64,000 bases of DNA from Candidatus Aminicenantes bacterium. GTDB lineage: Bacteria; Acidobacteriota; Aminicenantia; Aminicenantales; Aminicenantaceae. The notes below the pieces were generated by a model. It searched no databases. It was not told the DNA's origin and saw only the letters and a program-made list of their open reading frames with translations. The translations under genes and the position numbers were made by a program. Shown here one piece after another: positions 1-64,000 of this stretch. The stretch is taken from NCBI GenBank assembly GCA_011773465.1, contig WVXO01000012.1:71561-135560 (forward strand), given 5' to 3'. How positions within the stretch are numbered: position 1 is the stretch's first letter; each line of letters begins with the position of its first letter.

Positions 1-182
1 TTATTGCTGAAAGAGGGCTCGATCACCCCTCTTTCAAGAGGGAAAATAAAATGATTTTTGATTTTTCCTTCTTTGGAAGAAACATGAATTCCGCTCAAAT
101 AATGAGAAGTTAACTGAATAGCCGAGCGGGGAAGGAGCTGCCGTACGAAATAATTCCTAATTTTATCTGTAAAAAAGGCCAT
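1..182 (-). CDS. 5' part of a gene running off the window; possibly a PilM-like pilus assembly protein
   Basis: ATG at 182-180 lies 4 nt after the pilB stop, and the frame stays open to position 1 (MAFFTDKIRNYFVRQLLPRSAIQLTSHYLSGIHVSSKEGKIKNHFIFPLERGVIEPSF...). It is absent from the ORF track because no stop is in the window. Support is only its position after pilC-pilB and a loose resemblance to PilM N-termini. Confidence 0.3.
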   Translation of the reverse strand, partial: MAFFTDKIRNYFVRQLLPRSAIQLTSHYLSGIHVSSKEGKIKNHFIFPLERGVIEPSFSN

Positions 183-186
183 CCTC

Positions 187-1809
187 TCACTCTACAAAAG
201 TAACTTTGTTTAGCTCCTTAAGGCTTGTTACTCCTTTCAAGACTTTCTCTTCCATTCCCACTTCTCTTAGAAAAATCATACCTTCGCTCTTGGCTCTCTT
301 TTTCACTTCAGAAAGAGGTCTTTTCTCCAGGATCATCTCTCGAATCTCATCAGAGAGTTCGAGTAACTCGGCTATAGCTGTTCTTCCCATGTAGCCTGTG
401 TGGTAACATGCATCACAGCCAGGAGTTTCATAAAATAGCCGATCCTTGTATTTTTGGGGACTGAGCCCGGATTCAAGCAACTGTTTGCGCTTGTATTTAA
501 GAGGAGTCTTGCATACAGGGCAGAGGACTCTAACCAGCCTCTGAGCCAGGATACAATTCAGAGCTGAAATAAAACTGTAAGGATCGACTTTCATATGGAG
601 GAAGCGCCCTATGACATCGAAAACATTATTGGCGTGAACTGTTGTGAATACCAGGTGCCCAGTCAAAGCAGATTGGATGGCAATCTGAGCGGTTTCAGGA
701 TCTCTGATCTCCCCGACCATAATCTTATCCGGATCATGCCTTAAGATAGACCTCAGGCCTCGAGCAAAGGTAAGCCCTTTTTTTTCGTTAACAGGTATCT
801 GGGTGATTCCATCTATTTGGTATTCTACAGGGTCCTCGATAGTAACGATTTTATCCTCCGGAGTCCTTATCTCTGTCAGAGCTGCATATAAAGTGGTTGT
901 TTTTCCGCTTCCTGTCGGGCCGGTCACAAGAACCATCCCGTAAGGCTGGGTGATATACCTTCTGAAATTACCGAGGACATTATCTGAAAAACCGAGCAAA
1001 TCCATCCTTAATTCGGATATGGCCGCGGTGATCATCTCTTTATCAAGAATTCTGATAACAGCATCTTCACCATAGATGCTGGGCATGATGGAGATACGAA
1101 AATCGATGGTTTTGTCCTTGATTCTCAGCCTGAACCTTCCATCCTGCGGAACCCTTCGTTCGGCAATATCAAGGTCAGACATAACTTTGATTCTGGAGAT
1201 GATGGACGATTGAAATTTCTTATCAATCGGCTCCATGGCTTTGCTTAAAACTCCATCGATGCGGTACTTGACGATAATACCTTCTTCTTTTGATTCAACA
1301 TGAACGTCGCTGGCTCTTTTCTGAACAGCTGTGAAAATAATGGAGTTGACCAGCTTAATGATGGAGCCATCCTGTTCGGTCAGCGTCTCTACAGATATAA
1401 CTTCTTCTTCTTCGCCTCCTTCTTTCTCCACGACCTTCATGATGAATCCTTCAGTCGCGTCCCTGAGGACTTGGAGCGCAGTTTCAGTTTTTCGCAGAGC
1501 TTCGTTGATAGCAGTCTTGGAAGCTGCATAAACCTCCACTTTTCTCCCCAAATAAGATTCGATAGCATCTATGGTTGCGATATCAGAAGGATCAGCTATA
1601 GCCACTTTCACAATATTGTTTTTCTCTTCAAAAGGTATAAAAGTCGACCGATGAAGAAAGTCAACAGGAAAAGACTGAACAAGCTCGCGGCTCAAGTTGC
1701 TTGATGAAAGATCTATATAGGGAACATTGTATCTCTCAGCTAATTTTTTAGTTTTCTCTTCTTCAGAGAGAAAAGCCTGCTCTGATTCTTTTTTTTCAAT
1801 TTTAGCCAT
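187..1809 (-). CDS. pilB: Type IV pilus / type II secretion assembly ATPase (GspE/PilB family)
   Basis: 540 aa with Walker A GPTGSGKTTT, an N-terminal GSPII_E-like domain, a tetracysteine CPVC...CDAC motif, and a start/stop overlap with pilC. Confidence 0.9.
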   Translation of the reverse strand: MAKIEKKESEQAFLSEEEKTKKLAERYNVPYIDLSSSNLSRELVQSFPVDFLHRSTFIPFEEKNNIVKVAIADPSDIATIDAIESYLGRKVEVYAASKTAINEALRKTETALQVLRDATEGFIMKVVEKEGGEEEEVISVETLTEQDGSIIKLVNSIIFTAVQKRASDVHVESKEEGIIVKYRIDGVLSKAMEPIDKKFQSSIISRIKVMSDLDIAERRVPQDGRFRLRIKDKTIDFRISIMPSIYGEDAVIRILDKEMITAAISELRMDLLGFSDNVLGNFRRYITQPYGMVLVTGPTGSGKTTTLYAALTEIRTPEDKIVTIEDPVEYQIDGITQIPVNEKKGLTFARGLRSILRHDPDKIMVGEIRDPETAQIAIQSALTGHLVFTTVHANNVFDVIGRFLHMKVDPYSFISALNCILAQRLVRVLCPVCKTPLKYKRKQLLESGLSPQKYKDRLFYETPGCDACYHTGYMGRTAIAELLELSDEIREMILEKRPLSEVKKRAKSEGMIFLREVGMEEKVLKGVTSLKELNKVTFVE

Positions 1810-3017
1810 TATCTTATCACTCTTATTATATTGAAAATTGGCAGATAAACAGAGAGAAGCATCGCTGCTACGATCAAGCCCATAAAAATGATAACTATCG
1901 GCTCAATCAGGGATACAAAAGTGTCAATTCTTGTTTGTATTCTCTCATCGTAGTAATCAGACACATCGTTCAACATGCCTTCCAGATTGGCTGATGTCTC
2001 TCCTATCCGAATCATATCAAGAGAAAGGGGCGGGAAAAAGTCTATCCTGGAGAGGGATTCAGATAAGCTTTTTCCGTCTTTTATAAGCTCGGGCAATTGC
2101 CTGCTTTTCTTGAGGATGAAATGATTGGGAACAGCATTATTGGCAAGGACCACGGCTGAGACAAGAGAAATTCCTGCCTCAAGGAGAAGACCCAGTGTCC
2201 GAGAAAAAAGCGAGACTCCCGACTCTACCAAGATTGAGCCTGCATAGGGAATTCTAAGCTTGATTCTATCGCGAATAACAAGGGTTTTTTCCTTCCTCTT
2301 CAGCAGGGAATAGATTAGATACAGTAAAAATATAAAAGCAATCAAAAAAGGAAAATTTGCTCTCAAAGACTGAGAAAAAGATAAGAGTCCACGGGTTATG
2401 GCTGGGAGTTCAGTCTCAAAATCAGCATAAAAAGTCGTAAAACGAGGCAGGATAAAATTGAGCAAGATCATGAGGAGAATAAAGGCAAACAGAATAAGAA
2501 GAGTCGGGTAAGTCAGAGCAGACCTTATCCTTGCTTTAGTCTGGGAAATAACTTTTTGATAATCAATGTAACGGTTAATTGTACCAGCTAAGTTTCCGCT
2601 CCGCTCCCCTGCCATAAGAGAGGCAATATAAACCTGAGAGAAATTCTTCTTATAGGGGGCAAACGCTTCTGAGAGAGACTTTCCTCCCCGGATTTCATTC
2701 TCGACTTTCATCAATAATTCTTTAAGGTGGATATTCTTAACCCGCTTCACTATGATTTGGATGCATTTGAGTATGGGATAACCCGCCTTGATAAGAGCCA
2801 CAAGCTCTTGATTAATCATGATGAAGTCCCTATCTTTAATCTTCTTTTCAAAAGGAAGGACAGGAATCTTGATCTTCTTCCAATCTCTCTTGACAGATAA
2901 GACACAAAATCCCTCTTCCTCGAAATGCTTTCTGCATTCTTCAAAAGAAGAGGCAAGAAAAGATTGAGAAACAATGTTTCCCTCTTCAGTGGCCAATCGA
3001 CAAAGAAAATAAGGCAT
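1809..3017 (-). CDS. pilC: Type IV pilus / T2SS platform protein (GspF/PilC family)
   Basis: 402 aa with duplicated GspF-type domains and three hydrophobic spans. It is translationally coupled to pilB. Confidence 0.9.
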   Translation of the reverse strand: MPYFLCRLATEEGNIVSQSFLASSFEECRKHFEEEGFCVLSVKRDWKKIKIPVLPFEKKIKDRDFIMINQELVALIKAGYPILKCIQIIVKRVKNIHLKELLMKVENEIRGGKSLSEAFAPYKKNFSQVYIASLMAGERSGNLAGTINRYIDYQKVISQTKARIRSALTYPTLLILFAFILLMILLNFILPRFTTFYADFETELPAITRGLLSFSQSLRANFPFLIAFIFLLYLIYSLLKRKEKTLVIRDRIKLRIPYAGSILVESGVSLFSRTLGLLLEAGISLVSAVVLANNAVPNHFILKKSRQLPELIKDGKSLSESLSRIDFFPPLSLDMIRIGETSANLEGMLNDVSDYYDERIQTRIDTFVSLIEPIVIIFMGLIVAAMLLSVYLPIFNIIRVIR

Positions 3018-3128
3018 CGCTCTTAAATTTTGTAAGTTTCTCTTACTGTTTAGATATTAGTAAATATTAGGTCATCCTCTGGTTTTTGTCAAATCCAGTA
3101 ACCTGTAAGCAAAGTGTAGAACAGGGAT

Positions 3129-3244
3129 AAAAAGTGGACAGGCTACTTTTTTCAAAGAAGGGACTGTCACTTTTTCCTTTCCGTTTACAAGCAAGATAGG
3201 GAATCTCCTTATTATGTTCCAAAAAAGTAGCCTGCCCCATTTTT
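3129..3244. repeat. Inverted pair of the A-tract/GGACAGGCTAC/T-tract motif
   Basis: aaaaagtggacaggctactttttt at 3129-3152 and aaaaaagtagcctgccccattttt at 3221-3244 are reverse complements at about 19 of 24 positions. A smaller hairpin gggactgtcac (3160-3170) lies between them. Confidence 0.6.
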
Positions 3245-3693
3245 GCAAGAATCTGTGTCTAAAAACCTTATTCTCAATTTGCATCATAGAGCTAGGCTCC
3301 TGTATCTAGCTAAAACTAATAAAAATACCCATATAAGTAAATAGCCCTTAAAGATGAATCACATAATGACTTTTCCCCTTTTTTTCTCACCTGAAAAGAT
3401 GATTTATTCTCACCATCTCATGTATGCCTGAAAGGGCTAGGAAGAAGCCCTTGAGATTAATATTCACAGCAAATAAAATGCTAGTATTTTTAAGCTAAGA
3501 AAGCATGGAAACAAGATGAATATAATCCTTTTATTTTCAAAAAATTTAAGAGAAGAAGAAGAGAAATTAAAAGAGATACCTAATCTTGAATTCCAGAAAA
3601 AATTCCATAAAAATAAATATGGAAATAAATTTATAAAAAAAGGATGCACCTTCGCTGACCTTTTGTTTTTCCAAAATGTCTACCTCTGAGCCT

Positions 3694-3773
3694 GGGGTCA
3701 GACCTTGCCATCTGGAAATGTGCCTTCCCTGCCTTTTGCCCGTAAAGCATTTATTTGGATAAGGCCTGACCCC
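3694..3773. repeat. Inverted repeat GGGGTCAGACC / GGCCTGACCCC
   Basis: Arms at 3694-3704 and 3763-3773 (1 mismatch), 58 nt apart. The same motif occurs as a perfect 13-bp pair at 41382-41394 / 41449-41461. Confidence 0.5.
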
Positions 3774-3793
3774 GAAAACGGCCTGGGAAAAAG

Positions 3794-3822
3794 TTGACAA
3801 AAGATGAAGAAAGATTTATCTT
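3794..3822 (+). promoter_or_regulatory. Candidate sigma-70 promoter TTGACA-N17-TATCTT; would give a near-leaderless transcript
   Basis: TTGACA at 3794-3799, a 17-nt spacer, then TATCTT at 3817-3822. The ATG of the next ORF is at 3829, only 6 nt after the -10 box. Confidence 0.3.
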
Positions 3823-3828
3823 AAGAAA

Positions 3829-4113
3829 ATGAAAAAGAAGGTTTTACCAGGAGTATTTTTTATCCTCCTCATCTCTCTCACTTTCACTTCCCCCGGCGAC
3901 CTCTCTTCAAAGGGTTTATTCCTTGGTAAAAGTGCAGCTGCTAACCCGCAGGATGTCCCAGTTAAAAAGCCCAAGTATGATTATATGAGCACAATTCTCT
4001 CCAGGAACACAAAACCTTTGGGATTAAAAGAAGATCCAGAATTGGCGAAATTGCTGAAGCAACCCGGTATCAAATGGGCAATAAGGGTAGGAAAAAAACA
4101 TATTTTGGACTGA
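3829..4113 (+). CDS. Small secreted hypothetical protein
   Basis: 94 aa with an N-terminal signal-like segment MKKKVLPGVFFILLISLTFTSPG. It ends 24 nt upstream of the kinase gene. No recognisable domain. Confidence 0.5.
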   Translation: MKKKVLPGVFFILLISLTFTSPGDLSSKGLFLGKSAAANPQDVPVKKPKYDYMSTILSRNTKPLGLKEDPELAKLLKQPGIKWAIRVGKKHILD

Positions 4114-4137
4114 GGTACCCATATATTTTTTGCCAAA

Positions 4138-7020
4138 ATGATTCAATTTTTTGGATTATCTGAAAAACAGAAAGAAGGTTATTTCGAGAAAATAAAAATC
4201 TATCTGGCAATCCTTCCTGTTTTCATTCTCCTTGTCCTGGGAGGATTGAATATTTATAAAAAAATCACCTGGAAAGAGCCGAATGATGGAGTTTTCTGGG
4301 ATAAAAGACCTGAGGGTTTAACCGCATTAATTGTCGAAGTCAACAGCCCTGCCTATCTGCATGGCATCAAAAAAGGAGACATTCTTTACTCTATCAATAA
4401 CGCTCCGACAAAAAACAAAATAGACGTCTCAAAGATATTATGGGCGGCGGGACGTTCGGAACTAAAAGTTACCTACGAAATCGCAAGAGGAGGCGAGATC
4501 ATTTTTCCCTCCTTCTATTTACGCGAAAAAGGTGTTAATCCCATTTATTTCTTTCTTGCTCTTATTGGCTTTACCACTCTGATTATAGGATTGATTATTT
4601 TTCTCACTTCTAAAAAACCCTTATCCATGCCCTATGTCTATTTTTATTTCGTATGTTTGTGTTTTTGTTCGTTCTATATTTTCTCTCCCACAGGAGAGCT
4701 GAATGTCTTGGACAGTCTCTTTTACTGGCTTGACAAGTCAGCTTTCCTGGTTTTCCCCCCGTTGTTACTTTACTTCTTTTTAATTTTCCCTCAAAGAAAA
4801 AAATTCTTTAATAATAGGCTATCTTCAATTTCTATCTTGTATCTCCCGGCTGTGTTACTCTTTTTAACAAAAATACTACTTCATCTTCCCTTGTTCAAAA
4901 ATTTGAGTGACGTTTTTGTCCTTCAATTGCACCAAACATCAGAAAAATTAGACCTCCTCCATTTTGCTCTTTTTTCGATCATGACCTTGGTGATTATCCT
5001 CCAAAGCACGTTTAAACCTTCAAACCTTTTGCTCAAGAAACAATTAAAGTGGATCGTCTATGGCCTTGCCATTGGAATCATTCCCTTCACCCTTTTCTAC
5101 ATCATACCTTTTATGCTTGGCCAGGTTCCCTCAAAGGCGGCAGAGCTCACCGTTATTCTCCAGGTTCTCATTCCTCTGACCTTTTCTTACTCAATCTCCA
5201 GAGAGAGACTTATGGAATTTGAGCTGCTGCTCAAAAAAGCGTTCGCCCTTATCCTCTCTTCTGTTGTTCTGGCCACTGTTTATTTTATCGTCAGCTCGCA
5301 AACGAGAGTCTCGGTAGAAGACAGGCTCAATTACCTCATCCTGGGAGTCCTGGCTATAATTCTAGGAGCGACGCTCTTCCCTCCGTTAAAAAAGCTTTTC
5401 CAAACCATCCTGGATAAAGCTTTTTACAAGCGAAGTTATAAATATCGCAGAACTCTTCTCTCGATAAGTAAAGAACTTAGTCGAGAGAGAAATCTTCAAA
5501 AACTCTCTCAATCTCTTTTGGAATTGATTGCAAATGCCCTCTCTCTCAAGTGCATTGCCCTTCTCCTGCCCGATGACAACCAAAAAAACTCTTTCTATAT
5601 CCTGAAATCCAGGGGCAAATTGCCTATTTCCAGAACAAAAATCACTTTTGATGCCCAACTTTACAAAAGCTTAAAGGAAAGAGAGTTTCTTTCTTTTTAC
5701 TCCTTTGTTGAAACAGAGGAGCTGCAAAGAAAGTTTGAGAAGCTTTCTTCGTCTGGCTTTTTCCATTATCTGCCCTTAAAAGTCGAGGATAAGCTTATCG
5801 GCTGTCTGGGAATGGGGAAAAAAGAAGATAATACTTTCCTCACCAGTGAAGACTGGGAAATTATGACAACCATATCTTCCCCCGTAGCCTTGGCTTTAGA
5901 AAATGCTTATCTTTACAGTCAGGCCAGAATAAGGGCTGTGGAACTGGAAAGGCTCAAGGAATACAGCGAAAATATTATTGAAAGTCTAACAGTGGGAGTG
6001 GCAGTGTTAGATAAGAAAGGAAAGATCATAGGATGGAATCGGGTGCTCGAAGAAACTCTTTCCAGAAAAAAAGAAGAGGTTTTGAACAAAAACTTAATTA
6101 AAGTATTAGGACCTAAGAACTATTCAGCCCTTTTTCCCTCTGATACTGACAAGGACTTCCGGCTCTTGAGCGAGATCACCCTGGATATCCCTCCCGGAGA
6201 GAAAAAAATATTCGATATTGCCAAAACTCCTCTTTTGGATAACGAAATGAATCCATACGGAACAGTCGTCGTCTTTGATGATATAACAGAAAAAATATCT
6301 CTTCAGCAGCAGCTACTCACATCAGAAAAGTTGGCCTCGATCGGCCTCCTTTCGGCTGGAGTCGCTCATGAAATCAACACTCCCCTGACAGGAATTTCAA
6401 GCTATGTCCAAATACTTCAAAAGAAACTTTCTAACTCTAGCCACTCTCAGATCCTGGGAAAGATTGAAGCCCAAACTGAAAGGGTAGCCAGAATAATTAA
6501 AAACCTGCTCAACTTTGCCCGGATGCCTTCAGAGTCTTCCTTTCATCGAGTAAACCTCAAGGAGAGTCTCGAGGAGATTATATCTCTGATTGAATATAAA
6601 CTAAAAACCATGAGCATAAACCTAGAGTTAAATCTTTCTCCTGTGAAACCTCTGTGGGGAGAAGGAGAGAGACTCCAGCAGGTCTTTATCAACATTATCC
6701 TCAACGCCATCGATGCCATGCCCAAAGGAGGAACCCTCAAAATCGAACTCAGTAAATTGAATAATGAGGCTATCATAAAAATAAAGGACACCGGAACTGG
6801 TATTAAAGATCAACACTTGCCCCATATCTTTGATCCATTTTTTACCACAAAAGGGAGCGGAAAAGGGACTGGCCTTGGCTTGTCCATCAGCTATGCTATT
6901 ATTCAAGAGCATGAAGGGCATATTGCTGCAGAAAGCGAGAGCGGAAAAGGTTCTACTTTCACGATTTATCTTCCTATGGATTTAGATAAGAGAAAGTTAG
7001 ATAAATTTACTGTTTCATAA
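4138..7020 (+). CDS. Sensor histidine kinase: TM, PDZ-like loop, polytopic membrane block, GAF, PAS, HisKA, HATPase_c
   Basis: 960 aa with a PDZ-like signature GLTALIVEVNSPAYLHGIKKGDILYSINN after TM1 and about 8 further hydrophobic helices. H-box is SAGVAHEINTPL; the ATPase N/G boxes are NAIDAM, DTGTGI and GKGTGLGLS. Confidence 0.9.
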   Translation: MIQFFGLSEKQKEGYFEKIKIYLAILPVFILLVLGGLNIYKKITWKEPNDGVFWDKRPEGLTALIVEVNSPAYLHGIKKGDILYSINNAPTKNKIDVSKILWAAGRSELKVTYEIARGGEIIFPSFYLREKGVNPIYFFLALIGFTTLIIGLIIFLTSKKPLSMPYVYFYFVCLCFCSFYIFSPTGELNVLDSLFYWLDKSAFLVFPPLLLYFFLIFPQRKKFFNNRLSSISILYLPAVLLFLTKILLHLPLFKNLSDVFVLQLHQTSEKLDLLHFALFSIMTLVIILQSTFKPSNLLLKKQLKWIVYGLAIGIIPFTLFYIIPFMLGQVPSKAAELTVILQVLIPLTFSYSISRERLMEFELLLKKAFALILSSVVLATVYFIVSSQTRVSVEDRLNYLILGVLAIILGATLFPPLKKLFQTILDKAFYKRSYKYRRTLLSISKELSRERNLQKLSQSLLELIANALSLKCIALLLPDDNQKNSFYILKSRGKLPISRTKITFDAQLYKSLKEREFLSFYSFVETEELQRKFEKLSSSGFFHYLPLKVEDKLIGCLGMGKKEDNTFLTSEDWEIMTTISSPVALALENAYLYSQARIRAVELERLKEYSENIIESLTVGVAVLDKKGKIIGWNRVLEETLSRKKEEVLNKNLIKVLGPKNYSALFPSDTDKDFRLLSEITLDIPPGEKKIFDIAKTPLLDNEMNPYGTVVVFDDITEKISLQQQLLTSEKLASIGLLSAGVAHEINTPLTGISSYVQILQKKLSNSSHSQILGKIEAQTERVARIIKNLLNFARMPSESSFHRVNLKESLEEIISLIEYKLKTMSINLELNLSPVKPLWGEGERLQQVFINIILNAIDAMPKGGTLKIELSKLNNEAIIKIKDTGTGIKDQHLPHIFDPFFTTKGSGKGTGLGLSISYAIIQEHEGHIAAESESGKGSTFTIYLPMDLDKRKLDKFTVS

Positions 7021-7029
7021 ATCAAGAAA

Positions 7030-8412
7030 ATGACTCAAAAAGGAATGATCCATATTATCGACGACGAACCCATCATCCATGAAGTATTGGGCGATCTCTT
7101 ATCCTCAGAAGGCTACGAGGTAGAAAATTCTTCAAGCGGGGAAGAAGCTCTTGATAAACATTCTTCCTCATCCTTTGAACTTGTTCTTCTGGATTTGCTT
7201 CTGCCTGGAATGGACGGAATAGAGGTCCTCAAAAAATTGAAAAAAATCGATCCAAACGCTGTAATTATCATAATAACAGCCTTTGCCTCAGTGGAATCAG
7301 CTATCTCTGCTATGAAAATCGGAGCATATGATTATATCCAGAAGCCCTTCAAGCACGATGAATTGCTTTTGACGGTAAAAAGAGCAATAGAGCATAGAAA
7401 GCTTCAAGAAGAAAACATACGGTTGAAAGATGAACTCCAGAGAAAGTTCAGTTTTGAAAACATCATCGGAAAAAGCGAAGTCATGAAAAATGTATTCGAA
7501 ACAGTCAAGGCCTCTGCCCCTACCCGAAGCACGATTTTGCTTCAAGGTGAAAGTGGAACAGGTAAAGAGCTAGTCGCGAGAGCCATTCACCAAAACAGCG
7601 ACCGGAAAAATTCCCCCTTCGTAGTCGTAAACAGCGGCTCTCTTCCCCCGGACCTGTTGGAAAGCCATCTTTTTGGCCACGTAAAGGGGGCCTTCACTGG
7701 AGCTGTAAGCAGCAAAAAGGGTCTTTTTGAAGCGGCTGAGAAAGGAACAATATTCTTTGATGAAATATCTTCTCTCAATATGGAAACTCAATCGAAATTG
7801 CTACGAGTTATGCAGGATAGAGAATTCATGAGATTAGGGGGGACAAAAACAATTAGAGTCGATGTCAGGGTCATTGCCGCTACTAACGCAGATTTGGAGG
7901 AGCTAATCAGTGAAAAGAAGTTTCGGGAAGACCTCTTCTACCGCTTGAACGTCATCAAAATAGAGCTGCCATTGCTAAAAGAAAGAAAAGATGATATTCC
8001 ACTTCTGGTTAAACATTTCTTAGATACGTATGGTAAAGAAAATAAAAAAGAAATCCTTGGTGTCACTGAAGACGTCATGGAGACACTTATAAATTACGAT
8101 TGGCCAGGAAATATAAGAGAACTGGAAAACCTTATCGAGAGAGCTGTTGTTCTGACTAAGTCCAAACTCATTTCCAGGGTGAGTCTCCCTCCTTTCCTCC
8201 TCGCTCCTCAGGAAGAAACCAGAGCAGCGGCCTCTATAAACAACGAGCTCAATCTCAAGGAAAATATTCAAACATTCCAGAAAAAGGCTATCATCAGCGC
8301 CTTAAAGCAAGCAAAAGGAATACAGAAAAAAGCTGCTAACCTCTTGGGACTTAAGCCCACCACTTTGAATGAGATGATCAAGAGGTTAAATATAGATATC
8401 TCGAACCTATAA
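7030..8412 (+). CDS. Sigma-54-dependent response regulator (REC, AAA+ and Fis-type HTH; NtrC/PilR-like)
   Basis: 460 aa with REC acidic residues (IIDDE...LLDLLLPGMDG), Walker A GESGTGKE, a GAFTGA loop, an ESHLFGH-type motif and a C-terminal HTH (AANLLGLKPTTL). Confidence 0.92.
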   Translation: MTQKGMIHIIDDEPIIHEVLGDLLSSEGYEVENSSSGEEALDKHSSSSFELVLLDLLLPGMDGIEVLKKLKKIDPNAVIIIITAFASVESAISAMKIGAYDYIQKPFKHDELLLTVKRAIEHRKLQEENIRLKDELQRKFSFENIIGKSEVMKNVFETVKASAPTRSTILLQGESGTGKELVARAIHQNSDRKNSPFVVVNSGSLPPDLLESHLFGHVKGAFTGAVSSKKGLFEAAEKGTIFFDEISSLNMETQSKLLRVMQDREFMRLGGTKTIRVDVRVIAATNADLEELISEKKFREDLFYRLNVIKIELPLLKERKDDIPLLVKHFLDTYGKENKKEILGVTEDVMETLINYDWPGNIRELENLIERAVVLTKSKLISRVSLPPFLLAPQEETRAAASINNELNLKENIQTFQKKAIISALKQAKGIQKKAANLLGLKPTTLNEMIKRLNIDISNL

Positions 8413-8441
8413 TTGCAAAAGAGGGGAAGAGAAAAAGGAAG

Positions 8442-8466
8442 AAAAAAAGGGACAGGCTACTTTTTT
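8442..8466 (+). repeat. A-tract/GGACAGGCTAC/T-tract motif copy
   Basis: Sequence aaaaaaagggacaggctactttttt. It is related to copies at 3129 (+), 3221 (-), 8505 (+) and 8753 (-). Confidence 0.6.
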
Positions 8467-8474
8467 AAAAGGTG

Positions 8475-8493
8475 GATTTGATAAATCAAACTC
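8475..8493. repeat. TTGATAAATCAA-core palindrome, degenerate copy
   Basis: Sequence gatttgataaatcaaactc. It has the same core as the palindromes at 62583-62602 and 62617-62640. Confidence 0.5.
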
Positions 8494-8555
8494 GTAAAAG
8501 ATATAAAAAAGTGGACAGGTGTACTAGCTCAATAATTCAGTAACGATTTTATAAT

Positions 8556-8634
8556 GTCATTGCGAACGGAGTGAAGCAATCTCATAAAAAAAGCATTTTC
8601 CCCTAAGAGATTGCCGCGCTTCGCTCGCAATGAC
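8556..8634. repeat. Inverted repeat with 28-bp arms (GTCATTGCGA...GCAATCTC)
   Basis: Left arm 8556-8583 is gtcattgcgaacggagtgaagcaatctc. Right arm 8607-8634 is gagattgccgcgcttcgctcgcaatgac. 23 of 28 positions are complementary by manual alignment, with a 23-nt loop. Confidence 0.7.
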
Positions 8635-8771
8635 ACTTTTGCCTTCAATATCCTTACCAAAGTGTAACCTAATTACTGAGCATAACCAACAGGTCCGTTC
8701 TTTATCCAAAAAGTTATTATAACCTGCAAAACAGAAAAAGATGCCTGAATAGAAAAAGAGGCCTGTCCCCA

Positions 8772-11384
8772 TTAATTAAATCTTCCTGGCACAGCTCTAT
8801 TCGGGTTTATCTTTATTTTTCTGGGCTTAGACTCTAATTCAAAATCAAACTCTTCTTTTCTCTCGTCAATTATCAGTCTTTTCTCGACTCTATTCCCGTT
8901 CTCAATCCACTCTACCCATAAGGGGAAAACGAAGGGCTCTTTCTGTTGGTTGATTCTTAATTTCAGAATGTATCCTCCCTCTTCTTTCAGGACAGAGTGA
9001 GAAACGTTGACCTCAGGGAGAACATAGGAATCAAACCAATTCCTGAAAAATACTGCAAGATCTTTCCCTGATACCGCTCTAATCGTTTTGATGAAATCTT
9101 TCGTACTTGCCGCACCGTACTTATGCCTTCTGAAAAATTCTTGTAATCCTTTAAAAAACGCTTCTTCTCCCAGGAGATCTCTCAGCATATTCAAGACTAA
9201 AGAAGCCTTGTTATAAATTATTGCTTGGTAAGCTTCAGGATTATGATAGTTGAGACGGGAGCCAAGAGTTATCGCTCCCCATATCGATTTTTTTCCAGTC
9301 CATTGAGAGAATTTCTTCAAAATAGAAGGAAATACTCCCTCACCACGCTTCTCGATTAAGTACAAAGTGGCCGAAAACTGAGCTAAGCCTTCGCTTAACC
9401 ATTGATCATGATACGTTTTCCATGTTACGGCTTGCCCCCACCACTGGTGAGCAATTTCATGGGCGATGAAATATTCTTTCCAGCGAGAAAGATCAACCGG
9501 GCTTCTTGTGCTTGCGTATAAACCTCCGTTCTGAGTTGGGGGTAATTCATTAATAACAATAAAAGAGGCTGGGCTATGACCTCCACTCGCAGACCAAATT
9601 CTGCGGACAATAGTTAGCTTTTCGTAAGGATAGGGGCCAAACTTGTTTTCATAGAATTGAATAATATTTTTGGCCTCCTCTAGAAGCCCTTTTTTTTGAA
9701 AGCTGATGCCAGATGCGTAGAAATGCTTTAGCGGCAGAGACTTCAAATCCTCTTCTACCTTAATAAACTTACCAACAAGAAAAGAAAGGTATTTAATCGG
9801 ATATTTTGTTTCAAAGATATAAACAGAGCTTCCTGTTTTTTCTATTTCTTCTACTCTTTCCACATCGTTCAATCTGCTTTTCTCTATCAATTCTCCATTG
9901 GAAATACACTGGTATTCAGGAGGGACAATTATTCTTAAACGGGCCTTGAAATAATCATCACCTGGAGGGGAGGGATACCAGAAGGCACTTCGACTAAAAA
10001 GATAGGTCTCGGATTTAGGAGTTACATAGCTGAGGTTCTTATCAAACTGAAGCCCAGCGATGACATCCGTTACTTGCTTGGGAGGAACAAGCTTTCCCCT
10101 GTAATATATCTCTATGGAGTAAGGCTTATTTTCAGGAGGGGGATGGATAAAATAAACATAAAGAGACCCTCTCAATTTATCTTGGCTGTAGATCAACGCC
10201 CGCTTATCCTCATCATAAATGCGAAGAATATCTAACTCAGGATTAAGCTTAAGCATTATTCGTTCGAGGGAATCAACTTTAGACTCCACTTCAACCTTTG
10301 CTTTCCCAGAAATATAAAACTGTTGAGGTTTAAAGTCGATTTCAATTTTGTAGCTTTTAACTTCAAACATCTCGACGAAAGATATAAAAATTCTCTTTTT
10401 TCTCCCCTCCTTGTAGGGCGAATAAAGGTTGATAATTTTTTCATCTTTCCAGCGGTAAAGATTAATTTCTTCCGGTGTGAAAGGAGAATAGATATAAGCA
10501 AGATCCCCCAACTTTTTTCCTTCAAAGTTGAAAACTACCTCGTTCCCTTGAGGTAAGGCAGTAAGTAACTCTTTATTAAGGGAATTTTCAATCGTGAAGG
10601 ACCGGGAATAATATTTTGAAAACAAGGAGTAAGCTTTATTTCTTTCTAGGATAGAAGCCTGGAAGCCTTCCTCATCTGGATCCTTTACTATCCTGATGTT
10701 CTTCCGAAAAAAATAGTCGGAAAACCTGAGGTAGGCACATGTAAGATCATCTTCAAGAAAGCTTTTTTTATAGATTAAATCAAGCTGATGCTTTTCTCCT
10801 GGGTCAGAGGGATAAAAGTGCAAGTGACCCTTCCCCAAGATAAGAAGGCCCGTTTCAAGGCCTGGGATGTTATCGTAAAAGATTATTGCATCTTTAAAGG
10901 AAAGTTTGATATCCGCATGTTCAACTTCGATCGATTTAACTCTTTCAGCTCTTTCAGATGGAATTTTAATCTTATACATGATATTGACTCTTCCCAGCAC
11001 CCTTTTCTGCTCTATCAGCCACTGATCGTTCACCTTAATAAGCGATAAATGCCAGGTTTCTATGGCAGCAGAGTAAGAATTTTGAAAGAGAGCCTGAAGA
11101 TATATTTTGGCTTCACCCTCTGTTTGGGTCAATTTACTGGGCTTGAATAAAGTCACACTATCCAACCGCAGGACATTAAACCTGTTATTTACAATCAACC
11201 TCTCTTTTTCCCTTACTTCATTTGAAAAACGATTCAGGTATGCCGGGATATCCTTCTGATCTAGGGACTCTTGAATTTGAGAAATAAATTCACTAATACT
11301 TTGCTCTTCAGCAGCAACCTGGGGAATTAAAGAAAATGTAAGGAAGAAGAACAGAGGAAGCCCAAGAATTGATATATTTTTCAT
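8772..11384 (-). CDS. Secreted M1-family zinc metallopeptidase (aminopeptidase N-like)
   Basis: 870 aa with signal peptide MKNISILGLPLFFFLTFSLIPQVAA and the gluzincin motif HEIAHQWWG followed by E 18 residues later (WLSEGLA). Confidence 0.88.
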   Translation of the reverse strand: MKNISILGLPLFFFLTFSLIPQVAAEEQSISEFISQIQESLDQKDIPAYLNRFSNEVREKERLIVNNRFNVLRLDSVTLFKPSKLTQTEGEAKIYLQALFQNSYSAAIETWHLSLIKVNDQWLIEQKRVLGRVNIMYKIKIPSERAERVKSIEVEHADIKLSFKDAIIFYDNIPGLETGLLILGKGHLHFYPSDPGEKHQLDLIYKKSFLEDDLTCAYLRFSDYFFRKNIRIVKDPDEEGFQASILERNKAYSLFSKYYSRSFTIENSLNKELLTALPQGNEVVFNFEGKKLGDLAYIYSPFTPEEINLYRWKDEKIINLYSPYKEGRKKRIFISFVEMFEVKSYKIEIDFKPQQFYISGKAKVEVESKVDSLERIMLKLNPELDILRIYDEDKRALIYSQDKLRGSLYVYFIHPPPENKPYSIEIYYRGKLVPPKQVTDVIAGLQFDKNLSYVTPKSETYLFSRSAFWYPSPPGDDYFKARLRIIVPPEYQCISNGELIEKSRLNDVERVEEIEKTGSSVYIFETKYPIKYLSFLVGKFIKVEEDLKSLPLKHFYASGISFQKKGLLEEAKNIIQFYENKFGPYPYEKLTIVRRIWSASGGHSPASFIVINELPPTQNGGLYASTRSPVDLSRWKEYFIAHEIAHQWWGQAVTWKTYHDQWLSEGLAQFSATLYLIEKRGEGVFPSILKKFSQWTGKKSIWGAITLGSRLNYHNPEAYQAIIYNKASLVLNMLRDLLGEEAFFKGLQEFFRRHKYGAASTKDFIKTIRAVSGKDLAVFFRNWFDSYVLPEVNVSHSVLKEEGGYILKLRINQQKEPFVFPLWVEWIENGNRVEKRLIIDERKEEFDFELESKPRKIKINPNRAVPGRFN

Positions 11385-11490
11385 TTATTTATTATAACAG
11401 AAAGAAGAATTAATATAAATTCTATAGGAATATGCTTATTTTTGTGATACTTCCTCATTCCTTCTTCTTGTGTCCTTATTTTAAAATATA

Positions 11491-11505
11491 GCAATTTTTG
11501 TGCCA
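11491..11505 (-). promoter_or_regulatory. Sigma-54 (-24/-12) promoter TGGCAC-N5-TTGC
   Basis: The minus strand reads TTGGCACAAAAATTGCT, a perfect match to YTGGCAC-N5-TTGCW. It lies about 105 nt upstream of the M1 peptidase start codon at 11384. Confidence 0.6.
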
Positions 11506-11610
11506 AATTAATCCAAGAAAAATATTCCACCTTTGGCTGGGTAAGGATAGTTTTAGGTGAGGTTTATTAAGAATCGGCCGAAAACTGTAAAAAAATTTAA
11601 CACTTGCTTT

Positions 11611-12045
11611 TTATTTTTTTTGCTTGCCTTTGACGAAATCTTCTTCCCAGGTAATAAAGCTGTGGTAGAAAATCTTGTCTCCTTCCTCGATTCCACGAGT
11701 AATTTCTGTAATATGAGAAGTGGAAGCCCCAAAAGCCTCGACAGCATAAAAAACTGCTTTCTCTGGATCTCCAGAGTTGCCGCAAGTGTAGAAGTCTAAG
11801 GCAACATAGCCATATTCTGGCCACGTGTGGCAGGATATATGCGATTCTGAGATCACGATAACTCCGCTGACTCCTTGAGGCGGGAACTTGTTAACAGAAA
11901 TAGACCATACCTGAGCCTGGGCAATCTCTGCAGCTTTGACTAAAATCTGCTGCACTTTATCCACACTCTTAATAATCTTCGGATCACACCCGGATGCTTC
12001 AACGATATAATGATGGCCTATGGATCTGTGAATTTTTTTGGCCAT
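11611..12045 (-). CDS. speH: S-adenosylmethionine decarboxylase proenzyme (pyruvoyl type, class 1)
   Basis: 144 aa with the self-cleavage/active-site region VISESHISCHTWPEYGY typical of SpeH/SpeD. Confidence 0.88.
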   Translation of the reverse strand: MAKKIHRSIGHHYIVEASGCDPKIIKSVDKVQQILVKAAEIAQAQVWSISVNKFPPQGVSGVIVISESHISCHTWPEYGYVALDFYTCGNSGDPEKAVFYAVEAFGASTSHITEITRGIEEGDKIFYHSFITWEEDFVKGKQKK

Positions 12046-12218
12046 TTTGCTTCTCCTTAAAAAGGTTGAATCTAATTATGGCATATTCCTTAACACTGTC
12101 AAGAAAACTTTAGTGGGGGTCAGACCTTTCAAGCTTTTATAATTAGGATATGTCAGTGTAATTAGATAGTAAAGAGAAAACGGAACTGCAGAGTTTGGAT
12201 TAATATTTGGAAAATTTC

Positions 12219-12248
12219 TGGACAAGAATAAAATATATTTGCTATAAT
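12219..12248 (+). promoter_or_regulatory. Candidate sigma-70 promoter TGGACA-N18-TATAAT
   Basis: TGGACA at 12219-12224 and TATAAT at 12243-12248. This would give a leader of about 250 nt before the GTG at 12508. Confidence 0.35.
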
Positions 12249-12507
12249 ACGTTGTTAATATTCTATACATACTTTATAAATTATATATACTTTTAATTTT
12301 ACAGGAGGAATCATAAATTTCATACTCAATTAGAATCTTTCTCCCCCACTTCACAAAAATCGTCCAGGCTCAAGTCAAAGCTCTCAGAATAAACGCAAAC
12401 TGAATATGAGTCCCTACAAAGACTTTTCTCAAAATCATCCCGGGTTGTTATCAGCCTGACCTTTTTGAGAGTAACACAAGAATAAACAAGAATTTGGAGG
12501 GAAATGG

Positions 12508-12972
12508 GTGGAAGTTGAAGAATTAAAAGTCAAAAAGCGAATAAAAAAATACAACAACGAAAAAAAAGCCCTTATATCAATCCTCCAGGATATACAGGAA
12601 GAATATAATTATCTTCCCCCAGAAGCTTTAAAGATTGTCTCAAAATCTCTGGATATTCCTCTTATCGATATCTTCGGGGTGGCTACTTTTTACCGTACTT
12701 TCAGCCTCAAACCACGGGGAAAACATCTCATAACTGTTTGTTTGGGAACCGCCTGTCACGTAAGGGGAGGCCCTAAAATTCTGGAAGAATTTAAAAGAAA
12801 ACTAAATATAAAAGCGGGTGAGACTACAAAAGACATGCGCTTTACGTTGGAAACGGTTGCTTGTTTAGGGTGCTGTGCTATTGGTCCAGTTGTGGTAGTG
12901 GATGGCAACTACCACTCCCAAACGTCTATTGGAACAGTCGATTCGATTCTAAAGAAGTACAGAAAAAAATGA
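12508..12972 (+). CDS. NuoE/HydC-like thioredoxin-fold [2Fe-2S] subunit, copy 1
   Basis: 154 aa with Cys motifs CLGTAC and CLGCC. GTG start with GGAGGG 6 nt upstream. Confidence 0.9.
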   Translation: MEVEELKVKKRIKKYNNEKKALISILQDIQEEYNYLPPEALKIVSKSLDIPLIDIFGVATFYRTFSLKPRGKHLITVCLGTACHVRGGPKILEEFKRKLNIKAGETTKDMRFTLETVACLGCCAIGPVVVVDGNYHSQTSIGTVDSILKKYRKK

Positions 12973-12978
12973 AGTAAA

Positions 12979-15900
12979 GTGAAAAACATAATGAAAATAC
13001 AATCAATCACAGATTTGAAACAAGCTATTGAAATCCAAATCCAAAAAAGAAAATCCACAGAGAAACCTATTCTTACTATCTCAGCAGGAACCTGCGGTCG
13101 GGCAAGGGGATCATTAAGAGTAATTAAGGCTTTAAAAAATGCTATCAAGAAACAAAAGTTAGAAAATGACATTAAAATTAAAGTTACAGGTTGCCATGGT
13201 TTCTGTGAGGCTGAGCCTAACATCATTATTCATCCCCACAATATTTTTTATCAGAAGGTCGAGCCCAAGAACGCTAAAGATATTCTTGCTCAAACTGTAT
13301 TAGGTAATAAAATTATAGACCAACTTTTGTATTCTGATCCCTCCACGAAAGAAAGGTATATCCAGGAAAACGATATTCCTTTTTACAAGCATCAAAAGCG
13401 AATTATTCTTGGGGATAACGCCTTGATTGATCCTACCGATATCAACGATTATCTCTCCATTGGTGGGTACTTATCGCTTGTCAAAGTTTTAAGTAGTATG
13501 ACTCAAGAAGAAATCATCGAGGCCGTGAAGCAATCTGGTCTGAGGGGAAGAGGAGGAGCAGGATTCCATACAGGAAAGAAGTGGGAGTTCGCAAGAAAAG
13601 CTAAAGGAGACACGAAATATATAATCTGCAATGCTGATGAAGGTGACCCCGGAGCCTATATGGATCGAAGTTTATTGGAAGGAAATCCACACCGCGTTCT
13701 GGAAGGCATGATAATAGGAGCTTACGCAATAGGGGCAGAAGAAGGCTATATTTATGTTCGAGATGAATACCCTCTGGCTGTTGAACATGTTTCCTTAGCA
13801 ATCTCTCAAGCCAAAAAATTAGGACTTTTAGGAAAAAACATACTTGGAACAGGCATTAATTTCCAAATCCACATTAACAAGGGAGCTGGGGCCTTTGTCT
13901 GCGGAGAAGAAACAGCTTTAATTGCTTCTATCGAAGGAAGAAAAGGCGAACCTCGCCAGAGGCCTCCCTTCCCTGCTATGAAAGGTTTATGGGGCAAACC
14001 AACAAACATCAATAATGTTGAAACCTGGGCGAATATTCCTGTAATCATTGAAAAGGGCGCTGATTGGTTCTCAAAAATTGGCACGAATGGAAGCAAAGGG
14101 ACGAAGATATTCTCATTAGTTGGCAAAATAAACAATACAGGGCTAGTTGAAGTTCCAATAGGCATAACTTTGCGCGAAATCATATATAACTTAGGAGGAG
14201 GGATTCCAGGCGGCAAGAAGTTTAAGTCAGTCCAGACTGGCGGTCCTTCAGGGGGTTGTATTCCTGATAAATTGCTAGATTTACCTGTAGATTATGAAAG
14301 ACTTGCAGAGGCGGGAAGCATAATGGGATCTGGTGGGATGATCGTTACGGATGAGAACACATGCATGGTGGATCTGGCAAAATATTTCTTGAACTTTCTT
14401 CGCGATGAATCTTGCGGCAAGTGTCTAAGCTGCAGAGAAGGAATCCAGCGCATGTGGGAAATAGTAGCCGACATTACAAAAGGACACGCGACGATGGAAC
14501 AGCTTTATGTATTAGAAGAATTAGCCCTTAAAGTGAAAGATGCTTCAATGTGTGGGCTTGGGCAGACTGCGAGTAATCCTGTCTTGAGTACTTTGAGATA
14601 CTTTAGGGATGAATATAAGGCTCACGTTATAGAAAAATGGTGTCCTGCATTGGTGTGTAAGAGACTTGTGCCTTCTCCCTGTCAAGATGCCTGCCCTGTT
14701 GGTATAGATGTTCCGAGCTATATCGCTATGATTGCTTGGGGCAAATTCAATGAAGCAGTTGATTTGATTAGAGAGGACAATCCTTTTCCAGCAATTTGTG
14801 GACGCGTATGTAATCATCCATGTGAGTTAAATTGTAAAATGGGCGAATTTGATAAGCCTGTTGCCATACATTCACTTAAGCGGTTTTGTGCAGACTACGT
14901 GCTCAAGCGCGAGGGATATAACGTGCCGTCCATACAAAGCAAGAGAAAAGAGAGAGTTGCGATCATCGGATCAGGTCCGGCAGGTTTAACGGCTGCTTAT
15001 AATTTAGCGCGATTAGGCTATAGGACCACTGTATTTGAGGCACTGCCAGTAGCAGGTGGGATGTTATCTGTAGGTATTCCCGCTTATCGTTTACCAAAAG
15101 AGATAGTTAAGGCTGAGATTGATGCAATTCTTGCCCTTGGAGTTGAAATTAAGACCAACGCAGCGATTGGAAAGGATCTAAGCTTAAATGACCTCAAAAA
15201 GAAAGGATATAAGGCGATATTCATAGCCACGGGTGCGTATAAATCATTAAAATTGGGATTGCCCGGAGAGGATGTGTTGAAGGGTATTATTGACTGTGTG
15301 ACTTTCTTGAAAGATGTAAATCTTGGGAACCAGAAGAAACCCGGTGATAAGATTGCTATCCTAGGAGACGATCACATTTCTGTGGACGCGGCACGAGTAT
15401 GCAAGCGCCTTGGTTCAAGTGAAGTAAATATAATTTATAGAAGATCAAAGGAAGAAATGCCTCTAGACTACTCAGAAATTGATCAGGCTATAGATGAAGG
15501 TGTAAAGGTCCATTATTTAACTATTCCTAATAAAATTTTAAGCAAAGAGGGAAAAGTGGCAGGTCTGCAGTGCATTCATGCACGAGTTGGAAAAGCTGAT
15601 AGCAGAAGTCGGAGAGAACTTATCCCGTTAGAAGGTTCCGAGTTTACCATTGATGCCGATACAATAATACGAGCAACCGGTCAAGTACCGGATCTTACGT
15701 TTTTAAACCGTAAGTTTGAAATCTCGAACTGGAATCTGCTTGTTGTTGATCCTTATACTCTACAAACAAATGTATCGGGCGTTTTTGCCGGTGGCGATGT
15801 TGTAACAGGACCTGCAACTGTGATTGAAGCTATAGCAGCTGGCAAAAAGGCAGCTGCATCCATTGATAACTACATTAGTGGTAAGAAGTTTGAAGGATAT

Positions 15901-16095
15901 AAGAGGCCTAAACCCAGGATGCAGATTGAACCTATTCAGTTGACCAAGGAAGAGGAAGAGCTAAAGCGTCCTAAGATGCCGTTACTGAGTAGGAATAAGA
16001 GGTTGCAAAGTTTCGAGGAAGTTGAATTGGGCTACACTGAAAAAATGGCAATTCGTGAAGCGAAACGATGCAGAAGATGTGATATAGAGGAATAG
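12979..16095 (+). CDS. NuoF/HydB-like NAD(H)-FMN subunit fused to a GltD/NfnB-like FAD-NAD(P)H oxidoreductase
   Basis: 1038 aa. N-terminal Trx-like 2Fe-2S domain (TCGRARG...GCHGFCE). FMN/NADH motifs GRGGAGFHTGKKW and NADEGDPGAY. 4Fe-4S motif ESCGKCLSCREG...MCGLG. GltD-type Cys clusters (CQDACP, CGRVCNHPCE), dinucleotide fold VAIIGSGPAGLTAA, and GDVVTGPATVIEAIAAGKKAA. Confidence 0.9.
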   Translation: MKNIMKIQSITDLKQAIEIQIQKRKSTEKPILTISAGTCGRARGSLRVIKALKNAIKKQKLENDIKIKVTGCHGFCEAEPNIIIHPHNIFYQKVEPKNAKDILAQTVLGNKIIDQLLYSDPSTKERYIQENDIPFYKHQKRIILGDNALIDPTDINDYLSIGGYLSLVKVLSSMTQEEIIEAVKQSGLRGRGGAGFHTGKKWEFARKAKGDTKYIICNADEGDPGAYMDRSLLEGNPHRVLEGMIIGAYAIGAEEGYIYVRDEYPLAVEHVSLAISQAKKLGLLGKNILGTGINFQIHINKGAGAFVCGEETALIASIEGRKGEPRQRPPFPAMKGLWGKPTNINNVETWANIPVIIEKGADWFSKIGTNGSKGTKIFSLVGKINNTGLVEVPIGITLREIIYNLGGGIPGGKKFKSVQTGGPSGGCIPDKLLDLPVDYERLAEAGSIMGSGGMIVTDENTCMVDLAKYFLNFLRDESCGKCLSCREGIQRMWEIVADITKGHATMEQLYVLEELALKVKDASMCGLGQTASNPVLSTLRYFRDEYKAHVIEKWCPALVCKRLVPSPCQDACPVGIDVPSYIAMIAWGKFNEAVDLIREDNPFPAICGRVCNHPCELNCKMGEFDKPVAIHSLKRFCADYVLKREGYNVPSIQSKRKERVAIIGSGPAGLTAAYNLARLGYRTTVFEALPVAGGMLSVGIPAYRLPKEIVKAEIDAILALGVEIKTNAAIGKDLSLNDLKKKGYKAIFIATGAYKSLKLGLPGEDVLKGIIDCVTFLKDVNLGNQKKPGDKIAILGDDHISVDAARVCKRLGSSEVNIIYRRSKEEMPLDYSEIDQAIDEGVKVHYLTIPNKILSKEGKVAGLQCIHARVGKADSRSRRELIPLEGSEFTIDADTIIRATGQVPDLTFLNRKFEISNWNLLVVDPYTLQTNVSGVFAGGDVVTGPATVIEAIAAGKKAAASIDNYISGKKFEGYKRPKPRMQIEPIQLTKEEEELKRPKMPLLSRNKRLQSFEEVELGYTEKMAIREAKRCRRCDIEE

Positions 16096-16548
16096 ATGAA
16101 ATTTAATAAAATAGATAAGATCTTAGAAAAGTTCAACATGCAAAAATCACAATTAATCAGTATATTGCAGGATATTCAGAATGAATTTAACTTCTTACCC
16201 ATGGAGGTATTAGGCTATGTTGCAGAGAAATTAGGAATTCCATTTAGTCTTGTGTATCATTTAGCAACTTTCTATAAAACCTTCAGCCTGAAACGGCGAG
16301 GAAGACATTTAATTAATGTGTGTCTTGGCACTGCATGTCACATAAGGGGAGGAGTAAGAATTTTGGAAAAGATTGAAAGAGATCTGAATATAAAATCAGG
16401 ATCGATAACTTTGGATTCTAAATTCAGCTTGGAAGTCGTAAGGTGCGTTGGGTGTTGTAGCCTAGCCCCAGTTATAAGAATCGACGATGATACCCATGGT
16501 CGATTAACACAAGGGAAAATAACACCTATGCTCAAGAAATATGAGTAA
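16096..16548 (+). CDS. NuoE/HydC-like [2Fe-2S] subunit, copy 2
   Basis: 150 aa with CLGTAC and CVGCC. It is a paralog of 12508-12972 and starts immediately after the preceding stop codon. Confidence 0.9.
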   Translation: MKFNKIDKILEKFNMQKSQLISILQDIQNEFNFLPMEVLGYVAEKLGIPFSLVYHLATFYKTFSLKRRGRHLINVCLGTACHIRGGVRILEKIERDLNIKSGSITLDSKFSLEVVRCVGCCSLAPVIRIDDDTHGRLTQGKITPMLKKYE

Positions 16549-18415
16549 TTCAAAAATAGTAACTTTGGACGATTTAGAGCTTCTCAAAGAGAAGGGATTA
16601 AACTTGATTTATCCAACCAAGACAAAGATCAGTGTAGGGATGGCTACTTGTGGCATTTCCACTGGAGCTAGGGAAGTATTCCAAGCAATTTCAGAAGAAG
16701 TGCAGAACCAGAAGCTGGATTGTGTCCTCAGCCAGACCGGATGCCTTGGGTTCTGCCAAAGGGAACCATTGGTAGATGTTATAGAGCCAGGAAAGCCAAA
16801 GGTAGTCTATGCTGAAATGTCTTATGATAAAGTACCAGAGCTAATAACCAATATTAAAAATCAGAAAATTAAAAATGAATGGATGCTATGCCAAATAGGA
16901 GAAAAATACAGCCCAAGATTGGATGGAATACCATTCTACAAAGATGTTGATTTCTATAAAAAACAGAAAAAGATCGCCCTGAGGAATTGTGGTTTTATAA
17001 ATCCTGATTGTATTGAGGAATATATTGCTAAGAGAGGCTACTTCGCATTGCACAAAGTGCTTACTGAAATGAAACCAAAAGAAGTAGTAGATATGATTGC
17101 TGAATCAGGGCTTAGAGGAAGAGGAGGCGCCGGATTCCTGACAGGCAAAAAATGGCAGATTACCAGGTCATCAAAGGGAAAGATTAAATATATAATTTGT
17201 AATGCTGACGAAGGTGACCCTGGTGCTTATATGGACAGAAGCTTATTAGAAGGAGATCCACACAGTGTTTTAGAGGGAATGCTAATAGGAGCTTATGCTA
17301 TAGGTGCAAGTACTGGATATATTTATGTTCGAGCAGAATATCCACAAGCTATAGTAAAATTTTTACAGGCTGTCAAGCAGGCTGAAGAACATGGGTTGCT
17401 CGGGAAGGATATATTCAATTCAGGCTTTAACTTTGAGGTACGAGTAAATAAAGGAGCTGGAGCTTTCGTTTGTGGCGAAGAGACAGCTCTTATCGCTTCA
17501 ATTGAAGGCGGATGGAGTGGACCGAGGCCAAGACCACCTTTTCCTGCAAAGAGCGGCTTATGGGGCAAACCAACTAATATTAATAATGTTGAAACATGGG
17601 CAAATGTTCCTGTAATTATTGATAAAGGGGCAGACTGGTACTCTAAGATCGGGACAGAGAAGAGTAAGGGTACAAAAGTATTCTCTGTGGTTGGAAAAGT
17701 GAACAATACCGGATTAGTGGAAGTACCTATGGGCATTACCTTGAGGGAGATTGTCTATGACATAGGAGGTGGAATTCTCGATAACAGGAAATTCAAGGCT
17801 GTTCAGACAGGCGGCCCATCCGGAGGGTGTATCCCGGAAAGTCTAATAGATCTACCAGTTGACTTTGAAAAACTGACAGAAGTGGGATCTATGATGGGGT
17901 CAGGTGGCATGATTGTAATGGACGAAAATACCTGTATGGTGGATGTAGCTAAATACTTTCTTGCCTTTCTTGAAGATGAATCTTGCGGCAAGTGTGTTCC
18001 ATGTCGGGAAGGGATAGAGAAAATGCGAGAAATACTCAACAATATTTGTAAGGGCGAAGGAGAAGAGGCAGATATTGAATTGCTGGAAGAGATTGCCCTG
18101 ACTGTAAAGGAGATGTCCTTGTGCGGGCTTGGTCAAACTGCGAGTAATCCTGTTCTGACAACCATAAAGTACTTTAGAAATGAATATGAGGAGCACATCA
18201 TAAACAAAAGGTGCCCAGCAGGTGTGTGCCTTGATTTAATCTCATACTCAATTGATGCTGAAAAGTGCAACGGATGTGGAGCTTGTGTGAGACCTTGTCC
18301 AACTCAGGCTATTACTGGAGAGAAAAAGAAACTTCATAGTCTCGACCAAGAGAAATGCATTAAGTGTGGAGCATGTTATGAGACCTGTAAGTTTGATTCG
18401 ATAATCATAAAGTGA
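16541..18415 (+). CDS. NuoF/HydB-like NAD(H)-FMN subunit with a C-terminal 2x[4Fe-4S] ferredoxin domain, copy 2
   Basis: 624 aa with GRGGAGFLTGKKW, NADEGDPGAY, ESCGKCVPCREG, and a C-terminal CNGCGACVRPCP...CIKCGACYETC. It shares long identical peptides with copy 1 (for example KGAGAFVCGEETALIASIEG and GLWGKPTNINNVETWAN). Confidence 0.9.
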   Translation: MSNSKIVTLDDLELLKEKGLNLIYPTKTKISVGMATCGISTGAREVFQAISEEVQNQKLDCVLSQTGCLGFCQREPLVDVIEPGKPKVVYAEMSYDKVPELITNIKNQKIKNEWMLCQIGEKYSPRLDGIPFYKDVDFYKKQKKIALRNCGFINPDCIEEYIAKRGYFALHKVLTEMKPKEVVDMIAESGLRGRGGAGFLTGKKWQITRSSKGKIKYIICNADEGDPGAYMDRSLLEGDPHSVLEGMLIGAYAIGASTGYIYVRAEYPQAIVKFLQAVKQAEEHGLLGKDIFNSGFNFEVRVNKGAGAFVCGEETALIASIEGGWSGPRPRPPFPAKSGLWGKPTNINNVETWANVPVIIDKGADWYSKIGTEKSKGTKVFSVVGKVNNTGLVEVPMGITLREIVYDIGGGILDNRKFKAVQTGGPSGGCIPESLIDLPVDFEKLTEVGSMMGSGGMIVMDENTCMVDVAKYFLAFLEDESCGKCVPCREGIEKMREILNNICKGEGEEADIELLEEIALTVKEMSLCGLGQTASNPVLTTIKYFRNEYEEHIINKRCPAGVCLDLISYSIDAEKCNGCGACVRPCPTQAITGEKKKLHSLDQEKCIKCGACYETCKFDSIIIK

Positions 18416-18421
18416 GGGAAA

Positions 18422-19201
18422 ATGATAACGCTTTTTATTGATAATCAAAAAGTTGCCGTCAAAGAAGGAACGACATTGCTTAAAGCATCCGAAAAACTTG
18501 GAATAGAAATTCCCACACTCTGCTATCATGAAGGACTTCCCCCTTATGGTGCCTGCAGGCTCTGTGTTGTTGAGATAATTGGGGAAAAGAAAAACCGAAT
18601 GGTAGCAGCCTGCTCTTTTCTTGTTGATGAAGGAATGAAGGTTTTAACTATCTCCGACAGAGTTCTGAAGAGGCGACGCATGATTGTAGAATTTCTATTG
18701 GCTAGGTGCCCGGATATAAAAGCAATCAGGGATTTGGCTGATAAAATGGGCATTAAAAAGCCTCGCTTCAAAACTAAGAATTTGGACTGCATCCTTTGCG
18801 GCCTGTGTGTGCGTGTTTGCAATGAAGTTGCGGGAATAGGTGCAATTGGATTTGTGAATCGTGGCAAAAAGTTGAAAGTAGATACTCCTTTTCACCTGGC
18901 ATCGGATGTTTGTATCGGTTGCGGAGCCTGCTCTTTTGTTTGTCCTACAGGTGCTATTGAAATGGAATTGGATGCTGTGAAAAGATTCCGTGAGTTGCTT
19001 GGTATTGAACATAAATGTAGATATTCGCTCATGGGTTTAGTGTCTTACAAGGTTTGTTCCAATAATTATGAGTGTTGGAGGTGTAAGGTTGACCAAAGGA
19101 TTCGAGACTCACTTGCTACCCATCCTATATTTGCGGCAAAAAAGATAAAAACAGAAAAAGTAAATCAATATTTCTCATTTTTAAAAAAAATTCAGGAGTA
19201 G
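18422..19201 (+). CDS. FeS protein resembling only the N-terminal part of NuoG/HydA (2Fe-2S plus 4Fe-4S), with no catalytic domain
   Basis: 259 aa with CYHEGLPPYGACRLCVVEI (2Fe-2S ferredoxin fold), CILCGLCVRVC, CIGCGACSFVCP, and a Cys-containing tail CRYS...CSNNYECWRC. Confidence 0.8.
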   Translation: MITLFIDNQKVAVKEGTTLLKASEKLGIEIPTLCYHEGLPPYGACRLCVVEIIGEKKNRMVAACSFLVDEGMKVLTISDRVLKRRRMIVEFLLARCPDIKAIRDLADKMGIKKPRFKTKNLDCILCGLCVRVCNEVAGIGAIGFVNRGKKLKVDTPFHLASDVCIGCGACSFVCPTGAIEMELDAVKRFRELLGIEHKCRYSLMGLVSYKVCSNNYECWRCKVDQRIRDSLATHPIFAAKKIKTEKVNQYFSFLKKIQE

Positions 19202-19286
19202 CCGATACAATATGAATAGAAGCAATCTTACAGATTTGAAGCATAGAAAAACTCTGGGGAAAGGCTCCGTGGGATAAGGAGAGAAG

Positions 19287-19997
19287 ATGATTACAATTAG
19301 ATTAAACGGTGCAGAGGTTAGAGTTGAAAAGGGATGGACGATTTTAGAGGCCTGTAAGTTTTATGGGATTGCTATTCCAACTCTCTGCTACAACGAAGGG
19401 CTAAGTCCCTACGGAGGCTGCCGCCTCTGTCTTGTGGAGATAGGAGGGGGACTTAAGACCAAATTAGTCTCATCCTGCACTTATCCTGTTGAGGAAGGGC
19501 TTGTGGTTAACACTGATACAAAAAGAGTCATCGAAACGAGAAGGATGATGATAGAGCTTATGATTTCTATTGCTCCTAATTCTAAAACTATCCAGGACTT
19601 GGCCTCTAAATTCGGAGTTACAAAAGTTAGGTTCAAGATTCGAAACGAAGAATGCATCCTCTGCGGCCTCTGTGTCCGTATTTGCAGAGAGCAAATGGAC
19701 GGCAAAGCTATCGGTTTTCAGAATCGAGGGTACAAAAGAAAAATATCGACTCCCTTCGACATCCGCTCTGAGGAATGTCGTCTCTGTGGCGGTTGCATCT
19801 ATATCTGTCCTGCATGCCAGCTGAGGTGCCAAGGCCCGCAACCAGACACAGCTGTTTGCAATGCCTGTCTAACCATGGATCCAACCTGCTTGGACCATTA
19901 CGATGAGCTCCAATGCTGGATGTATGATGCCGGTCGCTGCGGCACTTGTGTTAGAGAAAAAACAGAAAAAAAGAAAACAATGAAAAATAAACTATGA
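19287..19997 (+). CDS. Second truncated NuoG/HydA-N-terminal-like FeS protein
   Basis: 236 aa with CYNEGLSPYGGCRLCLVEI, CILCGLCVRIC, CRLCGGCIYICP and a different Cys-rich tail (CQLRCQ...CNAC...CGTC). Confidence 0.8.
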   Translation: MITIRLNGAEVRVEKGWTILEACKFYGIAIPTLCYNEGLSPYGGCRLCLVEIGGGLKTKLVSSCTYPVEEGLVVNTDTKRVIETRRMMIELMISIAPNSKTIQDLASKFGVTKVRFKIRNEECILCGLCVRICREQMDGKAIGFQNRGYKRKISTPFDIRSEECRLCGGCIYICPACQLRCQGPQPDTAVCNACLTMDPTCLDHYDELQCWMYDAGRCGTCVREKTEKKKTMKNKL

Positions 19998-20063
19998 AGA
20001 GTAATGAATAATAATAAATCTTTTTTCTTACTATTTACTGATTACCAATGAAATAAGGAGGTT

Positions 20064-21650
20064 ATGACAATGGCTTATACAAAACTCAACAGAAGTGCTG
20101 CCACTTTAACAAAGAACAGAACAGAGGGCTCTATCAGCCCCTTTAGCGGGATGTGCGTTACCTGTGTTGACGGTTGTATCGGAATGTGTGAAATAGGAAA
20201 ATCTGCCTATCGTGGTCCTGAAGTTCTCTATCCACAACCCTTTGGTATCATCACTTCAGCCTCTGAAAAAGAATACCCAGTTGACCTTTCTCATTTCAGT
20301 ATCATGGGAACTGCAGTCGGTGCCCATGGCGTAAAAGCTGACTCCGATAAAGCCACATTCCCTAAGGTGACTATTGAAACACGAATAGGACATGATAAAG
20401 GAATTAAGTTAAAAGTCCCTTTTATCGTGTCTGCAATGGGCTCCACCAATGTGGCTAAGCAGAACTGGCAAGGATTAGCCATTGGAGCAGCCCTTTCTGG
20501 AACAATTCTCACCATAGGCGAAAATGTCTGCGGCATGGATGAAGAATCCGAATTCAAAAACGGGAATATTGTCCGGTCCCCTGATATGGAAACCAGGGTG
20601 AACCTGTTTAAAGAATGGCAAGAAAATGGTTACGGTACAATTGCAGTTCAGGCCAATGTGGAAGATACGCGATTGGGAGTTCATGAATATGTTATAAAAA
20701 AATTGGGGGTCGAAGCTGTGGAGCTGAAATGGGGTCAAGGAGCCAAGGACATAGGCGGAGAAGTCAAGATAAAAGATCTAAAGAAAGCCCAGGAATTAAA
20801 AAAGAGAGGCTACATCGTTCTGCCAGACCCTGAAAGTCCCAACGTGATTAAGGCTTTTGAGAAAGGTAGTTTCAAAGAATTTGAAAGACACTCTCGTTTG
20901 GGTATGGTTGAGGAAGAAAGCTTTATACAGAGAGTAGAGGAGCTGAGAAGTGCAGGAGCAAAATATGTATTCCTCAAAACAGGAGCCTACAGACCCGCAG
21001 ACTTAGCCCGGGCAGTAAAATTCTCTTCAAAAGCTAAGATTGACCTTCTAACGGTTGATGGAGCGGGTGGAGGAACAGGAATGAGCCCCTGGCGGATGAT
21101 GAATGAATGGGGCATCCCGAGTGTTGAAATTTGGTCTCTGTTGTATCAGTATCTCCGTAAACTTGATGAGAAAGGAGATTATATCCCGGATGTTGTGGTC
21201 TCTGGAGGAATCACCTTAGAAGACCAGATTTACAAGGCACTGGCTCTAGGAGCCCCTTATTTTAAGGCGGTAGGTATGGCAAGAGGACCCATGGCCGCAA
21301 CAATGGTGGGCAAAACCATTGGCAAGACAATAGAGGAAGGGCTGATTCCTGTATACGTCGAACGTTTCGGAAGCTCTGCTGAAGAAATTTTTGTAACAGC
21401 TCCAGAATTGAAAAGAAAATACAAAGAGAGATTCAACAATATACCTACAGGTGCTATGGGCCTTTACAGTTACTTCACAAGGCTCAGCCAAGGATTACGG
21501 CAGCTCATGGCAGGAAACAGAAAGTTTGCCCTTCAATATATCACTCGAAATGACATCGCGGCTTTAACGCAAGATGGAGCAAACATAAGCGGCATTCCTT
21601 ATATCCTGGATGTCGACAAGGAAGAAGTCGATAAAATCCTGAAAGGCTAA
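20064..21650 (+). CDS. GltB-type FMN-binding glutamate-synthase-family protein (synthase domain only)
   Basis: 528 aa with an N-terminal CVTCVDGCIGMC motif and the TIM-barrel motif DGAGGGTGMSP. There is no glutaminase or GXGXG domain. AAGGAGG at 20055-20061 fits the second ATG (20070) better than 20064. Confidence 0.85.
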   Translation: MTMAYTKLNRSAATLTKNRTEGSISPFSGMCVTCVDGCIGMCEIGKSAYRGPEVLYPQPFGIITSASEKEYPVDLSHFSIMGTAVGAHGVKADSDKATFPKVTIETRIGHDKGIKLKVPFIVSAMGSTNVAKQNWQGLAIGAALSGTILTIGENVCGMDEESEFKNGNIVRSPDMETRVNLFKEWQENGYGTIAVQANVEDTRLGVHEYVIKKLGVEAVELKWGQGAKDIGGEVKIKDLKKAQELKKRGYIVLPDPESPNVIKAFEKGSFKEFERHSRLGMVEEESFIQRVEELRSAGAKYVFLKTGAYRPADLARAVKFSSKAKIDLLTVDGAGGGTGMSPWRMMNEWGIPSVEIWSLLYQYLRKLDEKGDYIPDVVVSGGITLEDQIYKALALGAPYFKAVGMARGPMAATMVGKTIGKTIEEGLIPVYVERFGSSAEEIFVTAPELKRKYKERFNNIPTGAMGLYSYFTRLSQGLRQLMAGNRKFALQYITRNDIAALTQDGANISGIPYILDVDKEEVDKILKG

Positions 21651-21709
21651 TTCAAGGGAACAGGCAAATTTTCATTAGAAACGAACCTGTCCCTTTTTAT
21701 TTAATTATG

Positions 21710-21733
21710 AAATGGGGCCTGGCCCCATTTTTT
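21710..21733 (+). terminator. Palindromic hairpin AAATGGGGCCTGGCCCCATTTTTT (likely intrinsic terminator; member of a dispersed family)
   Basis: GC stem GGGGC/GCCCC flanked by an A-tract and a T-run, 60 nt after the stop at 21650. A second hairpin (gggaacagg...cctgtccc plus ttttt) lies at 21655-21700. Confidence 0.5.
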
Positions 21734-21904
21734 GCCATTTAATTAAAGGCTCCATCATCGTTGATTAAGCTTTTTTTATATTCTCTTTTATCCATTTCAT
21801 ACTTATCAGGCTTTTCTTGTTTATCTAGTATTCCTATTATAAGCCAGATAAATGAAATGCTTTACCCTTTATGAATGTTATGCTATAAATAGCTCTAGTT
21901 TAAA

Positions 21905-22585
21905 ATGGAAATAATAATAAGAATAATCGCTTACTTCATCCTGCTTTTTGCCATCACAATTCACGAGTCTGCCCACGGCTGGGCCGCCCTCAAATTTGGA
22001 GACCCCACAGCCTACCATCTGGGTAGAATAACTCTCAATCCCATACCACACATCGATCCTATCGGCACGGTAATTCTCCCCCTTATTATGATGATAACAG
22101 GCATCCCTTTTATCGGCTGGGCCAAGCCAGTACCGGTCAATCCTCTCAATTTGAGGAATCCACGCCGCGACAACCTCTGGATATCAGCCGCCGGACCTCT
22201 CTCTAACTTGACGGCCGCCGTAGTCTTTTTAATAGGCATCGTGATCCTGAAGTTCCTTAATCCCAATATAGTTTACTTTCTCAGGTCTTTCATTTTCGCC
22301 CAAACTGGTTTTGCTGGTGGATTTCATCCCCTTGGTGGATTGGCTTTGATCTTATTTTATGGTGCTCTTATCAATACTCTCCTGGCTATTTTCAACATGA
22401 TACCTATCCCACCTCTGGATGGAGGCGGAGTCCTGATGGGCCTTCTCTCTGATGAAGCGGCAGAAAAATACGATCGAATCCGCCCCTTTGGATTTCTTAT
22501 CATTCTCGGATTACTTTTTATCGGATTTCTTAACCTTATTTTTAGACCCATCTATATTTTAATAGCGACCATTGCCGTGGCCTAA
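21905..22585 (+). CDS. Site-2 protease family (M50) membrane metalloprotease
   Basis: 226 aa, polytopic, with HESAHG (HExxH) in the first helix. Confidence 0.85.
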   Translation: MEIIIRIIAYFILLFAITIHESAHGWAALKFGDPTAYHLGRITLNPIPHIDPIGTVILPLIMMITGIPFIGWAKPVPVNPLNLRNPRRDNLWISAAGPLSNLTAAVVFLIGIVILKFLNPNIVYFLRSFIFAQTGFAGGFHPLGGLALILFYGALINTLLAIFNMIPIPPLDGGGVLMGLLSDEAAEKYDRIRPFGFLIILGLLFIGFLNLIFRPIYILIATIAVA

Positions 22586-22586
22586 A

Positions 22587-23579
22587 ATGGGAGAAAAAAA
22601 GAAAAAAGTTGTTCTCAGCGGAATGAGACCTACAGGTCCTCTCCATCTTGGGCATCTGGCTGGGGCTCTGCGCAACTGGCTCAAATTCCAGGAGGAATAC
22701 AAGTGCTACTACACTATTGTCACCTGGCACGCCTTCAGCTCTGAATACCAGGATTCAAAGGTCATTAAAGACTATACATTTGAAGTGGCTGTGGATTGGT
22801 TGAGCACAGGATTAGACCCGAAAAAAAGCGTTCTTTTCGTTCAATCAGATATCAAAGAGCATGCTGAGCTCCATCTGCTTCTCTCGATGGTTATCCCCCT
22901 TCCCTGGCTGCATAGAGTTCCCACATTCAAAGAAATGCAGAGGGAACTTCCTGATAAAGACCTGAACACATACGGATTCCTCGGATATCCTGTGCTTCAA
23001 GCAGCTGATATTCTTATCTATAAAGCAGATGCCGTGCCTGTAGGCGAAGACCAGGCTTTTCACCTTGAATTTGCCCGAGAAGTGACAAGGCGATTCAACC
23101 GCCTTTTTGGCAACATTTTTCCCGAGCCTCAAACCTTTCTTACAGAAGTCCCCAAGCTGGCCGGAACAGACGGGCGCAAAATGAGCAAGTCTTACGGGAA
23201 TGCGATTTTGCTCAAAGACTCACCGGAAGTCATTCGACAAAAAATATCAACCATGAAGACGGATGTCAGGCGCAAACGCAGGACAGATCCTGGAGTCCCA
23301 GAAGACTGCCCCGTGTTTACTCTGAACAGAGCCTTTGTGGCGAAAAAACGAAGAGAGGAATTGGCTCAGGGGTGTCGAACAGCCGGAATAGGATGTTTGG
23401 AATGTAAAAACGTGGTCATCGAAAGCCTCCTTAACCTTCTTACCTCTTACAGGGAAAAAAGGGATAAATTCGAAAAAAAACCTCGGCTTGTTTGGGAAAT
23501 TCTGGAAGAAGGTAATGACAAAGCAAGACGAGTAGCCCAAAAGACCATGGAAGAAGTAAGATCTGCTATAGGTCTTTAA
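22587..23579 (+). CDS. trpS: Tryptophan--tRNA ligase
   Basis: Class I motifs HLGH and KMSKS. I prefer the ATG at 22587, 1 nt after the upstream stop, over the TTG at 22572 used in the ORF track. Confidence 0.93.
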   Translation: MGEKKKKVVLSGMRPTGPLHLGHLAGALRNWLKFQEEYKCYYTIVTWHAFSSEYQDSKVIKDYTFEVAVDWLSTGLDPKKSVLFVQSDIKEHAELHLLLSMVIPLPWLHRVPTFKEMQRELPDKDLNTYGFLGYPVLQAADILIYKADAVPVGEDQAFHLEFAREVTRRFNRLFGNIFPEPQTFLTEVPKLAGTDGRKMSKSYGNAILLKDSPEVIRQKISTMKTDVRRKRRTDPGVPEDCPVFTLNRAFVAKKRREELAQGCRTAGIGCLECKNVVIESLLNLLTSYREKRDKFEKKPRLVWEILEEGNDKARRVAQKTMEEVRSAIGL

Positions 23580-23595
23580 AAAATAATCGATATCT

Positions 23596-24330
23596 ATGGA
23601 CGCCTCCGCAACATATCAAGTAAGGTTAGAAGTTTTCGAAGGCCCTCTGGACCTTCTCCTGTTTCTGATTAAGAAGAAAAAAATTGATATCAATGATATT
23701 CCTATGGCCACAATCACCAGAGAATATTTAGAATACCTCAACCATAAGGAAAGGATAAATCTCGATAGGGAAGCTGAATTTCTTCTCATAGCTTCGCTCC
23801 TCATCTATATCAAATCCCAGATGCTTCTCCCTCGAGAAAGGGCCCTAGACGAAGAAAAAGACCCCCGTCAAATTCTCGTGGACCAGCTTCTGGATTATCA
23901 AAAAATAAAAGCAGCCAGCCTCCTTTTAAGAAAAAAGGAAGAAGATGAACTGCAGAAGTGGAAAAGAACAGCTCTCCCCTCTCTGTTTCCAGAAGAAGAA
24001 ACGGATTTCATGGAAGTCTCTCTATATGACCTGGCTGAATCCTTTTTTTCTCTCATGAGGAAAAAGGAGAAAAAAAAGACAAGAACCATTAAGAGGAAAG
24101 AATTTTCTCTAGAAGAAAAAACGAAGGAGATCATGGCTGTTTTAAAGGAGAACTCATTTCTAGATTTTTTGGATTATTTCAGCCAGCAGGAATCTTTTGA
24201 AGAAGCTTTTGTTTCTTTTTTCAGCCTTCTGGAACTTATCAAGTCCAGAATAGTCATTGCCGTCCAAAAAGGCCCTTTCCAGCCGATCAAGGTTAGGCTT
24301 CGCCAAGAAGCTTATTTGAAGAGAAAATGA
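23596..24330 (+). CDS. scpA: Segregation and condensation protein A
   Basis: 244 aa with a typical ScpA N-terminus FEGPLDLLLFLIKKKKIDINDIP. It overlaps scpB by 4 nt. Confidence 0.88.
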   Translation: MDASATYQVRLEVFEGPLDLLLFLIKKKKIDINDIPMATITREYLEYLNHKERINLDREAEFLLIASLLIYIKSQMLLPRERALDEEKDPRQILVDQLLDYQKIKAASLLLRKKEEDELQKWKRTALPSLFPEEETDFMEVSLYDLAESFFSLMRKKEKKKTRTIKRKEFSLEEKTKEIMAVLKENSFLDFLDYFSQQESFEEAFVSFFSLLELIKSRIVIAVQKGPFQPIKVRLRQEAYLKRK

Positions 24331-24896
24331 TGAAAAACCGCCTGAAGGAAGTCATCGAATCTTTGATCTTTATTTCCCTGGAGCCGCTGACGTTAGAGAA
24401 AATTAAAAATGTTCTTCAAGAATACTCAGAAGAGGAGATTGAGAAGGCTATTAAAGAGCTTCTTGAAAGCTATGCTACAAATGAAAGGGGAATCCAGATC
24501 ATCCAATCTGCAGGTGGCTATCTTTTCTCAACAAGGCCTGAGCATGATATATGGATAAGGCGTCTTTTCAAGTTGGAAAGAAAAGCCAAACTATCTTCAG
24601 CGGCTTTGGAGGCTTTGTCAGCCATCGCTTACCACCAACCTGCAACCCTGGCTGAAATCTCGGCTATGAGAGGAGTGGATTCCAGCCACACCCTCAAAAC
24701 TCTCCTTCAGAAAAAACTGATCAAAATTGTAGGAAGAAAAAAGAGCCCAGGGAGTCCGCTGATCTACAGGACGACTGATAAATTTTTAGCATATTTTGGT
24801 CTAACCGATATAAAGGATCTCCCATCTCCAGAGGAGATTTCAAAAATTCTAGAAGAGGAGAAAGATCTTGAGGAAGAAGAAAGCTCTGTTCATTAA
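24327..24896 (+). CDS. scpB: Segregation and condensation protein B
   Basis: 189 aa with IESLIFISLEPLTLEKI and winged-helix repeats, positioned after scpA. Confidence 0.88.
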   Translation: MMKNRLKEVIESLIFISLEPLTLEKIKNVLQEYSEEEIEKAIKELLESYATNERGIQIIQSAGGYLFSTRPEHDIWIRRLFKLERKAKLSSAALEALSAIAYHQPATLAEISAMRGVDSSHTLKTLLQKKLIKIVGRKKSPGSPLIYRTTDKFLAYFGLTDIKDLPSPEEISKILEEEKDLEEEESSVH

Positions 24897-26595
24897 AAAT
24901 GCAATCTTTTCTCTTATCACTTCGTTATTACTGGTGTTTCCCTTTTCTTGCCGACCTAGAGAAATAGAAATCCCGGAGCCTCCTTCAGACCGCCATCAGC
25001 CTTACAATTTCGTCGGGCGCAGGGGGATGGTTGTAGCTGCCCATCACCTCGCTGCAAAGGCGGGCTTGGAGATGCTAAAAAAAGGAGGAAATGCCATCGA
25101 CGCAATGGTGACAACAGCGTTTGCCTTGAACGCAAGTGAACCTTTTGCTTCCGGAATCGGAGGCGGAGGATTCATGATTATTTACCTTGCTTCAGAGAAC
25201 AGAGTCACTGTCGTAGATTTCAGGGAAAAAGCTCCTTCCAGGGTCCCTCGGGAAATATTCAACGACGAAGGCAGAATAAAACCCGACGGGCTGGCCGTTG
25301 CTGTCCCCAGCGCCCTGGCAGGATGGGTTTATTCTCTCAAAAAATACGGGACAAAAAGCCTGACAGATGTTACCCAGGAAGCCATTAGAATTGCCGAGAA
25401 TGGATTCGAGGTGAGCCAAACTTTCAGCCGTATCAATAAAGACCAATACGAAAAAATTCTCACTAACGCAGGAGAAGGAACTTGCTATCTGAACAAGGGC
25501 TTTCCCTATGAACCAGGAGACCTGTTCCGAAACCCTGAACTGGCCAGCACCTTAAAGCTTATTGCCTCTAAGGGAATAGATGAATTTTATAAGGGGGAGA
25601 TAGCCCAGAAGGTTGTAAAAGCGGTGAATGAAAAGGGCGGAGTAATGGACCTCAAAGATTTAGCTCTTTATAAGCCTGTTGAGCACCCGCCATTAAAGGG
25701 AATCTACAAAGATTACACACTTTTTACTATACCTCCTCCAAGCTCTGGAGGAGTACACATGATCCAACTTCTCAATATCATTGAGAATTGGCCTGTAAGA
25801 AAATGGGGTCGTAACTCTTCCCCTTATATCCATCATTTCTGCGAAGCTCTTCGCTTTGTCTTTGCCGATAGGTCGCGATATCTTGGTGATCCTGATTTTA
25901 TAAAGATCCCTGTCGAGGAACTTATCTCCAAAAAGTATGCTAAACAGATTGTTTCTCAAATCAAGCCAAATAGTCTTCTAGATGTTTATCCTTTCGGAAG
26001 ATTTGACGAGAGAAAGAACGATCAGGGAAATACGAGTCATGTGTGCGTTATTGATAAAAAGGGAAACATTGTCTCCTTAACTCACAGCATAAATCATTTT
26101 TTTGGTACAGGAATCGTCCCTGAAAACACAGGCTTTCTGCTGAATAATATTATGTATGATTTCTCTGATGATCCCAGCTCGCCTAATGCGCTGGGACCTT
26201 ATAGGCGGCCTTTAAGCTCTATGGGACCTCTTATAATGTTTAAAAAGGATAAGCCGTTTCTGATTCTGGGTTCACCAGGGGGAACGCGAATTTTTTCCTC
26301 CCTTACTCAGATAATTATCAATATCATTGATTTCAACATGTCTCTAGATGAAGCTATTGAAGCCCCTCGCTTCTTCACCTATTCCTCCGAGGGAAAGGCG
26401 CGAAGTATATCTCTCGAATCGCGGTTCCCTGAAAAAACCATTGAAACTCTAAAAAACATGGGACATAGTATCAGAATCAGAGAAGCTTTTGATAAATACT
26501 TCGGAGGTTCTCAGGGCATATTAATCCTCGAAGATAAAAAATTGATTTTGGGGGGAGCTGATTCTCGAAGAGATGGATATGGAGCAGGATATTAA
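24868..26595 (+). CDS. ggt: Gamma-glutamyltransferase (exported, lipoprotein-like signal)
   Basis: 575 aa with the autoprocessing/nucleophile region DQGNTSHVCVID and a GSPGGTRI motif. Signal segment ends in FPFSC. TTG start overlaps the scpB end. Confidence 0.9.
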   Translation: MRKKKALFIKNAIFSLITSLLLVFPFSCRPREIEIPEPPSDRHQPYNFVGRRGMVVAAHHLAAKAGLEMLKKGGNAIDAMVTTAFALNASEPFASGIGGGGFMIIYLASENRVTVVDFREKAPSRVPREIFNDEGRIKPDGLAVAVPSALAGWVYSLKKYGTKSLTDVTQEAIRIAENGFEVSQTFSRINKDQYEKILTNAGEGTCYLNKGFPYEPGDLFRNPELASTLKLIASKGIDEFYKGEIAQKVVKAVNEKGGVMDLKDLALYKPVEHPPLKGIYKDYTLFTIPPPSSGGVHMIQLLNIIENWPVRKWGRNSSPYIHHFCEALRFVFADRSRYLGDPDFIKIPVEELISKKYAKQIVSQIKPNSLLDVYPFGRFDERKNDQGNTSHVCVIDKKGNIVSLTHSINHFFGTGIVPENTGFLLNNIMYDFSDDPSSPNALGPYRRPLSSMGPLIMFKKDKPFLILGSPGGTRIFSSLTQIIINIIDFNMSLDEAIEAPRFFTYSSEGKARSISLESRFPEKTIETLKNMGHSIRIREAFDKYFGGSQGILILEDKKLILGGADSRRDGYGAGY

Positions 26596-26619
26596 TTATG
26601 TATTAATAAGGATAAAATT

Positions 26620-27183
26620 ATGAAAAAAATCACTCTCGCAGCTTTAATTCTTCTCGTTCTCCTCATTCTGGTCATATTCCCTCAAGAAAGGAAAGAATCT
26701 TCTTCTCCGCTTTTTGAACAGCCACTCCTGATCACTTCAGCAGGCCAGAATGCCGAAATTCTAATGGCTTCGGTCCTGGCAAAAAGAGCAGGGCTCGACT
26801 CGAAACTATCAAAAATTGCCACTCCGAAGGATTTAGTGAACATAAAAACTATTGTCCTGGTCCTGGGAGCAAGTTCAAAAGGCCTTGGAGCGGCAGGACT
26901 GGATATGACCAAAGAAAAGGAAAGAGTCAATCTGCTGATTGAAGAAGCTCAAAAGAAAACCGTTCCCCTCCTTTGCCTACACCTTGGCGGAGAAGCAAGA
27001 AGAGGCCCGCTATCAGATGAACTGATATCCGCTTTTCTTCCTTTCGCCAAAATGGCCATCGTGGTTAAGTCAGGAAATAAAGACGGATTTTTATCCGGGA
27101 TTTGTGAAAAGCACGACATTGCTCTTGTAGAAGTTGAAAAAACAGCGGATGTCTTAACTCCTTTAAAAGACGCGTTTAAATAA
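26620..27183 (+). CDS. Hypothetical signal-anchored protein (about 160-aa alpha/beta-like domain)
   Basis: 187 aa with N-terminal anchor MKKITLAALILLVLLILVIF. I could assign no motif. It starts 24 nt after ggt. Confidence 0.6.
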   Translation: MKKITLAALILLVLLILVIFPQERKESSSPLFEQPLLITSAGQNAEILMASVLAKRAGLDSKLSKIATPKDLVNIKTIVLVLGASSKGLGAAGLDMTKEKERVNLLIEEAQKKTVPLLCLHLGGEARRGPLSDELISAFLPFAKMAIVVKSGNKDGFLSGICEKHDIALVEVEKTADVLTPLKDAFK

Positions 27184-27315
27184 GAAAAGCCTTTCTCCCG
27201 TAAGTTTATCTAAAAGGATAAGTGAAGTATAAGAAATTCAACAGATAGATATTACAGAAGAGAAATCTAAGTAAAAGGATCTGATTTCTTTTTCGTAATT
27301 TTGCCTTTGATAAGG

Positions 27316-27335
27316 AAAAAGGGGCCAGGCCCCAT
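27316..27335. repeat. GGGGCCAGGCCCC palindrome family copy
   Basis: Sequence aaaaaggggccaggccccat. It lies between co-directional genes and has no T-run on the plus strand. Confidence 0.7.
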
Positions 27336-27351
27336 AATACCCTAATATAAA

Positions 27352-28620
27352 ATGCCAGAATACCTCATTTTCTTGTTGATGATAGCGATCTTTGCGCTAT
27401 TGGCTATGTTGCTGAAACTCCCCATAGGCGTTTCCCTTGCCTTTTCTGCCCTGGCCGGCTCCCTTCTGGGAGGAGAAGGAATAGCTCTGCGTCATCTAGT
27501 AGAAGGAAGTTTTGGTTATTTTGATACTATTCTTATTATCGTCACGGCCATGATATTCATGAAAGTTCTGCAGGCATCAGGAATTCTGGACACTATCACA
27601 TCTCTCTTGTTGAGAACATTCTACAAGAAAAAATCCGCTCTCTTGCTAACCGCCATGTTTTTAGTCATGTTCCCAGGAATGATCACGGGTTCCTCAACGA
27701 CCGCAGTGCTCAGCACAGGAGCACTCGTTGCTCCGGTTCTTATGAAAATGGGGCTTTCCAAGGTCAAAACAGCGGCATTGATTGCCATGGGAGGAATTTT
27801 GGGTATGATTGCCCCTCCCGTAAATATCCTGGTCATGATCATGGGAGCAGGAGTTGATATGCCCTATGTGGGTCTCACCATTCCCCTTCTGATCATCGTC
27901 ATCCCCCTTGCTGTCGCCATATCTTTTTGGCTCGGATACAAAGATATCAAAATTATTGAATATGAAAAAATGAGAGCTGTACTTCCTCCATCCTATCACC
28001 AACAATATGGTTTTCGGTTGTATCTCCCGTTGATCGTAGTCATTGTTTTGATGCTCGGTCAAAGTATCCTTCCAAAAATCATGCCAGATATAGGTATACC
28101 AGCAATTTTTCTTGTGGGAAGCCTCATAGGACTTGGCTGCGGCAGATCTTTTAATTTTTTCAAAGCCACTCAGAAAGCAATAAAGGAATCTACGCCCATT
28201 CTCTGTATCTTGGTAGGAGTAGGCATGTTCATCCAGATCATGACCTTAACAGGTGCAAGGGGCTGGATAGTGATCTCCTTTCTCTCTCTTCCTTCTATCT
28301 TTCTTTATCTTGGAATAGCCACCAGTATGCCCCTGTTCGGGGCTGTCTCTGCCTTCGGATCTTCCTCCATCCTGGGAGTTCCGTTTATACTCGCCCTAAT
28401 AGACAAGAACGCAATTCTTACTTCCTCAGCCTTATCAGCTGTGGCGGGATTAGGGGATCTGATGCCGCCCACAGCTTTGGCAGGAATCTTTGCTGCTCAG
28501 GTTGTCGGTGAGGCCAATTATTTCAAGGTTATCCGCCATTGCCTCATGCCTGCCCTCTTTGAGCTTGTAATGGGAGTGGGTGTATTAATTTCCACTCCTT
28601 TATTGGATAAAATTATTTAG
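27352..28620 (+). CDS. TRAP-transporter large permease (DctM-like)
   Basis: 422 aa with about 12 hydrophobic helices and a DctM-like N-terminus and loop pattern. No DctP or normal-size DctQ gene is nearby. Confidence 0.8.
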   Translation: MPEYLIFLLMIAIFALLAMLLKLPIGVSLAFSALAGSLLGGEGIALRHLVEGSFGYFDTILIIVTAMIFMKVLQASGILDTITSLLLRTFYKKKSALLLTAMFLVMFPGMITGSSTTAVLSTGALVAPVLMKMGLSKVKTAALIAMGGILGMIAPPVNILVMIMGAGVDMPYVGLTIPLLIIVIPLAVAISFWLGYKDIKIIEYEKMRAVLPPSYHQQYGFRLYLPLIVVIVLMLGQSILPKIMPDIGIPAIFLVGSLIGLGCGRSFNFFKATQKAIKESTPILCILVGVGMFIQIMTLTGARGWIVISFLSLPSIFLYLGIATSMPLFGAVSAFGSSSILGVPFILALIDKNAILTSSALSAVAGLGDLMPPTALAGIFAAQVVGEANYFKVIRHCLMPALFELVMGVGVLISTPLLDKII

Positions 28621-28629
28621 AGGTCCTTA

Positions 28630-28773
28630 ATGCATATTGCATACCATCTTATTGTCTTTTACATAGTATGCCATTTAATCTGGTATCTCTTCCGCGAGAA
28701 GAAGTTCTGGAACCAGGTTTGCGCAGCTCTTGTTCTCATAATGTTTCTCCTCCGTGTTTTTCTGATTAAATAA
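28630..28773 (+). CDS. Unlisted 47-aa two-helix membrane peptide
   Basis: Translation MHIAYHLIVFYIVCHLIWYLFREKKFWNQVCAALVLIMFLLRVFLIK. GAGG lies 7 nt upstream. It sits 9 nt after the permease stop and 3 nt before the next ATG. It is below the 60-aa cutoff of the ORF track. Confidence 0.4.
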   Translation: MHIAYHLIVFYIVCHLIWYLFREKKFWNQVCAALVLIMFLLRVFLIK

Positions 28774-28776
28774 TTC

Positions 28777-29907
28777 ATGAAAAACATAAAAAACAAGTTT
28801 ATCTCAAGTCTTCTTGTTCTTTTCATCCTCGTTATCTGTTTTCTCTCCGCCCTCAAATTTCTAAGCATGCAAAAAAAAGAGGCTGTCTTCCCGAGTGAAG
28901 ACCTTACATCAAAAAAAATGCTCAGTGCCTATTTGCAGAGCCTGAAAAACACTTGGGGAGATACAGAGATTTACATCTATGAAGGACAAGAAAAGGGAGG
29001 AAACCTTTTGATCACGGGGGGCGCCCACCCCAATGAACCTGCAGGATTCATAACATCTGTTCTTCTCGTCGAAAATATTCAAGTTACAAAAGGAAAAATC
29101 ATTATTGTCCCAAGGGCTAATAACAGCGGTTTTACTCATAGCGATCCTCAGGAAGGAAACCCCCAGAGGTTTTCTTTTGAAACATCAACTGGCAGAAGGC
29201 AATTTCGCTATGGCTCTCGCCTGACCAATCCAGTCCACCAATGGCCGGATCCAACGCTTTACATCAATCCCGCGGGCCAAAAACTCTCAGGAACAGAAAG
29301 CCGAAATCTCAACCGCTGCTATCCAGGGAGAAAGAACGGGCGTTTAACAGAAAAAGTAGCGTATGGAATCATGGAACTTATCAAAAAGGAAAAAATCGAT
29401 TTAGCCATCGACTTGCATGAATCAGCTCCTGAATATCCCGTAATCAATGCCATTGTCTTCCATGAAAACAGTGAAGAGCTTGCAGCTCTAGCGCTCATGG
29501 ACCTTCAACTGGAAGGATTTGAATTTAGCCTGGAATTTTCTCCAAAAAACCTACGGGGTTTGAGCCACCGAGAATGGGGAGACCACGCTCATATTATGCC
29601 CATCCTTCTTGAGAGCGCGAATGCTTCCCACGGAAGACTCAAAGGAAAGACATCCCCTGCGCTGATTGTCGAAGGGAAAGACAAGAATTACGCCAAGGCA
29701 GCCAAGCTTGGACGACTTTTTGTCCCCTATGGTGAAGAAGGAGTTCCTCTAAAGTTAAGAGTGGCTCGCCACTTAGCTGCTGTAAAATCCATCCTCTCCA
29801 GCCTCGAAGAACTGCATCCCGAGAAAAGAATTGAAATCAAAAATATGCCGTCTTCCTCCAAGGTAAGAAACACGGGGATAGGGCCTTTTCTCAACCCTCC
29901 AAACTGA
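28777..29907 (+). CDS. Succinylglutamate desuccinylase/aspartoacylase (AstE/AspA, M14-like) family zinc hydrolase, signal-anchored
   Basis: 376 aa with GGAHPNEPAG (HxxE zinc ligands), a downstream AIDLHES motif and an N-terminal hydrophobic anchor. Confidence 0.75.
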   Translation: MKNIKNKFISSLLVLFILVICFLSALKFLSMQKKEAVFPSEDLTSKKMLSAYLQSLKNTWGDTEIYIYEGQEKGGNLLITGGAHPNEPAGFITSVLLVENIQVTKGKIIIVPRANNSGFTHSDPQEGNPQRFSFETSTGRRQFRYGSRLTNPVHQWPDPTLYINPAGQKLSGTESRNLNRCYPGRKNGRLTEKVAYGIMELIKKEKIDLAIDLHESAPEYPVINAIVFHENSEELAALALMDLQLEGFEFSLEFSPKNLRGLSHREWGDHAHIMPILLESANASHGRLKGKTSPALIVEGKDKNYAKAAKLGRLFVPYGEEGVPLKLRVARHLAAVKSILSSLEELHPEKRIEIKNMPSSSKVRNTGIGPFLNPPN

Positions 29908-29993
29908 CGCTAAGTTAAGATTTTACCGCTATTTAGATTGACAAACAAGCCTCATCTAATGTACTATATTTGGTCGACCAAATTTCTAGAAAA

Positions 29994-30872
29994 ATGGAAA
30001 TCATAGTAGCCAAAAATTCAGGATTGTGTTACGGAGTTAGAAGAGCTTTGGATATTGCAGGTGAAACAAGGCAGAAAAAAGCCGGAAAAGTACTTACTCT
30101 GGGAGACCTAATCCATAACCCTCAGGTTATAGCCGACCTGGAAAGACAAAGAATTCACTCCATAAACGACCTGGATGGGCTCAATCAAGCAACAGTTATC
30201 ATCCGAAGCCATGGAGTCTCTCCCGATATTTACGAATTACTCGCCCAAAAAAACATCGAAATTGTAGATGCTACCTGTCCTATCGTCAAAAAAATTCAAA
30301 AATTAGTCGAGGTCCTGGCCAAGGATAAAGAAGAAATAATCATCGTCGGGAACAAGGAACATCCAGAAATAAAAGGACTTATTGGATTCAGCCGAGGCAA
30401 AGGGATAATTGTAGAAAATGAGGACCAGGTTAAGAGCCTGCCTAACAGAAAAAAAAGAGCTGTCTTGGCGCAGTCCACTCAGGACCTCTACCTGTTTGAA
30501 AAAATTGTCGCCGCTCTCATCGAAAAAACTAAGGAGTTGAAGGTCTACAATACTATCTGTCGTTCCACACAAACTCGGCAAAAATCTACTTCTGAGTTGG
30601 CATCATATGTCGACACGCTTTTCATAGTGGGGGGAAAGAGCAGTTCCAACACAAATAAGCTTTACCAAATTTCAAAAAGAATTCTGCCCAACACATACTT
30701 TATTGAAAGTGCAACTCAAATTAAGACTGAAATGCTTAAAGGAGCGAAAAAAATAGGACTTTCAGGAGGTGCTTCCACTCCTCCTAGAGCTATCCAAGAA
30801 GCTGTTGCCAAAATTAAAAGTAGCTTCAAACACCAATTTCACAGGGAAAAGACCGTCCAATGTCAGAGATAA
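29994..30872 (+). CDS. ispH: 4-hydroxy-3-methylbut-2-enyl diphosphate reductase
   Basis: LytB-type sequence with the three conserved Cys (GLCYGV, ATCPIV, TICRST). ATG at 29994 is preferred over the TTG at 29970. Confidence 0.92.
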   Translation: MEIIVAKNSGLCYGVRRALDIAGETRQKKAGKVLTLGDLIHNPQVIADLERQRIHSINDLDGLNQATVIIRSHGVSPDIYELLAQKNIEIVDATCPIVKKIQKLVEVLAKDKEEIIIVGNKEHPEIKGLIGFSRGKGIIVENEDQVKSLPNRKKRAVLAQSTQDLYLFEKIVAALIEKTKELKVYNTICRSTQTRQKSTSELASYVDTLFIVGGKSSSNTNKLYQISKRILPNTYFIESATQIKTEMLKGAKKIGLSGGASTPPRAIQEAVAKIKSSFKHQFHREKTVQCQR

Positions 30873-32596
30873 CAAAAAAAGAAGAGGAAAATCTTTCTTC
30901 TAAAGACTACGAAAGTTTACTGGATCAATACCAGTTCAATGCCAAGGAAATAGCCCCTGGGAAAATAATCAAAGGTAAAGTGATTAAAGTCACTTCAACC
31001 CATGCCCTCGTAGATATTGGATTTAAGTCCGAAGGCATCATTCCCATGGAGGATTTCATTAGCATAAAGGACAAAAACGAAATCCATCCAGGTGACAATA
31101 TCGAAGCGATAGTGGAGAGAAGCGACCTAAAAGAAGGGTATCTCGTCCTCTCCCATAAAAAAGCAATTGCTTTCAAAGCTTTGAATAGTCTGGAAAGAGC
31201 TTACAACCACCACACGTGGGTAATGGGGAAAATAATTGAAAAAATAAAAAATGGATACACTGTCAATGTCGGAATCAATACTTTCCTCCCTGACTCGCAT
31301 GCTGACGTAAGAACAGTCAGAGAGCCTGAAAACCTTATAGGAAATAGATATAAATTTAAGGTTATAAAGTTTGACCGTAAATCCGAAAATGCTGTTCTTT
31401 CCCGAAAACTTTTCCTCCAGGATGAAAGGGAAAAAAGAAGAGTCCGGATTTTCAGCCAGCTGAGTCAGGGACAAAAAATCAAGGGTCAAGTGAAAAGCCT
31501 GACAAATTTCGGAGCATTCATAGATTTGGGAGGAGTAGAGGGGCTCCTTCATGTTTCGGATATGTCCTGGGGAAAAATAAATCATCCTTCAGAAATCTTC
31601 AAAGTCGGGGAAAAAGTAGAAGTTGTAGTCCTTGATTTTAACGAAAAAGAGGAAAAAATTTCTCTTGGGTATAAGCAAATGATCCCCAATCCTTGGGAAA
31701 ACGTAGAAGAAAAATATAAGATCGGGCAAAAAATAACAGGCAAAGTAGTAAGCCTGGCTGATTTTGGAGCATTCGTAGAACTCGAAAAGGGAGTGGAGGG
31801 ATTGATCCACGTTTCAGACCTGACCTGGACTCGAAAAGTTGTTCATCCAAAAAAAATCCTTACTCCTGGAGAAGAAGTAACGGTTTCTATACTGAATGTC
31901 AATCCTTCTACAAAAAGAATTTCTTTAGGCCTTAAACAGGTGATGCCTCATCCTTTAGAATTACTCAAGCAAAAATACAGTCCTGGGGCCCGAGTCAAAG
32001 GAACCATAACAAGCATAACCGATTTTGGTGCATTCATGGAGGTGGAGAAAGGAGTTGAGGGTCTCATCCATATTTCTGATATTTCCTGGGAAAAAATAAA
32101 ACATCCCTCTGAAAAGTTGAAAGTTGAGGAAGAAGTGGAAGCTATCATCCTAAACATTGACGTGAAGAAGCAAAAATTATCCCTTGGCATAAAGCAGCTA
32201 GAAGGCGATATTTGGGAGGATTTTTTCAATCGACAAAAGATAGGAGACCTTGTCAAGACCAAGATCGTCCGCCTCACTGATTTTGGAGTTTTTGTTGAAA
32301 TTACCCCTGGAATCGAAGGGGTTGTTTTCCTATCAGAGTTAGACGAACAGAAAATTGAAAAGCCAGAAGAGGCTTTTTCCCAGGGGGAAGAAAGAATAGC
32401 AAAAATCATAAAAATGAATCCTAAGGAGAAAAAAATATCTCTCAGCTTTAAGCAAGCTCGCTTAGAGCTCCAAAAATTAGAATATCAAAAATATCTTGAA
32501 AGCCAAGATGATAAACTCACTCTGGGGGATGTGTTTAAAGATCATTTCAAACAAATCCAATCTCCAAAAAAAAATAAAAAGGAGGAAAAAAGATGA
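30860..32596 (+). CDS. rpsA: 30S ribosomal protein S1
   Basis: 578 aa with six S1 domains (repeated G-x-V-x-x-[IL]-x-x-FGAF[IV][ED]). It overlaps the ispH end by 13 nt. Confidence 0.93.
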   Translation: MSEITKKEEENLSSKDYESLLDQYQFNAKEIAPGKIIKGKVIKVTSTHALVDIGFKSEGIIPMEDFISIKDKNEIHPGDNIEAIVERSDLKEGYLVLSHKKAIAFKALNSLERAYNHHTWVMGKIIEKIKNGYTVNVGINTFLPDSHADVRTVREPENLIGNRYKFKVIKFDRKSENAVLSRKLFLQDEREKRRVRIFSQLSQGQKIKGQVKSLTNFGAFIDLGGVEGLLHVSDMSWGKINHPSEIFKVGEKVEVVVLDFNEKEEKISLGYKQMIPNPWENVEEKYKIGQKITGKVVSLADFGAFVELEKGVEGLIHVSDLTWTRKVVHPKKILTPGEEVTVSILNVNPSTKRISLGLKQVMPHPLELLKQKYSPGARVKGTITSITDFGAFMEVEKGVEGLIHISDISWEKIKHPSEKLKVEEEVEAIILNIDVKKQKLSLGIKQLEGDIWEDFFNRQKIGDLVKTKIVRLTDFGVFVEITPGIEGVVFLSELDEQKIEKPEEAFSQGEERIAKIIKMNPKEKKISLSFKQARLELQKLEYQKYLESQDDKLTLGDVFKDHFKQIQSPKKNKKEEKR

Positions 32597-32871
32597 TTAA
32601 AGCTGATTTAATTAACAAAATTTCCAAAGAAATGAACATTTCCAAGCAAGAGGCGGAAACAGGAGTGAATCTTTTTTTCCAGACTATAAAAGAGGCGATC
32701 TTAAGCGGGGAAGAAATAGAATTAAGGGGTTTCGGAAGTTTTCGTTTCAGACAAAGAAATTCACGCTCAGGAAGAAATCCTCGAACCGGTGAACCGGTTC
32801 ATGTTCCTCCTAAGAAGGTTTTATACTTTAAGCCGAGTAAAATACTAAAAAACCTGATAAATAGTAAATGA
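32593..32871 (+). CDS. HU/IHF-family DNA-binding protein (IHF-beta-like)
   Basis: 92 aa with the motif GFGSFRFRQRNSRSGRNPRTGEPVHVP. Confidence 0.88.
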   Translation: MIKADLINKISKEMNISKQEAETGVNLFFQTIKEAILSGEEIELRGFGSFRFRQRNSRSGRNPRTGEPVHVPPKKVLYFKPSKILKNLINSK

Positions 32872-32874
32872 ATA

Positions 32875-33372
32875 ATGGAATATATCTCTGCTCCCTGGAG
32901 AAAAGAATACGTAAGACAAATATCCAAAATGAGCGGATGCATTTTCTGCCAAGCTCTTAAATCAAAAGACGACAAAGGAGCGTTCATCCTCTTTAGAGGC
33001 GCTCACAACTTTATCGTGTTGAACAAATATCCTTATACGTCTGGCCACCTAATGATTGCTCCTTACAAACACCTTTCTTCATTCGAGCGCGCAATAAAAG
33101 AATCGACTGATGAGATGACAGAACTCCTCAAATTGAGCCTAAATGTTCTGAAAAAGAAATATTGTCCTCAGGGCTTTAATACTGGCATGAACTTAGGTAA
33201 GAGTGCTGGGGCAGGCGTTGCCGATCATTACCATCTCCATGTTATACCACGTTGGACCGGAGATTCTCATTTCATGCCTATAGTGGGCGAAACAAAGGTG
33301 ATGATAGAAAATCTCGAAACGACATACGACCGGCTTCTTCCCCTTTTTCAGAAAGCAAAATTAGGCTCATAA
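32875..33372 (+). CDS. HIT-family nucleotide hydrolase/transferase
   Basis: 165 aa with the histidine triad HYHLHVIPRW. Confidence 0.85.
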   Translation: MEYISAPWRKEYVRQISKMSGCIFCQALKSKDDKGAFILFRGAHNFIVLNKYPYTSGHLMIAPYKHLSSFERAIKESTDEMTELLKLSLNVLKKKYCPQGFNTGMNLGKSAGAGVADHYHLHVIPRWTGDSHFMPIVGETKVMIENLETTYDRLLPLFQKAKLGS

Positions 33373-33450
33373 AAAAAATTGAGGTTCAAAATAACTTTCC
33401 GCCTATGACTGAAGAGGCAAGCAAACTTTCAGAACGAAAAAAATAAAAAA

Positions 33451-34596
33451 ATGAATTTTGAACTCACAGAAGATCAAAAGCTACTTAAAGCTATGATCAG
33501 GGATTTTGCCCAAAAGGAGATTGAGCCTCAAGCAAAAATCTTGGAAGATAACCACGAATTTCCTCATAAATTATTAAATAAGCTGGGAAAGCTAGGGATC
33601 CTGGGCATGGCTATTCCCTCAGAATATGGAGGTACAAAAACAGACCATCTATCCCTGAGTCTTGTCCTTGAAGAAATCGCTCGAGCGTCTCCTTCACTGG
33701 CCGTTATAGTCAGTGTTCATTGTGCGCTTTTTTGCTACTCCATCATGGAGTTTGGAAATAAGATTCAGAAGGAAAAATATCTTCCAAAAGCGGCCAAAGG
33801 GGAGATACTGGGAGCTTTTTCTTTGACTGAGCCAGGGGCAGGTTCAGATGCGACAAACCTAAAAACAAAATCGATAAGGGAAGGTGATTTTTATATCTTA
33901 AACGGGACAAAATCATGGGTTACGACTGGAAGCGAAGCAGGTGCCTCTATTATTTTTGCCTCGACAGGGATTAAGCCAGCCGCGAAGAAACTGAATGCTT
34001 TTATCGTCGAGAAAAATTTTCCAGGATTTAAGGCATCCAAGATTGAAGATAAGATGGGGCTGCATTCATCCTTGACTTCGGAACTTGTCTTGGAAGATTG
34101 TCGAGTTCCTGCGGAAAATCTTTTAGGAGAAGAAGGAAAAGGAGCAACAGTTGCCTTGCGTTGCCTCGACGGCTCAAGAATCGGCATTGCTGCCCAAGCC
34201 GTTGGTCTCGCTGATAGGGCCATTGAAGAGGGCGTTAAATATGCCCAACAGAGGGAGGCTTTTGGCAGAAAAATTTCCGAATTTCAGGCTATTCAATTCA
34301 TGATTGCTGATATGACCACACTCAGAGATGCGGCACGACTGCTAACTTACAAGGCTGCCGATTTAATGGATAAAGGGAAACCCCATAGCAAAGAATCTTC
34401 CATGGCCAAACTCTTCGCATCAGAAGCCGCCAACAAGATTGCCTATCAAGCTTTACAAATTCACGGAGGCTATGGATACTCAAGAGAATTTTTAGTTGAG
34501 CAACTTTATAGAGATGCCAGAGTTTTCTCTATCTATGAAGGCACATCTGAGATTCAGCGTCTGGTCATCTCTCGATATTTATTAGAAGAATGCTGA
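33451..34596 (+). CDS. Acyl-CoA dehydrogenase (short/medium-chain type)
   Basis: 381 aa with ACAD signatures GAFSLTEPGAGSD and YEGTSEIQRLVISR. Confidence 0.92.
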   Translation: MNFELTEDQKLLKAMIRDFAQKEIEPQAKILEDNHEFPHKLLNKLGKLGILGMAIPSEYGGTKTDHLSLSLVLEEIARASPSLAVIVSVHCALFCYSIMEFGNKIQKEKYLPKAAKGEILGAFSLTEPGAGSDATNLKTKSIREGDFYILNGTKSWVTTGSEAGASIIFASTGIKPAAKKLNAFIVEKNFPGFKASKIEDKMGLHSSLTSELVLEDCRVPAENLLGEEGKGATVALRCLDGSRIGIAAQAVGLADRAIEEGVKYAQQREAFGRKISEFQAIQFMIADMTTLRDAARLLTYKAADLMDKGKPHSKESSMAKLFASEAANKIAYQALQIHGGYGYSREFLVEQLYRDARVFSIYEGTSEIQRLVISRYLLEEC

Positions 34597-34598
34597 AG

Positions 34599-34624
34599 AA
34601 AAAATGGGGCCAGGCCCCTTTTTC
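34599..34624 (+). terminator. Intrinsic terminator, GGGGCC-A-GGCCCC hairpin plus T-run
   Basis: Sequence aaaaaatggggccaggcccctttttc begins 3 nt after the stop codon. It belongs to the palindrome family. Confidence 0.6.
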
Positions 34625-34674
34625 TGATGTTCTGTCCACGATTTGAGAATGTCCTTTTTCTTACAAAAATGCAG

Positions 34675-34694
34675 AAATGGGGCCTGGCCCCGTT
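34675..34694. repeat. GGGGCCTGGCCCC palindrome family copy
   Basis: Sequence aaatggggcctggccccgtt, 20 nt upstream of the ppiD start. Confidence 0.7.
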
Positions 34695-34713
34695 AAGTGA
34701 TTAAGGTGAGATC

Positions 34714-36645
34714 ATGTTAAAAGCAATGCGAAGAAACGTAAAAAAGTTGGCTCCTACGCTATGGCTAGTTATTGCTGCCTTTATTATTACTATTTTTGCA
34801 GTATGGGGAGGAGCTGGCCGTTTGGGAGAAACAAGAGCAGCTGGAGCCATTGTCACAATAGGCAAAGAGAGAATTTCCGCAGAATTTTACTTCCAGAATC
34901 TAAGACAGAGGCTTGAGGGATTAAAAAGAGAGTTCAAAGAACTAGATAGTAAGCTCATTCAGCAGCTCAATATCCCCCGACAAGTCCTCGAGCAGATCAT
35001 CCAACAAACCCTTCTCTATCAAAAAGCCAAAGAATTAGGCATAGATGCTTCTTCGGAAGAAATTCGAGAAAAAATTATCGGTTATCCTGTCTTCCAAAGG
35101 GAGGGAAAATTCATCGGGTTTGAAGAATACAAAAGAATTCTGGAATGGAACCGAATCTCCATCTCAGAATTTGAAGAAAGCCTCAAGAAAGAGATCATTC
35201 TCAACAAAGTTATGAAAGTCCTCACAGCTGGAATTACGCTTACCCCCGAAGAACTGTGGGAAAGCTATAAAAGCAAGAATGAATCCGCCAAGATGGAATT
35301 TGTCATCCTTGAAACTGAAAAGATAGATCTGAAAGAGGAACCTCTCTCCAGCGAAATTAAGGAATACTTTGAAGAGAACAAAGAAAACTACAAAATCCCC
35401 GAGAGAAGAGAAGCTGCGTTTGTCTTTCTCAAAACCGAAGATTTAAAAGCAGAAATCGAACTGACTGATGCTGACATAGAAAAATACTATAATGAGAATG
35501 AATCACAGTTTAAAGACCCTGAAAGATTGAAGGTCAGTAGAATCTATCTCCCTTATGATGAGAAAGAAAAAGAGCTTATTTTGGCAGAAGCCCAAGGAAT
35601 TTTAGAGAAGATCAAGGGCGGTGAAGATTTCGGTAATCTAGCAATAAAGCATTCCAAGGATAATAAAGCAAGTAACAGTGGGGACTGGGGTCTTTATGAG
35701 TGGCAAACATTACCCTCCAGGGAGAAGACAGAGATTGAGAAACTTTCTGAGGGAGAAACTTCTGGCGCTGTAGAACTTGAAGAGGGAATTTCTATCCTCA
35801 AAGTCACAGAAAAAAAGCCTTCGGTGATAAAATCCCTTGAAGAAGTCCGAGAAAGAATAAAAAGTACCCTCACAGACCAGAAAGCCAGAGAGTTGGCTGA
35901 AGAGAGAATTAGCAGATTAGAAAAAAGGGCAAGAAAGGAGAAAAGCCTTGGCGCAACCGCTCCAATAATTGGATTTGAATTAAAAAATACGGGTCTTCTC
36001 AAGAAGGGAGAGGCCATAGAAGACATTGACTCTGCCGGCACTATAAGCACCGCTCTTTTCGAACTCGAAGAAAAGGAAATATCTTCCCCTATTTATACCT
36101 ACAAAGGCATGGGAATTGCTCAACTCGAAAAAGTTGAACTTCCTCGCCAGGCTAACTTTGAAGAAGTGGAAGAGGAAGTCAAACAGGAATTCGTATCCAT
36201 AAGAAAGAAAGAGCAGGCCTTGGAAAAAATGAAAAAAGTTAAGGCAGAGCTCAAAGAAGCAAGCCTTGAGGGCTTGGCCGAAAAACATGGCCTTGAATTC
36301 AACACTGCCGATGAACACAAACGGGGACAGTATTTAAGCGTTATCGGAGAAAATGCAAAAATCGATGAACTCGCTTTTTCTCTTCCTTTAAATGAGGGAA
36401 GCGAACCCGTCGAGTTTGAAGAAGGTTATGCTTTGATTAAAATATTGGAAAGAAAAGAAGTAACACGAGAAGACCTTGAGCGAGATAAGGAAACAGAAAA
36501 GGAAAATCTGTTAGGGGAAAAAAAGAACAAATTCTTCCAATCTTATATGTCCAAATTAAGAGAAGAGAAGAAAGTTAAGATAAAATACGACCTTTTCCTT
36601 AAGATCAACTCTGATGTCCTCTCCAGGTACGAAGGAGAAGGATAG
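34714..36645 (+). CDS. ppiD: Periplasmic chaperone/peptidyl-prolyl isomerase PpiD-like
   Basis: 643 aa with an N-terminal membrane anchor, a SurA_N-like region and a central parvulin-like segment (FGNLAIKHSKDNKASNSGDWG). Confidence 0.8.
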   Translation: MLKAMRRNVKKLAPTLWLVIAAFIITIFAVWGGAGRLGETRAAGAIVTIGKERISAEFYFQNLRQRLEGLKREFKELDSKLIQQLNIPRQVLEQIIQQTLLYQKAKELGIDASSEEIREKIIGYPVFQREGKFIGFEEYKRILEWNRISISEFEESLKKEIILNKVMKVLTAGITLTPEELWESYKSKNESAKMEFVILETEKIDLKEEPLSSEIKEYFEENKENYKIPERREAAFVFLKTEDLKAEIELTDADIEKYYNENESQFKDPERLKVSRIYLPYDEKEKELILAEAQGILEKIKGGEDFGNLAIKHSKDNKASNSGDWGLYEWQTLPSREKTEIEKLSEGETSGAVELEEGISILKVTEKKPSVIKSLEEVRERIKSTLTDQKARELAEERISRLEKRARKEKSLGATAPIIGFELKNTGLLKKGEAIEDIDSAGTISTALFELEEKEISSPIYTYKGMGIAQLEKVELPRQANFEEVEEEVKQEFVSIRKKEQALEKMKKVKAELKEASLEGLAEKHGLEFNTADEHKRGQYLSVIGENAKIDELAFSLPLNEGSEPVEFEEGYALIKILERKEVTREDLERDKETEKENLLGEKKNKFFQSYMSKLREEKKVKIKYDLFLKINSDVLSRYEGEG

Positions 36646-36650
36646 CGGGA

Positions 36651-37430
36651 TCAGGCCTTTTGAAGGTTTGATCCTAGGGATATAATATCTAAGATAAGAG
36701 CTTTTACTCTTTTCTCCAGAGCTTCTCTGAATTTATCCACAGTTTCTGCAAACTCCCCCACTAAATAATCAGTGATGTACATTGGCTCCCCTATTTTGAC
36801 TTTAATCTTAGCTGGAACAAGAAAAGGTACCTGAGTTCCGAGCATGGCTATGGGGGTTACAGGAACAGAGATTCCTTCCTCTTTATACATATTATAGGAA
36901 AGGATGGAAGCACCTCTCCTGAAATAACCCACATAAGGATTAGGATTCTTTTTCATCACCCGGCCCAGGCCTTGAAGCGTGATGATTGCTTTTCCTTTTT
37001 TTAGGTATTCTTGACATTTCTCCATAGCCAGTCTTTTTCCATGGCTTAAATCCACAGGAATTGTCCCCACTTTAGCTACTTTTTTTGATATATAGTCGAC
37101 AACAAGGGACTTAAGGGGACTGAGGATTAAATCCAACAAGAGACCGAAGTTTTTCAGATGGATCTTGAGATGACGTCTTATAAGATAGTTAAACTCATCT
37201 TTATTGAATATCATCCTGTTGGCTGTAAAAAAAGTCGGCCGAGGAATGATTTTTAATAAAGTGGCGATATCTTTAAAGGTGCCGATATGATTTCCGACGA
37301 TAATATTGGGCCCTCCTTTGACAAAATTCTCTTCCCCCATTGTCTCAATTTTTTTGCCAAGAAGGGCAAAACTACTCGCTCCCTTGATAAGAGGCTCTAT
37401 CCTTTTTAATTCATCTTCGATGGTTGCCAT
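36651..37430 (-). CDS. Putative lysophospholipid acyltransferase (PlsC-like) family protein
   Basis: 259 aa. GNHIGTFKD resembles the HX4D acyltransferase box but with one extra residue. A second block is IPVDL...GK. Confidence 0.55.
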   Translation of the reverse strand: MATIEDELKRIEPLIKGASSFALLGKKIETMGEENFVKGGPNIIVGNHIGTFKDIATLLKIIPRPTFFTANRMIFNKDEFNYLIRRHLKIHLKNFGLLLDLILSPLKSLVVDYISKKVAKVGTIPVDLSHGKRLAMEKCQEYLKKGKAIITLQGLGRVMKKNPNPYVGYFRRGASILSYNMYKEEGISVPVTPIAMLGTQVPFLVPAKIKVKIGEPMYITDYLVGEFAETVDKFREALEKRVKALILDIISLGSNLQKA

Positions 37431-37517
37431 TTCATCTATTCTTGATACTTATTTTATACGAATTTAATGAAAAATTCAAAAAAGAGATTAAGCATTTCCA
37501 ATTCCGTTATTAGAAAA

Positions 37518-37870
37518 GGATTTGGGAAATAGCCTGGCTTCCTTCAGATTTTTAACGCCGTTCTCCATTCTCTCTTCTCGCCGGCTGCCTAACTCACTCC
37601 TCTCAAACATACTCGCCTCCCGACTCTCAGAAAAAAATGGGGCCTGGCCCCATTTTTCGTGGCTTGGCGAAGGCTGTATGGTGAAAAACCGTGAGAAAGG
37701 CTGAGCGGGCGTTGCGAGGAGCGAAGCAACGAAGCAATCTCTTCAATAGATTTAGGAGAGCGAAGCCTTGATCCGAGTTGCTTTTGACTCGCTGGGGCAA
37801 AAGCAACGTGTTTTTGAGCCATATAGCCTGAGCCTTTCTTCAATGGTCGCTGCGGCTATTTCCCAAAACC
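37518..37870 (-). mobile_element. MITE-like non-coding element, copy A (353 bp) with 17-bp terminal inverted repeats
   Basis: TIRs are ggatttgggaaatagcc (37518-37534) and ggctatttcccaaaacc (37854-37870). The core 37662-37838 is nearly identical, in reverse orientation, to 41117-41294. It carries a GGGGCCTGGCCCC palindrome at 37631-37657. Confidence 0.55.
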
Positions 37871-38000
37871 TGTGACTTAGCAGTCAGCAAGCAAGGATCT
37901 GTAAATGTTTGTATTTGTCTCGGCTTGAAAATGGAAAAAAATAATGATAATTTAGCCCTAAAAAAATTTCTCGAAAATCCTCTCTAAAAAGTTTATTAGG

Positions 38001-39182
38001 ATGGAGGAAATGATGATTATACTAATCAACCATGGGCAGGTTTTCGCACCTGAGCCTTTGGGTAAAAAAGATATTTTGATCATGGGGAGCAAAATTGTTG
38101 CCATAAAAGAGCCAGGGCAGATTAGGATTGAAGGATTGGATGTTCAAGTGGTCAACGCATCAGGAAAAATTGTTATGCCAGGATTTGTGGACAGCCATGT
38201 CCACATATTGGGTGGAGGCGGGGAAGGAGGGCCAGCTACAAGAGCACCCGAAATAGCTGTAGAAGATATCGTCTCCAGCGGAGTCACGACTGTCATCGGC
38301 TGCTTGGGAACTGATGGGACAACGCGCCATATGCAATCTCTTCTGGCCAAAGCAAGAGGCCTTGATGCGGAGGGAATCACAACTTATATCTATTCTGGAT
38401 CCTATCAAATTCCCGTCGTAACAATCACAGGAAATATTCGCTCTGATCTCATCCTCATCGATAAAGTCATCGGAGCAGGAGAAATTGCTATTTCTGATCA
38501 CCGCTCTTCCCAGCCCATTTTTGCCGAGATCGCCCGCCTTGCTGCTGAATGCCGAGTCGGGGGAATGCTCGGAGGAAAAGCAGGGGTTCTCCATCTCCAC
38601 ATGGGCGACGGACCTCGCAAATTAGAGATGCTTTTCAAGTTGATAAAGGAAACAGAAATTCCTCCCACTCAAGTCATACCAACGCACGTCAACCGCAACC
38701 ATGAACTACTGGACGAAGCAATCGAGTTTATCCTTCAAGGAGGTTATATCGATCTAACAGCGGGCATCGATCCTGAAGCAAAGGATAATGGTGAAATTAG
38801 TATAGGAGAAGCGATCAAACTGTGCCTAAAAAAGCAGGCTTCCCTCACCCATATCACAATAAGTTCAGACAGCAACGGAAGTATGCCTGTTTTCGACAAA
38901 AAGGGAAATCTTATCGGCCTGACTATAGCAACCGAGAAAAGCCTCTTAGAAAACTTCCGTTTTTTAGTACGCAAAAAAATCCTGAACGCCCAAGATACCC
39001 TGAAGCTCTTTTCTACCAACCCTGCTACATTCTACAAACTCAACCAAAAAGGAGAGATCAAAGTCGGAGGAGATGCCGATCTAATTTTATTCGATAAAGA
39101 CTTTAATCTAACAGATTCTTTTGCTATGGGACGGATGATGATTTCCGATGGAAAACTCCTCGCAAAAGGAACATTCTCTTAA
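38001..39182 (+). CDS. iadA: Isoaspartyl dipeptidase (beta-aspartyl peptidase)
   Basis: 393 aa amidohydrolase with the metal motif GFVDSHVHILGGGGEGGPATRAPE, characteristic of IadA. Confidence 0.88.
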   Translation: MEEMMIILINHGQVFAPEPLGKKDILIMGSKIVAIKEPGQIRIEGLDVQVVNASGKIVMPGFVDSHVHILGGGGEGGPATRAPEIAVEDIVSSGVTTVIGCLGTDGTTRHMQSLLAKARGLDAEGITTYIYSGSYQIPVVTITGNIRSDLILIDKVIGAGEIAISDHRSSQPIFAEIARLAAECRVGGMLGGKAGVLHLHMGDGPRKLEMLFKLIKETEIPPTQVIPTHVNRNHELLDEAIEFILQGGYIDLTAGIDPEAKDNGEISIGEAIKLCLKKQASLTHITISSDSNGSMPVFDKKGNLIGLTIATEKSLLENFRFLVRKKILNAQDTLKLFSTNPATFYKLNQKGEIKVGGDADLILFDKDFNLTDSFAMGRMMISDGKLLAKGTFS

Positions 39183-39244
39183 GCTTAAGCTTTCAAAGCG
39201 CAAAAACAAAGCGCAAATTTAGTTTCGAGTAAAAGGAAAGAAAA

Positions 39245-40672
39245 ATGGAAAACGAAACAAAAAATGAAAAACTTCAGCACAAAGAGCCAGGCTTTATCAT
39301 TGCCTTGATTCCACTGATTTTTATGCTCCTTCTTTTTGGGGTAGGTTATGGTGTATACAAAATCATGGCTCCGGCTCTCCTCGTCACCGCTGCCTTTCTT
39401 ACAGGGTGCATAGGGCTCTTTCTTCGGTTCAAGTGGAAAGTGATGCAAGAGGGAATCGTAGACAGCATTCACAAGGCTATGCCAGCTATCCTCATTATGC
39501 TCTGTGTCGGTATTCTCATCGGTTCATGGATTGCCTCTGGCACTATTCCTATGGTTATTTATTATGGATTGAAACTCATATCCCCTAAATATTTCTTGGT
39601 AACAGCCTGTTTTGTCTGCTCGATCACGTCTTTAGCAACCGGAACTTCATGGGGAACGATCGGCACCCTGGGGGTTGCTTTTATTGGAATTGCTATGGGC
39701 TTGGGAATTCCCTTGGGTCCAGCAGCTGGGGCGATTGTTGCCGGAGCTTACTTTGGCGATAAGATGTCTCCTTTTTCCGATGTTGCCAATCTAGCGCCTG
39801 TCACTGCAGGCTCGAACCTTTTTGACCATATCAAACACATGCTCTGGTCAGCGACTCCTGCGTGGCTCATAGGCCTGATGATTTACTTCATAGTCGGACT
39901 CAGATATGGAGGAGGAAACGTTGAGTCCAAAGAAATGACCATTATCACTCAAACAATAAAGGAAAACTTCAACTTTAATATCCTTCTCCTCCTTCCCATG
40001 GTAATCGTTTTTTACTTTGCCTTTACCAAAAAGCCGACCATCCCGGGTATGCTTCTTTCCTCTTTTGTAGCAGGAATATTGGCTATCATTTTCCAGAAAG
40101 CCTCGATCCCAGAAGTGGCAACAGCTATGAATACAGGCTACCAGGCCCATACCGGTGTGGAAGAGGTGGACAAGCTTATCTCTCAGGGTGGAATGATGAG
40201 CATGATGGAAGTTCAGCTTGTGGCCTTTACCGCCTTTAGCTTCGGGGGCATTATGCAGCGGACAGGGCTTCTCTCTGTCATTCTTGGTCGAGTGATGAGA
40301 TTCACCACCAAGGTTTGGAGCTTAGTGCTGACTACCATCTGTTCTTCAATTGTCACAGCCTTGGCCACAGGAAGCTCCTACCTCTCTATGATTCTTCCCG
40401 GAGACCTCCTTTCTCCTGTCTATAAGAAAAGAGGACTGGCCGCGAAAAATTTATCCCGGATTATCGAAGAAAGTGGCGCTATCATGGTTCCTCTTATTCC
40501 CTGGAGTATGGCTGGTGTTTTTATCACAGGAATTCTGGGGGTTCCGACCTTATCTTATCTTCCCTGGGCAATAATGAACTATGCATCTGTTGTGATTTTA
40601 GCCATTTATGGTTTTGCAAAATTCACCATGGCTCCTAAAATAAGAGATGACGAAACCCAGATCGGAAGCTGA
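39245..40672 (+). CDS. nhaC: Na+/H+ antiporter NhaC family
   Basis: 475 aa with about 11-12 hydrophobic helices. The NhaC-like organisation was recognised by overall sequence character only. Confidence 0.8.
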   Translation: MENETKNEKLQHKEPGFIIALIPLIFMLLLFGVGYGVYKIMAPALLVTAAFLTGCIGLFLRFKWKVMQEGIVDSIHKAMPAILIMLCVGILIGSWIASGTIPMVIYYGLKLISPKYFLVTACFVCSITSLATGTSWGTIGTLGVAFIGIAMGLGIPLGPAAGAIVAGAYFGDKMSPFSDVANLAPVTAGSNLFDHIKHMLWSATPAWLIGLMIYFIVGLRYGGGNVESKEMTIITQTIKENFNFNILLLLPMVIVFYFAFTKKPTIPGMLLSSFVAGILAIIFQKASIPEVATAMNTGYQAHTGVEEVDKLISQGGMMSMMEVQLVAFTAFSFGGIMQRTGLLSVILGRVMRFTTKVWSLVLTTICSSIVTALATGSSYLSMILPGDLLSPVYKKRGLAAKNLSRIIEESGAIMVPLIPWSMAGVFITGILGVPTLSYLPWAIMNYASVVILAIYGFAKFTMAPKIRDDETQIGS

Positions 40673-40713
40673 TAGAAACTAGAAAAAACCTGGCGTCAGA
40701 ACTTTACGAGGCG

Positions 40714-40992
40714 CTAATCTTCCTTTTCAAATTCAATGAGGGCTTTTTTAAAGCCCTCCTCAGCTTTCTTTTTTCTTTTCTTTCTTAATTCTGCGGTTGC
40801 TTCAAATTTTCGTTCAAATTCACCTCTTCTCTTCTTTTCCTTTTCCAATAACTCATCCAACGATTCCTTCTTCTTCCCTCCCCTTTTTTCAAACTGAATC
40901 ACTTCTTGGGTGACAGGATCTGTCCAGAGTATGGATTGGCAACAGGGACAGATAATTTGAAACACCTGTTTTTTTCCCTTTTCGTTTTTCAT
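40714..40992 (-). CDS. Small zinc-ribbon protein with a K/E-rich tail
   Basis: 92 aa with CPCC...(no second pair seen within the ribbon beyond CPCCQS), then a highly charged C-terminal helix. Hypothetical. Confidence 0.45.
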   Translation of the reverse strand: MKNEKGKKQVFQIICPCCQSILWTDPVTQEVIQFEKRGGKKKESLDELLEKEKKRRGEFERKFEATAELRKKRKKKAEEGFKKALIEFEKED

Positions 40993-41082
40993 TTGATACG
41001 AACTTTACCAAAAAAACAAAACCGAGTCTAGCAGAGCAAGCATCAAATTTCCTGGAGTGAGGAAGAAGTCATTCATTGTGCA

Positions 41083-41491
41083 GGAGTATTTGGGAATGGA
41101 TGAAGCGACCTTAAAAGAAAGGCTCAGGCAATATGGTTCAAAAACACGTTGCTTTTGCCCATGCGAGTCAAAAGCAACTCGGATCAAGGCTTCGCTCTCC
41201 TAAATCTATTGAAGAGATTGCTTCGTTGCTTCGCTCCTCGCAACGCCCGCTCAGCCTTTCTCACGGTTTTTTCACCATGCAGCCTTCGCCAAGCGAGGAA
41301 ATCCGACAGAGTCGGGCGGCGTGTATGTCTGAGCGGAGCGAGTTACGCAGCCGCAGAGAAGAGCGGAATTTGAATGGCATTGGGGTCAGACTTTGTCATT
41401 ATTTTGGGGAACGAGCTAGTTTTTATCATTTAGACATCATCTGCAGGAAAAGTCTGACCCCGATGGGAGCGAGGCCATTCTCAAATACTCC
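41083..41491 (+). mobile_element. MITE-like non-coding element, copy B (409 bp) with 17-bp terminal inverted repeats
   Basis: TIRs are ggagtatttgggaatgg (41083-41099) and ccattctcaaatactcc (41475-41491), with 1 mismatch. The core is 41117-41294. It carries a GGGGTCAGACTTT/AAAGTCTGACCCC hairpin module at 41382-41461. Confidence 0.55.
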
Positions 41492-41501
41492 CAGTGAATA
41501 A

Positions 41502-42941
41502 TCACGAATTTGGAGATGCTGTTTCTTTCTTTTCCGTTGCACTTTTTTTCGGAACATTTATATTATGTTTTTTTATCAATTTAAAAAGTCCCTGCCTGCT
41601 TAGGCCAATCTCTTCTGCAGTCCTAGCTCTGTTGGAATTCCATCGGGCTAAAGCCTGGTTTAAAAATCTTTTCTCGAATTCGGCTCTTGCCTGGAAGAAA
41701 TCATAGGAGGATGCTGTAAAGCATTCTCTATTAGGATTTATTTTTTGTGAAAGATATTCTTCTTTAATAAAATTATCTTCTCCAGCAAAAACTAAACATC
41801 TTTGAATTTCATTCTGAAGTTCTCTAACATTTCCCGGCCAAAAGTAGTTCATCAATAACTCCAAAGCTCTGGGCGAAAAATATGCCCTTTCGCGCTTCAT
41901 TTCAGCACAGTATTTCTCAAGAAAATGATTCAAGAAAAAAAGAAGATCTTCTCTTCTTTCTCTCAAAGGAGGAAGCTCAACGGCAATGATCTTAAGGCGA
42001 TAATACAAGTCTTCACGAAAATTGCCTCGTTCAATTTCTTTTTCAATATTCTTGTTGGTCGCACTTATAAACCTTACATTAATCAATCGTGGCTTATTTT
42101 CACCAATTCTTCTTATTTCTTTTTCCTGAAGGACACGAAGAAGCTTAGCCTGCAGATGAGGAGAAAGATCCCCTATTTCATCTAAGAAAAATGTCCCCCC
42201 ATCTGCTTCTTCAATCAATCCAGGTTTATCTTTCACGGCCCCGCTGAAGGCTCCTTTCACGTGTCCGAATAATTCGCTCTCCAGAAGAAACTCAGGTATA
42301 GCTCCACAATTCACAGCGACAAATCGCCCATTTCTTCTTGTCCCATTCTGATGAATGGCCTTTGCTACCAGCTCCTTTCCAGTACCACTCTCTCCCGATA
42401 TAAATACAGGGGCATCGCTATCTTTTACTCTGTCTATCAAATTGAGAATATATCGAAAAGTTTTGTTCTTTCCCCCCAGGAAAGGCTTTGCCAGTTCAAT
42501 GTTCTTTTCTCCAATTTCTTGGAACTCAACTCGATTCTTCAAAATCAAGTTGATTGGCTTTGAGATTGCAATCACAAATTCTAAATCCTCCCCTGTATAA
42601 GGCCCAAATCCATACTTCCGCTCGAGATATATTGCACCTGCAGGCCTATTCTCTATGAAAAGAGGAAGACAGAGTACATTCTTAAGGTTATTCGCGCTAT
42701 CTAATAAGACAGAATCTTCATTGAAATCGTTCATGATGATGGGTTGTTTTTCTTCAAGTGCTTTCTTTATTATCTCTGTATTGATTTTGTGGTTATCAGA
42801 TTGGACGATCTCTTGTGACTCTTTAAAAACAACTTTATTCATTTTATCCATCAATAGAACCATGATGCGTGCAGAAGGTATCTCTTCCATCATTAAATTC
42901 AGCAGCTTGGGAAGGAGTGAATAAGCTAAAGATAATTTCAT
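41502..42941 (-). CDS. Sigma-54-dependent transcriptional activator (GAF, AAA+, HTH)
   Basis: 479 aa with Walker A GESGTGKE, GAFSGA, ESELFGH and a C-terminal HTH (TAEEIGLSRQGL). The N-terminus is GAF-like rather than a receiver domain. Confidence 0.9.
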   Translation of the reverse strand: MKLSLAYSLLPKLLNLMMEEIPSARIMVLLMDKMNKVVFKESQEIVQSDNHKINTEIIKKALEEKQPIIMNDFNEDSVLLDSANNLKNVLCLPLFIENRPAGAIYLERKYGFGPYTGEDLEFVIAISKPINLILKNRVEFQEIGEKNIELAKPFLGGKNKTFRYILNLIDRVKDSDAPVFISGESGTGKELVAKAIHQNGTRRNGRFVAVNCGAIPEFLLESELFGHVKGAFSGAVKDKPGLIEEADGGTFFLDEIGDLSPHLQAKLLRVLQEKEIRRIGENKPRLINVRFISATNKNIEKEIERGNFREDLYYRLKIIAVELPPLRERREDLLFFLNHFLEKYCAEMKRERAYFSPRALELLMNYFWPGNVRELQNEIQRCLVFAGEDNFIKEEYLSQKINPNRECFTASSYDFFQARAEFEKRFLNQALARWNSNRARTAEEIGLSRQGLFKLIKKHNINVPKKSATEKKETASPNS

Positions 42942-43203
42942 GTATTTTTTAGGATTAAGCTTATTTCTTAATTATTTGTCATAAATAAATTTTCTCCACG
43001 CGGTCTACCCTTGAAACCTGTTTGCCGGTTCTTTTTTCAGTAAGGATAACGATTTCTTCAGCAAATTTTTCTCATGGTTTATTTTATTGATAAGCAGCTC
43101 TTTATATCCGCAGTAGTGAGTTCTCCCCTGGTAATAAATTACGCTTAGAAAAATAAAGGAAATGAATTATGGTTCATGAAGGGAAGCAGATAGTTTGTTT
43201 GTG

Positions 43204-45702
43204 TTATTTTTGAAGTTTTTTTTCTATGACTTTTATCTTTTCATCAACATCCTTGTATTCAGGATTCCAGTTTTTGATTTCACTATAGATAACGAACGCT
43301 TTTTCTGTCTCTTTCAATTCTTCATAAATTGAACCCAACTCATATTTTAAAGCATAAAACCAATCAGTTCCCTCTTCAGTAATTTTCAAAGCCTTCTCTA
43401 ACCATTTCACAGCTTCTTTAGAATCCTTTTTCTGCCTGTAGCAATTGCTTATTATGGTATAGCATTCCACGGTTCTGCTCTTGTCCTTGGAGGCCAGTTT
43501 AAATTCCTCTATGGCTTCATCTAACAAACCCTGTTCCAGAAAAGCGATCCCTAAATTAAACCTGAAATAGGCCTTTTTCCCGAATAACTTGGTCTCTTCC
43601 GCAGAGACCTTCTCAACCCGCTGCAGAATTTCATCCACTTTAGCCTGAGGAGAAGCTTTACTAATAGTATCAAGTTTCTGGCTTATCCTGGGATCATCAG
43701 GATAGCTTATCCTTAAATTCTCCAGGATTCTTCTCGCATTTCTCAACAAACCTTGTTCTACGTATAAATCGGCCTGAGCTAAACTCATTTCTAACTTCTG
43801 TTCTGTTCCTTCTAGAAGATCTAACCTTACATCCGCTTCTTTCTTCTCTTTGAGAGATAACTCCGCCTCTTTCTCTCTCTCGAGAATTCGCTCCGCAATT
43901 TTTTGCCCCATGGAAAGTTCTCCCACTTCTTTCTTCTCTACTGCGGGTGGTTCTGCTTCCTTGGTTGCTTCTAGCGGCACTTCCGGCTCCTTCTCTTCAC
44001 TCACAGGAATCTTCGTCTCCTCAGCTTCTTTTTCCACCTGGGGAGGTCCTTCTGCTTCTCTCCGTTTTTCTAATTGTAATTCTTGCTCCTTTTCTTCCCC
44101 AGTAGCTGCCTCAGCCTCTTTTGGCCCCGGAAGAGGCTGTTCCGCTTCTCCCTCTTTGTCCAATGGAACCTCTGCCTCTTTCGGTTCTTCTGGAGGAAGT
44201 TCAGGCTCTATCTCTTCAGCCATAGGCGGTTCAACCTCTGCCGTTTTCTCAAAACTTACCTCAGCCTCTTTCGGCTCTGCAACAGTCTCTTCCACTTCTC
44301 TCTTCGCTTCATCTAAAGGCACTTCCAGCTCGCTCTCATCACCCACAGCTGACTCTATTTCCGGAGTTTTTTCCATTTGTGCCTCAGCTTCTTTCGGCTC
44401 CACAAGAGGCTCTTCCTCCTCTCTCTGCTCGGGTAAAGGTGCCTCCACCTCTTTGGCTTTTTCCAAAGGTACGTCTGCTACTTTCTCTATTTCTGGAGAT
44501 CCAAATTTTTTTAGCAGACGATTGTATTCGTCGCTAATCTCATCATCTTTAGGGCAAAGCCTAGCAAGCTCACTTAATATTGGTAATGATTCCTTTTTCA
44601 AATCTTTTTTATGGTATTCTTCTAGAATAACCCTGTAAACAATCTCTAGATTCTTTGTTTGATTATTTGATTTATAAATAGAAGCCAATCCCTCAAGCGT
44701 GGGAACGTGGGCTTTCTTGGATGAGATAATAAGTCCGAGAAGGCCGATAGCTTTTTCGACGTTTTGTTGTTGAATAAAATTATCAACCATGGGTTCGTAA
44801 AGCTCAAAAGCCTGATCAAGGTTATTCCGGAGAATATTGATCTGCCCTAATTTGACTGTTGCCCGAACGTCCTTGGGTTGAAGGGAGATAATCTTTGAAA
44901 ATATCTCCTCGGCCTTTTCAAGATTTTGGTCATCAAAATAAAGGTTGCCCAATTGCCTGAGGGCCTTAACATTGTCCTTATCTTTTTCCAGAATATCATC
45001 GATAAGAGATATGGCTTCTTTCTTTTCATCCACTCTTTTGAGAAGATCAACCAAATTTGACAATGTCCTTGGATGATCTGCTTTAAGCTTTCTTGCTCGA
45101 TAAAGTAGTTCCCGCGCTTGCTTCAGGTCGTTACCACTAATTTTTATTTTAGCCGCTTCGTTCAGCTCATCAACCGCCTGGTCAGGTGATCCCTCCCTTG
45201 CGTATAGATCAGCTAGGGCTAGCCTTGCTTCTGGATCTTTCTTATCTAATTTCTTAAGTTTTTCGTACAAAAAGATAGCTTTTTTTGTTTGATTATCCCT
45301 CATTAAATCCTTTCCAGCTTTCACATACTCTGCTTTTGCTTCAGATGGAAATCCTTGTCTGACATAAAGATCACCCAATTTCATCGCTGTTTCTGTGTCT
45401 TTTGGATTTAATTTATTTATCTTCTTATAAACCGCCATTGCTTGGGAGTATAAGCCCCTTTCTTCATAATGGCCGGCAACCCGGGCAAGCTCATCTAGCG
45501 CCTTCCTCTTCTGATTCATTTTCAAATACAGGTTGCTGATGATATTCCGGACATTCACCTCTTGAGTGTCCCCTCTCAACAATTTCTTGTATTCAGATAT
45601 TGCTTCTGTCAGCTTTCCCTTCTTGACGTATTTCTCAGCAAGCTCTCTAGTTTTACCTCTAGTACTATCTATGGTTTTTCCTCTATCTCTAGTAGGACTC
45701 AT
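43204..45702 (-). CDS. TPR-repeat protein with a central acidic E/P/K-rich repeat region
   Basis: 832 aa with TPR-like repeats in both terminal thirds. The middle section carries repeated PKEAE units. Its start lies 1 nt after the rnhB stop. Confidence 0.8.
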   Translation of the reverse strand: MSPTRDRGKTIDSTRGKTRELAEKYVKKGKLTEAISEYKKLLRGDTQEVNVRNIISNLYLKMNQKRKALDELARVAGHYEERGLYSQAMAVYKKINKLNPKDTETAMKLGDLYVRQGFPSEAKAEYVKAGKDLMRDNQTKKAIFLYEKLKKLDKKDPEARLALADLYAREGSPDQAVDELNEAAKIKISGNDLKQARELLYRARKLKADHPRTLSNLVDLLKRVDEKKEAISLIDDILEKDKDNVKALRQLGNLYFDDQNLEKAEEIFSKIISLQPKDVRATVKLGQINILRNNLDQAFELYEPMVDNFIQQQNVEKAIGLLGLIISSKKAHVPTLEGLASIYKSNNQTKNLEIVYRVILEEYHKKDLKKESLPILSELARLCPKDDEISDEYNRLLKKFGSPEIEKVADVPLEKAKEVEAPLPEQREEEEPLVEPKEAEAQMEKTPEIESAVGDESELEVPLDEAKREVEETVAEPKEAEVSFEKTAEVEPPMAEEIEPELPPEEPKEAEVPLDKEGEAEQPLPGPKEAEAATGEEKEQELQLEKRREAEGPPQVEKEAEETKIPVSEEKEPEVPLEATKEAEPPAVEKKEVGELSMGQKIAERILEREKEAELSLKEKKEADVRLDLLEGTEQKLEMSLAQADLYVEQGLLRNARRILENLRISYPDDPRISQKLDTISKASPQAKVDEILQRVEKVSAEETKLFGKKAYFRFNLGIAFLEQGLLDEAIEEFKLASKDKSRTVECYTIISNCYRQKKDSKEAVKWLEKALKITEEGTDWFYALKYELGSIYEELKETEKAFVIYSEIKNWNPEYKDVDEKIKVIEKKLQK

Positions 45703-45703
45703 C

Positions 45704-46321
45704 TCACTTATACCTCAAATTAAAAGTAAGCCTATGAAATAATGTAGGCCCCCTCTCTTTTAATGCTCTGTAGTGTTCCCTTGTCCCATAACCTTTATTT
45801 TTAGAGAGGGCGTATCCTTCATAAACTTTATCTAGATGGATCATCATTTCATCTCTAAGAACCTTAGCCACTATGGAAGCTGCTGCAATTGAAATGCTTT
45901 TTCTATCACCTTGGACGATACTCCACTGAGGATAATTTACATCATTTAGCCTAAATCCGTCAACTAGAATAAAATCTGGAGCAATAGGCAAGTTCTCAAC
46001 TGCCCTTCTCATTGCACTTAGCGAAGCCCAGTATATATTTTTTTGATCAACCTCGTAATTTGAGGCCGAGCCTATTCCTACTGAGACTGCATTAGCTAAG
46101 ATTGCTCCCGCCAGTCTCTTTCTTTTTGGGGGAGATATTACTTTAGAATCATCGATTTCTTCTGCCCATCTTATCAAACCAGACCCTATCAGCACGGGAG
46201 GAAGAATGACGGCGGCAGCTACGACAGGACCAAAAATAGCACCTCTTCCGGCCTCGTCGACTCCTGCTATAGCCTTGAATCCTTTCTTTATAATTTTCTT
46301 CTCAATCTGAAAATCTGCCAT
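45704..46321 (-). CDS. rnhB: Ribonuclease HII
   Basis: 205 aa with the motif GVDEAGRGAIFGPVV. Confidence 0.92.
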   Translation of the reverse strand: MADFQIEKKIIKKGFKAIAGVDEAGRGAIFGPVVAAAVILPPVLIGSGLIRWAEEIDDSKVISPPKRKRLAGAILANAVSVGIGSASNYEVDQKNIYWASLSAMRRAVENLPIAPDFILVDGFRLNDVNYPQWSIVQGDRKSISIAAASIVAKVLRDEMMIHLDKVYEGYALSKNKGYGTREHYRALKERGPTLFHRLTFNLRYK

Positions 46322-46518
46322 TTTAACAAACTTGCACCGAGCAGATTGCCAAAATCTAGAACGGAAGTGCCAGGGAAAAATATGCTTTTTCCAAAAACGA
46401 AATCATGCTTATTACTAATTCCAACCGAAAGTCAACCTCTTTCTTCCTCAAAAAAATAAAGGCTGTCGGTGATTTACCCCATGAAACAGTCAAAATCAAT
46501 CTATTCAGAATGTCTTCT

Positions 46519-46860
46519 CTATTTCTTTTCTTTAAGTCTGGCTGCTTTGCCTTTGAGTTCACGAAGGTAGTACAGCTTGGCTCTCCTGACCTTTCCATGC
46601 CTAACAGCTTCAATCTTTTTGATCATCTTGGAATGGAGAGGAAATATTCTCTCTACTCCGATACCGAAGGAAATTTTTCGAACAGTGAAAGTTGCCCCTA
46701 AACCAGAACCTTTTTTGGCGATAACATCTCCCCGAAAAACCTGAATTCTCTCTTTATCTCCTTCTCTTATGATGACATGGACTTTAACCGTATCTCCCAC
46801 CTTAAAAGAATCTGAATCTTTTTTTAGAAGTTTTTCCTCGACCGAATTAATCAGATTCAT
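46519..46860 (-). CDS. rplS: 50S ribosomal protein L19
   Basis: 113 aa with a typical L19 sequence ([11 protein letters not shown]...RRAKLYYLR). Confidence 0.95.
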
Positions 46861-47599
46861 CTTTTTTTCCTCTCTTTTCTGTTGTTATCTTTTCCAGAAT
46901 CTTTTTCTCCTCTGCTGATAATTTTCGATTCTTCAGAAGATCGGGCCTTTGGAGCCATGTCTTTTCTAAAGATTTCTTTCGCCTCCAAGATTCAATCTTA
47001 CTGTGGTCTCCGGAGAAAAGAACTTCGGGAACTTCCATGCCTCTAAAATTTCGTGGGCGCGTGTAATGAGGAAATTCCAATAAGCCCTCATAAAAAGAAT
47101 CCCTCTTAACTGATTCCACATTTCCTACAACTTGGGGAATGAATCTCGAAATCCCGTCAACGACAACAATAGCTGCAGGCTCACCTCCTGTGAGAATATA
47201 ATCTCCGATGGAAATCTCACCTGTCACCAAATATTGAATCACTCTTTCGTCGACTCCTTCATAGCGGCCACAGATGAGAATGACTTGAGGATGTTGCGCT
47301 AGCTCCTCAGCAAAACGAAAATCAAATTTCCTTCCTTGGGGAGAAAGAAGGTATACAGGTGTTTTCTCATTCTGTTTAATTTTCTCTACAGCAGCGAAAA
47401 TTGGCTCAGACTTAAGGACCATTCCCTGGCCACCCCCAAAAGGACGGTCATCTATCTGTTTGTGCTTATCAAAGGTGAAATCTCTCAGATCATGAACATG
47501 AACTTCTATTAATCCCTTGTCCAGGGCCTTGTTTATAACTCCTTTCGAAAATACACTCCCGAACATCTCGGGAAAGATAGTGATTATATCAAATCTCAT
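46847..47599 (-). CDS. trmD: tRNA (guanine37-N1)-methyltransferase
   Basis: [13 protein letters not shown] is the canonical TrmD N-terminus, so I place the start at 47599 rather than 47632. Confidence 0.93.
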
Positions 47600-48111
47600 C
47601 CAACTCTGAAAGACCGTCGGGCAGGTCGACAAGGATTTCCTTTCGCTTTAAGTTGACCTTAAGGCATATGGACTTTGTGAAGGGGACGAGAATTTCTCTC
47701 TTTCCTTTCTTGACAACCAAAAGATCATTTTCTTTTATGCAAAACAGATCTTTAACGCTTCCTATTCTATCTCCCTTTTTTGTTACTACAGAACACCCGA
47801 TTATCTGGAAAAAATAGTATTTGCCTTTTTCTAGAGTTCGAAGATCTTCTTCTGGGAGCAGGAGTTCCTGTCCTGCAAACTCACGAGCCTGAGGGAGAGA
47901 GTCAATTCCCTTCAGCTTGAGAATGTAGAACTCTTTATAGGGGCGGAAGGATTCAACTTGAAATTCTTCTCGAGCTCCCTTTCTTTCCAGAAATACCCTT
48001 GAAAAAAAAAGACTTCAAAGGGTGATCAGAATAAGGCTTAATCCTTAGTTCGCCCTTCTTTCCCTGGCTCCTTATAATTTTTCCTATGCTGACCAAGCTA
48101 ACCTTTTTCAA
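47589..48111 (-). pseudogene. rimM: 16S rRNA processing protein RimM, reading frame broken at an A9/T9 homopolymer
   Basis: The N-terminal frame (LVSIGKIIRSQGKKGELRIKPYSDHPLKSFF) stops 15 codons after the run at 48002-48010. The shifted frame continues SRVFLERKGAREEFQVESFRPYKEFYILKLKGIDSLPQAREFAGQELLL...[12 protein letters not shown] to the stop at 47589. Removing one base of the run restores a full RimM. Confidence 0.75.
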
Positions 48112-48334
48112 TTATTTCGAGATTGAATCTCCTTTTCAGTTTCATCCCAGCAGCACCAAGAATAATTCTTATGGCCCGTGCTGTTCTTCCCTGTTTGCCG
48201 ATAACCTTGCCCAAATCCTCCGGAGCAACCTTGAGTTCCAGGATCGTGGTCTGTTCCCCTTCTAACTGGGAAACCTGTACCTTGTCCGGACTGTCAACTA
48301 ATGATTTGGCAATCAATTCAACGAGTTCTTTCAC
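48098..48334 (-). CDS. KH-domain RNA-binding protein (YlqC/UPF0109 family)
   Basis: 78 aa with the motif [16 protein letters not shown], in the conserved position between rpsP and rimM. Confidence 0.88.
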
Positions 48335-48351
48335 TGTAACCTCCTTTAAGT

Positions 48352-48621
48352 TTAAGAATGTTGATTGGAAAGCTTCTCAGATTTGGAAACTTTATGTAAA
48401 AGAGATTGAACTGTTTTTGAAGCTTGAGCTCCTCTCTCCAGCCAAAAATTTGCTTTTTTAATATCAACATTGATTTCAGGTGGTTCCTTTAAAGGATCGT
48501 AATATCCAAGGATCTCCTTCGCTTTACTTTCCCTTGGCTTTTCAGAATCTATAACGATGATTCGATAAAAAGGCCTTTTCTTCGCTCCAAGTCTCATGAG
48601 TCGTATTGAAATCATTTTCAA
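48352..48621 (-). CDS. rpsP: 30S ribosomal protein S16
   Basis: 89 aa with N-terminus [21 protein letters not shown]. Confidence 0.95.
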
Positions 48622-48717
48622 TTCATTTTTATTTAATACTATAAATAATGTAAGCTTGATTTATCAAACACATACATCTCAGATAATGAGAGATAATATC
48701 TAAATTTTCTAATTTAG

Positions 48718-50040
48718 TCAACTGACCCCGGAAAGAATTTTCTGAAAGGAAGATTTTTTCATCATTTTTTTCATTTCTATAAATTGCTTCAATAACTGAT
48801 TCACTTCAGAAACGGGCCTTCCACTTCCCTTCGCAATTCTCATACGGCGGCTCCCGCTTATCATTTTTGGATTTTCCTTTTCCTCAAGAGTCATGGAGTT
48901 GATAATGGCCTCATAATGAAGAATCTTCTTGCTATCAATTTTCATCTTGGAGACATTCTTGAAAGGACCGGATTCAGGCAATAGACTCAAAATTTGGGAA
49001 AGCGATCCCATTTTCTTCATTTGGATGAGCTGCTTTTTAAAATCTTCTAGGCTGAACTCTTGTTTTCGGAGCTTGCGGGCAAGTGCTTTTGTTTCTTCTA
49101 AATCAGCCTCCTTCTCTGCCTTTTCGACCAGGCTCAAGATATCGCCCATCCCCAGAATCCTGGAAGCCATGCGGTCAGGATGGAAAACTTCGAGCTTATC
49201 GAATTTCTCCCCCACACCGATGAATTTTATAGGCTTACCTGTCACTGAGACTATAGACAAAGCTGCTCCTCCTCTTGCATCGCCATCTAACTTGGTTAAA
49301 ATAACGGAAGTTAATCCAATTTTTTCCTCAAAGATCTGGGAGCTTTTCACTGCATCCTGGCCCGTCATAGAATCCCCCACATAGATCACTTCTACGGGTT
49401 TAAGAATATCTTTCACCATTCGGAGTTCCATCATAAGGTCATCATCGACATGAAGTCTCCCTGCTGTATCGACGATGAGTGGATCAAAACCTCGATTTGA
49501 GGCGAATTTGAGGAGCTCTTTGAGAGCTTCGGGCGGAGAAGACATTTGTTCTTTTGTCATTTCATAGAAGGGGAGGTTGAGCATTTTGGCAATCATCTTC
49601 AATTGCTCCTGAGCAGCGGGCCTTTTCAGATCAAATGAGACAAGAAGAGGATTTTTTTTGAGATCCAAAACCCACTTTGCGAGCTTTCCACAGGATGTCG
49701 TTTTTCCAGAACCTTGAAGCCCGACCAGCATGAATATTGATGGAGGATGGCTCGAAAATTCCAACTTTTTTGCTTCCTGCCCTAAAATGGAAGTCATTTC
49801 ATCCCTTACTATCTTGATGACTTGCTGAGCAGGTGTAAGACTCGTGAGGACTTTCTCGTTCAGTGCTTTAATTCTGATTCTCTCTTCAAAGTCTTTCACA
49901 ACTCGATAGTTAACATCAGATTCAAGAAAGGTCAGACGAATCATCCTTAAGGCCTCAGCCATGTTTTTTTCAGTGATTTTTCCCTCGCCACGGAGAAATT
50001 TCATAACTTTCTGAAGGCGATTCGATAATTGATCAAGCAT
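48718..50040 (-). CDS. ffh: Signal recognition particle protein
   Basis: 440 aa with GLQGSGKTT, DTAGR, TKLDGD and a Met-rich M domain. Confidence 0.95.
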   Translation of the reverse strand: MLDQLSNRLQKVMKFLRGEGKITEKNMAEALRMIRLTFLESDVNYRVVKDFEERIRIKALNEKVLTSLTPAQQVIKIVRDEMTSILGQEAKKLEFSSHPPSIFMLVGLQGSGKTTSCGKLAKWVLDLKKNPLLVSFDLKRPAAQEQLKMIAKMLNLPFYEMTKEQMSSPPEALKELLKFASNRGFDPLIVDTAGRLHVDDDLMMELRMVKDILKPVEVIYVGDSMTGQDAVKSSQIFEEKIGLTSVILTKLDGDARGGAALSIVSVTGKPIKFIGVGEKFDKLEVFHPDRMASRILGMGDILSLVEKAEKEADLEETKALARKLRKQEFSLEDFKKQLIQMKKMGSLSQILSLLPESGPFKNVSKMKIDSKKILHYEAIINSMTLEEKENPKMISGSRRMRIAKGSGRPVSEVNQLLKQFIEMKKMMKKSSFQKILSGVS

Positions 50041-50112
50041 CTTCTTTCTCCAGACTCAGATCAACCTATCAAGAAGAAAAATTTTTCTATCGTTGACCGT
50101 CCAGGTTCTCTC

Positions 50113-50141
50113 ATAATAAGGCCTAACCCCAGTAAAGTCAA
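50113..50141 (-). promoter_or_regulatory. Candidate sigma-70 promoter TTGACT-N17-TATTAT for the ffh operon
   Basis: Minus-strand TTGACT (50141-50136) and TATTAT (50118-50113), about 70 nt upstream of the ffh ATG. Confidence 0.35.
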
Positions 50142-50206
50142 CGGGATCAGACCTTTCAAATTCTCATGATTTGAATATCTTAAAGAGGAATGAAAAAAAA
50201 TTATTT

Positions 50207-50341
50207 ACTTAAAAGGCTCAGGCTATATGGTTCAAAAACACGTTGCTTTTGCCCCAAGAAAAATGTGGACTGGGAGAAATGGAAGAAATGGGGCCTGGCC
50301 CCATTTTTCTCAAGGCTTCACCAAGCGAGGGAAGAGAAAAT
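50207..50341 (+). repeat. Short variant of the MITE-like family, copy C
   Basis: It shares the head cttaaaaggctcaggctatatggttcaaaaacacgttgcttttgcccc with copies A and B. It then diverges into aagaaaaatg..., a GGGGCCTGGCCCC palindrome (50286-50308) and ctcaaggcttc...ggaagagaaaatg, as in copy D. Confidence 0.5.
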
Positions 50342-50464
50342 GCTTACAATCCACCGCTCCTACTTGACATTTTTTCGTATTGTGATTAAGGTATTAATAA
50401 TTTTTTTTAGAGTGCTGTGAAGAGGATAATAAGGTTTCTATCTCATGCATGTTAAGGAAATGAA

Positions 50465-50938
50465 ATGAGTTCGAAGATAGACTACAAAGAGATAAACAAG
50501 CTCATACGTCTAATGGAAGAGAAAAACTTATCCCATTTCGAAATGGAAGTAGAGGGCTTAAAGATCAAGATCGGCAGAGACCTCTCCTCTGCTTCTGCAT
50601 CAGAGCCCGCTCCTGCTCTCGAAGTATCGAAAGATACAGAAGCAAAATCAAGCAACGAAACTTTAGAGGCTGCGCCACAGGAAGGAAAGAATGATCTTTA
50701 CTACATCACATCTCCCATGGTCGGGACTTTTTACAGTGCTCCAGATCCCTCTTCTCCCCCTTTCGTTGAAATAGGAGACTCAGTGAAAAAAAACCAAACT
50801 CTCTGTATTATAGAAGCAATGAAATTGATGAATGAAATTGAATCAGAGGTTGACGGCGTTCTCATGAAAATTTTTATCGAGAACGGAAAGCCTGTCGAAT
50901 ACGGGCAAAGATTGTTTGCAATCCAGCCAGTCTCCTAA
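50465..50938 (+). CDS. accB: Acetyl-CoA carboxylase biotin carboxyl carrier protein
   Basis: 157 aa with the biotinylation motif [10 protein letters not shown]. Confidence 0.92.
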
Positions 50939-50944
50939 TCCTAG

Positions 50945-52306
50945 ATGTTTTCTAAAATCTTAATTGCAAACCGCGGGGAGATCGCCCTGCGCATTATCCG
51001 GGCAGCCCGAGAATTGGGTCTTAAAACTGTTGCCGTCTTTTCTGAGCCAGACAGAAATTCTCTCCACACTATGCTTGCCGATGAGAAAATCTGCATAGGC
51101 CCTGCTAAAGCCTCTGAAAGCTACCTCAACATTCCCAATCTCCTTAGCGCTGCTGAGATTACTAAAGCCGATGCCATTCATCCTGGTTATGGATTCCTGG
51201 CGGAAAATCCCCGCTTCCCCGAGATCTGCGAAACCTCAGGCATAACTTTTATTGGCCCTCCAGGTTCTCTTATGAGGCTCATGGGAGATAAAAACAGAGC
51301 TCGGCAAGAAATGGAAAAAGCCAAACTAACAGTAATTCCTGGAAGCGATGAGGTTACTGAAGACATATCTGAGGCCAAAAAAATAGCACAAAAAATCGGC
51401 TATCCTGTTATCCTCAAAGCAGCGGCTGGTGGCGGAGGAAAAGGGATGAGAGTTGTCCGCTCTGCCACTAATCTGGAAGAGCAGTTTTCCATAGCTCAAA
51501 ATGAGGCTAAATCCGCCTTTGGTGACTCTTCTCTTTATCTAGAAAAATACTTGCACAAAGCCCACCACATAGAAATTCAAGTTATCGGCGACACAAAGGG
51601 AAATGTCCTCGCACTTGGTGAAAGAGAATGCTCCATCCAGAGAAAATACCAAAAACTGCTGGAAGAGACACCTTCCCCATTCATAGATGAAAAATTCCGG
51701 AGAAAGATGATAAAAGCTGTCCATGATGCGGCCCATTTCATAGGCTATCAGAGTTTGGGGACATTTGAGTTCTTAGTGGACGAGAGAAAGAAATTCTATT
51801 TCATGGAAGCCAACACGCGCGTCCAAGTCGAACATCCTATTACAGAAATGGCCTACGGTATCGACCTGATCAAAGAGCAGATCAAAATAGCCGCAGGTGA
51901 TAAGCTCTCCTTCTCCCCTGATTTGAGATTAAACGGTCATTGTCTTGAATGCCGGATAAATGCAGAAGATCCAGAGACATTCATTCCTTCCCCGGGAAAG
52001 GTTGACTTTTTGGCATTCCCAGGAGGAGAAGGTATCCGAGTGGATTCCGCAGCCTACAGCAACTGGCAAATACCCCCTGACTACGACTCTCTTGTTGCCA
52101 AAATCGTGGCCAAAGCTCCAACCCGAGCAGATGCTATCAAAAAAATGATAGTGGCTTTAGAGATGACAACTATTGCCGGCATAAAAACAAACATTCCCCT
52201 TCACTTGGGCATTCTCTCCAACTCGGATTTCATCAACGGAGACTACAATATCCAGTTTATGGAAAAATTCCTTGACAAGAAAAATTCATCAAGGATAAAG
52301 GGGTAG
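50945..52306 (+). CDS. accC: Acetyl-CoA carboxylase biotin carboxylase subunit
   Basis: 453 aa with MFSKILIANRGEIALRIIRA, an ATP-grasp glycine loop AAAGGGGKGMRVV, and EMNTR-like MEANTRVQVEHP. Confidence 0.95.
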   Translation: MFSKILIANRGEIALRIIRAARELGLKTVAVFSEPDRNSLHTMLADEKICIGPAKASESYLNIPNLLSAAEITKADAIHPGYGFLAENPRFPEICETSGITFIGPPGSLMRLMGDKNRARQEMEKAKLTVIPGSDEVTEDISEAKKIAQKIGYPVILKAAAGGGGKGMRVVRSATNLEEQFSIAQNEAKSAFGDSSLYLEKYLHKAHHIEIQVIGDTKGNVLALGERECSIQRKYQKLLEETPSPFIDEKFRRKMIKAVHDAAHFIGYQSLGTFEFLVDERKKFYFMEANTRVQVEHPITEMAYGIDLIKEQIKIAAGDKLSFSPDLRLNGHCLECRINAEDPETFIPSPGKVDFLAFPGGEGIRVDSAAYSNWQIPPDYDSLVAKIVAKAPTRADAIKKMIVALEMTTIAGIKTNIPLHLGILSNSDFINGDYNIQFMEKFLDKKNSSRIKG

Positions 52307-52900
52307 ATAAATTATAACTTCAAACTCGCCGGAATTATCGCCGACAACATTCTCATTAATCCCCAAAAAAAGACGGCCGCTTATTGGCATCCTGACTTGA
52401 TTGGCCGAACCTATGTAAAACTTTTCTATGATCTCGTGGCGCATCTCTTCACCGGTTTCCTCATCCACTTCAATAGAAATAAGCCAGACAACCTTCCCGA
52501 TTAAAGCCCCTATATTCTCATCTGAAATGGGCTGCTGCATGGTTTTACGATCCATTCCATCAGGTCCGCACCAAGCCATCGGGTTGCCTCTCTGAAGAGA
52601 AATTTGATTCTGTGCACTAAAATATATTTCCTGGTCTTCTTTAACTTCAAGGCCGGTATCTGTCCAATCCACACTACCCAAAACAGTTATTCTAGAAACA
52701 GCCTTCCACTCTAGATTAGAGCTATTCTCCTGTTCCTTGGCTAAAACCTTTTCCTCATTAAAAACAGATCTCTCAACTGAAAAACTGCTTGAGACAAAGA
52801 GAAAGTACAAAGAAGGAACAACAAATAGTAACCAGCATAGAACAAGAAACAAACTTCCTTTAGCCCCGGACCTTAACACGATCTTTCTCTTATTGCTCAT
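52289..52900 (-). CDS. Hypothetical membrane-anchored protein with a beta-rich ectodomain
   Basis: 203 aa with one N-terminal TM segment (LFLVLCWLLFVVPSLYFLFV). No motif recognised. It converges on the accC end with an 18-nt overlap. Confidence 0.5.
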   Translation of the reverse strand: MSNKRKIVLRSGAKGSLFLVLCWLLFVVPSLYFLFVSSSFSVERSVFNEEKVLAKEQENSSNLEWKAVSRITVLGSVDWTDTGLEVKEDQEIYFSAQNQISLQRGNPMAWCGPDGMDRKTMQQPISDENIGALIGKVVWLISIEVDEETGEEMRHEIIEKFYIGSANQVRMPISGRLFLGINENVVGDNSGEFEVIIYLPLYP

Positions 52901-52952
52901 TTTATCCTTTTCTCATTACTTATTTTATCTTTTTCTCTTTCATTTGTATATC

Positions 52953-53774
52953 TTAATCAAGTTTTTTGCCTCTGATGCTTTTTTTTACTTTCGCATTTTC
53001 CATTAGAAGCACATCCACCATCTGCTGGTGAATTAAACCGTTGGTCGCCAAAATTTCTGAATCAAAAATGCTGAATTCACTATTCCTAAAATCAGAAATC
53101 CGGCCTCCCCCCTCTTGGGCAATCAAGGCTCCTGCAGCCATATCCCAGGGCTGAAGCTTCAATTCCCAGAAACCATCAAACCTCCCACAGGCTACGTAGC
53201 AGAGATCCATCGCCGCTGAGCCACAGCGCCGAATCCCCTGGGCTCGAATCAAGAAATTATTAAAATGGACGATGTTGTTCACTTCGCTCACCCGAATATC
53301 ATAAGGAAACCCTGTGGCTATTAGACTCTTATCCAATTCATCAACAGAAGAGACCTTAATCTCTTTTCCGTTGAGAAACGCGCCTTCTCCCTTTATTGCT
53401 GAGAACATCTCTCTCCTCATGGGATCGTAAACCACGCCTAGAACGATCTCACTCTTTCTCTCCAATGCTACAGATACGCAGAAAATAGGAAAGTTATGAG
53501 CGTAATTTGTCGTACCATCAAGAGGATCGATTATCCACCTAAATCCTGCTCCTTGCTGCTTGCTCAGCCCTTCCTCGGCCAAAAAATCATGGCCAGGAAA
53601 ACAGGATGAAAGATGTTTGAAAATTGCCTTCTGCGATTTATTATCAAAATTAGTGACAAGATCTACAGTCCCTTTAAACATGATTTTGCTGGACTTGTCG
53701 ATATTTTCCCTTAGAATTCGCCCTGCTTTTTGAGCGGCTTCCTTTGCAGCCTCTAAATATCTTTCCATGTTCAT
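52953..53774 (-). CDS. suhB: Inositol monophosphatase family protein
   Basis: 273 aa with WIIDPLDGTTNYAH and a WDMAAG motif. Confidence 0.88.
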   Translation of the reverse strand: MNMERYLEAAKEAAQKAGRILRENIDKSSKIMFKGTVDLVTNFDNKSQKAIFKHLSSCFPGHDFLAEEGLSKQQGAGFRWIIDPLDGTTNYAHNFPIFCVSVALERKSEIVLGVVYDPMRREMFSAIKGEGAFLNGKEIKVSSVDELDKSLIATGFPYDIRVSEVNNIVHFNNFLIRAQGIRRCGSAAMDLCYVACGRFDGFWELKLQPWDMAAGALIAQEGGGRISDFRNSEFSIFDSEILATNGLIHQQMVDVLLMENAKVKKSIRGKKLD

Positions 53775-53831
53775 GGCTCCTCAATATTACCAACTCTCGA
53801 CTTTTCTATCAACCTTATGAAAAATGGCGCC

Positions 53832-53856
53832 AAAAATGGGGCCAGGCCCCATTTTT
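53832..53856. repeat. GGGGCCAGGCCCC palindrome family copy in a divergent promoter region
   Basis: Sequence aaaaatggggccaggccccattttt, lying between the suhB (-) and macA-like (+) start codons. Confidence 0.7.
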
Positions 53857-53970
53857 CCATTCTTTAAAACTTTTTCTAATAACGAGGGTGGAGATTCTTG
53901 CTACCCCTATAAACCTTTTGCCTTTTTAGTCGTATTATAATATGATAATGAGACCTAAGAGAAAGAGGAG

Positions 53971-55197
53971 ATGAATAAAAAAAGAGGCTTCTTCAAGAGA
54001 AGAAAAAAAGCAATCATAATTTTTGCTGTAATCATGTGTGTCGGGATTATTATTATCTTCAACCTCCGATCACAAAGAGAAAAAAGCATAAAAGTGACTG
54101 TAGAGAAAGCTGAAAAGCGTGATTTGACTTCGAAAATCTCGGCATCCGGAGAAGTTAAGCCCAAAAAAAATGTGAATATTAGCGCTCACATACCAGGAAG
54201 AATTGTCAAAATAGGAGTAGAGGAAGGTCAAAGAGTTAAGGCAGAAGATTTTCTCCTGAAACTCGACTCAACTCAATACGAAGCAAATGCTGACCGGGCC
54301 CAGGCTCTCATTCATTCTCACAGAGCTGACCTTATAAGGGCAGAAGCAGCACTGAAAAAAGATGAAAGTTTCTACCAAAGATATCAGAAACTTTTTGAGG
54401 AAAAGCTCATCTCTGAAGAACAGCTGGAGGCAGCCAAGGCTCAATATGATATCTCTAAAGCACAGCAGCAAGCCATCCTTTATCAAATCGACCAAGCCCA
54501 GGCATCTCTCCAAAGCGCCATGGATGACTTGAGTAAAACGGTCTACAACTCCCCGATTGACGGAATTATTACAAGCCTTCGAGTTGAAGAGGGGGAGATC
54601 GCCATGATCGGCACGATGAACAATCCCGGAACAATTCTGATGACCATCGCCGACCTCTCTGTGATGGAAGTAGAGGTTGAAGTTGACGAAACAGATGTCA
54701 TCGGAGTCGGGATCGGACAGCAGGCTGAGGTAAGAGTTGATGCCTTCCCTAACCAAACCATCAAAGGAAAAGTCACTGAAATCGGAAGCTCTGCCCTTCA
54801 AAAAGTGACTTCATCCGAAGAATCTAAGGATTTTAAAGTTATCATAACACTGGAAAATCCCCCAGAGAACCTTAAGCCTGGCCTCTCAGCTACAACAGAT
54901 ATCATCACCGCTGAAAAAACAGATGTCCTCGCTATCCCGATTTCCGCTTTAGTCTTAAGAGAAAAAGAGGATAAAGAAGAAGAAAAAAAGGATGAACAAG
55001 AAGAAGGAGTCTATGTCGTCAAGGATAGTCGAGTAAAATTTTTTCCTGTGAAAAAAGGAATTATGGGTGAGATGATGATAGAAATCACCACAGGGCTTGA
55101 AGAAGGACAGGATATTGTTGTCGGCCCGTATAGCGCACTCCGCCAGCTTAAAGATGATACACTGATCAAGCCAGAAGAAAAGAAAAAAGAAGAATAA
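53971..55197 (+). CDS. Efflux periplasmic adaptor (HlyD/MacA family)
   Basis: 408 aa with an N-terminal anchor, a long coiled-coil hairpin ([11 protein letters not shown]...QASLQSA) and beta-barrel/lipoyl-like segments. Confidence 0.85.
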
Positions 55198-55898
55198 TGG
55201 AACGCACAGACAACATCATTATCTCCACAGAGAACCTCTGGAAAGTTTATCAATTGGGAAGGCAGGAAGTTAATGCCCTCTGCGATGCGACATTCAGTAT
55301 TACCCAGGGCGAATTTGTAGCCATCATGGGTCCCTCAGGTTCTGGAAAATCAACCCTAATGAACATACTGGGATGTCTTGATACTCCCACCAAGGGAAAT
55401 TATTACTTAAGGGGAAAATTGGTCAGCGCGTTAAATGATAACGAACTCGCGTACATCCGCAATAACGAGATCGGTTTTGTCTTTCAGGTCTTTAACCTCC
55501 TCGCTCGAGCCACAGCTTTCCACAACGTGGAACTTCCCCTTATTTACAAAGGAGCCAAGAAGAAAGTAAGAGAGGAAAAAACACATAAAGCGTTGGAAAT
55601 GGTAGAGATGTCGGATAGAATGAATCACCGCCCGTCAGAACTCTCGGGAGGCGAAAGGCAGAGAGTCGCTATTGCTCGCGCTCTGGTTAATGAACCTTCT
55701 CTCCTACTTGCAGATGAACCTACAGGCAATCTTGACTCCAAAACAGGGCTGGAAATCATCAACCTCTTTCGCAAAATACATTCTCAGGGAAACACTATCA
55801 TTGTGGTCACCCATGAGAGAGAAATTGCCGAACAGGCTCACCGGATTATCTTCTTAAAAGATGGAAGGATTGTAAAAGAGGAGCGGAAAGGAGAATAG
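55197..55898 (+). CDS. ABC transporter ATP-binding protein (MacB/LolD/FtsE-like)
   Basis: 233 aa with [24 protein letters not shown] and [12 protein letters not shown]. Start/stop overlap with the adaptor gene. Confidence 0.92.
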
Positions 55899-55901
55899 TA
55901 C

Positions 55902-56609
55902 ATGGATATTTTCAATCGTTTCCAAGGAATATTCTTCAACCCGAAGATAACCCTGAAAGCTATTTCAGAAAAACCAGTCTGGATTGATGCCCTCATCATT
56001 CTCCTCATCGCCTGGGCCCTTTTTAACTACGTTACAACTCCTTACCTTCAAAAAGATACCCTTCAACTTCTTCAAAGCAGCACCAAACTTCAAGAAAGAA
56101 TGGGGGAAGATGCATTCAACCGGATGATCGAACGCACAAAAAATCCTTCAAAAGCCCGCGTTCTCCTCAGCAGCCTACTACAAAAACCTGCGACTCTACT
56201 CATCGGCTTTCTCTTCTCGAGCTTGATCATTCTTGCCATGAGCCGGATGTTCTCTACAGAAGGAAATTACAAACAGGTTCTCTCAGCCATACTGCACGCA
56301 AACTTCATCGACAAAATCTTAGGCAATGCCCTGCGCCTAGTCCTGATTCTCACCCGAAAATCTTTTATGCAGACCACCACCGGCCTGGCCCTTTTCTTCC
56401 CGAAGTTGGAGATAACTTCTCCCGCCTTCATTATCCTGAGCCAGGTTGACTTTTTCCAGCTTTGGCTATTCGGGGTTCTCGGATATGGTCTCTCTTCTAT
56501 ATTCAAGATTGAATTAAAGAAAGGCCTTATCCTATCTTACAGTTTTTGGTTTTTAAAAAGTCTCCTCTATATTGCGTACGGCCTGATTTCTATTCGATTT
56601 ATAGTATAA
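55902..56609 (+). CDS. Yip1-like polytopic membrane protein
   Basis: 235 aa with about 5 hydrophobic helices. It starts 3 nt after the ABC ATPase stop. The Yip1/DUF-type assignment rests on topology and general resemblance only. Confidence 0.55.
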   Translation: MDIFNRFQGIFFNPKITLKAISEKPVWIDALIILLIAWALFNYVTTPYLQKDTLQLLQSSTKLQERMGEDAFNRMIERTKNPSKARVLLSSLLQKPATLLIGFLFSSLIILAMSRMFSTEGNYKQVLSAILHANFIDKILGNALRLVLILTRKSFMQTTTGLALFFPKLEITSPAFIILSQVDFFQLWLFGVLGYGLSSIFKIELKKGLILSYSFWFLKSLLYIAYGLISIRFIV

Positions 56610-56830
56610 AATCCGAAGAAGTTGGACACCATAAGGGGAAAGATAGCAGCAGATTTGGCGCATTTCCTGAAAAAGATTTCCTTAAAAAATTAGTCAAAAA
56701 CCTCAGATAATAAACACGAGCAATCGCATGTCAAAAACTTAGAAAAACAAGGGAATAGAATTGAGAAGAAAACAGATTCTCGCTCTTCTGATTTTTATAA
56801 CTCTCCTTGTGCTTCTCCTGCTGATAAAAA

Positions 56831-57754
56831 TTGGAATCTAAAACCAAAAATCTTATCATTATTTTAGGTCCTACTGGAGTGGGCAAAACCTCCACTGCAG
56901 TCAAACTGGCAAAAAAATTAAACGGGGAAATCATAAATTGTGACTCCATGCAAGTTTATAAAAACTTTGATATCGGAACAGATAAAATTCCCTTGGAAAA
57001 TAGAGAAAATATTCCTCATCATCTCCTGGACGTTGTGAGCCCCGCGACCCAATTTACGGCGGCAGACTTCGCCCGTTTAGCTTTAGAAACAGCTAATGCT
57101 ATCCTGAAGCGGAAAAAGCTTCCTCTCATCGTCGGAGGAACTGGCCTATACTTAAAAGCCCTCATCGACGGTCTTTTCCCAGGAGGAGGAAGTGACCCCC
57201 CGCTTCGCCAGAAACTAGAAAGAGAAGCCAACAAGAAAGGGCTGGATGCCTTAAGAGAGAAACTCAAGGAAGTCGATCCTGTCTATTATCAAAAAATCGG
57301 AGAGAAAGATAAGGTCAGGATAATACGGGCTTTAGAAGTCTTCTACTCAACTCAAAAACCGTTATCTAAACAATTCTTGAACACTAAATCTTATGTTAAA
57401 GATTTTAATATAATAAGAATTGGGTTAAAATTAGAACGAAAGGAACTTTACAGAAGGATTGAAGAAAGAGTGGATATAATGTTCGAGAGAGGTATAGCGA
57501 GAGAAGTGCAAGAGCTTCTCCAAAAGGGTGTCGACGAAAATTCTCCTCCCTTCCGGGCTCTCGGCTACAAATATGTCTTAAAACTTCTAAAAAAAGAAAT
57601 TCCTCTGGAAGAAGCCATCGCTATGACCAAAAGGGATACACGCCACTATGCCAAAAGACAGATGACATGGTTCAGGAAAATGGAGGGAATCAAATGGTTT
57701 TCTCCCCATGATTTCTCTTCAATCCTGGAATATGCTGAGAACAGCTTAAACTAA
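56831..57754 (+). CDS. miaA: tRNA dimethylallyltransferase
   Basis: 307 aa with P-loop GPTGVGKTS, DSMQVY and the conserved RQMTWFR. TTG start. Confidence 0.92.
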   Translation: MESKTKNLIIILGPTGVGKTSTAVKLAKKLNGEIINCDSMQVYKNFDIGTDKIPLENRENIPHHLLDVVSPATQFTAADFARLALETANAILKRKKLPLIVGGTGLYLKALIDGLFPGGGSDPPLRQKLEREANKKGLDALREKLKEVDPVYYQKIGEKDKVRIIRALEVFYSTQKPLSKQFLNTKSYVKDFNIIRIGLKLERKELYRRIEERVDIMFERGIAREVQELLQKGVDENSPPFRALGYKYVLKLLKKEIPLEEAIAMTKRDTRHYAKRQMTWFRKMEGIKWFSPHDFSSILEYAENSLN

Positions 57755-57755
57755 A

Positions 57756-59018
57756 ATGGAAAAAGCCATCCTGGTCCATCTCGCCACAGACAAGAAAGAA
57801 AAACAAGATGCAGAAGAATCCATGCAGGAGCTTAAGGGATTGGCCCGGACAGCTGGAGCTGAAGTTGCTGGAGAAATATTCCAATTCCGGCCGGAGATCA
57901 GTCCGAAATATCTTATAGGAGAAGGAAAAGTATCAGAAATTATTCGCTCGAAAGAAGAAATTCAGGCCAATCTTATCATCTTCGACCATAACCTCAGCCC
58001 TATCCAGCAGCAAAACCTGGAAGACGAGATTCAGACCAAGGTCATAGATAGAACCCAGCTGATCCTTGATATATTCGCTCAAAGAGCAAGAAGTAAAGAG
58101 GGAAAACTTCAAGTAGAGCTTGCTCAACTCAACTATCTCCTTCCGCGTTTGTTGGGTAAAGGAGAAGTCCTCTCACGCTTAGGAGGAGGTATAGGCACAC
58201 GCGGCCCGGGGGAGAAAAAACTCGAAGAAGACAGGCGGAGAATTCAGGACAGAATCTCCAAGATAAAAAAGGAAATGATTAATCTTCAAAGAAGGCGAGC
58301 CAATCAAAGAAAAAGCAGAAAAAAAAGTCCTGTTCCGGTTGCCTCGCTCGTGGGATACACTAACGCAGGAAAATCTACCTTATTCAACTGCCTCTCCAGG
58401 GAAAGGATGTTCACCTCTCCGCAACTCTTTGCAACTCTGGATCCAATCCTTCGCCGGGTGAGTTTCTCAGACGGCCTGTATTTCTTCTTGAGTGACACGG
58501 TCGGGTTCATCAAAAAAATCCCCGTTGAGCTTATAACATCTTTCAAGGCCACTTTAGAGGAGCTTAAAGAGGCTGATTGCATTCTCCACATCATTGATCT
58601 GACCTCAGTCAACTATGAAAGCCAGGTCGAAGCAGTAGAGAAGACTCTTTCTGAGATAGGAGTGCACGATATCCCTGTTATTAAAGTTTTTAATAAAGTT
58701 GATCTTTTGCCTAACCATGAAGAGCTTTTAGAGAAAAATAAACGCTCTGATGGCCCGGTCATCTATGTCTCAGCAAAAACAGGGGATGGAGTCCAAAGCC
58801 TGAAAGAATGCCTCAGGTCTATACTCTTTAAAAACCTGGAGTTATTTTATCTGCGTATCCCCAAATCAAAAAGAGAATTGATCCATTCTTTTTCGAATTG
58901 GACTATGGTATTAAAAAGAAGAGAAAACGGCGATTTTTTTGAGTTGAAGATTATGGCCGATCCGCGCTCGATTCTGAATTACTCGCCTTATATAAAAAAA
59001 GGAGAAAAAAATTGGTGA
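57756..59018 (+). CDS. hflX: GTPase HflX
   Basis: 420 aa with an HflX N-domain, then G1 GYTNAGKST, G3 DTVGF and G4 NKVD. Confidence 0.93.
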   Translation: MEKAILVHLATDKKEKQDAEESMQELKGLARTAGAEVAGEIFQFRPEISPKYLIGEGKVSEIIRSKEEIQANLIIFDHNLSPIQQQNLEDEIQTKVIDRTQLILDIFAQRARSKEGKLQVELAQLNYLLPRLLGKGEVLSRLGGGIGTRGPGEKKLEEDRRRIQDRISKIKKEMINLQRRRANQRKSRKKSPVPVASLVGYTNAGKSTLFNCLSRERMFTSPQLFATLDPILRRVSFSDGLYFFLSDTVGFIKKIPVELITSFKATLEELKEADCILHIIDLTSVNYESQVEAVEKTLSEIGVHDIPVIKVFNKVDLLPNHEELLEKNKRSDGPVIYVSAKTGDGVQSLKECLRSILFKNLELFYLRIPKSKRELIHSFSNWTMVLKRRENGDFFELKIMADPRSILNYSPYIKKGEKNW

Positions 59019-60334
59019 AAAAAGCATTTAAGATTTTTTTACTTTTTATATTTTTTTGGTCTTGTGCAACCTACCAACCTCCACCTCCTTCCCTTTATAT
59101 AGAGAGCCTCCCTGCTTCCATCGTGGCAGAATTTTCCCTTGAGGAGAGAATTCTCGCTGAAGAGGCCTGGCAAACTTTGAACCGAGGGGAAGGGAAAAAA
59201 GCCGAAAAACAAATCTCCAAGCTGGGAGCTCAGCATCCAGTTTATAACGTGGGTTTAGCCTATGCCTATTTTCTTCAAAATAGACTTCAGAGGGCTGAAG
59301 AATTCTTTAAAGTAGCCCTGAAAGATCTTCCTGACATGACTCTTATTCATTCAGGCCTGGCTCAAATTTATCGAGCCAAAGGAAGGGATGAACGGGCATT
59401 TGCTGAATACAGGGAAATTCTCAAAAGAGAACCAGAGCATCCGTGGGCAACGAAGCAATACGAAATCCTTAAAAACGAAAAATTTGAGGAATCTCTTTTG
59501 GAAGCAAAAGCGGCCATAGCTGCGGGAGATACAGAAGGAAGTAAAGAAGCCTACCTTAAAGCTCTGTATTACGCTCCTCAATCTACAGAAGCCCACCTTG
59601 TTCTTGCTGACATCTACAAAAAGGAAAACAAGCTTCAAAATGCCTTGGTTCATCTCCAAGCTGCAAGCGCGAGCGAGCCAAAGAACCCAGGGATATTAAA
59701 AGATTACGCAGAGGCGCTCTACTTGGCAGCTCAGTATACAAAAAGTCTTGAAATCTATGAAAAATTGAATGACTTAGAGCCAGAAAATAAAGAAATAGTG
59801 GATCGAATCGAGGGCATTAAAAACAGGTTGGGAATTTATGAACTCCCGACCAGATATAATTCTATTGCCTTATCAGAGGCTGTCTCCAAAGAGGAAATAG
59901 CCGCTCTCCTTGCGGTCAAGTTCAAAGGAATATTGGATGAGGTCCTGGGCACACCCCCCATTATCATCGATATCGCAACCTCTTGGGCATCACAATTCAT
60001 CCTTCAAGTAACATCCTTGGGTATTCTGGATATCTACCCCAATCACACTTTTCAACCGAAAAAAATTGTTACCCGGGCAGAAATGGCAGAAATTCTCCTT
60101 CGTTTAATTGACTATTTAAAAAAGAAAGGATACAAGTTTATCCAGCAGATCCCTCCAGAAAAAATCCAGATGTCAGATGTTGCCTCCCACAACTACTATT
60201 ATAAAGCGATTATCCAGATTCTTTCTTATAATATCATGGACCTCTCTTTAGAAAGAGAGTTTAATCCAGACCTTCCTGTTTCAGGACAAGAATCCATAAG
60301 ACTTTTGGATATTATCTCGGCTTTGATAAAATAA
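59012..60334 (+). CDS. Lipoprotein with TPR repeats and a C-terminal SLH-like domain
   Basis: 440 aa with signal plus Cys (FIFFWSC), TPR-like repeats in the middle, and SLH-like segments (VSKEEIAALLAVKF, VTRAEMAEILLRL). Confidence 0.7.
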   Translation: MVKKAFKIFLLFIFFWSCATYQPPPPSLYIESLPASIVAEFSLEERILAEEAWQTLNRGEGKKAEKQISKLGAQHPVYNVGLAYAYFLQNRLQRAEEFFKVALKDLPDMTLIHSGLAQIYRAKGRDERAFAEYREILKREPEHPWATKQYEILKNEKFEESLLEAKAAIAAGDTEGSKEAYLKALYYAPQSTEAHLVLADIYKKENKLQNALVHLQAASASEPKNPGILKDYAEALYLAAQYTKSLEIYEKLNDLEPENKEIVDRIEGIKNRLGIYELPTRYNSIALSEAVSKEEIAALLAVKFKGILDEVLGTPPIIIDIATSWASQFILQVTSLGILDIYPNHTFQPKKIVTRAEMAEILLRLIDYLKKKGYKFIQQIPPEKIQMSDVASHNYYYKAIIQILSYNIMDLSLEREFNPDLPVSGQESIRLLDIISALIK

Positions 60335-60368
60335 ATCACCTTTTTAAGGCACTGAAAAATATTGCCAA

Positions 60369-60950
60369 ATGAGGAAAGAAGAGAAGAATAACTTCTTGAA
60401 CCTTCCCAATATTCTCAGTCTCTTAAGGATTCTTCTCATCCCTGTCTTTGTGGTTTTAATGACCCAGGGTAAAATTGCGGAAGCATCTGCTGTTTTCTTC
60501 TTCGCGGGCTTTACAGACGTCTTGGATGGCTTCGCGGCTCGACTACTGCGCCAGAAAACAAAAATTGGCGCTTTGCTTGACCCTGCAGGAGACAAATTAC
60601 TCATGACTTCCGCCTTCATCGTTCTGACTATTCCATCTCTCAATTCTCCCCATATCATTCCTCTTTGGCTCACGATTGTTGTTATAAGCCGTGACCTGTT
60701 CATAGTCTCTAGTGCTTTCGCCCTCTATAAACTGCGAGGTCAAAAAAGTTTTCCTCCTTCCCTTTTGGGAAAATCAAGCACAGTCTGTCAGTTCATGGTT
60801 TTGATTCTCGTTCTTTTATTCAACTCCTTCAAAATCTCGTTCCCTTACTTACATTTTCTCTATTTTTTGACTCTTGCGTTCACTCTTCTCTCGGGAGTGC
60901 ATTATTCCTATGTTGGATTCAGGATTATTTCACTCCCTAAGAAAAGCTAA
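60369..60950 (+). CDS. pgsA: CDP-alcohol phosphatidyltransferase (PgsA-like)
   Basis: 193 aa with the motif DGFAARLLRQKTKIGALLDPAGDKL (DGx2ARx8Gx3Dx3D). Confidence 0.85.
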   Translation: MRKEEKNNFLNLPNILSLLRILLIPVFVVLMTQGKIAEASAVFFFAGFTDVLDGFAARLLRQKTKIGALLDPAGDKLLMTSAFIVLTIPSLNSPHIIPLWLTIVVISRDLFIVSSAFALYKLRGQKSFPPSLLGKSSTVCQFMVLILVLLFNSFKISFPYLHFLYFLTLAFTLLSGVHYSYVGFRIISLPKKS

Positions 60951-60985
60951 ACCCTGCCTTAAGTTTCTCTTGATAGAATCCTTTT

Positions 60986-61158
60986 AAAAAATGGGGCCAG
61001 GCCCCATTTTCTCTTCCTGATCCCGAGAGGAGAGCGAAGCCTTGAGAAAATGGGGCCTGGCCCCATTTTTTGGCCCCATTTTTCTTGGGGCAAAAGCAAC
61101 GTGTTTTGGAACCATGTAGCCTGAGCCTTTCTTTTAAGGTTGCTTCATCCATCCCCAA
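60986..61158 (-). repeat. Short variant of the MITE-like family, copy D, with two embedded palindromes
   Basis: The reverse complement begins ggggatggatgaagcaaccttaaaagaaaggctcaggctacatggttccaaaacacgttgcttttgcccc (matching the head of B). It continues like copy C. Palindromes lie at 60986-61010 and 61047-61071, with a half copy at 61072-61085. Confidence 0.5.
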
Positions 61159-61279
61159 CTACTCTAACATTATGATTCACTACTTCCTGAACAAGAAAAA
61201 TTAGATGGCTACAGGGAGTCCGAAAGACTTGCTTCTTATTCAGGTGGGTGCTATTATTTTTTGAAGAAGGAGAATTCTC

Positions 61280-62509
61280 ATGACTAAATTGGAAAAGATA
61301 ACAAAGAGAATCGACAGCTACCGCGACGAAATGACAGATATGCAAATCAAACTCTGCGCCAAGCCTTCCATCTCCCCGGCAAGTGGTGGAGAAGGGGAAG
61401 TCGAAAAGGCAGAGATACTGATTGATTTCCTGAAGAAAAACGGATTTAGCGATATTGAGGTTATCAAGGCGCCTGACCTGGATGCTCCTTCTGGATATCG
61501 CCCGAATATTCTGACCTTTTTTAGAGGCAAAAGCTCTTCTAAGACAATATGGATAATGACGCATACGGACGTTGTTCCTCCAGGAGAATTGGCTCAATGG
61601 AGAGGGGATCCGTTCAAGGCCTGGGTGGAAGAAGGAAAAATTTACGGACGAGGAGTGGAAGACAACCAGCAGGATATGGTAGCCTCTCTTTATGCCATTA
61701 AAGCATTCCATGAGGAAGGCATTGAGCCGAATTATGATATAGGCATAGCCTTGGTGGCAGATGAGGAGACTGGGAGCGAGAAAGGGATTGACTATGTCCT
61801 CAATCATACCAAGGCCTTTCGAAAACAGGACTTGATCATTGTTCCAGATGCCGGAAACGAAGATGGAACTATGATCGAAGTCGCCGAAAAAAGCCTTCTC
61901 TGGCTTAAATTTAAGACGTTGGGTAAGCAGGCCCATGGCTCTACTCCAGAAAAAGGAATCAACAGCTTCAAGGCCGGCTCTTTTCTGGTCACCGAGTTAA
62001 ACAAACTCTACAAGATTTTCCCAGACAAAGATCCGCTCTTTGACCCGTCAATCTCCACCTTCGAACCAACCAAAAAAGAATCTAATGTCCCCAATATCAA
62101 TACAATACCAGGGGAAGACATCTTTTATATGGACAGCCGTATTTTGCCAAGATATACGATCGAAGAAGTTGAAGAGAAAATCAAAAAAATGATTAATAAT
62201 ATCGAGAATGAATTCAAGGTGAAAATAACCTTTGAGGAGGCTCAGAAAGCTCCTGCAGCCCCTCCAACTTCAGCAGATGCGCCAGTGGCCCAAGCCTTAA
62301 AGCGAGCGATCAAGGCAATCTACGGAAAAGAAGGAAAGGCCACCGGGATTGGAGGAGGAACAGTAGCAGCTCTCTTCAGAAGAAACAACTTTAGCGCTGC
62401 CTGCTGGGCTAAAATCGATGAAACTGCCCATCAGCCCAACGAATACTGCATTATCGATAACATGATGGGAGACGCGAAAGTATTCGCCCACATTTTTCTA
62501 CAAGAATAA
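61280..62509 (+). CDS. M20-family metallopeptidase (ArgE/DapE-like deacylase)
   Basis: 409 aa with HTDVVPPG, GRGVEDN and ADEETGS motifs. Confidence 0.88.
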   Translation: MTKLEKITKRIDSYRDEMTDMQIKLCAKPSISPASGGEGEVEKAEILIDFLKKNGFSDIEVIKAPDLDAPSGYRPNILTFFRGKSSSKTIWIMTHTDVVPPGELAQWRGDPFKAWVEEGKIYGRGVEDNQQDMVASLYAIKAFHEEGIEPNYDIGIALVADEETGSEKGIDYVLNHTKAFRKQDLIIVPDAGNEDGTMIEVAEKSLLWLKFKTLGKQAHGSTPEKGINSFKAGSFLVTELNKLYKIFPDKDPLFDPSISTFEPTKKESNVPNINTIPGEDIFYMDSRILPRYTIEEVEEKIKKMINNIENEFKVKITFEEAQKAPAAPPTSADAPVAQALKRAIKAIYGKEGKATGIGGGTVAALFRRNNFSAACWAKIDETAHQPNEYCIIDNMMGDAKVFAHIFLQE

Positions 62510-62582
62510 ATACTGTACAAAAAATATATTCGTAGGGGCTTGATTTTTCAAATCTATATTTTTATTTGTATGATTATAAGTG

Positions 62583-62602
62583 TGGGCTTGATAAATCAAG
62601 CC
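62583..62602. repeat. Perfect palindrome GGGCTTGATAAATCAAGCCC
   Basis: 20-bp perfect palindrome. Related copies lie at 62531-62553 (half), 62617-62640 and 8475-8493. Confidence 0.7.
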
Positions 62603-62690
62603 CCTGCAAAATTAAAAGGTGTGTTTGATGAATCAAACACCTACAAAAAATGCTTCCAGCAGCAAAGGAGGGCAAAAATTGAAGAAATAC

Positions 62691-62999
62691 ATGCTAGTTC
62701 TCACAACAGTTCCAGATGAAAAAACCGGCCATTCGATAGCCAAGCAGCTTGTCAAAGAAAAGCTGTCTGCCTGCGTGACAGTCTCCGCAGCCTCGCAATC
62801 CTTTTACTGGTGGCAGGGCAAAATTTCAAACGAAAAAGAACACATTCTCTTCATCAAAACCAAAGCCACCCTCCTCACAGACCTCGAAAAAAAGATCGAA
62901 GAGATTCATCCATATGAGGTCCCAGAAATAATTGCTCTTCCCTTTTTCCAAGGCTCTGCAAAATACTTGAATTGGATAGAAAAGGAAACAAAAGACTAA
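62691..62999 (+). CDS. cutA: Divalent-cation tolerance protein CutA
   Basis: MLVLTTVPDEKTG... gives the usual CutA length of about 100 aa. The GTG at 62619 used in the ORF track lies inside a hairpin repeat. Confidence 0.88.
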   Translation: MLVLTTVPDEKTGHSIAKQLVKEKLSACVTVSAASQSFYWWQGKISNEKEHILFIKTKATLLTDLEKKIEEIHPYEVPEIIALPFFQGSAKYLNWIEKETKD

Positions 63000-63949
63000 G
63001 AATATTTTCTTTGGATCTTTTGGGCAACTTTTACTGTATTAAGATGGATGGAGATGGTATCCTCCACCCGGGAGGCATACCCTCCAGCAAAAAGAATTGC
63101 CACTGGTATGCGGAACTTTCGGGCTTCCTCAATCACGATCCTGTCTCGCTCTCTGAGACCTTCCTTAGTCAACTTCAAGCCTCCTAATTGATCATTTTCG
63201 TAAGGGTCTGCCCCTGCAAGGTAAAATATCAAATCAGGTTGAAAATCTTGATATAGCCGGGGAAAGTTAGAACGGAGTTTTGACAGGTATTTTTCGTCTC
63301 CGTCTCCAGTCCACAGGCCTACATCCATAGAGCTTGAAGGTTTATGAGCAGGATAATTATCCATTTGGTGGATGGAAAACGTGAAGGCGTAATCTCTTTT
63401 GGCAAAAATAAAAGCGTTTCCATTGCCCTGATGGAGGTCACAATCCACAACCATAGCCCTCTCGACCTTCCCTTCCTTTTTCATTTTCTCTAAAGAAACT
63501 GCCACGTCATTCAAAACGCAAAAACCTTCCCCATGGTCAGGAAAAGCATGATGAAATCCTCCTCCAATATGTACCGCCAGTCCATCCTCGAGTGCCTTTT
63601 CAGCAGTAAGAATTGTCCCTCCTACAAACAGGAAGGCAAATTTCAAAAGTTCAGGAGAATAAGGAAGCTCCAAGGTTAATATCTCAGATTGCGAAAGATC
63701 TCCAGTTTTCAATTTCTTCAGGTACTTTTGAGTATGAATTAGAAGGAGATCTTCCTCTTTGGCGAGCTGAGGAGGGAGAAAATTATCTTTTTTTACTCCC
63801 CGGCGAACAAGGGCCTCGTAGATAAGCTTGTACTTCATAACAGGAAAAACATGCTCACCAAGGTCAGCCCAATAATTATCACTGTAGATAAACCTGAAAG
63901 GAAATATTTGCTTCCGGAAGGCCCTTAGAATTTTTTTCAGGGGAGACAT
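62996..63949 (-). CDS. Histone deacetylase-family (arginase/deacetylase superfamily) protein
   Basis: 317 aa with the motif GGGFHHAFPDHGEGFCVLNDVA. Confidence 0.88.
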   Translation of the reverse strand: MSPLKKILRAFRKQIFPFRFIYSDNYWADLGEHVFPVMKYKLIYEALVRRGVKKDNFLPPQLAKEEDLLLIHTQKYLKKLKTGDLSQSEILTLELPYSPELLKFAFLFVGGTILTAEKALEDGLAVHIGGGFHHAFPDHGEGFCVLNDVAVSLEKMKKEGKVERAMVVDCDLHQGNGNAFIFAKRDYAFTFSIHQMDNYPAHKPSSSMDVGLWTGDGDEKYLSKLRSNFPRLYQDFQPDLIFYLAGADPYENDQLGGLKLTKEGLRERDRIVIEEARKFRIPVAILFAGGYASRVEDTISIHLNTVKVAQKIQRKYS

Positions 63950-64000
63950 GATTTAATACATACCAAATTAATTCTAGGCATACAATACTTAAATCAGGTC

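Follow-up and report, generated by a model that had tools for sequence, protein, structure and literature searches.

Definitions of the Bfu (HydABC) family of flavin/iron-sulfur oxidoreductases are given in PMC9304861, PMC11829005 and PMC12318220. Schut et al. treat the B3/B4 domain as defining for a bifurcating BfuB, and describe a thioredoxin-like N-terminus, a B2/Zn motif and pocket residues of the A202/M204 type in bifurcating members only. The locus analysed here lies in a 64-kb stretch of DNA from Candidatus Aminicenantes (the window) and combines subunits of this family with a divergent GltB-like protein.

Gene layout and the two forms of BfuB

The plus strand carries seven co-directional, tightly packed ORFs, g1 to g7 (Table 1), with intergenic gaps of 6, 0, -8 (an overlap), 6, 85 and 66 nt in that order. 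The ORF coordinates and a Pfam search, the latter asked for in an earlier note on this DNA, confirmed the gene arrangement and the domains claimed there: the assigned families were found in all seven genes and, as that note had stated, H-cluster, molybdopterin and amidotransferase domains were absent from g1-g7. The GATase, central and GXGXG domains of E. coli GltB gave no tblastn match anywhere in the window or in the loci retrieved. Three pairs of genes are paralogous (g1/g3, 53% identity; g2/g4 core, 57%; g5/g6, 50%). The neighbours are unrelated to the cluster: genes for AdoMet decarboxylase and an M1 peptidase upstream, on the minus strand, and for an M50 peptidase and TrpRS downstream. 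Upstream regions of eight Aminicenantes loci keep the promoter in the form TTGACA-N17/18-TGnTATAA. The leader, which matched no Rfam family, has a conserved AGGAGGAATCATAAAT motif in its 5′ end region and a terminator-like hairpin at 12441-12458.

Table 1. Features of the g1-g7 locus, in window coordinates.
Feature	Positions	Strand	Basis
Candidate sigma-70-type promoter, TGGACA-18-TATAAT with extended TG	12219..12248	+	11/12 consensus positions matched
5′ leader, ~260 nt	12249..12507	+	Promoter-to-g1 interval
g1, BfuC/NuoE-like [2Fe-2S] subunit (C1 cluster), 154 aa	12508..12972	+	Pfam 2Fe-2S_thioredx, 176 bits
g2, whole, 1038 aa	12979..16095	+	Pfam Complex1_51K + SLBB + NADH_4Fe-4S + Fer4_20 + Pyr_redox_2
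g2 residues 1-565, BfuB core	12979..14673	+	740 bits to 7T2R_B
g2 residues 566-1038, NfnA/GltD-like module	14674..16095	+	Fer4_20 + Pyr_redox_2
g3, second BfuC/NuoE-like subunit, 150 aa	16096..16548	+	Pfam 2Fe-2S_thioredx, 162 bits
g4, canonical full-length BfuB, 624 aa	16541..18415	+	Residues 36-621 match 7T2R_B, 773 bits
g5, short BfuA, 259 aa	18422..19201	+	Pfam Fer2_4 + 4Fe-4S dicluster; best PDB match WorA 9MQX_A
g6, short BfuA adaptor, 236 aa	19287..19997	+	Pfam Fer2_4 + 4Fe-4S dicluster; best PDB match WorA 9MQX_A
g7, divergent glutamate-synthase-type FMN (beta/alpha)8 subunit, 528 aa	20064..21650	+	PF01645, 75 bits

The core of g2 comprises an N-terminal thioredoxin-like domain, an FMN/NADH site, SLBB, the B1 [4Fe-4S] cluster and an H-x5-C-x4-C (B2/Zn) motif; its residues 34-565 align with residues 10-541 of 7T2R_B. 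At the position where a canonical BfuB has its ferredoxin-binding B3/B4 domain, g2 instead carries a fused NfnA/GltD-like module holding 2x[4Fe-4S], FAD and an NAD(P)H site. This module scores 399 bits against residues 102-567 of Csac NfnA (9BOV_A) and 372 bits against Tsib NfnA, and shares 32% identity with E. coli GltD. The g2 type thus lacks the domain of the bifurcating BfuB of Schut et al., which counts against energy coupling. A neighbour-joining tree of BfuB, in which both types are interleaved, and the operon survey below show that two forms of the subunit can replace each other, one with the ferredoxin-type B3/B4 tail and one with the NfnA/GltD-like FAD/NAD(P)H module. The Bfu-type pocket DEGDPGAYMDR, present in both g2 and g4, the end-to-end alignment of g4 with known BfuB subunits (below) and the short BfuA proteins g5 and g6 bear out the earlier assignment of the locus to a Bfu (HydABC)-type system.

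A four-gene operon and an inserted second core

One complete Aminicenantes genome shares the flanks of the window cluster and has just four genes between them: NuoE-like, NuoF::GltD, adaptor and GltB-like. g1, g2, g6 and g7 are orthologs of the genes of this four-gene operon (75-88% identity; 76-80% for g1 against the NuoE-like genes of such Aminicenantes operons). A scan with a g7 pattern over a collection of 185,579 GTDB species genomes identified at least 587 stretches encoding g7 relatives among the 600 matches listed. Operon order was read in the best 80 of these (at least 587) loci, 62 of which had enough flanking sequence. Where the flank is long enough, NuoE comes first, then NuoF with either the GltD module or the ferredoxin-type tail, then a g6-like adaptor and last the g7 homolog. 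Within those 62, which come from over 15 phyla of bacteria and archaea, the g7 homolog follows NuoF and the adaptor in 61 and NuoE is also present in 59; NuoF has the GltD module in 41, the ferredoxin tail in 20 and is absent from one. Aminicenantes, Zixibacteria, Ignavibacteria/Bacteroidota, Planctomycetota, Latescibacterota, Syntrophia, Dehalococcoidia, Bacillota, Thermoplasmata and Altiarchaeales are represented among the matches listed. In the loci whose gene order was read, a g6-like gene always lies directly upstream of the g7 homolog. g6 itself contains A1, A2 and A4 and a Cys-rich C-terminal extension (C177, C181, C191, C194, C201, C210, C218), the cysteine columns being 87-100% conserved in 63 homologs. 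These results show that the conserved functional unit is BfuC (g1) - BfuB (g2) - short BfuA (g6) - g7, with g1 the partner of g2 in an ancestral, widely conserved operon. No characterised homolog of the cluster was found, nor any published description of this enzyme in the literature, in keeping with the earlier note, which listed the system as a candidate new one. The four-gene version, kept in hundreds of uncultured anaerobes beside nitrogen-metabolism genes, is an uncharacterised enzyme type.

The remaining genes, g3-g4-g5, form a complete second canonical BfuCBA core. g4 (Complex1_51K, SLBB, NADH_4Fe-4S and a 2x[4Fe-4S] tail in Pfam) has FMN, B1, the B2/Zn motif and the C-terminal B3/B4 2x[4Fe-4S]; from end to end it matches bifurcating BfuB subunits of known structure (7T2R_B, NfnB 9N5U_B, StnB 8OH5_B). 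In the neighbour-joining tree it falls among Hdr-type Bfu cores, outside the GltB-operon clade. g5 has the A1 [2Fe-2S] and the A2 and A4 [4Fe-4S] clusters; the His-ligated A3 is absent and the C-terminal Cys set reduced, three conserved C-terminal cysteines of the g6 family being missing. Its relatives, a family of about 13 clusters at 70-100% identity, are located in BfuC-BfuB-BfuA-HdrA/FlpD/CCG clusters, often as GcvH fusions. In the loci compared, the extra core was confined to a few Aminicenantes, namely the window, L013 and L088, and to L086, where it has another partner: NuoE, NuoF::GltD, NuoE, NuoF with ferredoxin tail and a g5-type adaptor are followed there by Hdr/Mvh genes. The evidence shows that an Aminicenantes sublineage acquired g3-g4-g5 from cores of the type that work with Hdr/Mvh complexes. 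As anticipated in the earlier note, the genes co-occur outside the source genome; the complete seven-gene order is kept in L013 and L088 (at least three genomes with the window), and the unit conserved elsewhere is the four-gene one. The second NuoE-like gene of L086 shares 69% identity with g3, that of L013 just 56%. Between window and L013, g4 is 70% identical and the other five genes 80-90%; to judge from these alignments, the stronger divergence of g3 and g4 may reflect relaxed constraint.

The GltB-like subunit and its genetic neighbourhood

Relatives of g7 are annotated from Met3 (526 aa), and among the matches listed homologs from different phyla share 67-89% identity. The Glu_synthase match (cutoff 20.4 bits) covers residues 281-412 only. 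Local alignment with the FMN domain of E. coli GltB scored 122 versus 48 +/- 9.5 for shuffled sequences and matched the motifs RLGV, QGAK, GGTGxSP and GG..KA..LGA. Against solved glutamate synthases, phmmer found no match and profile comparison gave marginal similarity (E-value 0.04 over 90 residues). In 78 homologs, the N-terminal motif C31-x2-C34-x3-C38-x3-C42 (encoded at 20154-20189) and residues E153, Q225, K228, E233 and R275 are invariant, and no conserved cysteines occur beyond the N-terminal four.

A second search was started from the NuoF::GltD junction and the genes following this subunit were classified. They include a g7 homolog in 12 loci, [FeFe] HydA in 8, [NiFe] HoxYH-like subunits in 8 and an FdhA-like subunit in 5; in 13 metagenome loci ("other/none") no known catalytic gene was recognised after the NuoE-like, NuoF::GltD and adaptor genes. 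Since HydA, HoxYH or FdhA-like subunits take that place elsewhere, g7 stands in the catalytic-subunit position, making it a candidate for the catalytic partner that the earlier note had thought missing.

Among the matches listed, glutamate dehydrogenase lies within 10 kb of the operon in 14 loci from several phyla, often directly adjacent. Within the same distance, four loci have glutamine synthetase, four have NrpR, 23 have a sigma-54 activator and 17 have a histidine kinase; sigma-54 -24/-12 sites precede the operon in 13 of 43 loci. Counting against a nitrogen link, the activators reach no equivalog cutoff and rank as generic members of the NtrC family, and the sole perfect sigma-54 promoter of the window aims at the M1 peptidase gene, not the operon; no sigma-54 site was found upstream of g1. 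Where the earlier note had left the third substrate unnamed, the active-site motifs and the recurrent nitrogen-gene neighbours point to 2-oxoglutarate and ammonia.

Proposed reaction and alternatives

The best explanation, to which we give about an even chance, is that the seven genes make up a single operon encoding a Bfu (HydABC)-family oxidoreductase in which g7 would convert 2-oxoglutarate and ammonia. The enzyme would be an NAD(P)H/ferredoxin-linked, ammonia-dependent 2-oxoglutarate aminating reductase, with both substrate and energy coupling deduced from sequence. NAD(H) would react at the BfuB FMN, and electrons would flow through B1, the A1/A2/A4 clusters of g6 and its Cys-rich C-terminus to the N-terminal four-Cys cluster of g7 and then to its FMN. 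There 2-oxoglutarate and free ammonia would yield glutamate by glutamate-synthase chemistry without an amidotransferase domain. A second branch, through the NuoE-type C1 cluster, would exchange electrons with NADP(H) at the g2 module and with ferredoxin at the g4 tail. More speculatively, exergonic amination might be coupled at the B1-FMN-C1 site to a low-potential partner, either reduced or acting as co-donor; the latter version, if true, would mean ammonium assimilation without ATP.

Two alternatives concern the chemistry. A non-bifurcating, linear NAD(P)H-dependent reductase, with the BfuBC-like core as mere diaphorase input as in Hox or NAD-dependent FDH, is conceivable because a high-potential acceptor makes NADPH/ferredoxin thermodynamically unnecessary. 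With NAD(P)H as donor, the reduction of 2-oxoglutarate + NH4+ is exergonic to begin with. This alternative overlaps the best explanation on substrate and differs on coupling only. The missing B3/B4 domain speaks for it, as does the occurrence of the NuoF::GltD form with Hox-type [NiFe] hydrogenases, usually regarded as non-bifurcating. We nevertheless consider it rather doubtful, given that g2 and g4 retain all three traits confined to bifurcating members (see above) and that the ferredoxin-binding tail has repeatedly been swapped for an NADPH module; recurrence of the exchange at one position suggests a functional need for a second redox partner. Somewhat less probable is the same architecture with g7 acting on another substrate, candidates being a 2-oxo/2-hydroxy acid (e.g., 2-hydroxyglutarate or lactate), an imine or an enoate, and with the glutamate link regulatory or coincidental. 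In the AlphaFold2 model of g7 (pTM 0.76) the barrel is confident and the N-terminal 100 residues are of low confidence; the top Foldseek matches are FMN-dependent alpha-hydroxyacid (lactate, glycolate) oxidases at TM 0.35-0.55. The low-confidence N-terminus and the Foldseek result count against the best explanation. The Foldseek result, the weak similarity to GltB and the absence of amidotransferase and ammonia-tunnel domains favour a different substrate, and a glutamate dehydrogenase neighbour would also fit a catabolic route via 2-oxoglutarate. GltB-domain homologs with other roles exist, e.g., N-methylglutamate synthase subunit C. Against this, Pfam FMN_dh scores 17.5 bits on g7, under its cutoff of 24.9, versus 75 for Glu_synthase; the QGAK, GE and R..GV motifs and a GltS-type C-terminal helix, all of them invariant, can be aligned with E. 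coli GltB; and glutamine synthetase, NrpR and NtrC-family neighbours suit nitrogen assimilation better than hydroxyacid metabolism.

The other two alternatives divide the operon. The first follows the split suggested in the earlier note: g1-g2 would be a stand-alone Stn/Nfn-like NADH:NADP(H) transhydrogenase, merely co-transcribed with a bifurcating enzyme made of g3-g4, both adaptors and g7. That g3-g4-g5 is a complete set fits this division; so do the 20 ferredoxin-tail operons (best 80 of at least 587 loci), whose existence means that a canonical BfuB can serve g7, and the 13 loci with no recognised downstream catalytic gene. We find the division improbable: NuoF::GltD is the sole NuoF-type subunit, directly ahead of adaptor and g7 homolog, in 41 of the 62 loci, the orthologies place g6-g7 with g1-g2 and g4 with Hdr-type cores, and L086, with its paired block ahead of Hdr/Mvh genes, indicates that both cores travel together. 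Moreover, an adaptor-type gene accompanies NuoF::GltD in every such locus looked at, which leaves a two-subunit enzyme without precedent. Slightly more improbable still is that g3-g5 is a passenger outside the g7 enzyme, decaying or serving a partner elsewhere such as an Hdr-like complex. The divergence of g3 and g4 from L013 and the usual HdrA/FlpD/CCG surroundings of g5 relatives would suit a passenger; the intact cluster-binding cysteines and FMN pocket of g3-g5, their translational coupling (junctions of 0, -8 and 6 nt), their retention in identical order in at least three genomes and the well-conserved g5 family argue against one.

Glutamate synthase is defined by amidotransferase, central and GXGXG domains and a 3Fe-4S site. 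g7 lacks them all, the N-terminal four-Cys motif replacing the 3Fe-4S site, and this counts against the best explanation. In favour of glutamate-synthase chemistry, a g7 homolog fused to FrhB resembles proposed F420-dependent glutamate synthases.

The cluster and its flavin cores

The seven genes, g1 to g7, lie head to tail and encode two NuoE-like proteins, two NuoF-like proteins, two short adaptors and a GltB-like protein, corresponding for the first six to the BfuC, BfuB and BfuA subunits of the HydABC-type (Bfu) family. Pfam and NCBIfam searches agreed with the descriptions that the earlier note had drawn from the sequence, confirming the claimed domains of every gene. Its statement that the cluster contains no hydrogenase, molybdopterin or amidotransferase domain likewise stood, none being found by Pfam or, for the amidotransferase, by tblastn. 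The genes flanking the cluster are unrelated to it, and a Candidatus Aminicenantes MAG encodes a protein with 100% identity to g7. Further 3′ lies a set of genes for a gamma-glutamyltranspeptidase, a DUF6305 protein, a DctM/DcuC-like transporter and an AstE/AspA-family (succinylglutamate desuccinylase-like) protein. The same set is found downstream of the cluster in three related loci (L002, L005 and L088) and may hint at glutamate or gamma-glutamyl-peptide metabolism around the cluster.

Coordinates of features in the window and in related genome or metagenome loci (L-numbers)
Feature	Locus	Coordinates	Strand	Remarks
PDZ-GAF-PAS histidine kinase and sigma-54 response regulator	window	4138-8412	+	adjoin the M1 peptidase promoter region
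M1-family peptidase gene	window	8772-11384	-	
Perfect sigma-54 promoter, TGGCACAAAAATTGCT	window	11490-11505	-	about 105 nt upstream of the M1-family peptidase gene
Operon leader	window	12249-12507		about 260 nt
Terminator-like hairpin and T-run	window	12441-12458		in leader, directly ahead of the real RBS
Seven ORFs, head to tail	window	12508-21650	+	junctions 6, 0, -8, 6, 85, 66 nt
g1 and g3	window			NuoE-like [2Fe-2S] (C1); PF01257, 176 and 162 bits; four cysteines present
g2	window			NuoF-like fused to GltD/NfnB-like Fer4_20 + Pyr_redox_2 module (Pfam/NCBIfam)
g4	window			NuoF-like with 2x[4Fe-4S] tail (Pfam/NCBIfam)
g5 and g6	window			about 240-260 aa; Fer2_4 and dicluster part of NuoG/HydA only (Fer2_4 + Fer4_7/Fer4_21)
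g7	window			528 aa; Glu_synthase PF01645; C31xxC34xxxC38xxxC42 close to N-terminus
g3/g4 segment compared with L013	window	16096-18415		
g3/g4 segment compared with window	L013	6033-8346		
Gamma-glutamyltranspeptidase to AstE/AspA-family gene set	window	24868-29907		3′ of the cluster
NuoE extension or small Cys proteins (examples)	L050	5243-6091		
	L015	5592-5999		
	L024	4236-4640		
	L060	1647-1958		
Distant g7 paralogs	L019	4123-5706		between two IclR-type regulators
	L035	3009-4586		
	L053	10270-11853		
	L080	12189-13772		
Double Bfu core with Hdr and [NiFe] hydrogenase genes	L086	722-18780		
g5-type BfuA::GcvH clusters (examples)	L083	4843-6141		
	L090	8001-9284		

Both g2 and g4 contain the FMN/NADH, SLBB and B1 [4Fe-4S] domains that define a BfuB (IPR011538, IPR019554, IPR019575; Complex1_51K, SLBB and NADH_4Fe-4S in Pfam) and score 740 and 773 bits, respectively, against 7T2R_B, the NiFe-HydB of A. 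mobile. The alignment of g4 to this structurally characterised bifurcating BfuB spans its full length, as do those to Tsib NfnB, Csac NfnB, S. ovata StnB and FeFe HydBs, and the C-terminal B3/B4 sites (IPR017896) are accounted for by Fer4 matches (residues 570-620), the alignment running through to the end of 7T2R_B. The g2 protein lacks this tail and carries Fer4_20 and Pyr_redox_2 instead. Its match to BfuB proteins extends as far as the His/Cys B2 (Zn) motif (H..KWCPALVC; H..KRCPAGVC in g4); from residue 566, it matches the NADPH/FAD module of NfnA/StnC and NfnB. The point at which the match switches places the GltD-like module exactly at the canonical B3/B4 ferredoxin-binding position. Alignment of both proteins to 7T2R_B from residue 10-14 on indicates the N-terminal thioredoxin-like domain (B5 site), for which the Pfam 2Fe-2S_thioredx scores are sub-threshold (19.7-21.9 bits). 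The FMN-pocket signature DEGDPGAYMDR occurs in g2 and g4, its equivalent in 7T2R_B being DEGDPGAFMDR; the pocket residues A202 and M204 of A. mobile HydB were reported only in bifurcating members (Schut et al. 2022, PMC9304861).

The adaptors g5 and g6 combine the [2Fe-2S] domain and 4Fe-4S dicluster of a BfuA, with the A1, A2 and A4 cysteines 100% conserved. For each, the top PDB match is WorA, which belongs to the tungsten aldehyde oxidoreductase WorABCSL and is itself a short BfuA: it has A1, A2 and A4 but no A3, and its Cys-containing C-terminal piece recruits the catalytic module (PMC12318220). The g6 family has seven or eight extra conserved C-terminal cysteines; three of them are missing from g5.

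The four-gene unit and the origin of the insert

A complete Aminicenantes genome with identical flanking genes contains only the NuoE-like gene, the NuoF::GltD fusion, one adaptor and the GltB-like gene, of which g1, g2, g6 and g7 are orthologs (75-88% identity). A g7 alignment was used to scan one genome per GTDB species, yielding at least 587 confirmed relatives. The best 80 loci (67-89% identity to g7) were analysed by placing the window domains with tblastn; their annotation relied on tblastn, single-linkage families and a basic ORF caller. These 80 come from Aminicenantes, Zixibacteria, Ignavibacteria/Bacteroidota, Planctomycetota, Latescibacterota, Syntrophia, Dehalococcoidia, Bacillota, Thermoplasmata, Altiarchaeales and others. 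Wherever the contig permits, the order is NuoE, NuoF (with GltD module or ferredoxin-type tail), g6-like adaptor, g7 homolog. Forms were counted in the 62 of the best 80 loci having at least 4.8 kb upstream: NuoF is GltD-fused in 41/62, ferredoxin-tailed in 20 and neither in one, NuoE is additionally present in 59, and the g7 homolog follows NuoF and adaptor in 61 of these loci, all selected through g7. In the same g7-retrieved set, the adaptor beside the g7 homolog is always of g6 type. The earlier note had asked whether the seven-gene order is conserved in related genomes; among the loci examined it was found only in the window, L013 and L088, all from Aminicenantes. The conserved unit, judged by gene order and orthology, comprises four genes instead of seven.

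Loci picked through g7 say nothing on the frequency of NuoE/NuoF/adaptor sets without g7. To avoid this circularity, metagenome contigs were scanned with the NuoF::GltD junction as seed, which covers the question in part, and partners were checked by Pfam in the 46 loci with sufficient downstream DNA. The fusion is followed by a g6-like adaptor and a g7 homolog in 12 of the 46, by [FeFe] HydA in 8, by an adaptor and [NiFe] HoxYH-like subunits in 8, by an FdhA-like molybdopterin subunit in 5 and by unrecognised genes in 13. The variety of partners marks the GltD-fused BfuB as a general module; Greening et al. (2024, PMC11216029) had earlier described a GltD-fused HydB from archaeal hybrid hydrogenases. 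By its position, g7 occupies the slot of the hydrogenase and formate dehydrogenase catalytic subunits. Where the earlier note saw no known catalytic partner, g7 is thus very probably that partner, being found in the catalytic-subunit position in 12 of the 46 junction-selected loci.

The two BfuB forms of g7-type operons are interleaved in a tree built by neighbour joining from one alignment of the BfuB core. This suggests that the C-terminal module has been swapped repeatedly, in which case NADP(H) via FAD and ferredoxin would serve the same branch. The exchange of ferredoxin tail and NADPH-FAD module at one BfuB position, like the double-core clusters, constitutes a natural experiment on the Bfu low-potential branch.

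The same tree places g2 with the Aminicenantes four-gene operons and g4 with Hdr-type and L086-type cores. The relatives of g5 outside Aminicenantes are encoded in BfuC-BfuB-BfuA-HdrA/FlpD/CCG clusters; they are BfuA proteins of the short kind and frequently end in a GcvH (lipoyl) domain. In locus L086, the block consists of NuoE, NuoF::GltD, NuoE (69% identical to g3), ferredoxin-tailed NuoF (74% to g4) and adaptor (71% to g5); in place of g6 and g7 come another adaptor and genes for HdrA, MvhD and a [NiFe] hydrogenase. By these contexts and the tree placements, g3-g4-g5 is a complete second Bfu core. The trio has been inserted into the resident operon, between its BfuB and BfuA genes, and brings the ferredoxin-binding BfuB that is missing in g2. 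Between the window and L013, g3 is 56% and g4 70% identical, against 80-90% for g1, g2, g5, g6 and g7; the ferredoxin-type tail of g4 is 98% identical. A mosaic structure, recombination or relaxed constraint might account for the g3/g4 divergence.

Several features were observed alongside. The L086 cluster begins with a response-regulator::GcvH::HdrC-like protein and an HdrB-like protein; the double core (NuoE, NuoF::GltD, NuoE, ferredoxin-tailed NuoF, two adaptors) comes next, and then two HdrA-like proteins, two MvhD/FlpD proteins and the [NiFe] hydrogenase. The double core thus recurs with a wholly different catalytic partner. The clusters encoding g5-type BfuA::GcvH fusions (BfuC-BfuB-BfuA::GcvH-HdrA-FlpD-(GcvH)-CCG) suggest another uncharacterised Bfu class, with a lipoyl-protein or heterodisulfide-like substrate. 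The NuoE-like subunit of loci outside Aminicenantes is usually extended at its C-terminus by about 130 aa, a zinc-ribbon-like piece with four CxxC pairs that in two loci is a separate 134-aa ORF. A small Cys-rich protein of about 100 aa with two repeats (CVNCRH...HCEE) is encoded ahead of the operon in 13 loci. Neither the extension nor the small protein matched a Pfam or NCBIfam model. Some loci have a second, more distant g7 paralog (48-60% identity) adjoining or near the operon, without NuoE, NuoF or adaptor genes of its own.

The GltB-like subunit and its proposed reaction

g7 belongs to a small and distinct family, with 1122 clusters among 1.84 billion at the 50% identity level. PF01645 scores 75 bits on g7 (cutoff 20.4), over part of the model only. 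The motifs SAMG/IGEN, Q..RLGV, ELKWGQGAK, LKTGA, DGAGGGTGMSP and GG..ED..KALALGA are shared with the synthase/FMN site of E. coli GltB, as is the C-terminal helix; the QGAK, GE, R.GV and GGTGxSP motifs show no variation among g7 homologs and line up with E. coli GltB. Residues C31, C34, C38, C42, E153, Q225, K228, E233, R275 and H276 are invariant in 78/78 homologs, and the four N-terminal cysteines are the only conserved ones. The CX5CX4C 3Fe-4S site is absent from g7, that region having no cysteine at all. Pfam found no PurF-type amidotransferase, central or GXGXG domain in g7, nor did tblastn (E <= 1e-3) find any of the three in the window or about 88 loci.

A direct search of g7 against PDB chains returned nothing, and the family profile is marginally similar to solved GltS (E = 0.04), so that residue-level inference proceeds without a usable structural homolog. 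A profile search of a 5.8-billion-protein set with a diverse g7 alignment returned almost exclusively Aminicenantes sequences. The little diversity added made for a shallow AF2 alignment and a moderate model (pTM 0.76, pLDDT 68), in which the barrel is confident and the N-terminus unresolved. Foldseek of this model against the PDB gave only generic FMN-barrel neighbours (TM 0.35-0.55). Alignment of the g7 family to the E. coli GltB FMN domain by hhalign covers the C-terminal half only (probability 49.5%); the N-terminal motifs were mapped by local pairwise alignment and inspection. Two other assignments were rejected: alpha-hydroxyacid oxidase/dehydrogenase (PF01070), as FMN_dh scores 17.5 bits, below its cutoff of 24.9, and the N-methylglutamate synthase family, whose gene context is absent. 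In one 800-aa homolog (P0238), the g7 barrel, with the Cys motif kept, is fused to an N-terminal 2x[4Fe-4S] and FrhB_N/FrhB_C (F420-binding) part, showing that the barrel accepts differing electron-input modules. This homolog resembles the F420-dependent glutamate synthases that were proposed for methanogens and ANME (PMC8097209; PMC9012536).

The neighbourhood of the operon was surveyed within 10 kb in the best 80 of the at least 587 loci. Glutamate dehydrogenase is present in 14 loci from at least 7 phyla, often as immediate neighbour, glutamine synthetase in 4 and the nitrogen repressor NrpR in 4; Lrp/AsnC also occurs. A sigma-54 activator lies in this range in 23 loci and a histidine kinase in 17, and -24/-12 sites precede the operon in 13/43 loci. 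Identification of these activators as NtrC was not sustained, since they are generic and fall under all equivalog cutoffs. No amidotransferase or GXGXG gene was found near the operon in any locus by tblastn. Beside the operon or the adjacent glutamate dehydrogenase gene, six loci (L007, L040, L057, L027, L068, L072) encode proteins of about 1000-1080 aa with what reads as a PEP/pyruvate-binding (PPDK-like) region and, in some, an N-terminal receiver-like part.

In the window, no sigma-54 promoter was found upstream of g1, and the only perfect sigma-54 site serves the M1 peptidase gene. The two-component system encoded next to this promoter probably controls the peptidase in this genome and not the redox operon. 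The operon leader carries the motif AGGAGGAATCATAAAT about 30 nt past the -10 element, kept in 5-6 of 8 Aminicenantes loci. A search for riboswitches and known RNAs gave no Rfam match to the leader at E <= 1. With its terminator-like hairpin, the leader may be an attenuator of unrecognised type.

Given the nitrogen-metabolism neighbours and the retained substrate-site motifs of GltS, the best-supported reaction for g7 would be the reductive amination of 2-oxoglutarate with free ammonia. Electrons would pass from NAD(H)-FMN to B1, through A1/A2/A4 and the g6 C-terminus to the four-Cys cluster of g7 and its FMN, a path proposed because of the homology with solved Bfu enzymes and because the g6 and g7 genes are invariably paired. 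Since NADH is well below the 2-oxoglutarate/NH4+ couple, two modes of coupling are possible. NADH and either NADPH or reduced ferredoxin could act as co-donors, a confurcation that would confer very high ammonium affinity; or NADH would be the donor and the exergonic amination would drive reduction of NADP+ or ferredoxin.

Possibly, the enzyme carries out the same chemistry as a plain, uncoupled reductase. The earlier note had read g1 and g2 differently, as a two-subunit transhydrogenase resembling Stn/NfnABC; this reading fits poorly with the location of the NADPH module in BfuB, not BfuA, and with the g7 homolog that follows in 61 of the 62 g7-selected loci. Our own proposal of a coupled synthase is a tentative one, in which we place rather low confidence. 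The four-gene unit would be an unrecognised, widespread and ATP-independent route of ammonium assimilation: a bifurcating or confurcating glutamate synthase in which 2-oxoglutarate amination at the GltB-like FMN subunit is coupled, at the Bfu B1-FMN-C1 site, to reduction of NADP+ or ferredoxin, or is driven by low-potential electrons down to very low ammonium. The seven-gene form would be a double core integrating NADH, NADPH and ferredoxin in one complex.

Bfu enzymes are central to the energy conservation of anaerobes. One Bfu class without an assigned third substrate is now defined by a glutamate-synthase-like FMN catalytic subunit, encoded beside nitrogen-metabolism genes in hundreds of species-level genomes, mostly from uncultured phyla. 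If the proposed chemistry is true, it would link electron bifurcation to nitrogen assimilation and offer energy-starved anaerobes an ATP-free alternative to GS-GOGAT. In MAG annotation, g7 is simply labelled "glutamate synthase domain 2" or "FMN-binding glutamate synthase family protein". As these labels give no hint of a role of this kind, nitrogen-metabolism reconstructions of these phyla may need revisiting.

Relation to known systems

The Bfu survey lists H2, formate, NADPH, F420, aldehydes, pyruvate, CO, aryl-CoA, quinone and H2O2 as third substrates and 17 clades without an assigned one (PMC9304861); glutamate synthase is mentioned neither in its text nor in the supplement consulted. No description of a GltB-like Bfu partner or of this operon was found in the Bfu, Nfn, hydrogenase and MAG literature searched, nor any characterised homolog, which would have counted against the proposal of the earlier note.

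Glutamate synthases (GltB+GltD, Fd-GltS, the archaeal split form and the F420-dependent proposals; PMC8097209; PMC9012536) share with the cluster the FMN (beta/alpha)8 synthase-type domain with its QGAK, GE and GGTGxSP motifs, the GltD-like FAD, 2x[4Fe-4S] donor module and, through the FrhB-fused homolog, the F420 variant. However, the cluster lacks the PurF-type amidotransferase, central and GXGXG domains, g7 has the N-terminal CxxCxxxCxxxC in place of the CX5CX4C 3Fe-4S site, and electrons would arrive via a NuoE/NuoF/NuoG-type chain. NfnABC/StnABC (Csac 9BOV, Tsib 9N5U, S. ovata 8OH5; PMC11829005, PMC12018979, PMC7483475) likewise combine a BfuBC core with a GltD/NfnB-like FAD, 2x[4Fe-4S] NADPH module, and residues 566-1035 of g2 score 399 bits against Csac NfnA. 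In those enzymes, however, the module resides inside BfuA, on the mid-potential branch, with NADPH as third substrate, whereas here it replaces B3/B4 at the BfuB C-terminus, and g7 is always added in g7-type operons. Neither g5 nor g6 has an FAD domain, and in place of a three-gene unit without further catalytic subunit there are g7, HydA, HoxYH or FdhA-like partners.

Archaeal hybrid hydrogenases have a HydB with a glutamate-synthase (GltA/GltD) domain, a fusion of the kind seen in g2, and this GltD-like domain was proposed as the site of a second, low-potential redox partner (Greening et al. 2024, PMC11216029); their partner is a hydrogenase, in contrast to the GltB-like FMN protein here. 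The closest relatives of g3-g4-g5 belong to Hdr-linked Bfu cores (Bam-Bfu type; Schut et al. 2022), in BfuC-BfuB-BfuA-HdrA/MvhD/HdrBC-like clusters, whereas the trio in the window is embedded in a g7 operon, with no Hdr, MvhD or CCG gene near the cluster among the examined genes of the 64-kb window.

The most similar architecture is that of WorABCSL, a Type 2 BfuABC from Acetomicrobium mobile (PDB 9MQX; PMC12318220; PMC9304861), which has a BfuC and BfuB core, a BfuA of about 240 aa with A1, A2, A4 and no A3, and a Cys-containing BfuA C-terminal extension that recruits a separate catalytic subunit. It differs in having the tungstopterin subunit WorL and the polyferredoxin WorS where the cluster has a GltB-like FMN barrel with a four-Cys site. 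Most g7-type members, including g2, carry the FAD/NAD(P)H module instead of the ferredoxin-binding BfuB tail, and the window cluster has two BfuBC cores and two BfuA subunits. Since most Bfu features are present (the main exception being B3/B4 of g2), while defining features of NfnABC (module position, lack of a further subunit) and of glutamate synthase (amidotransferase, 3Fe-4S) are missing, the cluster is filed as a Bfu variant that is Type-2-like and has a GltB-like protein as its catalytic subunit. The window holds the rare double-core form of it.

Follow-up and report, generated by a model that had tools for sequence, protein, structure and literature searches.

We found that two repeat copies in the window, A and B, are very probably insertions that arose independently and some time ago, and that they belong to a composite, non-autonomous type of DNA transposon (MITE), in which a shell with inverted termini carries a folded core of about 155 nt. 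The first-pass annotation had read the copies as a non-coding MITE-like family. That reading was supported by terminal inverted repeats (TIRs), exact 9-bp duplications, and presence/absence polymorphism between congeners, and the boundaries of the copies were corrected.

The window, the whole stretch of 64,000 nt that was analyzed, is C15:71561-135560 of a 2.59-Mb metagenome-assembled genome (MAG; 74 contigs, 81% complete, 41% G+C). Public records with the same repeat carry the label Candidatus Aminicenantes, and the label 'uncultured Eubacteriales' is attached to several congeners, such as G005 (contig CAYUXD010000002). A and B had been described as inverted copies with arms roughly 80% similar, and with cores (37662-37838 and 41117-41294) that differ by about five substitutions and one 1-nt indel. 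Our measurements agreed: the copies align in inverted orientation over 186 nt at 92% and over a 74-nt arm at 78%, and global alignment of the cores gave 5 substitutions and one 1-nt indel. BLAST gave 82 matches in the genome.

Each copy was also claimed to be bounded by its own 17-bp TIRs, at 37518-37870 for A and at 41083-41491 for B. The inverted pairs are real (37517-37534 with 37854-37871, and 41083-41099 with 41475-41491; 17/18 nt, 94% complementary), and the box was found at the same subterminal position in at least ten copies. They are not, however, the element ends. Copies are conserved for about 30 nt past the left box and about 45-55 nt past the right box, and this conservation, together with empty sites in relatives and an outer repeat, places the named TIRs inside the element, in a subterminal position.

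The full extent of A, given by empty sites and by the left outer terminus TTAAGCATTTCCAATTCCGTTATT, is about 37488-37924, with the plus strand running from the L arm to the R arm. The limits from empty sites in relatives were 37491-37924, ±3 nt. In two congeners (G003, locus L158, and G005, locus L162), alignment runs to 37490 and again from 37925 with 1 nt between (gagatta, G, ttgaaaatg), and A is missing to the nucleotide. The outer terminal box at 37488-37511 (plus strand; family consensus GTAAGCATCTCCATTTCCGTKAT) is the true TIR of A. The former left TIR, AGGWTTTGGGAAATAGC at 37517-37534 (plus strand), and the former right TIR at 37854-37871 (minus strand), both returned by an inverted-pair search, are subterminal inner boxes. 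A was inserted into a divergent intergenic region, 136 bp long in G003, and is flanked by a gene for a 259-aa protein (start 37430, minus strand) and an amidohydrolase gene (start 38001). A scan of A for promoters and terminators gave no promoter-like site within A and no terminator call; one promoter-like site, for the 259-aa gene, sits outside A.

Element B extends over 41036-41523 on the minus strand. Its outer termini are GCAAGCATCAAATTTCC, at 41036, and ACAGCATCTCCAAATTCGTGAT in reverse complement, which ends at 41523. Together with C24:17660-18140, B is assigned to a sister subfamily. The core of B (41117-41294) folds on the minus strand, the strand of the flanking genes for a sigma-54 activator and a 92-aa protein. 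The right terminus of B forms the end of the sigma-54 activator gene: positions 41502-41523 (minus strand) encode the last six codons and the stop (TASPNS*). This open reading frame, 41502-42941, ends in ...KKETASPNS, and the corresponding tail in G003, translated by hand, ends in ...KSKNAL.

The earlier statement that the copies hold no convincing open reading frame was confirmed. The sole open reading frames encode products of 84 and 122 aa, and the shared 'peptides' lie in different frames in A and B owing to the 1-nt indel. Interior indels between copies are not multiples of three. A protein-coding reading of the shared 'peptide' was ruled out by this frameshift between copies.

When ten copies of the genome were lined up, conservation stopped on both sides at G(T/G)AAGCATCTCCATTTCCGT(G/T)AT. 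The true termini are thus GTAAGCATCTCCATTTCCGT(G/T)AT, inverted repeats of about 22-24 nt found at both ends and referred to here as the shell. The outer terminus starts with GTAAGCAT, beyond the TIRs annotated before. With up to 2, 3, and 4 mismatches allowed, a genome search returned the terminus 16, 28, and 89 times, against 0, 7, and 30 times for a reversed control. Twelve further genomes gave 1-47 matches each, and the reversed control gave none in all 12. The inner box AGGTTTTGGGAAATAGC is a subterminal inverted box specific to the subfamily described here. Only the outer box is common to other subfamilies, such as C20:16540-16855 and a 48-nt mini-element at C10:76814.

Complete TIR pairs span 66-531 bp overall, with A at about 437 bp and B at 488 bp, and no transposase was found beside the elements. 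Ten full elements of 231-389 bp in this genome have the same ends and differing interiors. The best-preserved copy, C28:25745-26133 (389 bp), shows the order outer box, spacer, inner box, core, and a long L arm ending in inner and outer boxes. The shorter copies, 231-349 bp, are internal deletions. Copies lacking the core (C32, C58, and two on C65) retain one arm of P1, the closing stem of the core, in the form CCGAAGGCT-AAA-TCTTCAATGG, as expected from excision of a stem-loop.

The terminus is clearly not confined to Aminicenantes. TIR pairs with unrelated interiors were found in MAGs of Thermodesulfovibrionales and Nitrospiraceae, one of them (L110) with a perfect 9-bp duplication, and the terminus was also present in MAGs with the labels Bacillota and Actinomycetota. 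The names that NCBI gives to MAGs are sometimes mistaken, but these are distinct elements, since their interiors are different. In a literature search, the terminus sequence was absent in any relevant context, and a link between Aminicenantes and MITEs was not found among the papers listed.

Transposition of the shell was demonstrated by exact 9-bp target duplications and by filled and empty sites. We compared the 9-nt flanks of 53 distinct TIR pairs, for which this genome was combined with 56 stretches from species-representative genomes and 99 from metagenomes. The flanks were identical at 9/9 positions in 19 of the 53 pairs, at 8/9 in three, and at 7/9 in six, and a control shifted 12 nt outward never exceeded 6/9. 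An 8-nt register fitted none of the 53 pairs.

The joined flanks of four elements were then searched for in six congeners, and three clean empty sites were obtained. The C58 element is present here as ATTAACAAT, 259 bp, and ATTAACAAT, and ATTAACAAT is single in G006. The C32 element is present as TCATGAAAA, 349 bp, and TCATGAAAA, and the 9-mer is single in G003, as TAATGAAAA. The third empty site, that of C36, was seen in G001 and G002. All three empty sites are within the genus and hold one copy of the 9-mer. The site of A in G002, G004, and G006 was occupied by a different element of 176-216 nt. A recognisable target duplication was absent at both A and B. Because of these missing duplications, the degenerate right terminus of A, and the left ~30 nt of B found in relatives without B, the history of A and B is less clean than that of C58, C32, and C36. 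From the TIRs and the fixed length of the duplication, we infer a cut-and-insert mechanism of the DDE type.

The core is an independent, lineage-wide module, much older and more widespread than the shell. A covariance model of the core, R1, which scored 144 bits for A and 141 bits for B, detected it in 35 of the 151 genomes of the class and in 23 of 58 genera. Many genomes held at least 20 R1 matches; this genome held 12. The sequence beside the core was checked for the shell at one locus per genome. Outside the genus, a weak shell terminus with 3 mismatches was present beside the core at L267 and L270, and the other loci had none. In G012, G419, and G007 the repeat unit starts and stops at the P1 arms, with no GTAAGCAT shell nearby. 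These core-only units indicate that A and B combine a MITE shell with a structured repeat that is older than the shell.

To describe the fold, we built an alignment (A1) of 38 copies, drawn from this genome, its congeners, other genera, and metagenomes. RNAalifold predicted a three-way junction of -36.9 kcal/mol that is built from the long closing stem P1, a hairpin P2, and a hairpin P3 with the loop GACUCGCUGGGGC. In the consensus structure, 95% of 1594 cells were paired. Double-sided changes, for which the first-pass annotation had proposed a test, were seen in 20 of the 42 pairs, against 10.1 ± 1.8 in shuffled alignments, none of which reached 20 in 500 trials. Compensatory cells numbered 88, compared with 20 in shuffles and 14-22 in controls with slid partners. 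P3 is the clearest helix: its loop is nearly invariant, but the stem around it is replaced outright from genus to genus (GUUGCUUUU/AAAAGCAAC against GCGGGAUUU/AAAUCUCGC, among others).

The predicted fold favored one strand. There were 183 G·U cells on the folding strand and 14 on the other, many of the former inherited at about six fixed positions and hence representing few independent events; pairing was 95.0% and 84.4%, respectively. An earlier alignment of 41 copies gave a consensus of -27.8 kcal/mol on the folding strand and -4.4 kcal/mol on the other, and the core of A gave -73 kcal/mol (z = -5.0) on the plus strand and -51.3 kcal/mol (z = -2.5) on the minus strand. These calculations showed that the predicted core fold is strand-specific and supported by covariation, suggesting that selection maintains it. 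Since P1 forms the inverted termini of the unit in other genera, the covariation of P1 may partly reflect co-evolving, protein-binding ends. A comparison with Rfam gave no matching family, neither at gathering scores over the window nor at E values up to 1 over A.

The nested complementary segments listed for the core previously were recovered in part: GTTGCTTTTG/CAAAAGCAAC and CGTTGC/GCAACG are present, but GAAAGGCT...AGCCTTTC lies outside the conserved fold. The CGTTGC/GCAACG hairpin is contained in a 45-nt module (37710-37754 in A, minus strand) that stands where the P2 hairpin is usually found. The module is related to a dispersed REP-like unit, GAGATTGC..CGCTTCGCTCCTCGCAAYG, found at 15 loci genome-wide, which takes the place of the P2 hairpin in A and B. 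The modular make-up of the copies was also noticed before, as a GGGGCCTGGCCCC palindrome in A and a GGGGTCAGACTTT hairpin in B. Both exist, but most of these modules are members of other small repeat families that inserted into the copies. The 27-nt palindrome of A, AAAAAAATGGGGCCTGGCCCCATTTTT at 37631-37657, belongs to a separate high-copy family, whose sequence GGGGCCWGGCCCC occurs 92 times in the genome (reversed control, 0) and is missing at the equivalent place in B and C28. In B, a small element of another repeat family with GGGGTCAGACTTT inverted termini is nested at 41382-41461. This 80-nt GGGGTCAGAC element is at the same place in C24 and is absent from A-type shells, and termini like its own bound DDE_Tnp_1 insertion sequences in another phylum.

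The stronger conservation of the core had been ascribed to either a structured RNA or recent gene conversion. The first explanation was borne out in part, by the covarying and strand-specific predicted fold. The second also gained ground. A and B are identical over 108 nt (37686-37793), a tract that holds the rare 45-nt module without a single difference within the shells of two subfamilies. In an alignment of 24 copies, the complete module was found only in A, B, and L151; C33 and C72 keep its start followed by an internal deletion, and C24, the other B-type shell, has an ordinary P2 hairpin. B keeps P1 variants of its own lineage, GGCAATATGGTT, as does the orthologue in G004. Judged from these sequences, a central conversion tract from an A-type donor would be the simplest reading of the identity. 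Outside P2, the core is the best-conserved part across copies, and the near-identical cores of A and B would thus result from family-wide constraint and exchange between copies.

We propose that a DDE-type transposase supplied in trans cuts at the inverted ends of about 24 nt, and that a staggered 9-bp cut at insertion would generate the 9-bp target duplications. The shell would carry the folding module of about 155 nt as cargo. After amplification, internal deletions would erode the copies, in some cases removing the folded core and sparing one P1 arm, and other small palindromic repeats would insert into them. Copies may also exchange sequence, as suggested by the central 108 nt identical in A and B within shells about 22% diverged. 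Our preferred guess is that the fold serves as a cis-acting handle for the spread or persistence of the module, and that its transcription in neighbouring mRNAs is a side effect.

The core could instead act as a functional host RNA, either a cis-acting UTR element for stability, processing, or translation, or a small RNA, with the shell as its vehicle. The strand-specific predicted fold with its conserved loops and covarying stems would suit such a role, as would the strong stability on one strand only. The downstream gene was co-directional with the folding strand in 34 of 50 copies, a modest bias obtained with crude ORF calls, and the core of B is sense-oriented between two co-directional genes. 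Regulatory transcripts of MITEs are also known, for example from Correia and ERIC elements (PMC10969869). Against this, copies are gained and lost between congeners with no tie to particular genes, A has no promoter-like site inside, and Rfam gave no match even at E = 1. We therefore regard a host function as possible but doubtful.

A single-stranded DNA read by an HUH-type enzyme (RAYT or IS200/IS605-like) was also considered, in which case the core would be REPIN-like and the shell a second, unrelated layer. In its favor, the repeat unit of three other genera consists of the core only, with the P1 stem formed by the two ends, and strand asymmetry with G·T pairs would be expected from strand-specific single-strand transposition as well. 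No HUH gene flanked by the core was found at the loci examined, however, and a core of 155 nt with three helices is far more elaborate than REP hairpins of 20-40 nt, which makes this reading unlikely. It is similarly improbable that the three-way junction represents a new class of active nucleic acid, either a structured RNA or ssDNA that some unrecognised enzyme would read and copy around the genome or a ribozyme-like or guide-like element, which in this genus would have been captured by an ordinary DDE-type MITE.

Turning back to the preferred reading, in which a DDE-type enzyme mobilises the shell, we searched for that enzyme. The first-pass annotation had suggested a search for an autonomous partner flanked by the same TIRs. 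No such partner was found in the genome itself, 12 TIR-bearing genomes, the 56 genome and 99 metagenome stretches, viral contigs, or plasmids. Among the roughly 155 TIR-bearing stretches, there was neither a pair of the size of an insertion sequence nor a recurrent adjoining ORF, and Pfam families beside unpaired ends were those of housekeeping genes only. MAGs, which made up most of the sources searched, often lose insertion sequences. As no partner was found, mobilisation in trans by a DDE enzyme is put forward by analogy. Two viral matches to the terminus lie in apparent coding sequence and are probably due to chance. DDE_Tnp_1 insertion sequences, present in 12 of 19 TIR-bearing genomes, were rejected as candidates, as none had the MITE terminus.

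We also examined whether the shell arose by deletion from an IS66-family element, whose TnpC would mobilise it. The shell starts with GTAAGCA, and genuine IS66 elements of the phylum start with GTAAGCG (full pairs of ends at L052, L053, and L060; L056 and L064 begin at contig starts), so that the first six bases, GTAAGC, are common and the sequences differ from position 7. Over 20 positions, the MITE end and one real IS66 end, that of L053, agree at 14, and the duplication lengths are similar. They are not equal, however: L052 has a duplication of 8 bp (GTGCCTAT), as does ISDge4 of the IS66 family (PMC12898284), and that of the MITE is always 9 bp. TnpC and TnpB were sought by Pfam search in this genome and 40 relatives, in 12 other genomes that bear the TIR, and in 300 genomes sampled from the phylum. 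DDE_Tnp_IS66 was absent from all 19 TIR-bearing genomes and present in 44 of 301 phylum genomes, and none of 31 IS66 loci had the MITE terminus (GTAAGCATCTCC ends). Descent from IS66 is thus quite improbable. Membership in this family was rejected on the 9-bp against 8-bp duplication and the lack of TnpC in carriers, and we regard the likeness as a resemblance only.

The last alternative concerns the genes between A and B. The genes for the 259-aa protein, the amidohydrolase, an Na+/H+ antiporter, the 92-aa protein, and the GAF/sigma-54 activator (Pfam assignments) are in the same order in G002-G006, and the block between A and B has the same neighbours in relatives with or without A or B. In G003, A is missing and just the left ~30 nt of B are present, and the left box of B is retained in relatives without the rest of B. 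The element that G005 carries at the site of B lacks a core and differs in its interior, and the core in G004 is broken by two GGGGCC palindromes. Orthologous copies with differing interiors indicate that interiors change in place. A composite transposon in which A and B were arms that imported the amidohydrolase, antiporter, and small-protein genes, as the inverted copies at the borders of the gene block and their outward-pointing outer termini 4032 bp apart could suggest, is refuted by this synteny and retains next to no probability, since gene order is the same in G002-G006 whatever the state of A or B, G003 lacks A and most of B, the 4-kb unit has no flanking duplication, and the shells of A and B are about 22% diverged.

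These elements have consequences for genomes of this lineage. They take up a visible part of the sequence between genes in Aminicenantes and create spurious ORFs. MAG assemblies break at them, and in this genome three contigs have an end within a copy. Gene ends are rewritten as well: B provides a stop codon, and at C32 the insertion hit a start codon, so that the duplicated ATG is 9 nt downstream of the terminus GGAGG, which contains a ribosome-binding-like GGAG. The occurrence of a 22-nt terminus around unrelated interiors in Aminicenantes, Thermodesulfovibrionia, and MAGs labelled as other phyla would imply a widespread transposase that makes strict 9-bp duplications, and this end with its duplications provides a search image for a transposase that is unrecognised or unlinked. 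With loops that do not vary across 23 genera, the three-way junction is a candidate for a new class of structured nucleic acid that can be modelled and searched for. The family as a whole is a clean, testable bacterial MITE whose cargo has its own structural constraint.

The family is of a known kind, the MITE, with three unusual traits: a constrained cargo, a terminus that crosses phyla, and no identifiable parent element. REP sequences and REPINs are mobilised by RAYT and consist of a hairpin of 20-40 nt or a doublet of such hairpins, and REPINs have neither TIRs nor target duplications. The core-only form is like them in being a palindromic, strand-asymmetric, high-copy intergenic unit. It differs in its length of about 155 nt and its three helices, the shell form has TIRs and 9-bp duplications, and no associated RAYT was found. 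Correia elements duplicate TA, whereas the family described here duplicates 9 bp. The folds of Correia and ERIC elements are simple, long TIR hairpins, in contrast to the predicted three-way junction. Correia (CREE/NEMIS, Neisseria) and ERIC (enterobacteria) elements are otherwise alike as high-copy intergenic elements bounded by TIRs, and they enter neighbouring transcripts and can supply regulatory signals (PMC10969869).

MITEs are defined as elements usually below 500 bp with TIRs, flanking direct repeats, no transposase, and a related autonomous IS (PMC10969869, section 2.1). The present family has the length, the TIRs, 9-bp duplications at the level of the family, and a non-coding sequence without a transposase gene. 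Compared by features only, Chunjie of Geobacter uraniireducens and QMITE2 of Coxiella (PMC10969869) are similar to it in size below 500 bp, TIRs, intergenic location, direct repeats at younger copies, deletion variants with the same ends, partial copies without TIRs or direct repeats, and a stable predicted fold. The Aminicenantes family differs from both in that no parent insertion sequence was found, in that its terminus surrounds many unrelated interiors in several phyla, and in that its interior is a separate, widespread three-way-junction module with invariant loops. Pneumococcal BOX, RUP, and SPRITE (PMC10969869) share its modularity, mutual insertion, and terminator-like palindromes. 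BOX has no proven transposition termini, whereas the shell described here has exact 9-bp duplications and empty sites.

The neighbouring genes were affected by the ends of the elements at two places. The terminal repeat of MITE copy B (window 41502-41523) supplies the C-terminal six residues of a GAF/sigma-54 activator together with its stop codon (..TASPNS*), and hand translation of the activator in the congener G003, which is without this part of B, gave the tail ..KSKNAL*. Outside the window, the insertion of a 349-bp element copy in the same genome (G000 C32:77762-78110) hit a start codon precisely: its target duplication TCATGAAAA includes the ATG. The GGAGG in the terminus of this copy now precedes the retained ATG by 9 nt, which would suit a ribosome-binding site. 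The C32 insertion site was empty in G003.

The intergenic site occupied by the other copy in the window, A, is an insertion hot spot. When its orthologues in the congeners (those of window 37467-37924) were compared, a different element of 176-216 nt was found in G002, G004 and G006 (L159 909-1083; also L160 and L161), and the site was empty in G003 and G005. The different element carries ..GACCTGACCCCGACTTG.. motifs. At the orthologue of another insertion site, that on contig C36, G003 retained a 53-nt remnant (L316; G003 C112:15990-16470), in which the element's initial GGTAG, five bases, was kept and followed by a GGGGCC palindrome. This remnant is an extreme case of in-place decay of an element copy. 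Three contigs of G000 terminate within element copies (C33:194967-195085, C25:56049-56278 and C38:22159-22314), thus the family breaks the assembly.

Other repeats were associated with the elements. One of them, GAGATTGC(Y)(K)CGTCGCTTCGCTCCTCGCAATGACA, is REP-like and was found at 15 loci. It usually forms inverted doublets with a short A-rich spacer between them (C10:20634, C10:41099, C15:11271, C33:47997, C35:11436, C46:40087 and others are loci elsewhere), and in the three-way-junction cores of A and B one copy of it replaces the P2 hairpin (window 37710-37754 and 41201-41245). The 'EEIASLLRSSQ' pseudo-peptide noted in the first-pass annotation is a product of this repeat. Another is the palindrome AAAAAATGGGGCCWGGCCCCATTTTT, about 27 nt long, which lies within A (window 37631-37657) and has further copies genome-wide, for example at C33:82605-82698, C16:1353-1425 and C52:8050-8102. 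Its core GGGGCCWGGCCCC occurred 92 times in the 2.6-Mb genome, versus 0 for the reversed control. The palindromes are frequently tandem pairs, and other repeats are their insertion targets; in C24, L036 and L151 they have inserted into the P3 hairpin of the three-way-junction core. The palindrome resembles a bidirectional terminator or, alternatively, a REP-like mobile hairpin.

The 22-nt terminus of the A/B family was also found in other MAGs, labelled Thermodesulfovibrionales, Nitrospiraceae, Bacillota or unclassified, where it bounds elements of MITE size whose interiors are unrelated (L110 1049-1281, L127 2332-2539, L132 3562-3766, L118 117-312 and L120 715-831); the L110 element had a perfect 9-bp duplication. 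A second MITE type is represented by a small element nested in B (window 41382-41461) with inverted ends GGGGTCAGACTTT. In the Nitrospiraceae MAG G338, GGGGTCAGGTCTT bounds two insertion sequences encoding DDE_Tnp_1 (L335 152-1938 and L342 276-1353); the second MITE type may descend from their family.
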